Source of the DNA: Tubulanus polymorphus
Lineage: Eukaryota > Animalia > Nemertea
NCBI RefSeq assembly: GCF_964204645.1
Contig: NC_134036.1
Coordinates: forward strand, 9,713,859 to 9,777,858
DNA length: 64,000 nucleotides
Direction of reading: 5' to 3'
A program made the position numbers and the translations under genes. Shown piece after piece: positions 1 through 64,000 of the stretch; within the stretch, counting starts at the first letter, position 1; the number at the start of each line of letters is the position of its first letter. The notes beneath the pieces are model-generated. The model searched no databases. It had not been told where the DNA came from and saw only the letters and a program-made list of their open reading frames with translations.

Positions 1-643
1 TCCTACCGGCCACAGTTAGGTTTTGCACTGCGCATGTTCTGAATATACCGAAAGTAAACAAACCGTGACGTGCGCGGAAGTAAAGCACATGGCTAGTCAA
101 AAGTCAATTACAGTGTCAATAGGTATACGTTATTCTGCGATGATAAAATCGAAATTTTAAAGTTAAAATCTAAAAAGATTTCCGATCCGTTTCCTTCTAT
201 GACAGGTTGTAAATAATGAGACAAAAATTTTGATTTCCAATCAAAATTTAGAATTATCTTTCGGTTTAAAGTATGAGGTAGATAACCACATGGTACCATC
301 GATAGCAATATTTGCATTCCTCCTAGAAAAGAAATAACAGAACTGTATATTGATATTGATTAATGTTCATTTATATATGGGTGCTTCTGTCTTAACAATC
401 AAAGCACAAAACATGACTTTGACCCTCCCTGCAATTACTAGCCATAATTCCCTTGGTACATTGTATATTCTTTTGGTCTTTTTAATTTATCTCACCTAAA
501 TCTATTCAATTTATACTTACCCAATCAGAAGACTTGCCATTTTCATTTCCACAGACATTGCATATGTTACTTATATCATCTAGGATAAAAGGAGAAAGAT
601 AGCCAATCAGTTTGTGTAAGCCTATACAGCATTAGTTTTTTTC

Positions 644-1684
644 TTAGCAATTTGTGAGTTTTAACAATGAAGATTATTCTTATTAAGGTCAGCTTAGCCA
701 GCTAATCTTCAAGTTGCCCATTGTTCATATGAGATTGAATCTCTATCATTTAGCGTTGTTTTGTCTACGTAGCTTCCGGCAGCGTTGTTCAACTAATTGC
801 AAAATTTGCTATCCAATTTCTATGGACATATAAATGGATGGGGGTATGAAATAAGTAATTTCCACTGGTGGTAAAAGCATGGGACGATTTACGCTGTGAC
901 TCCACTGGAATTCTACGTTTAAGTCATGTAAATATGTAAGTGATATTTTGGACTATGGCGCAGTGCTTTTTTGTTTCGCAAATCGTCAAAGTTACGTCAC
1001 ACTAGAGCCACGGCTATGTCGATGAACTGCCTTGATGCCCCAGCATAAGCAATGGATGTTTTCGATGAGAAATAGCCTCAACATATTCTGTTTGACTACA
1101 TCCTTCCACGCCTATCATTAACTGTCCAGACACTCGATCTATGTATGAGGCCGATAAATTTCTGAACTATACCATCCAACCTTGCTCAAACATCTTCCAA
1201 GGAAACTAAACGCAACTTGCATTTTTGGAGGTTGAACCAAATTTTGCCGCGCAACACCCGTCCTGAAAGTTTTCCTTAGTAGCGGTTGACAAATATTAGA
1301 TAAAAATTATAACAGTGACTGTACCGACCTGCTAACCATTATGGTTTTTTCCGGTGAATGGTTACGTATATTAAAGTAAAATTGCGGTGTTACGTTTTTC
1401 CAGAAATGCTACCTATTTGATTTAAATTCTAAATCCGAGAAATCTTTTTCCATAAGGTAATAAATATCATTTTTACACAAATAGAGATCGTCGTATTGTT
1501 CATTTACTTGCTTTTGCCGTAAATCACGCCATAATAAATTGTTAACGATCTTTGGTGGAACACTGACTACTTTGTGACCCGCTTTTGTAAAGTACCACTA
1601 GCTACAGCTATCTATGTATAACCTATAATGGCGTCTGGTATGGATAATTCTGTCATGTCTGGTGCCGAGTTCTCTTCAGATCCA
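644..1684. repeat. ~1.04-kb dispersed direct repeat, copy 1 (copy 2 at 45841-46882); contains a decayed Chapaev-type transposase fragment on the minus strand
   Basis: Near-identical from TTAGCAATTTGTGAG to TCTTCAGATCCA in both copies. The minus strand of ~700-1060 reads MLGHQGSSST*PWL*C, SHSVNRPML and KTTLNDRD, matching MMGHQGSTASYPCLKC, SHSISGPML and STLGNRDP of the 59309 ORF. Confidence 0.85.
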
Positions 1685-4567
1685 TCATCTCAATCTGAGC
1701 TTAGTGACGCACATGATTCTGAACTTGGGACGGAAGGTCCCATCCGAAAAAAAAAACATTTGATTTTGATAGATGAATAAGATTTTGGTGTATAGTATAG
1801 TAGGAAACTACTTATTTTTCATGAAAATTTCCAGTTGAAAGGTTGGTTCCTTAGAAATTTCTGAAAATACTTAAAACATAAGTAGCGCAGTTTTCGTAAC
1901 TCTGCTGTGCCCGGGCGTTCGCTAGACGGGTCTGCCTAGGCCAACCGCACTCGGGTAGTTAAATCGGCGAAGAGACACCTGTCTTCCCAGGAAAATTAAT
2001 AGTTTCAAAATATATAAAGTTTGTTCGTCTTATGTGAAAAATATCGTTAAAAACACTTTCGCAGTATGCTCTCCTCCAACAGTCGCCTCCCTACTCCACG
2101 TAGCCTTAATCTGTGTGGCCAATGCATACCCCCAACCCGCTCTCCTCTATGGGCTTCCCTCTAACGAACATCTCGGTGTTGATTACTCGGCGGATATTGC
2201 TAGCCCCATTCCAATTTCCCTCTGCCACCATAGTGCTGTCCCCAGTCATCTCAGGAGCTAATTGTGACTCATGCCAGATCAGTCAAACTAGCCATATGCG
2301 TAAGTGTTGTTGGTAGCGGAGGTCAGATCCTGATATCTAATTAGATGTTCATGCAGCAGAAAAACAACGGAAATCCTCGTTCTATCAGTGCCAGCAAATC
2401 GAATAAACGCAAGTCTTGAAGTTTGATTTGAATGTTAAATGGTCTCCTGCATTCTATCTGTATTTCACTATCAGAAATCTCGTCACTTCAAGTCCCAGAA
2501 TATTTACAAGTATATTCATACGACCCGAGCCGGATCATCTTCTGACATGTCGTGCCAAAGAGACGACCAAACGCCGAGTAGGTGAGATTGTGTCTTTACT
2601 AAGGTCGACATTAATAGACGAGCATTGACCATAAAGAAGCGAGAGCTAGGATGGACGCGCGACTAAGAAATCTACGACAGAGTGTCAAGTAGTTAACTAC
2701 GAGCGTTGCGATTAATCAACAGTTAAGAAATATACGACGGAGCATCAAATAGTTAATGATGAGTGTTGTCGTTACTCAACAAACGACGTGTATTGTCGAT
2801 ATTTTACGACGGCGCGCCAAATTGAAAATGTCGACGTAAACGTTCGGATACGAGACTGGTGACGTTTAGCAGGCGCAGCAACGGCTGCGTATTTGAAAGA
2901 TAGTTACAACTATTAAATATAGATGATTGCAATGGTCGGAAGAGATAAGAATATCTCGGCGTAGTTCTACGAAGATAGCACGGAAGATAAACTATTAAAA
3001 CGACGAGAGCGTTAGGATGACACCGCCAAAGGAGATTCGACAGACGACAAGGTCACCTAGGATGAACTTGTGAATAATTGGTAGTATTAACATGATTTAT
3101 TGCAGCGTTAAGGACGAGATTAACGAGACGAGGACGAGACGTATTCAGTTTGGTTTGATCCGTTTCAATGAGCTCTGCCAGTTTCGACCTTTGATCTGAA
3201 AAGACACTTACCTAATTACTCACAGCTTTCATAACCCGCGATCGGGTTTCCACGGACTTTTTGCTATACCACCATTCGCTTACGAAGATCCTCTTGAACT
3301 GTTCGGCTGATTTTACTCGGGCCTCATCCCTGCAACAGATTGAATCAACGATCTTTCCTGCAACGCAATGGTTAAGCAAATGGCCAACCCTATTCCCAAG
3401 ACATTCACATTCCCATGACAAGACGCCGCATTGTTCGATCAATTCTGTGATACCCGGTAGATATCATTTTTTTCTAAAGTCTTTGCCTCCTAGGCCTTGT
3501 TATTCCAGGGTTGCCAGGCGTTTAAATATGAGTGTCCGCTAGACACTGTCGTTTAACACTGTCATTAACACTGTCATTTTTCATCCCGTCGAATAGTTCG
3601 ACGATATCCTATCTTAAAACATCTTTTTTGTTTTCCGCCACATCGATGATGAAGAAAAAACGCTTTGCAATACTGGCACGGTATGTGGTCGAATGGATCG
3701 GTGTTGTCACCCGGCGGCTAACGATAAGGGTTCCTTCTCTAGTTTTAAAGACATTGATGTTGTGTTGGAAATTCCCTTCATTTCGTTGTAGTTTCCATTC
3801 CAATCTTCGAATTTTGATCCAATCGGTAATTCCATAGTACGCTTTACTTTCTCCTCATCCAAATGATTATTTTCCAGATGTCGAGAAATCTTAGTAGATG
3901 AATCGGGAGGGTATAAACAAAAATTCACTCTATCATATCGCTTGTTTTATTCGCTTTTGGCAGGTTCTAATACTTGGAGTTTCGCTATGAAAATACAATG
4001 AATGTAGAATTCAAAAATATTCGCAGTATCAAAGAGAAATAAGGTTACAATAAGGATGCGGTCTGTAAAAGGCGAAGTGCGATCGGGTCATCGCTGTGTA
4101 TAAAGAAACTCCGAAATCACCGGTACTTTCGCTATTCGTTTTCATGGGGGTTCAAAAAGTCCTGGTTATAGAATATACCATTTGAAGGTTTGGCGCATCG
4201 AAAGCTTAGTTTCCCAAAGATTATTTTTCTTTTTAATTGGTCGTGTTTTGCTCGATGAGACGCCTGTAGGACTAACGGCGTAGATACAATTCTCACAATT
4301 CTATGTATGCACTAATTCATGCATCCATGATCTTAACACCTGTATTTTCTCTACGTCTTGGCTATTAGCAAGCATAATAAAAACTGTGAAACAATTCGGT
4401 CAACAGTAAGGATTGAAAATGAGGTTGGCAATGGGATGTTGAATTCACATGTTTATTTGCAAGGTTCCGCAAGTACAGCGGTGGTGGTGTCCGCGGGAAC
4501 TGCGTGTCCGGTACGGGCGTTGAGGTTCGAGCAAGTAATGATAAATTCAAAGGTTCTTCGATACCTT

Positions 4568-4999
4568 CTAAGACGATTTCTGGAGAAATGTCGAAGCTGC
4601 AGCTGATTCCGGCAAAGGAATGTCTAAACAGTCGTAAAATGTCGGAATTACGATAGGCAGAGGAGGCGAATACGGCGGCGAAGGCGGCGGCGGAAGAAAT
4701 GGAAAATCCTCCAGGGATTGCGACGCTAACGATTCCATGGTCTCGTCCAGACCGACGTCACTGACGAAACTCGCGGTAGGGAGGCTCGGAAAAACCGTCC
4801 GAGGCACTCCCTCCGACACGCATGTACGAATCAATCCAATGTAGGTATTATTATTCTTCTTTACACGATCGCGATGTGACTTCGAAATATGGGTGATCAC
4901 CCGCGCCACTTTCGAGTTACTGAAACCACACATCAGGCACGAGAACATCGTGCCGGCCGGATAGGTCTTGCGGCCAAACAGTTTCCACGTACACGACAC
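4568..4999 (-). CDS. Putative C2H2 zinc-finger accessory ORF of a Gypsy-like relic
   Basis: CLMC-x12-HISKSH motif and a Pro-rich tail; lies downstream of an integrase GPF tail at ~5340-5460. Confidence 0.4.
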   Translation of the reverse strand: MSCTWKLFGRKTYPAGTMFSCLMCGFSNSKVARVITHISKSHRDRVKKNNNTYIGLIRTCVSEGVPRTVFPSLPTASFVSDVGLDETMESLASQSLEDFPFLPPPPSPPYSPPLPIVIPTFYDCLDIPLPESAAASTFLQKSS

Positions 5000-5339
5000 C
5001 TGATGACGCGACTTCCTTTAAGTGCTGCTCAGGCACAGACCACGGTCGTGGCATGTCCATTTGTTCCCGGGGTCCATATTTACTGAAAATGCATAGAAAA
5101 ATAGAAAACAAAGTTCATATATACCAATCAACTTCACCCACCATTGAACCCACAGGTCAGTGAGAATTCAAGATGGCATCTTAGCCAGAAAAAGGGTGAA
5201 GGATAGTTTTAAACCTCCTCAATGACGTCCCGAACGTGTTACTACAGGACCCGACGAATCATACACCGACTGGGTTAGGTCGGAATTTCTAGAATTACTC
5301 TCAGTCATATTCTCGTCTATGATTTCGGGAGGACAAACG

Positions 5340-5460
5340 TAAACAGCATGATACGGCTTGAGACGATCGAAATGAGCTGTCACACACTTTCCCTGAACGG
5401 ATAGTTTATAAACAACATCACTAACTATTTCAATGATGGAGAATGGACCTGTAGCGGTTA
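5340..5460 (-). pseudogene. Ty3/Gypsy integrase C-terminal GPY/F fragment
   Basis: Minus strand reads TGPFSIIEIVSDVVYKLSVQGKCVTAHFDRLKPY. Confidence 0.7.
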
Positions 5461-5871
5461 TGGTGTAAATATATGAAATAGTAATTCTTGTAGTGACTGC
5501 TGTTGTCCATAGGTAGCGTAGTCGTAAACATTCTGCTGTGCAGGGCGCTCGCTACACGGGTCCGCCTGGGTCGACCGCACTCGGGTAGTGAATACGGCAA
5601 GGAGACTTTTGTCTTCCCCAGGAAAGTAAATAATCGCGATCAGTGGCGGCACGATTGGAGGCGTCGCGATCGGTGGCAGCGCAATGTGAGGCGTCGCGAT
5701 CTGAGACGTCGCGATTGGTGCAGGATTACTTGGCTTCAGCCGAGCCATTGCCTTCCTGGCCTCGGTGTCGCGACGAAATTTCCAAACCTCCGTCGGTCTG
5801 TCGCGCAAGAATACTCGCGTCCAGCAGACGGGCCTCCACTGCGATGCGGTCACTTGCGACCATGCTTGCTT

Positions 5872-6276
5872 TCACGCGTGCCCGATGGGTCCGGTCGGCC
5901 TCACGACGCATCCGACGTCGTCAGTGCTCCCAGGAGATTCTGAAATCGTGAGAACAGGATCTCTGTCCCACTCCTCGGTGCGTTCGATCTTGCGCGGCGG
6001 TGAATTTTCGTCACTCTCAGAAATGCCCTCGTACCCTGGGTCGCGATTCGCTATTTTCACATAATACTTCCCGCGACGCGCAGAAAGTTTAGTGTGTGAT
6101 ACTCGGCCGCAGTCACGGCATTTGTAGCAGCGGCCTGTGACAGGCCGCCCCTTGCACCCATTGGAATGTGGTTCGATAGTTTCCGATCGAAAATGCTTGG
6201 AGCAGAAACGACATTTCTTCTTGATGCTCGACCTGTAATAATAAAGTGGCAAATTGATGTATAGATTGTTGGACAA
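5872..6276 (-). CDS. Cys/His-rich putative zinc-binding accessory ORF directly after a Gypsy integrase
   Basis: CRFC-x11-HSNGC and CRDC motifs; starts 3 nt after the integrase stop, same strand. Confidence 0.4.
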   Translation of the reverse strand: MSNNLYINLPLYYYRSSIKKKCRFCSKHFRSETIEPHSNGCKGRPVTGRCYKCRDCGRVSHTKLSARRGKYYVKIANRDPGYEGISESDENSPPRKIERTEEWDRDPVLTISESPGSTDDVGCVVRPTGPIGHA

Positions 6277-6279
6277 CGA

Positions 6280-6575
6280 TTAGAAAGCCCAATCGCCGAG
6301 CCTATCGGGCAAGCGGGTTCTTCGGCCAGATCTTGTTTTACTGGAAAGGCCCTCGGAGGAGATCGCACCTAGGGGCGAATCAGCGGCCACATAGGGCTTC
6401 AATCGATCGAAATGTATGTATTTGACATTGTGGTTTTCGAGATTTTCAACACGAAAGACCACGTCGTTGACTACGCGCGTGACCGTAAACGGACCAGTCC
6501 AAAGACAGGACAATTTCTTAGTCTGCCGGGCCGAAATGGCGGGCGTTTAGACCCAGTCTAAATCTCCGATATGGT
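6280..6575 (-). pseudogene. Ty3/Gypsy integrase C-terminus (GPY/F domain), truncated
   Basis: KKL..LWTGPFTVTRVVNDVVFRVENLENHNVKYIHFDRLKPY...RSGRRTRLPDRL. Confidence 0.8.
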
Positions 6576-6949
6576 ATTCAACACATGTATTATGTTTCTA
6601 CAGTACAAATCACGAATGAATATCAGTACTTGTCAGTACTTATCCTACCATGAAACTGATCAACAATAAATTGTGTACAGAATAAATCTGAGTGTCCACT
6701 CATACTATATTGCTCACTGAAACACGTTCTTCGTAGTTAATATATGGTTTACCAGTCAGGACATTTAGTCCCTCGAGCCGGATGTTTTACCAGCTAAACA
6801 GCTGTTATCTGTAATGCTTTCGTGTGGGTAAGCGAGAAGAAATTTGGTCGAATTCTACAACTTGAACAACTTATGTTTCCATTCACACGCATGATACTCA
6901 GTGAATGAAAACATTTTCTCGACTCGCTCTGATAAAATTAATCAAATTG

Positions 6950-9300
6950 AAAATGATTTTTCAGCCATTAAAGACGCTGGCGCTGACGGGATCTCTGTGA
7001 AAATAGTTCGTACAGTCTACCCCGCATAAGTCGTCATTGAACTAGTCGTGTCATCACATCCCTCGTATAACTATTTTGGTCCCGATTTTTTTCTTTGTAC
7101 CTTATAATATTATGCTTATCACTCATACTTTATTAATCGTATTTTCACGTTATACGATCTCTGCTGGAATCTGAGCGTAGTATATATTGTATTTTCAGGG
7201 GATATTTGCTGAATTCGTATAAAACCGCGATATATAGATAATTTGTAAAAATACGACTTACACATGACTCGTAGCTAAGTCGTAGAAAAATCCCCAGTCC
7301 CGAGGGCTACAACTTATGCGGGGTTGAGTGTATATTTCATTGTAGTTTGAAGTCAGGTATTTTATCTAGTGAACTGAAGGTTGTGCAGGTACGTTCACTT
7401 TACAAGGCAGGCAATAATGACTCTTCTGATAATAACAGACCGATATCTGTACTGCCTTGCTTTTCCAGAATTCTGGAAAATATCGTATATAATCGATTAA
7501 CGGAATATTGTAACACAGTTTCATAGTATTCAACCAATCCAGTTTGGCTTTTCAAAGGAACCATGGCCTTAACCTTGATAAGTGACGGAATTTCATAAAA
7601 TTTAGAAAGAAACAAGAAAATTAACTTTAATAAATTATTTGACGCCTGCGAAAAAATGTAGAATTTCTGGGATAAGCTAATGTGGAATTGCAAATTTGAA
7701 ATCGAAGTTTTAAGAAATTTGGGGAATTACGAGATTTGGCGATTGGGTAGATGATACAGTCTTCGACTGGTCTAATTTAAAAAAAATTGTCAACTTGTCA
7801 CCGACTTCGATTCACTTTTGCTCTAAGCTGGTCTGAAACTTCATTGCCTCCATGGTTGAAGAAAGAGCTCTTCTGATGTCTGCTTCATCATGACTTCGAG
7901 CATATCGTGTAGCCAGCAGCCCGGTCCCGGGGCCCGGTTTGGCTGTCACTCGGTATCTTAGACTTGAGTCTGGGTTGAAGTAGACATCGTCATTTAAATA
8001 ACTTATTCATGTTATTCCGTATGAATTACCCATGTGTCTTGTATTTTGTATTTTCTTATTCTAAAATTTGTAACTTTATTGAATTTGGGAATTTCATCCT
8101 GGTATTTCAATGTAATAAGGATCAATAAAGTATTAAATTGAATTGTCACCTTATACACATGCCATCAGTGGACGGGGAGCCGTATATGACAGCTATGCTA
8201 TTATAAATTGCTAATCTCATGAAACCTGCATACCCCTAATATCGAACATATTTTCTAAAACATTTGAATTTTATAATTATTTGTTTACACGTTTTTATGT
8301 AGACCGCTTGTAGCCGCCGATGAAATTCACGCCGGCCCTACTCAGATCGTAGATAGCTTTGTCATTCCACTAGCATCCCCATGTCAGGGTCTGCATTTTA
8401 TATCAGACTTCCAAATCGTGGATACATCCGCCATTTAACCGAATTATCCGATTTACTTATCATTTCTATTTATGCCTGCCGCTCCTGATATAATCATACA
8501 TACTTTACTATTACAATACGACTTATCTTGATATTCAATGCAATATAACATATCGACGTTCAAATAGAGGTCATTATATAATCACAGGGAGCCATTCTAC
8601 ATCTTTATCAATAATATTTTGCCAAATAGCTTGTATGTGTACACATAAACCTGTGACGTTTTGCACATCGATTTACGGTTGTCGTTTGTAAAATGACGCT
8701 GAATGGTTAACATTGTTTAGGTTTCATAATGGTTACGTTTTAAAAGGCGTCAAAAAATCAACTAATTAGGGTATTCCTAGATGTTTCAAAAGCATTTGAC
8801 ACCGTTGATCACGATATCATAGTAAGAAAATTATGTCTGTGTGGAATAAGAGGTGTCTCGAACAACTGGTTAGAAAACAATTATCTCAAATTTAAAATTA
8901 TAAATCTTCATTCGGAACTGTTAAAATCCGAGTTCCCAAAGGCTCAATTGTTGGTCCCTTGCTTTTTTGTTATACGTTAATAACTGAATTAAATTTTCTC
9001 GTGTGTTAAAACTATATTGTTTGCTGATGACGCAAGTGCATTTTTATAGTTACAACAATTTAGACAGATTAGTGTGTACTGTACATATTGAATTATCAAA
9101 ATTTTCACCTGGTTTCAAACAAACAAGTTGCCATTTAATGTATAGAAGACGTCATTTATGGTTTCCGGTAGATTATTGAAAAAAAAAATTTGAGAATAGT
9201 GGACAAGTCAATGTCACAAACTTTGTTGGAGTTCTTATTGGCAGATATCTAAACTGGGACGATCTAATAAAATTATATTAATATATTGATAACCCCAAAC
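6950..9300 (+). pseudogene. Fragmented CR1-group LINE reverse transcriptase
   Basis: AGADGIS (~6977), NRPISVLPCFSRILENIVYNRL (~7433), VFLDVSKAFDTVDHDI (~8771), VPKGSIVGPLLF (~8932) and LFADD (~9017), with stops, frameshifts and interruptions. Confidence 0.85.
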
Positions 9301-10760
9301 TAGGTACTTTTATCAACTAAATCGTCCACTCTGAATTATCAAAATCATTCGAAAATCATTGAAGCAGCCAAAATTTTCAAATCTACACTCATAATAGTCG
9401 GTGACGTCTAGATTTACACACACTTTCTCACAATAGCCAAAGAAGAACAATTTCTGTTAAATATCTGGAAAATTCAAAACTGTTTCTGAGAAATTCTAGA
9501 GAAAATAACTTTGCTCTTGATTACATTATACATTTATCCTCTAATTAAAACTCAAACTATAGTTATATTGAAAAAAATAACTTACATGTTTATCTATCTG
9601 TTTATTATGTGTGCAATTGTCTGTGTTGAGGGTTGACTGTGAGCGTGTTTTTTTGTTATCTTTCCCCTTTTTCTTTTCCACTTTTCTATTTTGAGGGACC
9701 TATTAATATAAACCCTTTCTTAGTTTCTACGGAGCCATTCGAGTCTAATTAACATATTTTGTATTACGCATTTGTGCACTATGCTGAATATTATATTTGA
9801 AAAATGGAGCGTTCATTCATCCTTTCCAGGTGCCACTTTTTATTCGTGTGCTGTATCTATTCCTGTTAAAGGGAAAATCACTTTGTCGATTACTAGCTTT
9901 ATATATAATCATTGTCTGAATGCAGAATGAAAGCAGTTCTGAGAAAATAGTTGAAGTATGTTCTGAAGGCTGCCCTCTCATTAAAAGGTTAAAAAAGCTT
10001 GGACCTGAAACTGGATACAATGCTTTTTAAAAAGCAGAGTTAACAAAACTTCATTTAATGGGATTAAATGATGTAACTGAATTTATTAAGTAAATTCCTA
10101 AAATTACGCCCAGTTAAGTCCGATATAAAACTAAAACGTACGGAAAGCCTCGCTTGCCCGTATGTTTGCGCAATCTGCGGTAAAACGGCAGCAACATTTC
10201 AGCTCGTAGAGTCCCTACGAAAGATTTCTACCGGTGTTGCTGTTCCACGCCGTAGTTTTAAGCAAAAAAAAACTGCGGGACGAATGCTCGTCCATGCAGC
10301 AGCGTGTCGCGTTCAGCGAAACGACGAGTATGTTCTCTTCTCCCCCCGATCATGTACCTATTCCCCTGGCTCGAATTTACGATAACAAGTCCAATGACTT
10401 GCTCTTTCTTCATTAGCATTATCACAAGCACCATGTGTGCAATGTTTGTTCGTTAGGTGCTTCACCGCACGTATGTATTCTTGCTAAGTGTACACTCGAA
10501 TGGCTGTCCGCCACTGTGGCTCCTGCTATGGTGAACCTAGCGACTTCTTTCTATGGAAGCCTTGCTGCACATTTCACTTGGAAAATTCTTGCTTGTCTAG
10601 TCCGTTGTAATGTTTCTTTCGTGTATTTTGAACAATTACCACGAAAACAATTATGTTCAAACTTATTCAGATTCATAACATACAACCGGGATACGTTCCG
10701 AGGGTTCATATCCATGCTCACTGCTTCTTGCTTCCGTGTCTCTGGAGGTCACGTCATCTC

Positions 10761-10771
10761 CACGGCTGTAC
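10761..10771. repeat. Chapaev-type terminus CACGGCTGTAC, probable 3' end of the decayed minus-strand copy
   Basis: Identical to the 11-bp TIR of the intact element at 57220/63988. The partner end was not found. Confidence 0.6.
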
Positions 10772-12009
10772 ACGCCGGCAATAATTCGTGACCTCGACCT
10801 CATTAAATATTCTGACGCGCACCGACTCAACGGCATTCACGCGTCTGCTGAGTCTCGCGCATCTGCGAGATTATTTCGAGAAATGTTTGTAAAGTTGATG
10901 AAACCCAACTCTGCATAGCTGTTTACTAAAACATAGATTAAATGTTTAGAAATATGAAGTGGTTTGAAAAAAAAAATTAACCCGTGTGAGATATAAATTG
11001 GTAATAATTTGATCATGTGACTTGGCGTAAAAACAACATGGCTCCCGTCGTCCTCATGATAACAGGGGATTACGACATGATTTTAAACATTCCCAATTGT
11101 TAAATAATCTGTTGGTGCTTTTATAATCACTCCTGGAAATAAAAGCATTTAGAAATTCGCTGGGTGATGTTAATTGAGAGGATTAATATGTTAAATTTGT
11201 AACATAAGTGGATTTTCGCCGCGCGACGACTACGGACTCGACTTATTTCTGGGTTCGGTTGAGCCAGGTTTCCTGGTTAGATCGGTGGATGAAGAGGGTT
11301 TTTATGGTTAGCCTTTCTTCTGTCAGTGTCTGTTTAGGCTCATGGGGTTCAGCGGAGTATTTGCAAGAGTTAAAAGAGTTGGCCAAAACGAAAAATCATG
11401 GAAAGGTAGGTAGGCTATTTTGAGTTTTCAGCCAATTGGCTAGGCTATTTGCACTAAATGTGTTATCCTACATACCTGAAATGGCATACAGCTTAAAATC
11501 CATCATCGAGTGAGTACTCTTTCCATTTTTAGGTCAGCGATTGATGAATAGGTACCTGCGGCCAGTACCGATGTCGATGATGCTCTCGGTAGGGGAATTT
11601 TCAGCAAATCTTGCCTGCGTACAATATTTTGAAGTTTAGAAACTAGGAGATGGTTTACAACAGAGAAACTGAATTAACTACCAGCAGTTGATCAGAAAAC
11701 GTGTATGTATTTCTTTTATTAAAATTATTGACTTAAGTATACAATTGGCATTTGTATTCTTTTAAAAAACACGCGCTAGAATGTGGGCTTTGATACTCGG
11801 AAATCAATTAGGCTTTAGCTTAAATAACATTTAGCAATGAAGTTGCTTGCTTTGATAAATAATTATACTCGTGATCCCTCTTCTCACGTCGAACGGCAAT
11901 AGGCCTAATTATCCTGTGTAGATCTGAGAAATATTTAATTATATACTCACAAGGTTAACGCCCACATTCAAGTGCGTATGATAAAGAGCAATATCATGGT
12001 ATTATTTCA

Positions 12010-14465
12010 TTATTCAGGCTTTTTACAGATTTGACATTCACGTATACAAGTACCTTCATTTGAGTATTTCTTGATCCGCAAGTGCATTTTCTGGCAACTT
12101 TGGTGAATTTTGCTGAATTTTTTTGCTGATTTTGTAGAATACAAAATTTCGTGAACATTAATTTCGATTCGTGAACATTAATTTTGCTTTCTGAACCTTA
12201 TTTCTTACACAGGAATAGATTCTTTTATCCGCATTCATGCTAGCATGTTTGCTCTCTATCCCCTGTTCTCTAAAAATTCCCAGCGACTTCCATGTTCTTA
12301 CAAAATCTGGAACATGGTATATCAAAGCATGGAGCTTGGGGGTTATTGTTTCGTTTGGAAAATTCGCGGGGAACCATATACCAAAATCTCTACACAGTTC
12401 ATCCAGTTTATCAATTTCAGCTTGTGAAAGAAAACGGCATGCAGTATACAATGAATAAAGTTCTTCAAACTTTTCGAATAATTGCAAAAGTACCCTTTTC
12501 TCATCTGGATATGCGCCTAATACTGAAATCAGTTTTTTGGATTGTTTATGTTTTTGTTCGCATCTACAAGGAATAGCTTATGAATATGGTTCCCTACGAA
12601 CGAATTCGAGTGATATGCTTGGCGATCGCACCCGATAATAGCATTCAAATTTTTATTCAGATCGAGTTGCAATGGGCCCATTTGTGTTTGAATTTGTGCA
12701 TAGATTTCTGAAAGTTTCTTTTTTCGGGGAGCAAGTTGTATATTAATTGATGGGATAACTATGTCTTTCAGTTTCATCATGTACGATTCTTGTTCTTTGA
12801 GGAATTTTGCAGCGGTGACAAACTTTGTTGCGCCTGATGCACAATCTACGCACTGAAAATGGGTAATGAAATCTAGAGACGAATTGACACACGATACGTG
12901 ATACGGATTATCACAGGTGAAACAGTAACAAAACTCGCCCGACGGATTAGGAATGTCCCGAATCACACATATCGGTGCACCATATCGAAATGGAGTTGAA
13001 CGATGCTTTTTGGCCTTTTTAAGTAATTCGATTGTTGTCTGATAATCTCTCATTTTTTCTTTCTTTTCCGTCAGTTCATTTTCTAGTAATGAAACTTCCT
13101 TAGACGCGCTCTGCCATTTTTCCCACAATTGTGGATCTCGATTATTCAATGTTTTCTCGTCTAATGCTTGACATCTTTTTTCGAGGATTTCAAAGAAATT
13201 GAGACCGAGACCTAATGAAATATGTAACGGGGGATAACCAGATGATCCATGTCAAATGGCTGAAATAGCATTCTTCCATTTATGCTAAATGACTTAGGTC
13301 CGACGACATGAGGATTACCTGTGATATGGTTTGCGTTTTCTATGTAATGCTGAATATCCCGCAGTTGGTATCGTTTAACATGCGGGCTGTGAGGTTCGCC
13401 ATTTTTTTCCTTAAGTCCTCGAGTGGAATCATGCACCACAGGCAAGGAAAATATGCCGTGGAGCCTTGGTGCCCCATCAGCTGACACAAATAATGGATCT
13501 CGCCATTATAAAAAACTCTATACGCACGGTTTATGCCATCGATGCAAACGTTTTCATTACTCTGAATATTTTCAAGTTGGTCTCTAAAACGGCCGAAGAT
13601 CAATCTCAGATTTTCAGTTGTATCAACTGCCTCGAAATACCCTATCAATTCCAAAAAAATCTGGACTATTTGGACTCGGTCCATTGATAATTGAAAATAC
13701 CATCTTTGTACTGCCGTCCTTATCAACACCTACTTTTAACCAAATCTCATTATGAAAATGTTGGGAATGAATAAGCGAATAGTTTGAATTTAGTTTCTGC
13801 ACGCTGTTTTCGACAGATCCAATTACGTCGTTTACAATTACAAATGGCGCTGATTTCTTTTCATGACTCCTTGAGGATATCTCCATCTCCTCAGTTCCCG
13901 TGACAATGAATGGAAGAAAATTTGCAGTTCTACCTTGCAGTTCTTTTCGGATCTAATTAGCTGATGGGAATATAGGAATTCGAAAGTTAGTTGCGAGGCG
14001 TTTCAAATCTAGAAGTTGCTTCATAGAAAGCCGTAGAGCTAGTTTGATTTCGGTTGCTTCAGCACTAGTCAGTGTTCGGAATAAATTGTAATTTGCGTAC
14101 TGTAAGGCTTTGGATAGCAACTGTGGGTAACGACTTATCATATGCCCCAATGCAAATGCAGTTTCATCATCTTCCCGCGGGCAAGATGATAATATTTCGC
14201 ATACAGTTTTAATTTTAGTAGCTCTTTCATCAAGTGTCCTTGTTTTAGCTTTGCTGGATTGAATTGTTGGGGTTTCTAATTTACAGTAGGAAGCAGCTGA
14301 CATTGGATGATTGAGTTTACTGCCTTTAAAAACACCAGTTTTTTCATCACTCGTTTTAACTTCAATGATCTTATTGTCTTGGCTCAATTCAGTAAATTTA
14401 TCTATTTGACCTTGAAGCTTGAGAACTATTAACGAACTGCCATCCTGTTTGAAGGTTGTGAATAC
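12010..14465 (-). pseudogene. Decayed Chapaev-type (RAG1/Transib-like) transposase with PHD insert
   Basis: Frameshifted ORFs 13953-14387, 13623-13886, 13340-13729, 13212-13487, 12529-13149 and 12158-12487 align in order with the 841-aa ORF (EIWLKVGVDK, LMGHQGSTAYFPCLWC, DRQAYHSNSFVGNH, ITPKLH..HVP, EQGIESKH). Confidence 0.92.
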
Positions 14466-17400
14466 CTAAATTGGAGATTGAGATTCTTAGTAAATATTTC
14501 ATTTCACATCATTTTATATCATATATTATAAAGTACAATCTATTTTGTTTGAAATATATGTATAGCATAAGACTTCTGAGTTTGAACATTTCATTTTTAA
14601 GTTTTAATCATCAAAGAAAACGATACTACCAACATAACACATGCCCATTTTGAAAGGGGTACATGTATAGATCATATATCAAGATGATCCATTGAAGCAA
14701 CTTCATTTGGCCATCTTGATTCCGATCAGACCAGTTTTTAGGCAGAAGAACTATCAGTGTAGATATACATTCAAAAAATATCAAGAAAATCTAGTGGAGG
14801 GTCTTCAAATCTAAAGAAAATAACTTCATTCCTTCTACGGATGAATGGATGACCAAACATACAAAAATGAAATGCAAAAGCTAGCTGGCATTTAAGTCCC
14901 AAGTGGGCTACTTGTTTTGTCTTATTAATCGACTGCACTGTATATGTGATAAGGGTAATGGCTATGGCTTATCTGTTCAACATTACTCACTATCGATTGT
15001 TATTTCATCCAATCGACGACCGCTGTACTTGTTCACAGATCCATTTTCTACTGCCACCAACAGACGTGTGACTTAAGTTTTCTCAAGAACAGAACTTTGC
15101 AGGCGATAGACATCCGTATGGATATTAACATTGTGCCCCATATGGTCACATACCATAGCTAGCTCATTATGTGGCATATCGAGCAACTACAAAGAAGAAG
15201 GTTACAAATTGTTGCTCAGAATAATAATAGTTTCATAAACTAAGGTTCAAACATTCATATAAATGCTCATCATGATGATGATTAAGAAACCTTTCTCGCA
15301 TAAAAAAAATCATATTTACGTAGCTGAAAAAATAGATGTGACAAAAGGGACTAAAAATCTATCTAAATACTATCTAAATCTAATACTGCTTAAATTTGAC
15401 AGCCAATTTCCAATTTGCAGTAAGATTATGGTCACTAATATCCCTTTCTGACGCTAGATAGAATCAGCAAGGTCATTTTCGGTGCAGCAGAAATACGTAT
15501 GCATTTCCAGCGCGAACATACGTGGTCCTATTTTTATCTCCCGTTCATTAGAATGCCGGCCAACGATGCACCATATTCGAGGTATGCTACCTGTACTGAT
15601 TTTTTCTAGCACTTCACGTCCTTTGAAATCTAGACAAGAAAGGAACTCTAGGGTGATAAGCTTTGCAGTTGTAGCTTTGTCATAATTAAAACCAAGACAA
15701 TATATATCGTATACCATTCATCGCTGTAGCGGGACAGCGATTCGTCTAACATTCGCTCGAATGAGAAGTCCTACTCAAAAGTTTTGTCAAGTTCAATGTG
15801 TGACCATTGTTCAATGCTATATCCTTGGAAAGATGCACCTACTCTCAGAGTCCCGGTTCAAAGGGTCTCACCTACTCTCAGGGTCCCGGTTCTTGTATTA
15901 TTTTCTTCCTCCTCGTGTACTCTTCCTACCCAGTGACATTGTTGCCGATCCTGATGTTTTGAAATGTAAGCAACAACAAACTTCTTTTGAAACATTGAAA
16001 GCATCAACTTTGTGATCCGAGGATCGTTCTCTTTTGGCTCATTTGCTAGTTGCTATATCTTTCTAAATCTCGCCTTTTCGCCAACCGTCGGGTGGCCCCA
16101 ATGCCGCTATAGACCGAATGCCGCCATAGACCGAAGATTTCGCTGTGGAAATAGTAAACGCTTTCCATTTCACTAAACGTTTCGAGAATGATTAGTCGTC
16201 CATTTTGCTCGTGTCGTCCACAATTCTTGCACGCCGGTGTAAAAACCTCGTATTTCCTTTCTCCCTATTCACTGTCGATTACCCTGTTGAAAATTGATTC
16301 CAGCTTTAAACTGGCCGAATACCATAGGCCTATACTTAGCAGGGATGAAACGCATGTGAAAGAAACGTAAACATTTCGGAAAATTATGCTTTAACAAAAT
16401 TGTAGTTATTGACATGTTGTATGATTGTGGTGAGTTTTAAGGTCATCGCTTTCTATATGATTTCAAATGTTAACCAAGGTGTGTTGAATATCGGAATTTT
16501 CTGTTGGGCATTTCAAACCATTGGCGTGGTGTCTCTGGACCTCTTAGATTAAATTGAAATCCTAGTGGAGGTTCTTTCACGAAAAAAAAAATGTTGTACT
16601 AACGATTTAACTGATGTTCTATTCATTGACGGATGATATCATACTAGCAATAGCCCTAGTATGAAATGAGAACATAACAAAAAATGGAACATAAATGATA
16701 CAAGTAACCAGACGAATGCAAAATGTGTTTACAAAGGTTTTACAATAGTTATATGGCAGCTCTACATTGATCCGAAATTTACCTTGTTTCTCATCAAATC
16801 TCCCTTAGCCTAAGCCATGTCAAGGGCAAAATATGGTCATTTTCTGGAGTTTTTCTTAAAGAAAAAAGTTCATTGGTTCTCAAGGATTCTTTAGTTTTGT
16901 CTTCCTAGTACATGGAGGTCATTCATTTATTACGTACGCATGAGGGAGGAGGGTAGGGGTCAATGCAATTGCGTATGCAGGCGTGCCGCTACCGCCCCAA
17001 CTACACACACTTTTTGACAGAATAAAATAGAACATAATAGAATGAAATAATCGAAATTAGCTTGGATAGAAGTTTTTGAAACACGAATTATTATTCATAA
17101 TTTAGTTAGCTGACTATCTTTTGTCCTTGTACTGAATGATATGTTGGTCCCCTCTTTTGTTCATCTTTTGCGTGAAAAACCACATCATGCAGGCCATTCC
17201 ATTTGCTTTTGTGAATTTTTCTCTCATGCACGATATAAGGGAATTGCTTCACTATTTTTGCTTTGCATGTGTTTTTAAATATTATAAAGTTAACACAGTA
17301 GAGGGTCTTTCTTCAAGCAGAAATTTTGCTATATTTGTCGTAACCTGTCCCCTAAATATGGCCTGGTCGCATTTTGCCCCGAGACACGGAAAGTTAAACG

Positions 17401-19544
17401 TGCAGTTATTTTTGTCATGTCCCGCTGTGTACATCCTAAACATTTATGTATCGAGTCGACCGCATGTTAACAATCAGCGGAAAGCCTATAAAAGTCAGGG
17501 AAATTGTTTCGTTATCACAATTCTTCAAAACTCATCATCAACATCCGTCAATCTCGAATAAGTGTGATCTAGTATATCATTAGGGCTGCGTTTCTTTTTT
17601 CGTATTGTTAGTTTGGTTGTGGGTCCATGATCCCTTTCCGATATTCGTCGACAGAACGGTTGCGCTTGTACTGAAAATCATTTCTCCAAGAGATCGTAGT
17701 TTTGATCGAATCGCCGTCCTGTCATGGTTAGTTTGTCTGCTTCTGTGATATAAACCTTTACGTTCAAGGTATTTCCAGCCCAGCTCGACGGGAAAACGGA
17801 CGCTCCGAGGAACACTAGCTTCTTGGCTACTGAATTCGCGTCAGCGTTGTTCAATATGTGTATTGTTGACGCCAGACGGCCAGCTGAAGTCTTTGCGTAG
17901 ATCACATTATTCGGCAGTGAAACACTGATCGATCTATTCGCCGACTCGCTGTTATTTGTTAGTGTTAATGCGATCGGTATCACCAACACGTCTTACGTCC
18001 ACCTCCACATAAAACCTCTTCTTCCTACAATTCCAACAGTCTCCGCAACTACACCGAATGAAAACGTCAATGACACGTGGTAGTTTTTCCTTATGATTTC
18101 AATGTTACCAGCATATTGGCAGAGCAACTCATTGTATACGCATGTGACATAGACTTATAACGACAAGCGCCAACATCTTCCTTGCTTGTTGTTTATCGGC
18201 ATCGACACGAAATATATCATCGGAATAGTTGGCCTTCATACCTGTGCGGAATTGGCTCTGTCCTAAGTGCACGGTGTCGGCCAATCGGTCAATTGCATCG
18301 CTAGTCTCTTGATAGCCTTCTTCGCACTGGCCCCTCCACTTGTTGCGTACTTGAGGCGCAGACCTAACTCTCTGAGATCGCCGCCTATTTGCTGTCCTAT
18401 TGCCCTCTTGCTGAGGGGTTCATGAGGCGCCCTGTTGCTAGTACAGTTGGGGTGTCCTACTGGATGGGACCTCTTGTCCTTTATTACGCAGCCGTTACCG
18501 GTTGGACAGAGTTTTGTCTGTTGGGGGCTCCGACGATCACGTTTTTGTCGGATTGGTCCGCGCGGAAGATACGAATTGATTGAGATGCATTTTGTCCCAT
18601 ATTTTGTAGTCCGGTGATAATTATGCTATTCTATCGACAATCGACGTGTGATGATTTGGCCTGCTCCTGGTGGTGCTTGGCTTTCTGTAGTAACACCTGT
18701 CTGAATGGTGTGTACTGAATGGGGAGCCCCTATGAGAAATGAGGCTTCTGGCCACATACCTTTGTTGGCAACTGACTGCTGCGGCTTAAACTGTGGCATT
18801 TCTGTAATCTAAACAAAGATATATTGCATTTATATCCAATAAACACCTTGATAATCGTGAAGACTCCCTAGCACATAATGTTAATGTTCCTTCGTGGTAG
18901 ATGCCTTTGCCATATTTTAAGGTGGAGAAAGAGACGAATCCTTCTTCCAGTTTCATTGGCAATCCATCGGCTGTGGTTTGGTTATATATACCTTTTCGTG
19001 AGCCGGTTTCCGGATTTTGAGGTTTATCTCGAAATCGCATTTTCCTGAGTTTACTCGAAACTTTTTTTCCTGAAACAAGTCCTAAGAAAAACACAAATTC
19101 AATATGTGTAAAGTTTAACAAGTTATCACTAGGCATCATGTATCAGTAGGCTTTCTTATCCAAATGTATGGATAGGAAAGCCATGGGAAAGTGAAGGTGG
19201 GTCCATTTTAAAAACATAGACTTAGCTAATGATAATGAGTGGTACTAACCATTGTGTCATTTGGGTCAATAGGAATTTGATTAATAACTCTGGACGTTTA
19301 TTATTCATAGCAACCATTGTTTTTTCTAACCCGTGAAGTGGTTGTAATTGTCCAGGCAATAGTTTTATTACCCTAATACTATATTTATCAAGTCCACAAT
19401 TAAATTTTCATTGAAAAGGATTCGAAGGATCCGACTTCAAAGCGGAGGCTAATTTTTTCTGTTTATTATTCATGAAAAAAGGTATTTTACCTGCACTTTC
19501 TTTGTCCTCAGCGATCTCCTCCTAATGTGTCCCCTTCACAACAA

Positions 19545-19830
19545 CTAGTTGTCCATTTTGCCACTCGCATGTGCTGTCTGGTAATCTATAGTATTGCCTG
19601 TGCACCTTGATATCATAACCCATGGTCTTTCATATTCAATATCTGTGACATTGAACTGTAATGTCACTTTGAAAATCTGTACCACTTGTTATTACCACTG
19701 AATTCTCGACAAGTTGTTGTGCCAGAAAGTTCTGCTAGTAGTTGGTGTGTAACTACTTTTTTGACCAATGGTGTTGACGGGCTTGTTCATTTGGGTTGTC
19801 CTCAGCTTTCTCCTTTCTGAGGGTAATATA
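19545..19830 (-). pseudogene. Decayed tyrosine recombinase C-terminal fragment (Crypton-like)
   Basis: Minus strand reads MSQILNMKD and MGYDIKVHRQYYRLPDST; same family as 51660-52604. Confidence 0.6.
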
Positions 19831-20479
19831 AGTTATAACAAGTTTTCTTATACGACCACACTCCTTCCTTATTTTCTTCTTCTTAGCGTAACATATCGCC
19901 CAACCCTCTTTTTGTACACTCTAACTTCAAAACCTTATACTTATACACTAATTTGTACGTTCCTCACATTCCTGAACCATTTCCTCACCCGATTCTAACC
20001 TTAACCTATTTGGTATTTTCAATACCCACTACTTCCATTATACTCCGTCCTGATCCACGTTAACAATTCCATAAAAATTCCTTTTATTTTAGATATAGCT
20101 ACTAAATGACCTTCCGTCTTTCTCACTAACTTCCAATTAATCAGAGCCATTTACCTTCAGTAGTGATTTAATAATATTCGTCACCTAAATTGGTTGTATG
20201 ACATTCAAAGAAACTGGGTCTGTAAATCACTTCTTTTTGGGTCTGCTGAATATCAAATAAGTCTGGATCGGCGTACATTTTCCTTAACCATTTAACAAGT
20301 GGCGTCAAAGTAGGTGTATGAAAAATGAGGCATGAGGCACTAGTAGGTAGTTATGGGATCTTGAAGACCACGATAGTCTGAATGGGGTATCGATTGTTCC
20401 CAGATTCTGAACCGGTGAAATATGAAACATCAAAACGCTACTGATTTCCTAATTATCAATTCTTTTCAGCAGTCTCGTG

Positions 20480-20943
20480 CGTTTAAGAAGAACCTGATTG
20501 CGCACAGGGCTATAAGTTCGACAATCTTCATTCATGATCGCATGTTTACTATATATATGTGTATCTGAGTTCTTGGAGTTATTGTCGAGCCGGTAAATTT
20601 AGTTGGAAACCATCTGACAAAATCATGACGGTGATGTTTCAAGCTGTTTATCTCGTCTTGAAGAAAGCGATATGCTGTTTACAATGCATTGAATGTCACT
20701 GAATTTTGTGTGAAGTGTAAGTATTTTAACTTTTTCTGATGGGAATTCATCCAAAACACTCAATAACTTCAAGGGATTGTTAGAATGGGCATGAATCTTC
20801 AATAACATGTGTATATGATTACCATTAAAACTATTAGACTGCCAAACATGTGTATATGATTTCAATTAAAACTATTAGACTGCCAGGCAATACCAATTTT
20901 CGTGCAACTTATTATCAAGGGCTCTTTGTATAGGATCCATATT
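20480..20943 (-). pseudogene. Decayed Chapaev-type transposase C-terminal fragment
   Basis: MDPIQRALDNKLH..IGI and QSNSFNGNHIHMLL..NNPLKLLSVL match MGPLQSALNEKLHEIGI, SFNGNHINKLL and NNPVKLLSVL of the 841-aa ORF. Confidence 0.8.
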
Positions 20944-20944
20944 A

Positions 20945-23604
20945 CGGTTCCTGAACTTCGCTGAAAAAGCTGAAACACTGAAACGCTGAATCGCTGAAAT
21001 AAAAACGCTGAAATTTCAGGGAATTTCCGAAAAACGCCGAAATTTCAGGGAATTCCCGAAAAACGCTGAAATCGTGCTAGGTACCGACAATACACGTTTT
21101 GAAATAATTTCCGGGCCGGTATCCGCTGCCGAGTCCTGAACCGTCTTTTATTCTCCACCTTCGGTTACAGAGACATGCATGGGCAGTATGTGTGGAGTAT
21201 ACTTCTAGAGGGCCACTTGTGGAACAAATTAATTCGCTTGAAATCCGGATTTTTAATGCATACAGGCAGCATGATGAGGAAAACCCATTCACAAACCGTG
21301 CAAGCCAACTTAAACACTATGCTCAATATTCCAAGAATATGGTTTAGTTCTATCGTTCATGTATAAAACAGGATTATAAGCAACTTTTCTTTTGTCAACA
21401 CGTTGATGGGCGACGGACTATGGTATTCTCTGAAGGAGGTAAATTAAATTTGACAGCTAGTTATATAAATGATGCAGCTTTTGGACAAAAGGGATCTAAC
21501 TAAATTTCTTTTTAATTCACCGTGGAATGGAATGGATTGACGCCAATGACATGCAGTAGGCCCCTACTTATAGGTCATACTAATTAGCGTCAACCAATTA
21601 ATCTAAATCGGGCAAACCATTCAACAACTGTAATTTATTTGCTGTGTTGTGATAATAATAGGTTTTTTTTTTAAATGACATACCAACTGTTAGAAAAATG
21701 TACCGATTCTTATTTTTAGACTACTACGGTATCTATAAAAGGAGGAGTCATAGATAAAGTTGATTTGCTCAGCTGGACACACTTCTTGTCAAGTACATCA
21801 TCTCAAGTATTGGGTGTTTTGTAAGTTTGATTTCAGTATTTATTTACTAAGTGCTGTTCCCTCGGACCTCAGTGCTTTCAAACTAGGCCCACCCCATAGG
21901 CTATATCTCCAGAGTGTGTTAGCCACTATTATTTTATTTCCTACTTTAAATGCACTTTTTTTCTATTTTTAGACTCGGGCTAAGAATGTGCAAATTTGAG
22001 ATACTGAGAAATCAGATGGCACTAGTTAAATTGAACTGCGAAATTTGCAGCAGGATAGCTGAACGACACAATTTTTAAAAACAAAATGGCTATTCGAATG
22101 CTATTTCAGTAATAACTTGATTCAACCAGAGAGAAATGTCAATTGGGGATGTACAGTACACCCACTTTACTTCCCCGTTTTCCTGGTACCAAATTTTTTA
22201 TCTTAAGCTAAGCAATATTCTAAGGTATGCTAGTGAATTTCATTAGAATATAAAGCAATGGAACCAGAATTCAAGCCCGAGTTAAGCGAACTATTGATTC
22301 TGATATAATGTAAGAACTGATTTCTTTTGTGTATTCTTGTAGAATGTGTTAAGTATTATTTTAAGCTGTTAAATAATATAATTAGACAAACGTCAAATTA
22401 TTGGATCTTTCTTGTTGACTCGTTTAATTTTGTGAGTTTTGAGTTCCAGTCAATCCACAATGTGCAGTGCCTAGCCTTCATCTAGTACTAAAGCCAAGCC
22501 CGTGTATGGGAAAACGTTGTTCGACTCTCATAAGCCAGACAAATAAAAACTTGCAATACATTGCAGATAGTAGTCTCCAGCAAGTAGACAGAGAAAGTAA
22601 ACTAGGTTTTACCCCGTACCCTACCCGGCATCTTCACCTGTCAAGGGATTCGAACCCACTACACTAAAGCTGTTCTCCGAACCGCTTGACCTCGAGTCGT
22701 TACTAGCCGACCAGAATCAGGTCGGGCCAATCACAGCGCTTGTTACAAACGACATTTGGCATCTATGGAATTTCCCGGTAAATGGACCAATCAGCGAACA
22801 CGTAGCGAAAACGGAAGTATTGTCGCGTGTTGATATATGACGTCATTCGCTAAAACGCCGGTAATGAAATCGCGCGTCGTGAGGCCAGGGGGCAGGTGGA
22901 AGCGAGTTTGGGAGCGATACTGGTCTCCTGGCAAGCGAGGATACCTATCCGGGAACGAAAGACACTCCAAGACTCCTTCCTTGAAGAGATTGTAGAAATA
23001 GTGCACCCAATCGTAGTAATGCTAAGTACAGTATACTATGACGGTTGAACCTTTATTCACACCAAAATAGAATCAAAGTAGTCATAAGTTCAATGATAGC
23101 ACTTAATTTGGGTTATCAGGTTCAGCCTTACTAGCTGTACTTTCATTCAGCTACTACTTTTGTATGAGACTTGGCAATGATAAGTTGGAAGAAATCACCA
23201 AATATAAGAAAAAATATTGAGAATTAATATTACTGTAATTAAGAATTTATTCAAATGAAGTGATAATTTCATTGTTAGATCGTACCGGTATATGCGCATA
23301 AAACAAAAAACACATCTAACAATCCACGCAATCCGCAATCGATCAAGTCGAACATGACGACGATCTCAAGGCATGTCTCTGTAACCGAAGGTAGAGTCTA
23401 AAAGACGGTTCAGGACTCGGCAGCGGACACCGGCCCGGAAAGAATTTCAAAACGTGTATTGTCGGTACCTAGCACGATTTCAGCGTTTTTCGGGAATTCC
23501 CTGAAATTTCGGCGTTTTTCGGAAATTCCCTGAAATTTCAGCGTTTTTATTTCAGCGTTTCAGCTTTTCAGTGTTTCAGTTTTTTCAGCGAAGTTCAGGA
23601 ACCG
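20945..23604. mobile_element. Non-autonomous DNA transposon with ~230-bp TIRs (MULE/Foldback-like)
   Basis: 20945-21178 and 23371-23604 are near-perfect inverted repeats rich in GCTGAAA subrepeats. Flanked by the 9-bp duplication TCCATATTA (20936-20944 and 23605-23613). Confidence 0.85.
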
Positions 23605-23612
23605 TCCATATT

Positions 23613-24188
23613 AGTAATAGGGGTTTAGTTGTTTCATACCAAAGATCGAACGGTCGAGCCCATTAAAAAACAAAATATTAAAAGTAATTAAAAAACTATA
23701 ATATATTTTCATAACCGTGTGTATTTCATATTAAAACTAAATATTTATTCTAAGATATTAATAATATAAAAAGCATATTGTATTAAATCAATTGGTCGCT
23801 CCGCTTCGCTACCGCTCCGCTCCGCGACTAATTGATTTAATTACAATACACAAATTTATATAATCAAATATATTCAAATGATAATAATTATTCTATTGTT
23901 CAACTGAAATACACACGGTTATGAAAATATATTATAGTTTTTTAATTACTTTTAATATTTTGTTATTAATGAACTCGATCATTAAACCTTTGATATGAAA
24001 CAACTAAACCCCTATTACTCTTAAAATATTCACATATATGAATAACATTTAAATCATTGAACTTCTAAAATCAATTTTAATAAAAAATATAGTATTAAAA
24101 TGGAAGCAAATAAATACTACTGCCCAACATGTAATATCGATATAGACAAGTCTCAAAAAGCAAGACGCAATAAAACTATAACACATTT
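23613..24188 (+). repeat. Left TIR (576 bp); 23613-24019 is an internal imperfect palindrome
   Basis: Reverse complement of 41676-42221 apart from a few substitutions and a 30-bp indel; includes the first ~30 codons of polB. Confidence 0.95.
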
Positions 24189-24273
24189 GTTTTTAGTCCA
24201 GTTGGTTAAAGCAAAGACATTTATCGAATTAAGGAACTCAACACATAGTGAAAAATACGTTGAATCGTTATAA
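24100..24273 (+). pseudogene. 57-aa chimeric ORF: polB N-terminus plus the C-terminal tail of an HNH paralogue
   Basis: MEANKYYCPTCNIDIDKSQKARRNKTITHL followed by FLVQLVKAKTFIELRNSTHSEKYVESL*. Confidence 0.65.
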
Positions 24274-25232
24274 ACACCTGATAATACTCAGCTATATAGT
24301 TGGTTGTATTAACTCTAGTAAACATATGTTACCAGCTTATATTTCAATTGTAAAGAGTTAATTAATTTCATTAATCTAAATGCTTTTATTATTGTTTTTT
24401 TCAACTTCAACACGTTGTGTATACAGCGAACGTAGCGAATCACAAATCTCATAATTTACAAGTCTCAACACGCTTGTTCTAGATGTTTATACTAGAACAT
24501 GATTCTATTTGAGCCTATATACATTCAATGTACAGAGCCATAGAATAAATCTATAAATTCGCAGCTGTTACAGTTGTTACTATAACAACGAGATATTATG
24601 ACTCATAATATTACAAACTGTGCTGGAACACTCTAGAACCGGAACTAGATGACGTGGTATAATCAACGACGTGTCATTCTAGAAATCGCCCCGGAAATGG
24701 ATATACGCTGTAATATTGTGCTCAGGATATTCTATCTTTCGAAACGAAATTAGGAGTTTATAGTTTACAATTATAAATCTAAATGTAAGTACTGTTTGTT
24801 GTAGTTATTAAGGCTATTAAATACGAAACCTTTAGATATATTTAAGCGTATTTAGAATATCTTTTAGATTGCTAGAGTTACCGCTAATATCTTTTAGGTT
24901 AATAAAACGTCATACACATCAAGAAGCGATAGAGAAACTCAAGATACTCTTTCTGCCTGAGGAATCAACAGCAATGGATATCAAACCAATAGAAATTAGC
25001 ACAAGAAACACAAGAATCGCCAAAAGATCGTCGAAGAAACTATATAAGAATTTCAAAAACATTAAGACTCCAATGATTAAGTTTAACATTTGTTGATGTA
25101 GTTAAATATTTACCAGCAATTGAAAAAATGTTTGTAATTATAAATTGTATTTATAGAAATCAAATGATGTGTTGGAAGAAACGGCCGAACAACTTGTATA
25201 ATGTATTGTGTAAATCTGATTGATGAATTTTT

Positions 25233-25575
25233 ATGTTCGGTCGTTTCTATTCAGAATGAATATATAATTATGATTAACGCATGCGCATTAAGCAAAAGCG
25301 CTCCTATAAGAGCGGTTTTGCCTAATGCGAACACGTTTTGATATTTTATGTCGATCGTTTCTATTTACATAATTATATATTCATTATGTAAATATAATTA
25401 TGATTAACGCATGTGCATTGATCAAAAGCGCGCACGAATGCGCGGTTTGCTCAGTTGTATGATTTTGATATTTTCTGTGTTCGGTCGTTTCTATTTCTAG
25501 AATGAATATATAATTATGATTAACGCATGCGCATTAAGCAAAAGCGCGCATGAATGCGCGGTTTTGCCCAGTGGT
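25233..25575. repeat. Three ~125-bp tandem units with palindromic cores
   Basis: Repeated TCGTTTCTATT...ATATAATTATGATTAACGCATG(C/T)GCATT..CAAAAGCGC...GCGGTTT. Confidence 0.85.
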
Positions 25576-25707
25576 ATTATTTAGATATCAAGGAATCGAA
25601 ACAACTTATCAAAAGCAGCGAGGAATGAAAAAGGATGACGTTAGTCGGAGAAATGGAAGAGGATTCTAAAATTATTAACCAATTTAGTAAAAAAATATGT
25701 ATAATAA

Positions 25708-26376
25708 ATGGAACCAGAACAACCACAAACTACCAATATTACAAATAACACTGGCGTTATAAACATATATTACAAGAAATGTTCTAAATGTGAATTAGAT
25801 AAATTAGCTATAACAGAATTTAGTAAGCGTAAGATTAGCAAAGATGGTTTTCAAAATTGTTGTAAAACTTGTACTAAACTATACACCAAACAATATCGAG
25901 AAGATAATATAAAACATTATAATTATTATATGACAAAATATATGAGAGAAAGATATCAAACAGATCTTAATTTTAGATTGAAACAATGCTTAAGGTCTAG
26001 ATTAACACAATTATTCAACAAAGAAACTCATTCAGTTACACTGTCTAATTTATTGGGTTGTTCAGATGAATTTCTCAAATCATGGATTATATTTCAATTC
26101 GATGATAAAATGAATATAGATAATTATGGGGATTATTACCACATTGATCACGTGTTACCAATATCTAAATTTAACATGAATGATGAATACAATAAAAAAC
26201 TTATTTGGAATTGGAAGAATCTAAGGCCTTTAGAAAAGAAAGAAAATCAAACCAAATCTAATAAACTAGATTTTCAGTTATATTCAGAACAGTTAATAAA
26301 GGCAAAGAAATTTATTGATCAATGGAATAATAATCCAAATAATGAACAATACGTTGAGTCTTTAATGAGTGGTTAA
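25708..26376 (+). CDS. HNH endonuclease with N-terminal C4 zinc ribbon
   Basis: CSKC...CKTC; YHIDHVLP...NWKNLRPL...ENQTKSNK His-Me finger; intact. Confidence 0.85.
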   Translation: MEPEQPQTTNITNNTGVINIYYKKCSKCELDKLAITEFSKRKISKDGFQNCCKTCTKLYTKQYREDNIKHYNYYMTKYMRERYQTDLNFRLKQCLRSRLTQLFNKETHSVTLSNLLGCSDEFLKSWIIFQFDDKMNIDNYGDYYHIDHVLPISKFNMNDEYNKKLIWNWKNLRPLEKKENQTKSNKLDFQLYSEQLIKAKKFIDQWNNNPNNEQYVESLMSG

Positions 26377-26602
26377 AGAATAATATATCTCAAATAAAAT
26401 ATAATAAAAATTACATACCTTCAACTATCTATTATTTCTATTTTAATTTTTAATATTTTCTTTTCAAAAAAGAATACTTTATATCACAAATAAAAAATAC
26501 TAAAAAAACAATAACTAATACTAGAATTCTTTAGCTTTAACTAGCTAGTATCATTTGAAGAATACTTATAATATTTTTTTTTGCTTTTTTTCTCTAATAT
26601 AA

Positions 26603-27205
26603 ATGTCAAAGAAATCTAATAAGAATAGTATTGATATTGAAAAGACATTAGATGATTTGGGTATAAGTGATAATAAAGATACAGTTGCAACTAATTGTGC
26701 TCAAGTTAATAACAATATAGATTATGAATACTATTTATATTGTAAGCATCATCTTGAACTATTGATTGCTGGCGGGAAATCTAAGGACTTCTTAGGAAAA
26801 ATAATAACTTTTCAAGAACTAGACTCTATGAAACCCGATAAAGTAATAAAATATTTTAAGATTTATGAAGAGTCAAGATTAGCTAGAATAAACGACTCTA
26901 TAAGTGATGGTATTGTCAAATGTTATTCAAAATTATGTAACCAGTTAATACCAATTGATGATGAAAATAAATTATATAATGATTTGAAAAATGACTATTT
27001 AGTTATGACTGAATTACAAAAATGGGTTGGATATGCTTCATTTCAATTAGGATCGGTTATGACGTTGATTTCTACTGGAGTTATAACATTTTCGAACATC
27101 AAACCTATGGAATATAAATCAGGTAAGAACGAAACAGATGTACTACAAAAAAACGTCGAAACAGAAAATGAATCAGAACAAAAATTAACTAAAATAAATG
27201 AGTGA
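26603..27205 (+). CDS. Polinton hypothetical protein with a hydrophobic C-terminal segment
   Basis: Intact 200-aa ORF preceded by T7-N8-TAAATG. Confidence 0.75.
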   Translation: MSKKSNKNSIDIEKTLDDLGISDNKDTVATNCAQVNNNIDYEYYLYCKHHLELLIAGGKSKDFLGKIITFQELDSMKPDKVIKYFKIYEESRLARINDSISDGIVKCYSKLCNQLIPIDDENKLYNDLKNDYLVMTELQKWVGYASFQLGSVMTLISTGVITFSNIKPMEYKSGKNETDVLQKNVETENESEQKLTKINE

Positions 27206-27542
27206 TGGAGTTAAGAAAAAGGCTAGATCCGAGAAACAAATTAAATGGGCAAGAGAATTAGGTAAAAGATCATCAGAATTAAAAAAAGCTAAGAAAAAGA
27301 AATTAACTGATATAAATGAATCTGATATTGATTCAAATAATAATCCATCTAATTCTTCTAATAGTGGAAGTAATTATAAATTATATATTACAATTGGGTT
27401 AATCACAGTTATTATATTCTCTGGTGTAATATATAAATATAAATTTAAATCTGATTATAAATATGATTCCGATGACAATAAACGTATCATACCAGAAAAT
27501 AAATCAAGTGAAAATAAATCTAAAATATTATTAATGGATTAA
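27198..27542 (+). CDS. Small basic protein with one TM helix
   Basis: Basic N-terminus, then LYITIGLITVIIFSGVIY; TAAATG start. Confidence 0.75.
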   Translation: MSDGVKKKARSEKQIKWARELGKRSSELKKAKKKKLTDINESDIDSNNNPSNSSNSGSNYKLYITIGLITVIIFSGVIYKYKFKSDYKYDSDDNKRIIPENKSSENKSKILLMD

Positions 27543-27545
27543 AAT

Positions 27546-28634
27546 ATGATGAAAAAAGAACAATATTTAAGAGAGTTATATTATAACCCAGAAAGTGAAG
27601 TATCATATTCAAGTGTTTCGGAATTATGGGATAAAATTAAATCTGATAAAGAAAAAATAAAATATAGTGAATTAAAATCATGGTTACAAAATCAACCCAC
27701 ATATCAAATTCATAAAAAGATGGATAAAAAATATTTAACAAGAAAAGTAATGGTTTCATATATTGACCAACAATGGCAAGCTGATTTAATTGATATGAAA
27801 ACCTTAGAAGAATATAACAAAGGATATTTCTGGATACTGAATGTTATAGACATATTCAGTAGATACGCATGGAGTATCCCGATTAAAAATAAAACTGGTA
27901 TAGAAGTTACAAATTCTTTCAAATCTATATTTAAAGAAGCTATCCCAGATGAAATTCAATTTGATGAAGGTAAAGAATTTTATAACAAACATTTTAAAAA
28001 ACTATTAACTGATAACGATGTAGAATATTTTTCAACACATTCAGATAAAAAAGCATCTGTTATAGAAAGATTTAATAAAACATTGAAAACTAGAATGTGG
28101 AAATATTTTACCGCTAATGAAACATATAAATATATCGATGTGTTAGATGATTTAGTTAAAGGTTATAATAATTCTAAACATAGTTCTATAAATATGAAAC
28201 CTATACAAGCTAGAAAAGAAGATAATTCAGAAATAGTTTGGAATAATTTATATGGAGCATTTGTTACACATGATTTTGGAGAACCTAAATTTAAAATAGG
28301 ACAACATGTTAGAATTTCTAAATATCGAAAAACATTTTATAAAGGTTATACCCCTAATTTTACAGAAGAAATATTCAAGATTAAAAAGATAATATTAACT
28401 AAACCATTTGTTTATAAATTGTTTGATTTAAAAGATGAAGAAATATTAGGTTATTTTTATGAACAAGAATTATCATTAGTACCAAATCCAGATGAAATAG
28501 AATACAAAATAGAAAAAGTATTGAAAACAAAAACTCTTAAAGGAAAAAAGTATTCTTTGGTGAAATATAAAGGATATGATGATAAATTTAATGAATGGAT
28601 TTTATCTAGTAAAATTAAAAGAATAAATGAATAA
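27546..28634 (+). CDS. int: Retroviral-type (rve) DDE integrase with C-terminal chromodomain
   Basis: WQADLID, QFDEGKEF and IERFNKTLK catalytic motifs; chromo-like YKIEKVL...LVKYKGYDDKFNEWI; intact. Confidence 0.97.
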   Translation: MMKKEQYLRELYYNPESEVSYSSVSELWDKIKSDKEKIKYSELKSWLQNQPTYQIHKKMDKKYLTRKVMVSYIDQQWQADLIDMKTLEEYNKGYFWILNVIDIFSRYAWSIPIKNKTGIEVTNSFKSIFKEAIPDEIQFDEGKEFYNKHFKKLLTDNDVEYFSTHSDKKASVIERFNKTLKTRMWKYFTANETYKYIDVLDDLVKGYNNSKHSSINMKPIQARKEDNSEIVWNNLYGAFVTHDFGEPKFKIGQHVRISKYRKTFYKGYTPNFTEEIFKIKKIILTKPFVYKLFDLKDEEILGYFYEQELSLVPNPDEIEYKIEKVLKTKTLKGKKYSLVKYKGYDDKFNEWILSSKIKRINE

Positions 28635-29238
28635 AGATTTATTTATATTTGAACCGTATAATATGTTAGTTACTGGAGTTACGAATTGTGGTATAACACA
28701 TTTCATATTAGACTTGTTAGAAACTATTTATAAAAATCATTTTGATAATATAATATTATTCTGTCCTACATATGAAATGAATAAAACATATAATAGAGAT
28801 ATAGTTAAGATAAAAAAGTTTATTATATTAGATCCTAAAACAGTAAAAGAAAATTTAGATAATTGTATAAAAATTACATTAGATATTTATAAAGGATCAA
28901 ATACATTATTTATTATTGATGATTGCGCAAATTTACATGATTCAAAAGTTAGAGAAAGTGAGTTATGTTATTTGGCTTTCTCTGGTAGACATTTTGGGAT
29001 AACAACATGGGTTTTAAATCAGAAATATAATTCAATTGTGAAAGATTTTAGAGAGAATATAAGATTTCTAGTTTTATTTTATAACAAAGATAAAAAATCT
29101 ATGCAACAATCATTGGAAGAAAATCAAATTATACCAACTGAATTACATGATGAATATATGAATAAATTAAAAAATAATAAAGGTTCCAAATTACTTATGA
29201 GATTACAATTTCCATATGAATATAAATTTATAAAATAA
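28627..29238 (+). CDS. A32/FtsK-like DNA-packaging ATPase (Walker A Lys replaced by Ile)
   Basis: GVTNCG[I]T, Walker B FIIDD, SGRH and NQKY motifs. Confidence 0.9.
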   Translation: MNKDLFIFEPYNMLVTGVTNCGITHFILDLLETIYKNHFDNIILFCPTYEMNKTYNRDIVKIKKFIILDPKTVKENLDNCIKITLDIYKGSNTLFIIDDCANLHDSKVRESELCYLAFSGRHFGITTWVLNQKYNSIVKDFRENIRFLVLFYNKDKKSMQQSLEENQIIPTELHDEYMNKLKNNKGSKLLMRLQFPYEYKFIK

Positions 29239-29254
29239 AATCCTAATTCAAAAT

Positions 29255-29776
29255 ATTATAGAATTCACTGTATATTGATGGATGAGTGGATGAATTGGAT
29301 GAATTGGAAGAGTGGATGAATGGAAGAGTGTAATAATATATAATTTACATATGTTTTTTTTATTTTTAAAACAGTAAGAGTTTGATTTGAAGATGTCATA
29401 TAATAATAAATATATTTTTATAAAATAATAAAATGACAGATAATAAATGTCATATAATAATAAATATATTTTCATAAAATAATAAATAATAAAATGATAA
29501 ATAATAAATATATTTTTATAAAATAATAAATATATTTTTATAAAATAATAAATAATAAAATGATAAATAATAAATGTCATATAATAATAAATATATATTG
29601 TGTTGAATTTAATAAAGAATAAAAATATTATATTTATACTCATAATATTCTTCCAATTTATGTGTTAAAAAGTAAAATATATATATTATTATACTCATCC
29701 ACTCTTCCACTCATCCAATTCATCCAACTCTTCCAACTCATCCATTCATCCATCAATATACAGTGAATTCTATAAT
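29255..29776. repeat. Internal inverted repeat enclosing an AT-rich tandem array at the convergence point of the two gene blocks
   Basis: Perfect 31-bp IR (29255-29285 / 29746-29776), extended by TGGA(T/A)GA repeats. Confidence 0.9.
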
Positions 29777-29780
29777 CTTT

Positions 29781-30800
29781 TTAATTTTCATTTTCATATT
29801 TTTCTTTAAGCTTATTGTATTCTAAATTTATATCCATTTGCATTTTCTTTGATATAATTCCTGAAAGATTCCCGAATTTATATTTATAGAATTTTACTTT
29901 TGAAAATATTTTTGGAATATAATTTTCGATTTCAGTTTTAGATGGATGTTTATTTAAAAATTCTCTAAAATCATCATATTTAAGTTCAAATAAGTTCATT
30001 GCATAACTTACATTTGGTTTAAAGTTATCTAACTTTTTCAATATGGTAACTATATCATTACTCGAGAAATAATCTATAAATGTTTTTCTATACCACCGAT
30101 AATCTAATATATTATTATTATTAAATTTTGGATTTATAACTCTTGGATCTTCTATTACATTATCTGTACCAATATGTTTAATTGAGTATTTATGATTCAA
30201 TTGTTTATCATATATTACATATTCTTTACATTTTTCACACCAAGATTTAAATACTTTTATTGCATGGGCTGAATCATTTCCACTTTTTGTTTTTAATTTA
30301 TAATGTTTTGCCCAATTAGCCTTTGTTATACATTCATTACAGAAAGCACAATAATTCTGATCCTCTTTACATTTATCTTTATATATATTGGCATATGTTT
30401 TTACTAATTGTAAAATATGTTCATCTTTTTTGATGTGTAATAAATAATCATTATAATTATCAAAATCTTCTTCACAATACATACATCTGATGTTATCTTT
30501 TGGTTGAACATTTGATTCTTCTATTTTAGGTTCAATATTATCATCATTCGATGTAGAAGGTTCAATATTATCTTCTATTTTTATATCAATATTATCTTTT
30601 ATTTTAGGTTCAATATTATCTTCTATTTTTATATCAATATTATTATTACGTTCAATTAAATATTCTTTGTATTGATTTAATTCATTTAATAAAAATGTTC
30701 CAATATATTCATTTATTCTTTTATAAGGTATTACATAATACAAATCATCATTGATTTCTTTATCAGCTTTGATTCTTTCATATAGTTTACCTCCTTCCAT
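29781..30800 (-). CDS. Multi zinc-finger (C2H2/matrin-like) protein
   Basis: CMYC..H..H, CAFC..H and CEKC..H..H motifs; short DNIEPKI repeats. Confidence 0.75.
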   Translation of the reverse strand: MEGGKLYERIKADKEINDDLYYVIPYKRINEYIGTFLLNELNQYKEYLIERNNNIDIKIEDNIEPKIKDNIDIKIEDNIEPSTSNDDNIEPKIEESNVQPKDNIRCMYCEEDFDNYNDYLLHIKKDEHILQLVKTYANIYKDKCKEDQNYCAFCNECITKANWAKHYKLKTKSGNDSAHAIKVFKSWCEKCKEYVIYDKQLNHKYSIKHIGTDNVIEDPRVINPKFNNNNILDYRWYRKTFIDYFSSNDIVTILKKLDNFKPNVSYAMNLFELKYDDFREFLNKHPSKTEIENYIPKIFSKVKFYKYKFGNLSGIISKKMQMDINLEYNKLKEKYENEN

Positions 30801-30832
30801 TTATTATATATATTTTTATTAAAGTTAAAATT

Positions 30833-32080
30833 TTAATACATAACACTATCTAATTGTGAATTTATAATATTTAATTGCGCGTCAGATATAATATAAATAT
30901 GCATTTTAAAATTTTTAATTCCCTTTTTCTTTTTCATGAATAATTGTATTCCATCTTTTGTATTTTGTAGTTTTTTTCCAGAACCATGTAATGAATTATC
31001 TTCAGTTGTTCTAAAATCTAACCATAATGCATATTTATTACCGGTATAATAATCAATTTGATTAATGTTACAATTTTCAAATGATTTTACTTTTTCATTT
31101 ATAAAATGTTTTCTAATTTCTACCCATTGATCTATCATTCTCATTCCTTGACAAAATATTTTATTCGCTATACCTTCGATAGTTATTTCTACTTTTGTTA
31201 TTTCAGGATTATAATAATTGTCAACATTTATTGCGCCATTAGTATACGTTCCAATAGTAAAAAATATTAATATACCTTTAATAGATCTTCTAGGGAAGTT
31301 AATATTCTCATTTATTATTTCATCATTTGCATTAATAGTTACAGTTTTAAATTTATCAATATAATCATATAATAATGAAAATCCTTGATTGTATTGAGTT
31401 TGAATTATACTTGAAATATTTTCATCAGTTACTGTATCATATTCTAAACATATATTCGATAATTTATAACTCATATCTTTAACAACACTAGATAATACAA
31501 TTTCATTTACAGGAGCAAATGTTATCTCAAATATAATATCTTCTTGAATTGCGTATTTATATAAAGGTGCATTATTATTTATCAATTCAAAGTCTAATGG
31601 AATTTTATATTTGCTTCCATATATACTTTTTATCAATTTATCTACATCATTTGTTAATATTGCGCTATTAGCTTCTGATCTTAATTTATTTTGGTTTTCT
31701 GATTGGATACCTTGAAATATCATATTATTTCTATTTTCTTTAGTTAACCATAAATCTTTATAATGCATAAATAAATTATAATCATCTAATGAGAAAACTG
31801 TTTCTGGACCAATCTTTATTGTTAACTTTTTAATCAAATATCTTCCAACATTATCAACGACATAATTATTATTATTACCGATTACTTTTATATCAGCTGA
31901 TAAATAAATACTATTTGGAACGTAAAAAGTATTTTGTGTTAATCTAGGAATTCTAACGTATAAAGTTTCATCGGGATTAATATTTGAAGGGTTATGAGTA
32001 ATTATATGATGTGATCTTTCTGCTTTAATAGCATTAGATATTCTATGATTCTTAGAAGGATTGATATAACTCCCACTCAT
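30833..32080 (-). CDS. Major capsid protein (double jelly-roll)
   Basis: Intact, beta-rich, 415 aa; NPS.I.P..TLYVRIP, NINFPRRSIKGIL and LWLDFR..DN.LHGSG motifs typical of Maverick MCPs. Confidence 0.85.
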   Translation of the reverse strand: MSGSYINPSKNHRISNAIKAERSHHIITHNPSNINPDETLYVRIPRLTQNTFYVPNSIYLSADIKVIGNNNNYVVDNVGRYLIKKLTIKIGPETVFSLDDYNLFMHYKDLWLTKENRNNMIFQGIQSENQNKLRSEANSAILTNDVDKLIKSIYGSKYKIPLDFELINNNAPLYKYAIQEDIIFEITFAPVNEIVLSSVVKDMSYKLSNICLEYDTVTDENISSIIQTQYNQGFSLLYDYIDKFKTVTINANDEIINENINFPRRSIKGILIFFTIGTYTNGAINVDNYYNPEITKVEITIEGIANKIFCQGMRMIDQWVEIRKHFINEKVKSFENCNINQIDYYTGNKYALWLDFRTTEDNSLHGSGKKLQNTKDGIQLFMKKKKGIKNFKMHIYIISDAQLNIINSQLDSVMY

Positions 32081-32104
32081 TTATTTAACAAAAAAATTAA
32101 TTAT

Positions 32105-33678
32105 TTATTTTTTGATATTTTTTGATATCATATTTACTAAACCAAAAATAATAGCACTTACAACTGTGATTAAAAATAAAATAATATGTTCAGCAGCAAA
32201 GTTAATAATGTTTCCTGCAGATTTCAATATAAAACCAACAATTGAAGCAATAACTCCTGGCAATGCTGCAGCAGATTTTTTAGATAGTTCCCATAAATAT
32301 TTTGCTAATTTCTTTAAACCATCTTTAACTTTATCTTGTATAGAATTATTACTTGGAGGTTTATCTGGTTTATTTGGAGTAGGAGTGGGAGTAGATTTTA
32401 AAGCATTTGATATTGCTAAACCAATTGTTGTAAATAACATAGTTACAGCTGTTAGAATTGAAAGAATTGTTATTCCTTCAAACTTAAATAATAATTTTAT
32501 TCTATCTTTTAATGATATGTCAGAATTTGGTTTTAGTATTAACTCTTTAACAACAACTTTTAATCTATTAATACAATAATCATATGATTTTGATAATAAT
32601 TTCATTTTTTCTTTCTGAAATTCTATGTTATATTCTAAATCATCAATTTCTTTTTCTAAATATGCATTTCTTTTTTTAAATTCAATTTCTTCAATAACTT
32701 TAAATTCTCTATCTAATTTTAATTGTTCTAATTCTTTTCTGGTGTCAAATAATTTATTTTCTAAAGGTTTAATTTTATTATATCTAATATTTTTTTCGCG
32801 CGCAATTTTATCGGCTTCATTTCGTATACTTATTATTTCTCTAATTGTTTTTTTAGAAAACATATTTAAAGCTTCTATTTCTTGATCTGTTGCATCAAGT
32901 AATCCATTCGGTAAAAGTTTTTCAGTTTGAACTTCGTTTGATTTAAGTTTACTAGTTTTGGAAGTTTTATTCAGTAAGTTATCTAAACGTTTTTCTAATT
33001 GTGATTGACTTAAATCATTATCAATTTGTTGAGTGTCTCTTCTCGATGTTTCGGGTGTTGAAGATCTTAATTTATCTCTATTCTCTTCCATTTCCGTTTC
33101 TGGATTATTATCGATTATTTCAAATAATTCATTAATTCTTTGTTTAAATTCTTTTCTATTATTATCTCTTTCTTCTTGTGTAACATCAGTTATTTAATTT
33201 CTATTACTTATTCTCTTAATTCTATCTGGTTCTAACTTAAGCAAAGTTGATTCTGCTAATATTATATTTTGAGTTTTATAAGAGATGTTAAAATAATAAT
33301 CATCTTTCAATTTATAATAATATTCACCATCTAAATATTTTAATTCTTTTACTAAAAGTCTGGCACCTCTGTAATTTATATTATATCCAGATTTTTTACA
33401 TCTTGAAACTTATAAATATATTCAATATTTTCTAAATTTTGTCTTGATAAACCTTGATTTTCATTTTCAGGATTTATTCTCGATCTAGTTCTTCTATCAA
33501 ATTCATCTGTTGATGGGACTTTAGAACCACTATCTGCTAAATTAGAATTATATGCTGATTCATCATCATTATCAATATTAGTTTCATTAAAATCGGTTTG
33601 TGGTTCATCGTCAATATATCCTTCATTATCATTTCCCATGTCATCCAATGGAATATTTTCTACACCTTCTACATCCAT
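32105..33678 (-). pseudogene. ~520-aa coiled-coil and membrane protein, disrupted
   Basis: ORFs 33376-33678 and 32105-33091 are joined by an otherwise open frame, with a frameshift near 33400 and one TAA at 33194-33196; hydrophobic C-terminal helices. Confidence 0.75.
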
Positions 33679-33694
33679 TTACATAATAAAAAAA

Positions 33695-35083
33695 TTAAAA
33701 TTTAAAATATAATATTCCTCCGATTACAATTCCTATACAAGTTATAGCTAATTTAGTATTTTCATGGGATTTATTATCATCATTTAGTTTAATTATATCA
33801 TGTTGAATTTTATCAGTTCTATTATTTTCTGATGTATTGTAATCTTTTATTTTAGAATCATTAACCAATTTAATATTCTTAGTTTTAGTTTCTGTTGATT
33901 GAATGTGTTTTTTATTTTTTTCACCTTCCATTAATTTTGGGGCAGTAATAATCTTTTTATTTATATCATTTAATCCAAATGAATTATTTATTGTTGCAGT
34001 TTTAATTAGATTATTATAACCAATTATATTTCCCATCTTTAATACTAAATCATTAGAAATAATTAATAGATTAGGGCCTATACAATAATTAAGTCTTACA
34101 TGAGATTTATCTAAATAATTTTGATATCTTATAATGTTTTCTGGAATCGATCTATTTTTATCATTATGAATTGAATCTTCAAATAATACTTTAAACTGTT
34201 TTTGTGTATCAAATGATGTATTCAAATTTCCAATTATCGGTGATCTTGTTTCAACTTGTGATCCTAGAATACAAATCAAATAAGTTCTAATAGATTGATT
34301 TATTCTTTCTATACCTGATTTAGTAAAACCTTCACTATTTTCTAAAATAAAATAAACCCAACCATTATTGTTTTCTTGTTTTAAATTATCATAAAATTTT
34401 GGTAATTTATTGAAATTTAATGTTTCTAAATCCTTTGTTTCTATTTTACCATAACCTAATTTTTTATTATAGATATTATAAAAACTATTAGATGGTATGG
34501 GAAGTGCACAATATTCTGCAATCTTTTTAGGGCAAGGAAGTGATCTTATTGTTCCAATTTTTATTCTAAAATCAGAATTATTTATATCTATATTAAATTC
34601 ATTACAAATTTTATAAAACTTTGATAAATTAATATTATTATCTAATTCTTTAAAATATCTAGATCCTGGTAAAGCGCACTCTAATTCATTTAATATTATT
34701 CTGATTTGAAAGTATGTATGAAATCTAAATAAACTTTGAATTAGTTTATATTTAGAATTATTCAAATGATCATTCCAACTTATTCCACATCCTGTTGTTG
34801 CACAATAAACAGCAAAATTTAATTGGTTCTGCCAATACTTCATATTAGATTTTAATAACCATTGTTTTTCATCTTTCAATTTTTTAAAATTAATTAAATA
34901 TACATGAAATATATTTTCCATCTTTGCATTAAAATTATTAGTTTCAGTAACGTTCATTTCTAAATTAGTTAATGAATCTAAAACTTCATTTCTATATGTA
35001 ATATCTTTATTAAAATCTATTGCTGGAATATTATATTTAATTGATTTATTATATCGGAAAGTTTTTGGAAAACTATCTGCCAT
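33695..35083 (-). CDS. Conserved Maverick protein with a C-terminal TM anchor (putative virion protein)
   Basis: Intact 462 aa; WQNQLNFAVYCATTGCG motif; C-terminal LAITCIGIVIGGILYF. Confidence 0.75.
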   Translation of the reverse strand: MADSFPKTFRYNKSIKYNIPAIDFNKDITYRNEVLDSLTNLEMNVTETNNFNAKMENIFHVYLINFKKLKDEKQWLLKSNMKYWQNQLNFAVYCATTGCGISWNDHLNNSKYKLIQSLFRFHTYFQIRIILNELECALPGSRYFKELDNNINLSKFYKICNEFNIDINNSDFRIKIGTIRSLPCPKKIAEYCALPIPSNSFYNIYNKKLGYGKIETKDLETLNFNKLPKFYDNLKQENNNGWVYFILENSEGFTKSGIERINQSIRTYLICILGSQVETRSPIIGNLNTSFDTQKQFKVLFEDSIHNDKNRSIPENIIRYQNYLDKSHVRLNYCIGPNLLIISNDLVLKMGNIIGYNNLIKTATINNSFGLNDINKKIITAPKLMEGEKNKKHIQSTETKTKNIKLVNDSKIKDYNTSENNRTDKIQHDIIKLNDDNKSHENTKLAITCIGIVIGGILYFKF

Positions 35084-35100
35084 TTATATAACTAAAAAAA

Positions 35101-35535
35101 TTAATAATTTATTAATTCTTTTAATAATATATCTTGTTCTTCAACTGTTATATGACCATTTAAACTTATTATATAATCTAGTGTATTCTTCAATTTATTA
35201 ATTTCTTTTATATTAGTTTTAATTTTTTCTTTATTACTTTTTATATTTAATTTTGAACTTATACCAGTTAAAACACTTGAACTTAATCCTAATACACCAA
35301 TTGATATAGCTAAAGGTGTTAATGGACTGAATATTGCTAGAAATGTTATTACAGAACTAATTGTAACCGAACCACTTATAATCAAATAATATATAATTTT
35401 ACTTTTTAAATATTTTTTCTTTTTTATCTTTAAGTCACTTTCAAATTCTAATATTTGTTTTTCTAAATATATTTTTAATTTAGTTTTATTTATATCATGA
35501 GGAATAATATCAATACTATCAACTTTATCTTCCAT
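35101..35535 (-). CDS. Two-TM membrane protein flanked by coiled coils
   Basis: Hydrophobic hairpin at residues ~47-91; TAAATG start. Confidence 0.75.
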   Translation of the reverse strand: MEDKVDSIDIIPHDINKTKLKIYLEKQILEFESDLKIKKKKYLKSKIIYYLIISGSVTISSVITFLAIFSPLTPLAISIGVLGLSSSVLTGISSKLNIKSNKEKIKTNIKEINKLKNTLDYIISLNGHITVEEQDILLKELINY

Positions 35536-35554
35536 TTATTTAGAATAAAAATTA

Positions 35555-35977
35555 CTAATTAGTAAACTTATAAGCAACAAATATAACAATAACTGTTCCA
35601 CCTAAAATCCATATTATTTCATATTTCTGTTGTTCTTTACTCGGGGTATAATAATCTGATAATTTAGGTTTGTATAGATGTAATTTTTCTTTATTGGTTA
35701 CTGTGTTATATAAACTCATAGCATCATCAACTGATTGAAAATCTCTGTGTGAAATCTTCTGATCATATAATTCTTTATTGATGTAATCCATATAGTTTTG
35801 TCTCTTTTCTCTATATTCTTCTGCAGCTTTATTGTATTTCTCTAACGCTAAATTATGTCTTCTTTGTTCTCCTAATGAACTATTTTTATCAATATGTTTA
35901 AATAAATAACCACCACCAGTAAATGCTAAAGCGTTAACAATTGCTGATCCTATAATAGTTATAATTGCAGAAGCCAT
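35555..35977 (-). CDS. Membrane protein with hydrophobic N- and C-termini
   Basis: MASAIITIIGSAIVNALAFTGG...RHNLALE...IIWILGGTVIVIFVAY. Confidence 0.78.
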   Translation of the reverse strand: MASAIITIIGSAIVNALAFTGGGYLFKHIDKNSSLGEQRRHNLALEKYNKAAEEYREKRQNYMDYINKELYDQKISHRDFQSVDDAMSLYNTVTNKEKLHLYKPKLSDYYTPSKEQQKYEIIWILGGTVIVIFVAYKFTN

Positions 35978-36001
35978 TTATTTAGCAAAAAAATTATGCA
36001 T

Positions 36002-36223
36002 TTATATGGGAGGAATATATTTTTGTTTTTCCAAATAATCAATTGTTAAATTAGATAAAGTAACTGCTAATGTTAACTTTAAAATATCATTTATATCAAA
36101 TCTGTCAACATTAACACTTCCCATTTTGAATACTTTTTTTAATACCATTGAATAACCAACAGTTCCAACTGATAGTAATGCGCCATTATATAATCCAGTT
36201 ATTATCCACTTATTAACACTCAT
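36002..36223 (-). CDS. Small hydrophobic protein
   Basis: 73 aa, fits tightly in the gene array, T7-N6-TAAATG start. Confidence 0.7.
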   Translation of the reverse strand: MSVNKWIITGLYNGALLSVGTVGYSMVLKKVFKMGSVNVDRFDINDILKLTLAVTLSNLTIDYLEKQKYIPPI

Positions 36224-36580
36224 TTATTTATCAAAAAAATTACTATCATCAAAATATTTAGTTAACTTATTTATGATTATTTCAACATTTATTTCATTAC
36301 TAGTTTCATTTGTATATATTTCAATTATTATTTTTTTAATATCATCGATGATAAAATCTTCATCTAATTCATAAAATCTTAAAGATTCTCCAATTAAATT
36401 AGTAATCTTTTCTACATTTAAAGTTTCTTTATCTATTGTTGTTTCATACTCAAATGTTGTTTCATTAGAAAATGCAATATTTTTGATATGTGTTATTACA
36501 TCATTAATATTAAATTTCATTTCTTTTTCGCGTTTAAAATCAAACCCAAAACATATACTCGGTCCAACAGTTATATTCAT
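36224..36580 (-). CDS. Acidic hypothetical protein
   Basis: 118 aa; T7-N6-TAAATG start; its stop abuts the next ATG. Confidence 0.7.
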   Translation of the reverse strand: MNITVGPSICFGFDFKREKEMKFNINDVITHIKNIAFSNETTFEYETTIDKETLNVEKITNLIGESLRFYELDEDFIIDDIKKIIIEIYTNETSNEINVEIIINKLTKYFDDSNFFDK

Positions 36581-36596
36581 TTATATATCAAAAAAA

Positions 36597-37349
36597 TTAC
36601 TCTCTACATCTTATAACTAATTCATAAATTACAGGGAAATTATTTAAATCAATTAAGTATCCATTATGATTTCTAATTTCTAATCTAAAATTATTAAATT
36701 TAGGAATACAAGGTTTGAAATCACATTCTGTTGAATTATAATTTATTTGAGTTCCAAATTGTTTAACATTTTTTAGCGGTAAAATATTTAGTATACTAGA
36801 ACTACAAATTGTTTCTTTAGTTGCTTCGAAAGTTTTTGTAGGCTCGATTAAATTGCAATAAATATAAAAGTGTGTAAAAGGTATTATATTTGATGTAGTA
36901 TCAACATTTGAATAATATTTATCTGGTGTAATTCCTAATAGTTTAGCTATAGGTTTTTTAACTGAAAATTGATATTTTTCATTATGAGCTAACCTTATCT
37001 TCATTTTATTAGAATTATCACTTTTCAAAAATCTAATGTTAAATTCAGTATCACTACCTAATTTGATCCGAGCTTTTTTATTAATTTCCTGCGCTAATGT
37101 ATTTAAATTATATAATCCTGGTTTTAAAAATAGATAATTCCATTTATCCTTACTCTTGATTGAAAAAAATAAATGTTCAAGACTTTTAGCTGTTATATTA
37201 TAAAAAGAATTACATAAACTTATATTAACTAATTTTAAATCTACACAATTCTTAAATTCTCTATCTAATTGTACTAATAAATTATGTGATTTATAATTTG
37301 TAAGTTTTCTAGAATCAACATATATTCTGTATTCTTTTAATTCCGCCAT
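36597..37349 (-). CDS. Minor capsid protein (penton, single jelly-roll)
   Basis: IYVDSR, NSFYNI, PGLYN, YIYCNLI and LEIRN..G.LIDLN motifs. Confidence 0.8.
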   Translation of the reverse strand: MAELKEYRIYVDSRKLTNYKSHNLLVQLDREFKNCVDLKLVNISLCNSFYNITAKSLEHLFFSIKSKDKWNYLFLKPGLYNLNTLAQEINKKARIKLGSDTEFNIRFLKSDNSNKMKIRLAHNEKYQFSVKKPIAKLLGITPDKYYSNVDTTSNIIPFTHFYIYCNLIEPTKTFEATKETICSSSILNILPLKNVKQFGTQINYNSTECDFKPCIPKFNNFRLEIRNHNGYLIDLNNFPVIYELVIRCRE

Positions 37350-37366
37350 TTATTTTACATATTTTC

Positions 37367-37708
37367 TTATTCGAAATCTATTTCATGGTGTCCTTTTTCA
37401 TTCTTACCTTTATATACGAAATAGAAATCTCCAGAACATAATTCTTCTAGATCTTCACTTGATAATCTATGAAATCTATCTGGTAAATAAGTTCTGAATT
37501 TATGTGTATTTCCTTTTAATCCTTCATATTCTAAATGAATTATTAATTTATCTCCATATTTGTTAGTAACTGTAACAATATTTGTAATTAAATATTTCTT
37601 GTGAATTGTTAACTCAGTTAGTTTTTTGAATTTATAATCTACAGATTTTACATTTGTGGTATCTTTAATTCTATCTAAGAATTCATTGTGTACTTGTTTG
37701 CTCTCCAT
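37367..37708 (-). CDS. Small putative OB-fold/ssDNA-binding protein
   Basis: 113 aa; TNKYG...YLPDRF...FVYKG pattern; adjacent to polB. The fold is inferred, not shown. Confidence 0.5.
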   Translation of the reverse strand: MESKQVHNEFLDRIKDTTNVKSVDYKFKKLTELTIHKKYLITNIVTVTNKYGDKLIIHLEYEGLKGNTHKFRTYLPDRFHRLSSEDLEELCSGDFYFVYKGKNEKGHHEIDFE

Positions 37709-37736
37709 TTATTATACAAATTTTTATTGAAATTTA

Positions 37737-40700
37737 TTAACACGCTAGAAACCTTTTCATAATCTCATTTTCTTTTGTTTCTTCTCTTTTGAATTTTATA
37801 TATTCATCTAAATTACAACCATAGGCGACTGTGTGGATTCCATCATCTAAAATATATCTTTTATCATCAAATGGGTTTAGACTTATCTTCTCTATCTCTT
37901 CAATATACATTTCATGATCTTCAGATCTTAAACATTTCATCTTATGTTTTCTAACTTCTTCATTAAATATACAATTGATGTAATCTTTGAAATGAATATT
38001 CTTTTCTACTACACTTTTGGTTATTCCTTTTAACTTTTTAGCTTCATGTTCTTTAGTTTTATATGAATACATTTTAGATCTAATACCAATGAACTCTATC
38101 ATTTCTTCACCGCCTAATTCATCCTTAAACTTACCAGGAATCTTTTTATTATCATTGCTAAATAGTTCATGATTTTTTGGATAGTTACTGAAATCAAAAT
38201 GGTGTTTTAATATTTTCAAATCATCTTTTATGTTATCAGTTTTTATCTTTAATATGTAACTGTCGGTATCAAAGTATAGAATTTCTATGTGTTTTTCTCC
38301 AAAATGGGGTTGTAATATGTTATAGTAAAATTTATACATTAATAACTTTGATAATTCTAAAACCGATGCACCAACATAAATAGGTTTATTGAACTTCATA
38401 GAAGTTCTTCTCATTTTAACTGCTGCTAAATTTTCATCAAATATTCTGTTACCTATGAATTTCGGATACGATTGTAAATGTCTAATTCTTTTACCATTAC
38501 TAACTAACTCAATATCACTTCTATTTCTTATGTTTTCACAAGTCTTACCATAAAATGCATTATTCATTAACTTAAAAAAATCCTTCTCAAAATCAGTTTT
38601 AGATTTAGTTCTCTGTGTAGTATTAAAATCTATATATTTTTCTAACCACTTAGATTGATTAAATGAAATATATCTATGTACTTTTTTTAATATCATTCCT
38701 TGATTCAAATAAAACTTCAACATTCTATAATGTACTACATAATTATATTTATCTTCTTGAGTTACCATTAACTTTTCAGTATGAATATGATTATCGGGTT
38801 TAATTCTTTTTTGATAATTTGATAATTCTTCATGTTTAACAGTTTTATGTTCGGGACAATATGCTAGATTTCTAGATTTGAATTTAATATTTTCAGGGTA
38901 TTCTAAATCTACAACAAAGAAGTAACCAATATCTGAATCATCTGCAATATCTAGGATTCTTTTCTTCCAATCAAATTTATCAATTTGTAAAACTTCAGTT
39001 ATTTCAAACATCCCATAAGGTTGTGGTTCCATCATTGCCCAACCATAAAGATTATTTGCATCTATGTATAATAATTTATATCCAGGATTATCATTTACAT
39101 TGAAATATCTATCACCCAATACACCTGAAACACCTCCTCTTATAGATTTTTCAAATAATAGTAATTGATCTATATTTGTTAACAAATCCATTTTTATAAA
39201 AATTTTAATCCACAATCCCATGTTAATCCTGGTGATGAATAACAATGACAAGGATCAATGTTAAAATATTTTAGGTTTACATCTCTAAACCTTTCGAATA
39301 TATCGGTTAATAATAATACATCTGATTTTAAATATAAATCTACTAATTGTCCATGATTTTTAATTTCGAAATGATTCCAAATATTCAATGTTCTATTATA
39401 GACTTCATCTTTAACATATTCATTTTTTAATTCATCATAGAATTGTTCTTTCAATAATTCAGTTATTTTAAAATCATTATGATTTTTATAGAAAGAATAT
39501 GGAATTGCACCTTTATATCTCATTAATTTAAAATCATCATAATTTGGGTAATATTCTTTTAATATCTTTAATTCATCATCAACTAATGATTTTGATAAAT
39601 TATCTAATGAACTTGCTAGAAATCTATAAGAATCTATAAATCTTAGACAACCAAATTGGAATGATATATAATTCTCAGATGTTTTAGCTAACATTCTAAA
39701 TTTATAAGTTGGTATTTTATCTTTTGATCTATTTGAATTTAATATTTCTATTCCATTATTGATTTCTTCTATTTTATGACACAGTTGTTTGATAAATAAA
39801 TGTGCGTCATATCCTGATAGATTATGAAATATAACTGGTACAAAGTTAATTTTCTTAGCTTGTAAGTTACAATTCTCATGTGCAGCGCCTCTAAACTTTC
39901 CATTCAAATGATCATGGTCTCTTACTTTTTTATCTTTATAATTAAATATCTTTTCACAATAATAACATTTATCTGCAAACTCAAATGCTTCTTTATCTTC
40001 TTCCGTCATTATAATTTCTATATTTGTATCCAATAGTTTACTAAATCTTATTTCATATTCAATTAATAAGTCACAAAAATGATTGATAACATTTTCATTT
40101 CTATAATGATAATATTCACTTTCAATTAGTTCTGGATAATCAGATTTTATATATAACCCGAAAGCAGCAGCTGATTGATGAATCTTTTTAATTGTATTTG
40201 TTTTTGGTGGTTCTTCTGAATAATCACTTTCATTAGAATTTAATTTCTTTCTTTTATAATATATATCTTTTCTATCTTTATCTGTTAATTCTTTATTTAA
40301 TGATTCAAAATCTCCATATATTACAAATGGTACTTTATTTTTGTAATCATATTTTTTGAATTCTAATATTTTATCTTTTTCATTTGGTAAAACTAATTTA
40401 CAATAATCATGATTATCACATAGTTGTTTATGATTTAATAATGCACCTTCAGTTCTGAATTTATGTAAACATAGTCTACATAGATATATTTTATTATCAA
40501 AATCATTTTCTGATTTAAAAAATAAATCGATTTGTTTAATCCACATATAATGATTCTCATAATATAGTATATCTATAACATCATTTGAATCATAATCTTT
40601 TGATAGGTATAAAGGTTCTAATGTATAATGTTTAATATTATTTCCTTTTGTATTTGGTAATTTAATTAAATCAAATACATTTATTTTAAGATTATTATCT

Positions 40701-41764
40701 CTTTCTATTTTTGGAATATTTTTAATTCTAACAGGATACTTATCTATCTTATAATTATTTTCAAATTGTTTATAATGAGTTAATCTAAAACTATGTGTAA
40801 TATCTTCTGTTGGATGTAAACAACTTATTATAGCCCATAGTAAACATTTATCATCAAAATTTTGTACATTTATTACAGCATTAGTTTTAAATGGTAGTTT
40901 AATATAACTTGTTCCATTTATATTATCATCTTTATAATATGATAAATTATTTTCATCAATTGGTTTTGATTTAGTTAACTTATTATATTTTGTGTTATAA
41001 ACATGTAAAGTTATAAATATTATTTCATCAAATATTAAACCAGATCCTTCAAAATATTTCTCTTCTATTTTAGTTTTTATTTCATTATAACATTTATTTA
41101 ATTTATCATCTATATGTTGTTTAGATATAATATGTTGTGAATGAGAATTTATATTATATATTGGTTTATCTTCAGATTTTATAAACTTTACTTTAACTGA
41201 TATACTAATTTTAGGATATTCAACATCTGTAATTATTTTTATTATTTCTTTCATATTTTCTAAATGTTTTTTATTTTCTTCTAATGTTTTACCTTTATGA
41301 AATTTAAACTCGATAGCTGCTGGACCAATATCACTTTTAAATGCTTCGGTTATCTCTATATCTTTTTTATTATCTAATGAATTAATATAATTTCTTACAT
41401 CTTCCATATATGGTCTTTTATTGTTTAATTTATTTTTTATTCTTTTAATTGTCTTCTGTTTCTTATCGTTATCATTATCAAAATAATCTTCACCTAAAAT
41501 ATCATTATTCTTATTTCTAATATGACTTATAGATTTTAAATGTTCTTTATAATATCTTTTATCACTGAATGATTGATTACATGTATCACATTTGTATGTT
41601 TCCTTTTCATTCTTTAATTCTTCTAATTTAGTTTCTAATATATCATCCTTATATTCTAGTTTCAATTTATTCTCTAAATGTGTTATAGTTTTATTGTGTC
41701 TTGCTTTTTGAGACTTATCTATATCGATATTACATGTTGGGCAGTAGTATTTATTTGCTTCCAT
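37737..41764 (-). pseudogene. polB: Protein-primed family B DNA polymerase split by one frameshift at ~39195
   Basis: Exo YGDFES, FHNLSGYD and YLKSDV; Pol YIDANNLYG, KLMNNAFYGK, YFDTDS and KMY; EndoVII-like CYYC..DHDH..G..RG..H..CN insert. SPGLTWDCGLKF continues as IKMDLL in another frame. Confidence 0.97.
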
Positions 41765-42221
41765 TTTAATACTATATTTTTTATTAAAATTGATTTTAGA
41801 AGTTCAATGATTTAAATGTTATTCATATATGTGAATATTTTAAGAGTAATAGGGGTTTAGTTGTTTCATATCAAAGGTTTAATGATCGAGTTCATTAATA
41901 ACAAAATATTAAAAGTAATTAAAAAACTATAATATATTTTCATAACCGTGTGTATTTCAGTTGAACAATAGAATAATTATTATCATTTGAATATATTTGA
42001 TTATATAAATTTGTGTATTGTAATTAAATCAATTGGTCGCGGTTGATTTAATACAATATGCTTTTTATATTATTAATATCTTAGAATAAATATTTAGTTT
42101 TAATATAAAATACACACGGTTATGAAAATATATTATAGTTTTTTAATTACTTTTAATATTTTGTTTTTTAATGGGCTCGACCGTTCGACCTTTGGTATGA
42201 AACAACTAAACCCCTATTACT
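41676..42221 (-). repeat. Right TIR (546 bp); 41845-42221 is an internal imperfect palindrome
   Basis: Reverse complement of the left TIR, lacking 30 bp at the hairpin apex. Confidence 0.95.
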
Positions 42222-42411
42222 CATATTGATTGTCCGAGTGAATTGATTTCGGCGATGATCGATCAGGCAATGAACGAATTTCTAGGGCTCTTCGATAACA
42301 AATCGTAAATCACCTTTGGTTTGAGATATCATTACCATAGTTGTTGAAATTCTTTTACCAGTAGTAGGGCCTACATAGGTGGCGGTGTAATGCATGACTA
42401 CTGCCCTGACG

Positions 42412-45400
42412 AATAATAATAATAAAAAGTTCTTTTAAAGCGCTTTTCCGCAGTATCCCACGCTCAAAGCGCTATCTCCTGGAAATACTGCAAAAACAGA
42501 TATGTCTTTAGAGCGTTGTGAAAAGATCCTTCGTCAACGGTGGAACGAATGGAAATGGGTAGTCTATTCCAAAGGTAGGGTGCACAGCTAGAAAAGGCAC
42601 GGTCGCCATATTTGGATTTAGAACGAGGACCGTGTAAAGCAAGGCTGGTGGAAGAACGAGTGCGCCCCTCTACCCTACGTAGCAGATTTGACAAGTAAAC
42701 TGGAGCACATCCATGGATACAACGGTGTACGGTTGACAAGATCTTAAACTCGATTCTAGCCTGGACAGGCAGCCAATGGAGTTCTATGAGAATAGGTGCT
42801 ATTGTATCAAACTTCCTTTTACGACACACTAATCTGGCTGCCATATTTTGTACTCGCTGAAGAGGCGCTAATGTTTTTACTGGTAGTCCGAAAAGTATTC
42901 CATTGTTAAAATCAAGACGGGACAGGACGAAAGCATGAACTAATTTTATAGTGCTGTTTTGGTCCAAGAATCGGCGTATGCGACCAATTTTATACAAAGA
43001 CGCGTAAGCAGCTTTACAAGAACGTTTAATATGCTCCTGCATAGTCATACCCTGGTCCAACCAAGCCCATAGGTCCTTAACAGACTCAGAGGTTGTAATC
43101 GGAACACCGTCTACTTCAATCTCAGGCACTGATCCAACTTTTCTCGTAGACACAAGATTAACAGCCTCCGTCTTTGGAGGGTTCAGCGCGAGCTTATTAG
43201 CAGTAAGCCATGATTTAATATCCGTTATACAGGTCTCCCATGTTTTTCACCATTATGTCACGCTGAGTGCGATCACCGAGCGCAACCGAATCAATAAGCT
43301 GATTATCATCAGCAAACAGTTGATAATCCAAGGAATGATCACGCATCACATTGCTCAGCGGAAGGGTGTAGACAGTGAACAATATAGGGCCGAGCACTGA
43401 TCCCTGCGGCACACCAAATTGGAGAGGAACGGATTCAGACAGTTGACCGGAGATGTAGATTGAAAGAGTTCTCCCCTGCAGATACGATTCAAACCAGCAC
43501 AATGCCACATCACTCACTCCAATACACGTTCGGAGCCTTTCAAGCATGATAGTATGGTCAACGGTATCAAAAGCAGCGGTTAAATCCAATTACGTTAGAA
43601 GCACTTCATGGCCAAAGTCCAACGATGTAAGAATCTGGTCAGTTACTTTCATTAATACCGACTCAGTACTATGGCCTCTTCGATACGCCGATTGGTTCGG
43701 GTCGTAGAGACCGTTTAGTGTCATGTGAGTGATGAGACGCACAGCTGCAACACGTTCGATTAGCTTGGACAAATAGCTCAAGTTAGAAACAGGCCTGAAA
43801 CTCCCGCGGGCATCCTTGTCCATTGAGGGTTTTTTGAGAAGTGGCTTCACAATCGCAAATTTCAAAGCAGTAGGACACTGCCCACTCTCCAACGATTTAT
43901 TTACTATGTACACTAACACAGGTAGTAATGACTCGATACACCCCTTTATTTCAACTGTTGGAATGGGGTCGAGAGAACAACACTTAGACGGAAGCGATAA
44001 CACCAGCTTTTTTATTTCATCTCCGGTAGCTGGTACAAAACTATCGAAGACTTGAACATTGGTATTTAGGGTATCCTCGGATGATACAGCATCAACTAAG
44101 TCAAGCCTTTCGCGAATAGTTGCGATCTTCTGCATAAAAACGAGCAAAATTCCTCAGCAAGTTTTTTAGGGTCCGAGTGTTCAGGCAAAGGTGAACATTT
44201 TTCCTTGCCAAGAAGCTTATCGACCAAGTGGAACAGCTCTTTACTATTTCCAGAACAAATCTTTGACCTGTGATATTCAAGTTTCAAATTTTCAATGATA
44301 TTACAAACAGCTTGACTCTGAGCACGAAACAGCTGTCTGTTAATCTCTGTTTTGTCCTTTCTCCACTTTCGTTCAAGTTTCCGTCTAACACGTCTAGCCT
44401 GTTTTATCTCATCATTAAGCCACGGAGTGTCGGGCCAACTCCAACTGATTTGGTGATCTCCGGAGCATGTTTATCCAAGATGCAGAAATTGTACTGTTCG
44501 ACCAATGCATCCAGGTCCTCGTTTGGATTTAACAACAGTTCGGAGTTTTCAATGTCATGATTGAAAGCATTATAATCAATGTCCTTAATCCTTCTGAATG
44601 TGACAGTTTTCTTTGCATGGCGTGGCTTATCAACTGATAAACTAAACTGAACCGCAAAACGATCCGGTGGCAATGATGGATCAACGCGCACATCAGAGAT
44701 CAAACTCATACTCGCAGATGGAACAATCACCAAGTCTATTATATGTCCCTTCACATGTGTTGGTTCCTGTACTAACTGAACCGGACCAAAAGTTTCCAAA
44801 AGCAGCAAAAAACTAGCAACAGCTGAATTGTCTGGTTTGTCCACATGGATGTTGAAATCGCCACAAATCAGGAGATGCTCTGTTTCCGGTACCACACGCT
44901 CGAGAAGAGAACCAAACTCATTCACAAACTCACTAACAAATCTTGGATGTGGATCAGGTCTATAAATCACAATGACCCTCAAAGTAACTGATTGATAAGC
45001 AACTGACAAATCCAAGTGTTCAAAGTACTGAAATTCCACTCGCTCATTGGCTTCTACACCTAAGCCGTCTCTATACAATAATCCCACTCCACCACCAGTC
45101 TTTGAAACTCTTGGTCTATGAATAAAGTTACATCCGGGAATCTGATTCTTCAAAGAAGAGATAACTATATTATCAGCATCATCCCCTCTCAGCCATGTTT
45201 CAGTCACAATAGCAAGGGCAGATTTGTTTTCACAGACTGATTCACATGGAGGAATCACTTTTCCTCTTAAAGATCTAGCATTCCAAACTGTCACATTAGC
45301 ACATGATTGACCTCTACTATGTCTGCCTGCCCTTTTACCACGCCTAGTCGCACACCGTTTATAAATATTAAGCTCCCTCAAATGTCCTTCCGATTTAGGT

Positions 45401-45690
45401 AATAAAGATCCGTGACTTGGTAGTTTAAGTTCAACCAGTTCAGCTACTGTATACATAGAATATACAGGGTCACTAAATATGGTGGCAGACAGAAAATAAA
45501 TCCATTTTAGAATATAAATCCAATAAAAGTCCGGTAACATTTCGATTTTTCCACTTTCTTCGTTCTACAGTTACGAGCATAATCACAGCATATTCATAAA
45601 CACATCTGAACACTTGACATAGGATTATCATCTTAAATTCCATGAATAATTTGAAGTTTTCCAGGAGACTCAGAGAGCAGCTGTCACGCG
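42412..45690 (-). mobile_element. Near full-length L2/CR1-group LINE (APE + RT), decayed
   Basis: APE motifs WNARSL, VTETWL, GDFNIH and PTH..GH..DL; RT motifs RPVSNL, DLTAAFDTVDH, GVPQGSVLGP and FADD; (TTA)n tail at ~42412-42424; several stops and frameshifts. Confidence 0.93.
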
Positions 45691-45840
45691 CTCATCTGAT
45701 CAACTATAAATCACAACACATTGTTCGTAATGTGGCGCATCACCATTTGAACAGTACCCATTGATTTGGTTTTGGGACATCTATAACTGATATCAAACAA
45801 ATAGCATCGGAACAGTTTGACGAACTAGAAGCTTTTTTTG

Positions 45841-46882
45841 TTAGCAATTTGTGAGTTTTAACAATGCAGATTATTCTTATTAAGGTCAGCTTAGCCAGCT
45901 AATCTTCAAGTTGCCCATTGTTCATATGAGAATGAATCTCTATCATTTAGCGTTGTTTTGTCTACGTAGCTCCCGGCAGCGTTGTTCAACTAATTGCAAA
46001 ATTTGCTATCCAATTCCTATGGACATATAAATGGATGGGGTACGAAATAATTAATTTCCACTGGTGGTAAAAGCATGGGACGATTTACGCTGTGACTCCA
46101 CTGGAATTCAACGTTTTAGTCATGTAAATATGTAAGTGATATTTTGGACTATGGCGCAGTGCTTTTTTGTTTCGCAAATCGTCAAAGCTACGTCACACTA
46201 GAGCCACGGCTATGTCGATGAACTGCCTTGATGCCCCAGCATAAGCAGTGGATGTTTTTGATGAGAAATAGCCTCAACATATTCTGTATGACTACATCCT
46301 TCCACGCCTATCATTAACTGTCCAGACACTCGATCTATGTTGGAAGCCGATAAATTTCTGAACTATACCATCCAACCTTGCTCAAACATCTTCCAAGGAA
46401 ACTAAACGCAACTTCCATTTTTGGAGGTTGAACCAAATTTTGCCGCGCAACACTCGTCCTGAAAGTTTTCCTTAGTAGCGGTTGACAAATATTAGATAAA
46501 CATTATAACATTGACTGTACCGACCTGCTAACCATTATGGTTTTTTTCCGGTGAATGGTTACGTATATTAAAGTAAAATTGCGGTGTTACGTTTTTCCAG
46601 AAATGCTACCTATTTGATTTAAATTCTGAATCCGGGAAATATTTTTCCATAAGTTTATTAAATATCATTTTTACAGAAATAGAGATCGTCGTATTGTTCA
46701 TTTACTTGCTTTTGCCGTAAATCACCCCTTAATAAATTGTTAACGATCTTTGGTGGAACACTGACTACTTCGTGACCCGCTGTTGTGAAGTACCACTAGC
46801 TACAGCCATCTATGTATAATCTAAAATGGCGTCTGGTATGGATAATTCTGTCATGTCTGGTGCCGAGTTCTCTTCAGATCCA
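45841..46882. repeat. Copy 2 of the 1.04-kb repeat (see 644-1684)
   Basis: Direct sequence match; abuts the truncated MULE ORF. Confidence 0.85.
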
Positions 46883-48802
46883 GCAAAGCAGCTTGACACT
46901 ATTAGGAAGCATCATTATAGCACTGTTCATGTGTGCATGCTCCCCATCCATACCAACACACTGTATTTGAGACAGAGACCTTTTCAACCTTGTCAAACAA
47001 TTCCAAAAGTAACAATATGACATGGTATCCCGTTTATTATGTATGAACATTGGTCCCGCCATATAAGGGTGTTTACCCATGGATTTTCCAGAATTATGTT
47101 CGATGGCAAGATTTTGGAAAAAAGTTGTCGTCACATAGAAGTTGGCAAGAACAAATGTGCCATCAATGTGGAGAACACTGAACTTATCTGGGTTACAACA
47201 AAATGTCTCCATTTGAGTTAACTGTTCATCAGTACAAAGGACATACTGGATAACATCACCACTTAGGTTCATTTCACGGAGAAATGAAGAACATTTTAGT
47301 TGTGCGAGTAATTCTTTCATTTCATCAGTTTTTGAAGGCGCACTATTTCGAATGTTGTATATCTGCTTAACATTCCTCACTTGTCCAGCTATGTTATTAT
47401 CATGAGACTTTTCTGTCAATATCTTGAAAGCTTTTTTTGGTTTCTCTGTACAGTTTTTTATTTTGTCGAAAACATCCGGATTGGTTTGATAATATGGACG
47501 TTTTGAACAAATACTATTTCCATGTGCAGGAAAAACCAAATCACGTGATGAACCGCCTTTTAATGAATATTGAACAATGGCAAAAGGTATGGACTTTCTA
47601 CCTTCCTTTTTTTCGATCGAAGATATCAGACGATGAAACAACACCCCATCAGCATGGTCTTTTGTTCCCTTATGGGTACCATACTGTCTAAGCAATATAA
47701 AGTCATAGTTGTCTTTATTTCCCACCTGAAGTGTGCCATCGTCGTCTCTTTTTATGTATTTTCTGGGGCGACTGGTGTCCCACCTCCCGTTGCCATCGGC
47801 ATACAGGTTTTTAAGCGGAACAGAATTTAAACTGACCAAAAATGCTGCATCTCTTCTTATTCCAGCTGGCTGTACATGACAAATTTGCTCAGGCTGTTGA
47901 CTTCCAGCATGTAATAACGTTTCAACAATCGTTTTATAATCCGACGCAGTGCCACACAGTGGAAGATTCCGATCCGATTCATAGAATTCTATTTGCATCT
48001 CATCTTGTTGCATCTTGCTACAAGGACAAAACGTACAATACTAATGTAGATGTCTAAGGGACCGTTCATTTGTATTGTATGTATATTTGACGATTTTGCT
48101 GAAATAAATCTTTTGTATTCCCTCTGTGTGATTTAAGGATTTTATATTCTCTATTGCTTTCTTTATATTTTAAAATATTGACTGCGACATCGACAGTTAT
48201 TTTATTTGCACTATTTTAGAATTAATACCCGGTACTATATAGACGCCACCTATCCACTGAAAACATGTTATGCTCAAAGATAAAAACATCAAATTTGTAT
48301 ACAAACAAATATCATTATTGCGTATGTACTTGGGGAGGGGGTGGCGTTAAGTGAATAGTACAGCTGCGTACAAGGGTCTAAAAATCGGTAGATTTTTGCG
48401 TACGTACTAAATGGATGGTCCCCAATGGTAAATTACACACGTGGCTAGTTTTAAGCGCTTTAGCCGAAAACTCAGTGAAGTTCTTTAAATTATCCTTAGC
48501 AAGTTTGAAAGCTCCTTAATTGCTTCTTAAAATAACTTTTATCTTATAAATTCAATTAATACCAGTAGTACAAATTATGAAGTTCTTACCAATCAGATAC
48601 ATCACACTCATCGTCATCAGAAGTGATAACAATAGTAGACCTATCTACAACAGCCTCATCACGACCGGATACATCACACTCATTGTCATCAGAAAAAGTA
48701 GTAGACCTATCTATAACAGCCTCATCACAGCCGGATACATCACACTCATTGTCATCAGAAAAAGTAGTAGACCTATCTACAACAGCCTCATCACAACCGG
48801 AT
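46883..48802 (-). pseudogene. Spliced MULE-family transposase, 3'-truncated
   Basis: LHIDGTF, HPYMAGP.FIH, GMDGE and LLCW motifs. Upstream exon 48590-48802 joins in phase via a GT-AG intron at 48018-48589. Confidence 0.8.
48057..48423. mobile_element. Harbinger-like MITE relic in the intron
   Basis: Imperfect TIRs GGGACCGTTCATTT / AAATGGATGGTCCC. Confidence 0.45.
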
Positions 48803-49377
48803 CTGAAAAAAATTGATTAAATAATATTGTATTATATATGACAGAAGAAAAATTAACAATGAGTCACAGCGACAATTGGTGTTGGCTCTTCATTAAATAT
48901 TTCCTTGAGTGGGATGTTTTTGGGGCTTATATAGTTCTTTAATAAGTTCTAAGGAAGTATCATCACACTCATCATTCCTCCTTGTGGTTAACTGTTTCAA
49001 TTTCTTAATAGGTACATATGATGTCATTGCCCCAGAACAAGAAATGGGAACATGAGGGGTTACCCTTCCTCCAATGAGATTTCTTGTTTAAGAATTAAAT
49101 CTCAGGAGATGCATTCATTGAACAGGGCTTGAAATTCAAATTGTGCCCGCAGAATATTAAACATCTCTAATTTTGCCTCGAGACCACATGTCTAGGGTCC
49201 GGGGAATAACTGTTTTATATAGTCCATGGGTTTTCCATCAATACAAAGGACTATAAAGTACATGAATTTCGAGGCGAGTGTTTGGAAAGAAAAGAAAAAC
49301 TTCTCCAATGTCTTTTAACTTTTAATTACTTGCTGAGCCAGTTACATGCTGGTCAATAAAGAAGATTATTGACCGCT

Positions 49378-50566
49378 CATCCAGGCAATAACTGATGTGA
49401 TATTGACCATTAAACTAGGGGTCCAGGGACACCATGCCCACTTGGGAAGTGGTTTCAAATGCTCAACAATCTAACAATTTCAATATTCAACGCCCCCTAG
49501 TGACCATACACAAAAACCAATGACCTTGAAACCCACCACAATCACAGAACATATGAGCAACTACAATTTTGTAATTGATTGTGATAACAAAATATGCCTC
49601 GTTACCAATTTAATATGGGAATACATAGTTACTTTACTATTCAACGCCCCCTGGTGCCCATATGCAAAACCCAAAGACCTTGAAACTCACCACAATCACA
49701 GAACATGTCATGAACTACAACTTTGCAATTGATCATGGTAACAAAATATGCCTAGGTACCAGTATAATAAGGAAATACTAAGTTATTCTACTATTCAACG
49801 CCCCCTGGTGGCCATATTGAATAACTAATGTCCTTAAAACTCACCACAATCATAGACGATGTCATGAGCTACAACTTTCCAATCGATTGTGGTAACAAAA
49901 TATGCATAGGTACAAATATAATATAGAAATACTAAGTTATTGTAATATTCAACGCCCCCTGGTGGCCATATACAAAAACCAATGACCTTGAAACTCACGA
50001 AAATCATAGAACACGTTATGGGCTACAACTTTCCAATTGATTGTAGTAACACAATATGCTTAGGTATCAATATAATGTGGAAAAACACTTTCCCACCTAC
50101 GAATGAGTACTGATGACACCAAGATGGCCGCCAATTGCGTCATAATTGGCTGATCAAAAATAACTGTCTCAGGTATAAAACATCCCTTTCCCAAGAATAC
50201 CCATCACAAATTGCAATGACAAATGGCATCCAGGCAATAACTGATGTGATATTGACCATTTAACTAGGGGTCCAGGGACACCATGCCCACTTGGGAAGTG
50301 GTTTCAAATGCTCAACAATCTAACAATTTCAATATTCAACGCCCCCTAGTGACCATATACTAAAACCAATGACCTTGAAACCCACCACAATCACAGAACA
50401 TATCAGCAGCTACAATTTTGTAATTGATTGTGATAACAAAATATGCCTCGTTACCAATTTAATATGGGAATACATAGTTACTTTACTATTCAACGCCCCC
50501 TGGTGCCCATATGCAAAACCCAAAGACCTTGAAACTCACCACAATCATAGAACATGTCATGAACTA
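49378..50566. repeat. 154-bp satellite carrying CTCF-like motifs, with a 340-bp duplication (49378-49717 / 50227-50566)
   Basis: CGCCCCCT(A/G)GTG at 49491, 49645, 49799, 49953, 50340 and 50494. Confidence 0.85.
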
Positions 50567-51659
50567 GTTTGGTGTCTAGATAATCTTATATTTATACGAA
50601 CAAGTGAATTATCAAAATAAATTGATTCCATTCATATCATATATTTCTATTTATTCAATCAATCGGGAGCCTAGTTCCATAGATGTGAGTTATGATTCGA
50701 CTAATTTTAACTCACAACCCTGCAACAGGATTCACCAATAATTGCTTAAGAGGATCATTTGTATTTTTGAGGATGACAGATGTTCAAGTGGGCTTGCTGT
50801 AAGCTGAAGTTATATACTGGTACATTAGAAATAATTCATGTATTTTTCTGTTTCGGTTTTCATTCGGGATTCGAACCTTGCACATACATACACCCTGGGG
50901 GTTATCAAAGTTTATTATTTCATATTCGTGTTCGGGATGCTATAACATTTTTACGCGACAAACAATAAACCAGTGACACTAACATTATCAAGGTTGGCTT
51001 GATATACGATCAGTAATTTTCGGGATTCGAACCAAATAGCGCCGCTTAAAAGAAAGATGAACCGGCGACAATAAGATCAATATTTTACGGGATTCGAACC
51101 TAATAGAAACTGCGAAGAAACTACAGCGACTTATAGGCCTAGTCATTAAAGTTCACATGTAGTGACGCATGCGCACTCAGCCGATTTCATGACTTGAAGA
51201 TGTATCTAGGGTAGATACATATATAAACCAAATTTCAAGGCACTACCTTGAAGCGTCTTCAAAACTTCCCAAAATAACTGGATTCCGTCTAATACATACG
51301 GACGGACGGACGATGGACGAAAAGTGAACGCAAAAGCCCGCTGGGGCTAAAAAATTCCTAAATGGCCTAAAAACCTACCTGTGCGGAAGTGGTGTAGATG
51401 TCATTTTCAAACCTAGAAACAGAAAATGAGGGGTTTAGTGGTTGGCCGGGACATTAGACACTAATATTCTTTCTTAGGCCCCACTGAACAGAGTATCCGC
51501 TGTCCAGTGAAATAAAGTAGGCCATAAATGGAGGGCAACAGCTATGGTTATGGGAGTCGGGTTAGCGCATGTGCAAAGCAGTAGAATTCTGACTCTTTAC
51601 CGGTTTACCCACTGAGCCACAGGGGTCCTACTTATTACCGAGATGACGCAATTTACCGA

Positions 51660-52604
51660 GATGACCAACTTGAAAAAGGTCCACATCCAGCAACTTGGAA
51701 GGCACTGGCTGAAGCAACACTAACAAGAGTGTTAGTATTCAACAAACGAAGAAGTGGTGAAATTGGACTTTTGAAGAAAGACGTCTACGAAGGGAACAAG
51801 AATTGGAGACAATCAATGAATGATGACATTACAGGGAGCTTATCTGACATAGAAAAAAACTAATAGATCAGTAAGTTATCGTACTTAATACATTGCTTTA
51901 GAACATAATGCTAAGAAATATCTTAAATTCCATATTATTTTCAGATTGGAACTAGTTGAAACCCAGGGCAAGCAGAACAAACGTGTATATATCCTTTTAA
52001 CTCAAGAAATGAAAGCCGCAATTGAAATACTTAACAAGACAAGGCACGAATGCTCGATTCTTGAAACTAACCCATACGTATTTGCTAATTTCAAAGAAAA
52101 AAGCATCAATGTATGGCAGACTCTGCAGAACGTAGCTCATGCAGCTGGGTGTGATAATCCAAAGCTAATCACTTCAAGTCGATTAAGAAAATATGTTACC
52201 ACTGTGACTCAGGTATGAAGGAAGTCTAATTCATCTAACCACAGATAACATGCCCATGATCTAACATTTCATCTATTGATTAAAGATGGGTTAAAATCTC
52301 AATATCAATATGAATATTCACCTGTTCATGAATTTCGCGCAAAATAAAACAAGGGTATATTTTAAAAGTATGTTTAGGCTACTTAGGCCTATTTGTTTCT
52401 ATGTTTAGGTTCTGCACCTTGAAGATATTCAGCTTGAGTGGCTTTCACGTCATCTTGCACATGATTTGAACACCCATAAGAATCACTATAGGCGACATGA
52501 TGCTGCTGTAGAAGTTGCTAAAATTGGAAAACTGATGATAGCTGCTGATGCGGGAAAACTTGCAAATTACAAAGGAAAGTCTCTCGATGAAATAGACATA
52601 ACAG
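51660..52604 (+). pseudogene. Intron-containing tyrosine recombinase (Crypton-like), partial and frameshifted
   Basis: Exons ~51660-51870, 51945-52212 and 52409-52604 with GT-AG introns; FNKRRSGE, QGKQNKRV, SSRLRKY and LAHDLNTHKNHY motifs; 1-bp slip in the A-run near 51855. Confidence 0.75.
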
Positions 52605-52995
52605 GTAAATCACTCGACGCAAACATTCTGTTAGACCCATATATTTGCAAGTTAAAGTTTAAATTTGCGCAAGACTGGGGACACATTATCCCCCGGCAGA
52701 GATTCGAACTTGATGGCATTGAGATTGCCACTGCCACACTAGACCTAGTGCGCAGCTACACGCGCAGCTTAGATGAAGTCATTATCAGCCAATCAGATAT
52801 CCCGTTTTTATTTTAGCCTAGGTTTTCCCTTATATAGTTATAACAGGGCTGCCAAATGCTCCCAGTGACAAATTGAATTCTTTTCAGTAACATTTCAATG
52901 AAATAAGAAAAAGAAAATGTTCAAATTTATCAATTTTCAACAGTAAGACCCTCAGTAACATCATTCATATTTCTCTCAAACACATCAAACACATC

Positions 52996-53151
52996 AAATC
53001 CTCCATTTTGTGAAATTTCTTGGATTTGAACATTGTTACCATGCCTACGCCACCCTGATTTAGTTGTTGAGACCCCACAAGAAAAATAACTTCATTTCGT
53101 AGGCATGGTGACAATGTAAAAATTCAAGAAATTTCACAAAATGGTGGATTT
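52996..53151. repeat. Small foldback (MITE-like) element
   Basis: ~54-bp imperfect inverted arms at 52996-53049 and 53098-53151. Confidence 0.65.
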
Positions 53152-53811
53152 TCTCTCTCATTCAACTGGACTTAAGGAGTCTTTTTGCCAATCCATCTAA
53201 TTGGTACAGAACTGGAAATATATCGGATATTCAGTTGTTGTCCGCGATTTTTGGCATTCTGTTAACACATAAATGAGGTATGTACCCCAAAAAGTAAGCA
53301 AAATATCCCAGAAAAACAGGTCTCATCCATTAATAAATAGACATTAGTAAGTGTCAGATTAAAAAATTGTGACAATCTTGAGACAAATCCAGGCTAAAAT
53401 GTACCTACTAGTGGAGATATCATGAAATAAACCACTGTACTCAATTGCTGATGGCATTTAGACTCTGAAACAGTGATATTTAATGTAGGCCTAATTGATT
53501 GAACTATATACATACAAGAGGTTTGGATCTGCACTTTTACCAGGAGACCGCGTGTAGCATCGTTATGAAATAATGTGTAAATTGGTCGATGTTTCGCGTC
53601 CGGTTATTCATTTTAACCCTTCTGGTTGAATTGTATTTTTGTGATTATTTTGTATACCTTTCGGAGTGCGGGGTTCGAACCCTTCTAACTCTATTTTTTC
53701 CTAGAACATATTTCTCTGTGATGTATAGCATTTATTTACCGTTTTTATCATTAGCTTTTGTGTTGTTTCTTTCTCGTGTCCGCCGCGACCTTTTTGTAGC
53801 CGGCGTGCGGT

Positions 53812-55740
53812 TAGACTGGTTGCCGGTCTCTACCTATTCTGACTGCGAATGCAGATGGCGTAGTCTGGTTGCCTGTCCAATTCTTGTCAGAATAGGACAG
53901 GTTGAGCCCATCCGCCATCTTCCGTGGAATATACGGATCCAATCAGATTTCAGTATTTCATCACGTGAACAATGTAACATGGCCGCCTACAGAGTCTCTC
54001 GATTTACGTTCCATGGACCGATTTAAAGTCGTTTTTTATATCAATGAAGAAAGAAATTCCATTAAAACTGCCAGGTAACGCTTCTGCAACCACTTGTTTA
54101 GCATGTGGTACCGAAAATGTCGGTATTCAATTCAGGATGGCTGCGTTACAGTGCCGTAAAAACCTACCGGTCGTCAATCGGCAATTTGGACTGAAACAAT
54201 ACATACAATACTGCTACAATAGTACTACTAAAAGACATACTGAACCAGCCATGCAGCACAGGCTGCGGCAATTTGTTTGTTCACTCGAGGCGATTGATAG
54301 ATTGTTCTGAATGTGACATTGGACATCAGCAGTTGATCCAGTGAAAATATTAACATCCAGGTAACTTCACTTACTTACTTCTTCGTTCAAAACAATTGTA
54401 AAAATATGATCATTGAATAGACTAAAGTGCTATTTCACAAATACTTTATTGATTGTCTATTGTAGATTGTTGTGAGCGTTTTAGTAATGATTTTGTGAGT
54501 TGCAATTTGTAGGATGTTTTTAAGAAATGGAAGTAATACGTATCAAATTAGCTCAACATGTACAGAATAGATTGCGATGCATCATCAAGGTAAGTCTGAA
54601 CAATGGATTCTGAACCATTAATTGAAAAGTCAATCCAGGTTTAATTGTAAGTGATATGTATTTTAATTTCAGAAAGATAACATCATGCAGTAATCAAATA
54701 GAAGTGATGAGGTTTAAAGAGCTGGATTCTGTGAATAACTGCACTAGCGTTGCGAGCCTTCAATTTGAATTGTGATTGGATTTACTGTCTGGTCCAGTCA
54801 AGACTTACTTGGTCAAAAGACACTATAATTCAAATCTGGGATATCAGGATTGTCACAATTTGTCGAAGAAAACAAAACTGCTGTTTTATGTCATGAAATA
54901 TGTAGAGTGTCATTGCTTATTCTCTTGTCAGGGGCTGAACAAGATTTTGTACCAGAAGTGAACAATAAATATCAAATTCAGTGAAAAAGAGTTTGTCGTG
55001 ATGAATTTTATAATTGATTTCCAGCAAAGTCAACACTGACATTGTGAGGTCCATGAACAGAGGAGGATATTGCGAATTTCCAGTGTGATCTGAATAACTT
55101 GTCTTGACCAAGTCTCTTAATTTGACTGTCCCAACTTGCTGTCTGTATCAGGAAATCAGTAGGCTGAGGTGGATCCAAACGTATCCAATCTCACAAAGCA
55201 CTAAGGAGTTCAACAATTGTAAACTTTATTCAGATACTAAATATAGTAATTTTACAACACTGTATTAAAACAACATAAATTCACTACTAAATGCATCTCA
55301 CGAACTGTAGATATAGAAAGGATGTCCCCTGTTCCTTCAGAATGTTCTGTATTCAGTGACTGTCGAGGCTGAGCTTAGATTTCGATCCTTGTTAGTTTCT
55401 GTTCCGAGTAGTAGGAAAAGTTATCAGACACTTACAGCAATTAATGCCTCTCCGTCCATTGTAAAGTTTCCTTTTGTTTGTTGATTACATTGATGATTCG
55501 TTGATTATCAGATGCTATTGTAATCATTCATACCAGGGCTATTTTGATATCGCTCGAAGCTAAGCAGATTCGAAGAGACGCCATCTTAACCAGGAAGTAA
55601 CTTGCTTCTTTACATGTTTGACCTTATTTGACATGCATCGAAAATGTAAAATGGAGGATGGGATCAACCGGTCTCTTACTGACAGTAGAGACCGGTAACC
55701 AGTCTACAGATGGTGCAGAATTGGACAGGCAACCAGTCTA
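53812..55740. mobile_element. Nested pair of TAG-terminated non-autonomous DNA transposons with 9-bp TSDs (AcademH-like)
   Basis: Outer 53812-55740 has TSD GCG(T/C)GCGGT. Inner 53861-55706 has TSD CAGATGG(C/T)G. TIRs begin TAG(A/T)CTGGTT. Confidence 0.75.
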
Positions 55741-55749
55741 GCGCGCGGT

Positions 55750-56330
55750 TGCCCGGCTCCGCCCTCATTGTCGCTGGAACTCAGCCAACCACGAAGTCAC
55801 CAGGCACGCGTGACCAATCACGCGTGTCCGAGCTTTGTTCCAGCCAATGAGAGCGCGGGGGGACAATCGCGCTCTATAAGCAGCGCTCTATCGAGCAGCG
55901 CGCGAGATTGAACAACAAATCGTTCATTCGGACTGTCCGGCCTACTTCAAGCGCCGCCAGAGTAGAACGCGAAGTCGATCAGTTACGCTTTCCAGTTTTA
56001 AGTAAAAAATGTAAGAACCGTTGTCCGCGTGTCCCCTCTGGACACCCGGACCGCGTATGCTCGCCTTGTGATAGCACATGTAAATAGGTTATTTGCCGCC
56101 CGGACATTGTCCCCGGGTTCATTGCGTATTGTTGTCCGGCCTGCGGTCGACGTTGTCCCCGGCGGACATGGTTGTCCCCGGAACCCGCGTATTCGTTGTC
56201 CGGGAGCGTAGTGTAAATAGTTAAGATGTAGAACGACCGTGATCATATAATAATAATGTATATATTTAGAAATTATCGCGAGGTACAACACCGGATTTAA
56301 TCTGTCTGCAAAATAAATCTACATACAGTT
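55750..56330 (+). mobile_element. Probable solo-LTR fragment
   Basis: CCAAT boxes (~55814, ~55844), TATAA (~55875) and AATAAA (~56312) in LTR order; ends and TSD not resolved. Confidence 0.35.
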
Positions 56331-59308
56331 ACTATTCCAAATTAAGAATGCCGTTTTGAGTTTTCGTGGACGTTTGGAGTGAGGAAGAGAGTCAGAGTAA
56401 ACTAGCCTAACTTTTAGGGCACGAGGAATCCGGTCAGCTGAGGAGAGGCCCGACATTTTTCGGCCGGCAGGGTTCCAGCTGAATTACTCGCCTCCGAGAG
56501 GAGGACGAGCGGACCCGGACGTACCCACCAATTACGGTGAAGAGGCACGAAGAGATAGGGGACGCCCCAAGTGGATCCGGGCCGTGTGAGGCCCAAGTTC
56601 GGCGGAGGCGGGACAAGTCAGCTGCAGGAGTTGCTTGTCCCCCGCGAAATCCAAATATTACAGAGAGGCTATTTTGGTTGCCGTCTCCACGGAATCCGTT
56701 ACACTTGGTAGGGCCCTACATGTACTGTAGACTTTGTCGAATCTCTTAGTGCTGGCCGTTGTGGTAGTTCACAAGCAGGGTAGCATAGAGCTGGGCCCAG
56801 AACCTTTGGCGGTAGGCTCCTAGCCACACGTGATAACGTTCAGTTAGCAGTACTAGAGGCTAGGCCTAGGCTATATCGAAAGCGGAAGTTCTTCGCGCCG
56901 CAAAAACATTCAATTCAAATTCAAATTTAAATTACTTTATTGCAACTTAATATTACAGAGTGCTCGCGGTTGACACTTGAAGTTTAGCTAATATAACAGA
57001 CCATGATAAAATGTACAAAAGGAAATGCATTTTATAACCGCATGATTGATGGTAGCTCTGAGCGCTGCAGGGAAATTTTTATGACTAAAAGTGCAAATCA
57101 TTCAGCGCCGGCCTCCACCAGGGCATTGTTCGTACCTAATACCATGCGATATGCGACACGATACGCCGGGATGGATCCAGGGTCAAAGCAGGTTTCATTC
57201 TAGAATAAGGGCTTTTTTCCACGGCTGTACGGCGTTTCGCTTCGATTGTCAATAGCGATTATTGATCCACGGCGGGGTCACGTGACCATCGCGCGTATGC
57301 TCCAAATGCTTAAGTACGCGATCTAACGGTTTTTCCTAGCTCCCTTAGTGTGCTTAAACGAACGAGGTTGACTTGATGCAATCCCCTGTAGCAGGTTCTT
57401 GAGTATATAGATTAGTTCGTAAGGGTATTAAACGCCATTTACCTGCGACTCTTTTGTTGCCGGACCGCTTCAAAGTGGAGAGAAAATTTAACGACTCGGG
57501 CGATACAAGTCTTGGGTACGATACTTTATATATCGAAAATATAGTACGATGGATCGTTTATAATTTTCGTCTATGAACTATATGAGCTTTTTAGCTTTCG
57601 TTTGATGTATAAAACGTCGGCCTTCCCTATCGATGATGGGAGAACAAGTGGAGCTCAACCCGACTCGGCCGTGGCGTAGGCTATGGCTAATTATTTAGGC
57701 CACTCGAGATGCGAGCTCGTCGCATTAGGCTATTTACCTGTTTACAATCCAGCACACTTCTTCACTTTCCGGATCGACCACAATACCAAAAGGCCTATTC
57801 AAACTATTACTAAGTACTGTGGTCACTCATTGGGCCAGTATTATTTTTTCAAATCTAGGCCAGGCCTCTTATGTCTAATAAGTAGGGTTTTCGGTATTAT
57901 TTTCAGTTTCTTTTTTATTGCTATTACGCATGTCGGTAGGCTGGTGGATGAATGGCCTTGGGTGTTTGAATTCGAACCCTTAAGCTCGACATCTTTCCAC
58001 TTTGGTAAGTAGGGCTAAGCTTCCTAATCAGAAATTGTCTATAAAATGCACAACTACCCTATGATTTTTGGAATATTTTCAGTTTTCTCGTTGGAAATAA
58101 TTTGGAGTTCGAATTCAGCCCCTTACTCAAAATTTTGTTGTCGCTCCAGTTAGTATTCCTAATCAGAAATTGTCTATAAAGCACACAACTAGGCCTACTA
58201 CATGGAGTTGATATATATTTTCAGTTTTCTCGTCGGTCTACTTCAACTCTCACTGTTTGAATTCAGACAGTTGCAGTTGCAGACATTTTGTCGTCGCTCG
58301 GTAAGTATTCTATTACTAATCAGAAATCAGAAATTGTCTAAAAATGCCAAGCTGCATGAAGCTGATTTTTCCAAATATATTTTCAGTTTTCTTGTCGACT
58401 TCTACAACTTCAAAATGTCACAACACTCTGGTAAGTTGAGCAACAACAAAATTAATTTTTTAGTTCATATGGATGAAATTGAAAGATCTTTAAAAACATT
58501 GCTATTTCTATTTTTCAGGTGGATCGCTTGGTTCAAAAGTTGGCGCTGGCGGGAAAAAACGACGGTTCGGCCAAAAAAGAAGAAACTGTGAGTCTAAATT
58601 TCATGAAAAACTCTTGTTGACTTTTTGATACTAATAAAGAATTCCTTAAGATATTCATTGTTCCTTTAATTCATTCATTGCATTTTATTTCTGCGAATGG
58701 TTTCTGGTTCGTGTTTCACATGATTGATCATGCATTTGTAAGTTCTAGATTTTCAGTAACCTTGAATTTGTTATTCAATCCAGAAAGCTTACTCTTATAA
58801 AAAGATACATGTCTTATTCAAATTTTGGAATACTCTGTTCCAGTTCATGGGAATCCAGGATGAAGTCATAATTTTAGGGATTAGAAAATCCATATCGGGG
58901 TTGTAGTCACGTAGTGATATTTTTTGGGAAAATAGATTGAATAAATAAAACCTTGAATATCCTGGGCCCGGTTTCATAGACTGAGTACCAAATAATCCTC
59001 AATCGGTGTGACAACCACCATAGTGAAAATGAGAAACCATGGTTATAACTGACAATTTTCTAAATGTTCCGAAACTATTTTGCTTCCACACATCTCTGAA
59101 ACCCAGCCCTGGTGTAGAAATGAACTCAAATAAAATCACAAACAGATCAAGCTTCAAATGATTAATAACAAATGTCATACATGTACTGAATTTCATCAAT
59201 TATGACGATTTATTTCACTGAGATATAGTTAGATATAGAAAAACTTGCACTTAATTGTGACGTAGTAAAATACATTTGATTATTAATCAATTACTCTAGA
59301 ATTATGAA

Positions 59309-61834
59309 TTGTTTTGCCTCTATCTTCTTCACTCTTACTCATCTTCAACTTCAATTTGCCTAGGTAAAAAAAAACTGGAGTTCATAAATTCTCCACCCCA
59401 TAAAGATGAGTCAACTTTGACAGAGCCATGCTTAGATACTATAAGCATTACAACTGACGAAGAATCAAATTTCTGGCAAAAGTCTGACTCAACAAGAATC
59501 ATTGAATTGGAAAATGAAGTTTCAACTTTGAGAAATCAAATAACAGAAAAAGACAAAATAATCAATCAGCAAAATATAACTATTTCTTCATTACAATCTC
59601 AATTAAAATCAAATGTACCAGTAATCCGTACCCCGTCAGTGTCAGCATCTAGAAACACGCTTAATAGTCGCGCAGATAAATTGAAAGATTTTGTTGAAGG
59701 AATATCATCACCAGAAAGTAACGTCCAAGATTCTGCTTGTACACTCGCCAAATTTTTCAAAAGGTATCCCACGGTATCGAATGCAGCCTTACGTGAAGCT
59801 GATATCAAACTGTTCCACATGCTCACCCCAAAACAGGCTGTTGACATTAAGTTGAGGCAACGAATGCCAATGATTCGTCTTCTTGATTTGAAGAGAGATT
59901 TAAAAAACTTTGACATTCCTGTATTTTCAACTGTGGCAGAAATTCGAACTGAAATAAAAAACAGAGAAATGTCATTTGCCCCTTATGTCATTGCGGGTGA
60001 AGAAATCCTAGAGATTAATTCCCGTACACACGAAAGAAAACTTGCGCCCTATGTAATCATAGATGATTTTCACGCACAAGCTCAAAGACATGCAGAACAT
60101 CTGCACAAAATTGGAAATCTTTTATTCCATCAAAACTTTCACGATGAAATATGGATTAAGACAGGAATTGATAAGGGGGGTGGGAGTACAAAAATGGTTT
60201 TTTCCATAGTTAATGGGCTATCACCCAATAGCCCCGATAGTTGTGAATTGGTCGGTTATTTTGAAGCAACTGATAATGCTGAAAACTTGAAGATGATTTT
60301 CGGGCCATTAAAAGAGGCATTAGAAACCCCATTCACAATTTTTCTAGATGGAAAAACAATACAAGCTCGAACTTTTTTCATCGGGGATCTTGCATATCAA
60401 AGCACAATGATGGGTCATCAGGGCTCAACAGCATCTTATCCATGTCTTAAGTGCATGGTGCCTCTTGATGATCTGAGAAAAAAAGATGGCACCTCTCATT
60501 CCGCGAACACTTATCAAAACCGTAGTATTAACCACTATATCGAAAGTTCTAAATTAATCGAGACGGCACCAACCATGATTGGCCCGTCATCGCACAGTAT
60601 TAGTGGTCCTATGCTGTATAGGCCACTTGATTTAGAACACTTAGTACCACCTCCTCTTCACATAACATTAGGAATCGGACTAAAAATCTATGATATGGTC
60701 GAAGACAAATGTAAAGATCTCGACCATTCAACATTAGGGAACAGAGACCCAGAACTGTACCATAAATGGAAAAGTGTATCAAACGTAGTCCAAAATCTTG
60801 TAAATGAATTGGAAGATTTGAAATTAATACTCGCACAAAATATCGAGACTATAGATGTATTGAAAAGAGCAGATCAGAGGCGACGTTCACCATTTCATTG
60901 TGGTGCCCCAATTTGTGTCATACAGGAAATAGAAAATGGAAATGTTAACAACTTTGAATACTGTACCTCTTGTGATTCACCGTACCACACTGACTGCATT
61001 TCGATTTATGGCACTGTGGAAGCGTTTAAGTGCATAAGGTGTCTCAAACCCAATAGTACAGGCCATAAGTTCTTGAAAAACCTCGAATCTGAAACTAATA
61101 AAATCAAATCTGACATAAAGGCAAAGAAAGATCAAATAAGACCTAGAAAATTAAAGCTAGATGAAATTTACAAAGAGGTTTGCTCAAAAATGGGTCCACT
61201 ACAGTCAGCGCTCAATGAAAAACTGCATGAAATTGGGATAGACAGACAGGCTTACCATTCACTTTCATTCAATGGTAACCATATCAACAAGCTGTTGAAC
61301 ATAAACCCTGATAAAGGAATAAATAATCCGGTTAAATTACTATCTGTACTATCAGATTACCCAGACATTCAGCTCATATACCAAGAATTATTTCAACGGT
61401 TCGCACAAATGTACAAACTGTATTCTGCATGTAGATTTTTATCAGATGAAGAAGTGGCAGATTTGGAAACCTTCTGTAAGGATTTCGGTGCTTGGTTTCC
61501 AAGAACTTTCCCGGAACAAACAATAACACCCAAAATGCATATGTTAATTTTTCATGTGCCTGAATTTGTCAATATCTGGCGTTCTCTAGGAATGTTCGGG
61601 GAACAGGGCTTGGAAAGCAAGCACGCTAGCATGAATAGGGATGTCCGTGTTTATTCATGCTTGAGAAATAAAGTTACACGAGCGAAACTGATGTTTATCA
61701 ACCAGGGTTTGTATAGTACTAAGTCCAAAACCGATGTCCGCGTTACACGAAAATGTTTTTGTGGAGGTTTCTACAAAAAAAATGGAGACACACGTTCTTG
61801 TAAATTATGTTTAAATATTGCAAACATACATTAG
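59309..61834 (+). CDS. RAG1/Transib-like DDE transposase with an inserted coiled coil and PHD finger (true start probably in an upstream exon; acceptor near 59363)
   Basis: GID288KGG, IGD360L..MGHQG..YPCLKC, PPPLHITLG, FNGNH, ITPKMH..HVP and EQGLE769S; C4HC3 finger at 60899-61042. Confidence 0.9.
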   Translation: MFCLYLLHSYSSSTSICLGKKKLEFINSPPHKDESTLTEPCLDTISITTDEESNFWQKSDSTRIIELENEVSTLRNQITEKDKIINQQNITISSLQSQLKSNVPVIRTPSVSASRNTLNSRADKLKDFVEGISSPESNVQDSACTLAKFFKRYPTVSNAALREADIKLFHMLTPKQAVDIKLRQRMPMIRLLDLKRDLKNFDIPVFSTVAEIRTEIKNREMSFAPYVIAGEEILEINSRTHERKLAPYVIIDDFHAQAQRHAEHLHKIGNLLFHQNFHDEIWIKTGIDKGGGSTKMVFSIVNGLSPNSPDSCELVGYFEATDNAENLKMIFGPLKEALETPFTIFLDGKTIQARTFFIGDLAYQSTMMGHQGSTASYPCLKCMVPLDDLRKKDGTSHSANTYQNRSINHYIESSKLIETAPTMIGPSSHSISGPMLYRPLDLEHLVPPPLHITLGIGLKIYDMVEDKCKDLDHSTLGNRDPELYHKWKSVSNVVQNLVNELEDLKLILAQNIETIDVLKRADQRRRSPFHCGAPICVIQEIENGNVNNFEYCTSCDSPYHTDCISIYGTVEAFKCIRCLKPNSTGHKFLKNLESETNKIKSDIKAKKDQIRPRKLKLDEIYKEVCSKMGPLQSALNEKLHEIGIDRQAYHSLSFNGNHINKLLNINPDKGINNPVKLLSVLSDYPDIQLIYQELFQRFAQMYKLYSACRFLSDEEVADLETFCKDFGAWFPRTFPEQTITPKMHMLIFHVPEFVNIWRSLGMFGEQGLESKHASMNRDVRVYSCLRNKVTRAKLMFINQGLYSTKSKTDVRVTRKCFCGGFYKKNGDTRSCKLCLNIANIH

Positions 61835-61860
61835 TCTTGCTTGTGTAACATGATTTACGG

Positions 61861-62457
61861 CTGTCTATCTGTCTGTTTGTCTGACAGTAGAGAAGTGGAT
61901 GGGAAATGGGCAACTCTATGGTTTTTAAACCATAGAGTTATGTTCGGGTTTAATCCCTCCCGCTCGCTCTACTGTCAGCCGATTAAATATTAATGTATTC
62001 TGTTTGTCTATGTCTGTCTGTCTGTCTATCTGTCTGTTTGTCTGACAGTAGAGAAGTGGATGGGAAATGGGCAACTCTATGGTTTTTAAACCATAGAGTT
62101 ATGTTCGGGTTTAATCCCTCCCGCTCGCTCTACTGTCAGCCGATTAAATATTAATGTATTCTGTTTGTCTATGTCTGTCTGTCTATCTGTCTGTTTGTCT
62201 GACAGTAGAGAAGTGGATGGGAAATGGGCAACTCTATGGTTTTTAAACCATAGAGTTATGTTCGGGTTTAATCCCTCCCGCTCGCTCTACTGTCAGCCGA
62301 TTAAATATTAATGTATTCTGTCTGTCTATGTCTGTCTGTCAGTCTATCTGTCTGTTTGTCTGACAGTAGAGAAGTGGATGGGAAATGGGCAACTCTATGG
62401 TTTTTAAACCGTAGAGTTATGTTCAGGTTTAATCCCTCCCGCTCGCTCTACTGTCAG
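61861..62457. repeat. Four ~160-bp tandem units, each a nested hairpin
   Basis: CTGACAGTAGAG at 61881, 62042, 62199 and 62360 pairs with CTCTACTGTCAG; inner palindrome AACTCTATGGTTT-TT-AAACCATAGAGTT. Confidence 0.92.
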
Positions 62458-62804
62458 CGGCTGTAAACGTTTCAATAAAATCTTAATCTACTTACAACAA
62501 TCCTTTCTACTTCACATCGGCATCACTTGAATTTAACTCTTGGAAATATCGCATCATCGCAGTATGTCATCTCCAGTAGGCTATGTCCTAATGAGTACAA
62601 CAACAAAAATTTAGACAAAATATCGAGGTCAAGGGACTGACTAGCACAAAGCTGAAATAATTTTTGTGACAGCTTCTTTTTACAAATTGATTCACTTATG
62701 GCACCTCAGACTCAAAGACAAATTTCGCTAGTCCCAGTCAGACGAATCTCGCCACCCGGCCCCCCACAGTCCCAGTCCCGAATGACAAGAATTTTTAATT
62801 TCAT

Positions 62805-63275
62805 CACAGGCACTTGAATATGGGCTTTGACCTTGTTGGTGTGTTAAAAATGATAAAATTTATTGTAATTTACGATAAAAACACCACGAAGTGGCATCGC
62901 AAATTTTCAAAAATCAATTTTGTTGCCAGTTGAAATCTTTAACGGAGCTAAAACAGTGTCAATATTTCCAAAAAATCATCTACAATTGAAATTATGGGCG
63001 TTCCTTGTATTTCAGGATTAAAATTAACACTTGGGACGTACTTCGGCAATCATCGGCAGTGTTCGGCTGTCCCGATAGTTGCGGGTAGATTTAAGCATTA
63101 CGGAGATAGGAGCGTTTCCAGCCTTTCTGTATAGTATAGTTAGACGAGGGGCACGCGTTGCATCACGGGTAACTTCATTATAAAACATGGCGGATTATCG
63201 AAGTCAGGAATAACATATCGCTGGTGAATTATTAAATATTTATCCATTATCAAAGCCCATATTCAAGTGCCTGTG
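62805..63275. mobile_element. MITE with 26-bp perfect TIRs and a 7-bp TSD (P-element-like)
   Basis: TIR CACAGGCACTTGAATATGGGCTTTGA; TSD ATTTCAT (62798-62804, 63276-63282). Confidence 0.85.
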
Positions 63276-64000
63276 ATTTCATAGGCTATTCCAATCATGT
63301 GGTCTAAGGATGACATGTAAGACAAATTGGCTTTCCTTTTGTCTCTTTCTCTGAGAAAACCACAGGACATTGGGGCCTAGGCCTACTACTATTTGCTGCT
63401 CTAATCGCTAAGTAGACTGTCTGTGCCAACTTACTCGACCGGACATTAACTGACGAACTGTTAGTGTTCCCTGCTATTTTAGGCCTACACTACTACTCGC
63501 TTTTGCCACACTCAGCGCTAGTCGGAGCTAAAAAGTGCATGCTCCGATCAGCAGTAGACTCTTCCCGGACATATATGTCGTAAAATACCCTTTGAGTAGT
63601 GTTATTACTATTTTCCGAGGATTTTAGGCCTAAACAAAGTGAAACAGCTGAGAGTTACTTCCGGGTAGCAACGCGACTAAAAGATGGAGATTAAGTTTAT
63701 TTTCGCTTGCCGGTGAAGATTAAAACGGGTAAATTCTTAGAGGAAATTAATTATAAATACTACTCACACATATTACAACTATATTGTGTTTTTACTTACT
63801 ATACATTTTCGAAATATAATCGACTGTTAAGGATCGGTATTGAACGCTCGCGCCGGCTTGCCGACTGCTTGAAGCGGCAGCCATTACAGATACACGGAAT
63901 ATTCCCAGCGGCCTTTGCGAATTTCTTAGAAAAGCACCTTGCCGCAGGTGGTTGTGGCAGGTGCGAGTTGACACTTTGTACAGCCGTGTTTCCATGCATA

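Follow-up and report, generated by a model that had tools for sequence, protein, structure and literature searches.

Among described systems, the animal Mavericks, Polintons and adintoviruses (Polintoviricetes) resemble the locus reported here in size, terminal repeats, 6-bp duplication, rve integrase, a probable polymerase B, ATPase and double jelly-roll capsid, and VLTF3 has already been noted in some coral elements (PMC8502044, PMC11131425, 10.64898/2026.06.19.733378). The portions of the literature examined describe no virion or life cycle for an animal Polinton; those on animal Mavericks and Polintons yielded no description of clade-specific TAAATG promoters, and the consulted parts of PMC11071308, PMC5499653 and PMC4642659 hold nothing relevant on promoters. 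Mavirus and the endogenous mavirus-like elements (EMALEs) also have an rve integrase, polymerase B, a capsid module and host integration, and their gene starts carry a motif that resembles the late promoter of the large virus and is common to the helper (10.1101/068312, PMC8547959); that motif is TCTA instead of TAAATG, and our element differs further in that no protease was found, in its animal-type host and in having a helper that is only postulated. Polinton-like viruses occur in entomopoxvirus occlusion bodies, have small genomes and terminal repeats like the present element and have been proposed as poxvirus parasites in an animal, but all four carry a cysteine protease and none is described, in the text available, with an rve integrase (PMC11296320). 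Poxvirus-associated Polinton-like viruses are already published, in a text where the word promoter occurs 0 times and promoters are not analysed, whereas the evidence presented here is promoter-based and comes from a high-copy, rve-integrated family.

Two further systems bear on how such elements might be transcribed. In the vaccinia late promoter T is the 10th base upstream of TAAAT (PMC11980589) and a T core lies 5-7 bp from TAAAT (PMC5294985), while the intermediate promoter combines TAAA with a base other than T at that tenth position and with a stretch of AT-rich sequence, 15-19 bases upstream, after which comes a T (PMC11980589); TAAATG is conserved in a fish poxvirus as well (PMC4542343). 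The yeast elements pGKL1/2 are protein-primed, linear and AT-rich, with a TAAAN initiator and 5' poly(A) leaders made by slippage, but unlike our element pGKL2 codes for an RNA polymerase, a capping enzyme and a helicase, and has neither capsid nor integrase (PMC6211774).

The window, the whole stretch of 64,000 nucleotides of Tubulanus polymorphus DNA that was analysed, contains an integrated Polinton/Maverick of 18,609 bp and 23% GC with ends AGT...ACT. Polinton termini are AG...CT, and the terminal hallmarks, namely terminal inverted repeats, AG...CT ends and a 6-bp target duplication, are present. The initial annotation had given its finding at 25690..41790; the element is larger. Its features are as follows.

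23607..23612, plus strand: left target-site duplication CATATT (right copy 42222-42227)
23613..42221, no strand: whole Polinton/Maverick, from terminal repeats, target duplication and gene content
23613..24188, plus strand: left terminal inverted repeat
25708..26376, plus strand: HNH/endonuclease VII-like gene (phrog_1035, E 8e-16); A-type box and TAAATG
26603..27205, plus strand: conserved gene that adjoins the ATPase in relatives; T-type box and TAAATG; no useful atlas match
27198..27542, plus strand: small predicted membrane protein; A-leaning box, TAAATG overlapping the upstream gene
27546..28634, plus strand: rve integrase with chromo-like C-terminus (PF00665, E 3.6e-9, above cut-off); start TAAAATATG, an exception to TAAATG
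28627..29238, plus strand: A32-like packaging ATPase (PF04665, E 1.8e-10); TAAATG overlapping the end of the integrase
29237..29794, no strand: inverted repeat flanking AT-rich tandem repeats, where the converging gene blocks meet
29781..30800, minus strand: zinc-finger-like (ZnF) gene, fast evolving; A-type box and TAAATG
30833..32080, minus strand: major capsid protein (MCP) with a double jelly-roll fold, from a structure model and Foldseek; T-run and TAAATG
32105..33678, minus strand: predicted membrane protein, gene broken; T-type box and TAAATG
33695..35083, minus strand: conserved 462-aa protein, hydrophobic segment at its C-terminus; T-type box and TAAATG
35101..35535, minus strand: two-TM SLATT-like gene, weak matches; T-type box and TAAATG
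35555..35977, minus strand: small predicted membrane protein; T-type box and TAAATG
36002..36223, minus strand: conserved 73-aa gene; T-run within the upstream coding sequence here, intergenic in the relative L001
36224..36580, minus strand: 118-aa gene; T-type box and TAAATG
36597..37349, minus strand: probable penton, 250 aa, conserved; A-type box and TAAATG
37367..37708, minus strand: predicted OB-fold single-strand DNA-binding protein (SSB); A-type box and TAAATG
37737..41764, minus strand: probable family B DNA polymerase (polB) with endonuclease VII-like insert; A-type box and TAAAATG, an exception
41676..42221, minus strand: right terminal inverted repeat, a 98-99% match to the left; contains the polB promoter

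The element has two broken genes out of 16: polB is split into two frames near 39194-39221, and the gene starting at 33678 lies in pieces, 33678-33376 and 33091-32105, where its counterpart in L001 is one 485-aa ORF. The broken polB gave no polymerase match in Pfam, PHROG or PDB searches; what we take to be family B polymerase motifs are readable in its C-terminal piece. The capsid model has a pLDDT of 85 and its Foldseek matches are major capsid proteins, among which virophage capsids rank low (8-10% identity), the best PDB match of the SSB-like protein is PRD1 P12 (E 4e-3), and the penton label, confirmed by no library, comes with a weak, sub-threshold match to DUF5901. For the ZnF gene and the gene at 26603, atlas searches gave sub-threshold leads only. 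The 18 ORF pieces and, in the left non-coding region, 10 short frames yielded no peptidase family; the element, with several predicted membrane proteins, differs in this from the animal Mavericks in the literature consulted and shows neither the adenain-type cysteine protease that marks group 1 Mavericks and adintoviruses nor the maturation protease and virophage-type capsid that mark virophages (Virophaviricetes).

Read from the sequence, 14 of 16 gene starts are TAAATG, with the integrase and polB as exceptions, exactly as the initial annotation had it. Of 350 ATGs inside genes on the sense strand, only 27 follow a TAA (binomial P 2.7e-14, Fisher P 5.3e-13); the intergenic TAA frequency of 0.069, taken as background, gives P 5.5e-15. 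That annotation had also singled out eight genes with a run of five to seven T, a spacer of 6-8 nt and TAAATG, and all eight have it. A T-run at the matching offset is found at these 8 starts, at 0 of 27 internal TAAATG and at 3 of 350 internal ATGs; T occupies positions -16 to -12 in 8/8, and TAA precedes seven of the eight runs. The run of the gene starting at 36223 was correctly located inside the coding sequence of the gene starting at 36580, and this is the sole start whose TAA is the upstream stop codon. The second, A-rich class is likewise a real pattern, with A at -16 to -13 and T at -12 in 5/5, but the core quoted for it, TAAAAA(A)..T(A/G)TATAA, fits well in HNH, ZnF and SSB and only loosely in the penton and polB. 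All five have TAAA and no T at -13, and a T follows the A run, which lies 10-13 nt upstream of TAAA. TGAAA, the pox early-type motif, stands upstream of 2/16 genes only. Coding DNA does not avoid AATAAA (70 against 65.7 +/- 4.6 in controls made of codon shuffles, without host genes), and avoidance of the early terminator TTTTTNT is not significant in the window (8 against 10.2) and is present in relatives.

The motif is a property of a whole clade. Ortholog starts, chosen automatically, are TAAATG in 41/49 cases within the capsid clade (support 100/97) and in 0/45 outside it (Fisher 7e-19), and the capsid gene itself starts in this way in all 14 clade rows with DNA. T stands at -12 in 61/67 of the clade's TAAATG starts and at -13 in 51/67, and the bases upstream of -18 carry little information. 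Elements whose capsids are only ~50% identical still have the motif, which also survives gene rearrangements and is found on acquired genes, among them several HNH genes and a deoxynucleoside kinase of L001, whose donor could not be identified from 22 matches with generic names only; the integrase lacks it in the window element and in L003. Divergent gene pairs in four loci (L007, L008, L009 and L012) share stretches of 28, 28, 30 and 19 bases, each bounded on either side by TAAATG. In the sister clade, which served as the control in place of protease-bearing Polintons, starts have a T-run plus TATA in 16/20 cases (35/711 other ATGs), and the clade carries its own VLTF3-like gene. Very many diverged copies of the family are present in DNA of the host species (9,755 contigs from one run). 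Viral contigs gave no relatives in searches with the MCP, an MCP alignment, the ATPase or the integrase, genome contigs gave two short fragments of relatives, and the 120 matches listed in the capsid search include no named relative.

The T class has the architecture of the vaccinia late promoter, as had been proposed: in the portions of the vaccinia and mpox work consulted, TAAAT(G) likewise lies over the start codon with a T-rich core about 10 bases upstream, a further type has A-rich sequence upstream, closed by a T, and no information lies beyond ~20 bases. In the element, also as proposed, no RNA polymerase gene turned up, nor did a TBP or a VLTF3-like gene. We lean towards the reading that these are compact promoters and that a helper, a large DNA virus of the cytoplasm, supplies the RNA polymerase that reads them. 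Each gene carries its own signal of about 20 bases, made up of an A/T tract whose last base is a T at -12, some eight bases and TAAA fused to ATG. This signal would serve as promoter when such a virus co-infects, and the viral RNA polymerase and post-replicative factors would act on it; transcripts would start inside TAAA and acquire slippage-made 5' A leaders, and the element would be a virophage-like satellite whose host-integrated copies persist between helper infections. If so, the endogenous viruses that depend on a helper, familiar from protists, have counterparts among the high-copy families of animal genomes, and promoter words may predict large DNA viruses infecting hosts with none known.

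That the signal is no promoter at all, but a translational or compositional feature such as AT-rich context, a stop insulator or stop-start coupling, is very improbable and, as observed, largely refuted. Short intergenic DNA is indeed 88% A+T, and +4 is G in 48/71 starts, which is Kozak-like, but the motif persists in clade loci of 32-44% GC (background 2-8%) and is missing from sister-clade loci of 29-30% GC; the upstream stop is the TAA in only 1/14 cases, and a fixed T at -12 is no translation signal. A bias towards the first ATG after a stop was also rejected, the same script giving 13/18 in the window, 12/13 in L001, 0/12 in L017 and 0/10 in L021. The divergent pairs show that the T-run is not a terminator of the upstream gene. 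Improbable too, if somewhat less so, is that the motif is a relic of a past cytoplasmic helper, no longer read, with copies spread by leaky host transcription or an integrase acting in trans. The two broken genes of the window copy, the many diverged copies and the CpG loss in some clade members (L004-L011, which are GC-richer; 327 against 404, z -7.2), which implies long nuclear exposure and weighs against the helper reading, would fit such a history, yet the preservation of the motif through divergence, rearrangement and gene gain points to continuing selection.

A more serious contender, though still unlikely in our judgement, is that the motif acts as a compact promoter of initiator type for host RNA polymerase II, which a factor of the element or of the host would recruit without any helper, the pox likeness being convergent or due to shared ancestry. 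The very large number of host copies is explained more simply by an autonomous nuclear element, which weakens the helper reading; the sister clade pairs a comparable compact T-run and TATA element with its VLTF3-like gene, small polymerase-less viruses are described as having VLTF3 too (10.64898/2026.06.19.733378), and a transcription factor may hide among the five or six genes without assigned function. Against this, a profile of 11 sister-clade VLTF3-like proteins found no match in the window element or L001, Pfam and NCBIfam gave no transcription-factor match among the element's proteins, and the coding strand tolerates ~5 AATAAA per kb. The geometry expected of TATA boxes and splice acceptors also fails: in HNH, 26603, ZnF, MCP, penton and polB the next in-frame Met is codon 75-120, which excludes a TATA-box role for a TATAAA at the start, AG lies within 12 bases of ATG in 3/16 genes only, and the 19-30 bases between divergent genes leave no room for either. 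To our knowledge, TAAAT is not the usual animal initiator.

If a helper virus does read these promoters, its identity is another matter. The main reading divides almost evenly between the pox-like helper named in the initial annotation and an iridovirus-like or other member of the Nucleocytoviricota, the former a shade ahead and each unlikely when taken singly. The helper need not be pox-like, since contigs L167-L186, which we take to be invertebrate iridovirus-like from Pfam L1R_F9L and sequence likeness, also start 28/89 genes with TAAATG (AATAA-ATG; background 2-7%), although their initiator-to-ATG distance varies and a T-run with TAAATG occurs in only 3/89. No sequence of a helper emerged: scanned for the motif, viral contigs (55/64 parts, 120 loci) included none rich in TAAATG starts and none recognised as poxvirus-like, with 68 loci having no TAAATG ORF start, 35 one, 14 two and 3 three; in the virus G001, represented by 8 genes only, 3/8 have it. 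A purely cytoplasmic helper would need a route to the nuclear copies, which for mavirus has only been proposed. The temporal cascade suggested at the outset fared less well, as the A run lies 10-13 nt upstream and not at the vaccinia intermediate distance of 15-19, and distant clade members do not keep a given gene in a given class (n=18; 8 T, 7 A, 3 neither), leaving the order unproven; a single bidirectional promoter can look like the A class from one side and the T class from the other. Expression in two steps, the A-type genes for replication (polB, SSB) first and the T-type genes for the particle second, is possible though less likely than not. We speculate, with reservation since we hold it to be unlikely as a whole, that the animal Polintons without a protease are endogenous virophages, with clades adapted to different orders of cytoplasmic large DNA viruses, the clade of the window element to TAAATG (pox- or iridovirus-type) after loss of a VLTF3-like gene and the sister clade to a TATA initiator (asfarvirus-type), with promoters as footprints of undiscovered invertebrate viruses and copies as an inducible antiviral defence. 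A clade-wide, start-fused signal of 20 bases makes the question of self-sufficiency or helper dependence a testable one.

The ends of the element have a structure of their own. Rfam returned two microRNA matches on the left end, both chance-level. The first ~407 bases of the left terminal inverted repeat form a single long imperfect hairpin, of whose loop ~30 bases are missing from the right repeat, and the left repeat holds a defunct duplicate of polB's promoter and first codons. The internal inverted repeat at 29237..29794 is a candidate terminator or origin; stem-loops near 3' ends are a further likeness to pGKL1/2 (PMC6211774).

The TAAATG observation made in the window is confirmed and now extended, the signal being a trait of the whole clade of related capsids. 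Within the integrated Polinton/Maverick of the window, TAAATG stands at 14 of 16 gene starts, as the initial annotation had stated, against a background of 27 among 350 internal sense ATGs (Fisher P 5.3e-13). The run of five to seven T that it had placed before eight named TAAATG starts is present at all eight and at none of the 27 internal TAAATG. The TAA is the upstream gene's stop at a single start. At the gene starting at 36223 the upstream protein does not account for the motif, because the ortholog in L001, a locus retrieved through its related capsid, keeps an identical T-run, yet its upstream gene stops 19 bases earlier.

Window 23613-42221: integrated element, 18,609 bp, 23% GC

Outside the element the window has 31-51% GC per kb; this flanking DNA includes a LINE and transposase-like frames and probably belongs to an invertebrate genome. 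The element opens with AGT and closes with ACT; a copy of CATATT lies just outside each end, and the terminal inverted repeats are about 550-580 bases long. It encodes an rve integrase, an A32-like ATPase, a double jelly-roll capsid protein, an endonuclease VII/HNH gene and a predicted OB-fold single-strand DNA-binding protein (SSB), for which PRD1 P12 ranks first in PDB, with weak E-values; the polymerase, which has no library match, we take to be of family B from its motifs. No protease family was found in its genes or left non-coding region, and two genes, polB and the one starting at 33678, are broken. The family is abundant in the host species, with 9,755 contigs of one run matching a 7-kb part at 85-100% identity, a depth that is not a copy number. 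The putative promoter system works like that of a virophage; the element itself falls outside both the virophages and the protease-bearing Mavericks. Each terminal repeat (23613-24019, 41815-42221) forms an imperfect palindrome of 400 bases (-115.6 kcal/mol, z -22 as DNA) in which the terminal 26 bases occur a second time in inverted orientation, and the left hairpin loop has short GCTCC repeats that are missing at the right end; these palindromes may bear on replication of the element ends.

A search with an alignment of 37 capsids gave 43 metagenome loci and two genome-contig fragments. The capsid tree (39 rows, of which 20 are represented by protein only; fragmentary or broken copies excluded) contains a 20-row clade with support 100/97, in which the capsid gene starts in TAAATG in all 14 rows with DNA (the window and L001-L013), against none of five such rows outside. 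When starts were chosen by script from ortholog N-termini and the near-duplicates L011, L013, L018 and L027 removed, TAA preceded ATG at 41 of 49 starts within the clade and at none of 45 outside; this is the fair figure, because the hand-curated set (67/71 with the motif; relatives alone 53/55) leaves out uncertain starts, e.g. the L002 integrase and L015. In 67 starts compared, the information spans -18 to +4, and 61 of them have T at -12. Acquired genes also bear the motif, for example a kinase with three relatives at 60-67%:

L001 10340-10981, minus strand: deoxynucleoside kinase, Pfam dNK E 1.7e-31, T-run type of TAAATG start

The sister clade (L017 and L021) has no TAAATG; there, 16 of 20 genes have TATA no more than 18 bases from the start, compared with 35 of 711 other ATGs (one listed start lay 6 bases off, the motif unaffected), and a T-run precedes the TATA by about ten bases in 13 of 20. 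African swine fever virus uses TATA as its late initiator (PMC7458399). The sister clade also encodes a VLTF3-like protein, with PF04947 in 4 of 10 homologs:

L017 6543-7052 and L021 5082-5579: VLTF3-like protein, marginally below the Pfam cut-off (E 6e-4 and 4e-5)

Some coral Polintons were already known to carry VLTF3 (available text of PMC11131425). This suggests either that different clades have different helpers or that the sister clade directs its own transcription.

As to what the motif does, the T-run is not the terminator of the upstream gene, since divergent pairs with TAAATG at both ends are separated by only 28, 28, 30 and 19 bases (L007, L008, L009 and L012). A TATA box lies about 25 bases from the start site; read as one, the motif would place transcription starts some 25 bases inside genes in which the following Met comes only at codon 75-120 (HNH, 26603, the zinc-finger-like gene, capsid, penton and polB). 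A splice acceptor requires AG, found at just 3/16 starts. The T-run starts (6-8 nt spacer) do fit vaccinia late promoters as described in the accessible parts of two papers: TAAAT over the start codon, usually followed by G, with a conserved T ten bases upstream (PMC11980589), and a T core 5-7 bp from TAAAT (PMC5294985). Both vaccinia and the linear elements of yeast produce 5' A leaders by slippage on such an initiator (PMC6211774).

We lean slightly towards the motif being a promoter that would be read by the RNA polymerase of a helper virus, for which mavirus is the precedent (10.1101/068312, PMC8547959, in their available parts). A profile of 11 VLTF3-like proteins of the sister clade had no match in the complete and near-complete clade members available, the window element and L001, and with a promoter-like motif a helper polymerase would then be the simplest reader. 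AATAAA is not avoided in the 14.2 kb of element coding DNA (70 observed, 65.7 +/- 4.6 expected) or in L001 (49 vs 51.3), a weak point on the reader, as the comparison had no host-gene control. Host polymerase II acting through an element-coded factor is a less likely reader, though a real contender. Against a helper, the large copy family fits long nuclear residence, as does CpG depletion in L004-L011 (z -7.2), which is not seen in the window element or L001, and several genes of no known function could include such a factor. That the motif is a relic seems improbable, and a feature of translation or composition more improbable still, since it is kept in clade loci at 32-44% GC and missing from outside loci at 29-30% GC.

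The initial annotation had further drawn a temporal cascade from two promoter classes. Both occur in the window, the A-rich type at polB, SSB, HNH, penton and a zinc-finger-like gene, the T type at capsid and membrane genes; the A run, however, lies 10-13 bases upstream of TAAA, whereas in vaccinia intermediate promoters it lies 15-19 bases upstream. The cascade is possible but less likely than not, as class is not fixed per gene. Of 13 orthologs in close relatives, 12 retain the T type. L001, however, has a T-type SSB and an A-type 36580, L007 and L022 each have a T-type penton, and among 18 orthologs of window T genes in distant members 8 are T, 7 A and 3 neither. In L007, L008 and L009 a single short promoter is T type towards the capsid gene and A type towards the opposite one, so that both classes can arise from a single A/T tract seen from its opposite sides.

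Scanning viral contigs for the motif found no helper virus; it brought up loci (Pfam L1R_F9L) that we take to be probably iridovirus-like. In seven of 20 fetched loci TAAATG opens 28 of 89 ORFs (background 2-7%), and only three of the 89 have a T-run. Of the pox-like helper proposed earlier, what stands is that the strict fusion of TAAATG to the ATG and the T core would favour a pox-type reader, although iridovirus-like ORFs share the start. Iridoviruses have invertebrate hosts and a nuclear phase (PMC5294985, in part), and because of that phase such a helper could reach integrated copies more easily. In the iridovirus-like contigs L064, L086, L089 and L167-L186, many start codons have AATAA immediately or a short distance ahead of them, possibly a late initiator not described before.

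Our literature search found no paper on TAAATG promoters in Polintons; the supplements of PMC11296320 and two 2026 preprints could hold promoter notes. The word promoter does not occur in the available text of PMC11296320, PMC11131425, 10.64898/2026.06.19.733378 or 10.64898/2026.10.13.758929. Polinton-like viruses are reported in entomopoxvirus occlusion bodies (PMC11296320, in part).

Coding strands of the element avoid A6 (51 vs 97) and T5 (23 vs 35) runs relative to codon shuffles, as do those of relatives, which may reflect polymerase slippage. Where the ATPase and zinc-finger-like gene blocks converge, a strong hairpin, a candidate terminator, occurs at 3/3 such junctions (window 29237-29794, L003 3100-3300, L012 3670-3870; z -10.8, -7.8, -9.1), with no sequence seen in common; three other junctions tested have none, and L001 has a weaker one after the ATPase. 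The 1.5-kb non-coding stretch at 24188-25690 contains three 75-base repeats (25253-25573) and matches nothing in Rfam or Pfam; it may be a control region driven by the host, and its words at 24540-24720 resemble AP-1, CRE and ETS sites. An 844-residue open frame at 59300-61834 (minus strand) resembles transposases of the Transib/RAG-like type and has what looks like a cysteine-rich finger; 12529-14465 (minus) seems to hold degraded relatives, and 42464-45564 (minus), just right of the element, resembles a broken L2/CR1-type LINE with endonuclease and reverse transcriptase pieces. A 235-base inverted pair (20944-21178/23371-23605), like a small DNA transposon, abuts the element's left end; the window also holds a dispersed 1 kb repeat (636-1687/45833-46885) and a 154-base satellite (49378-50526).
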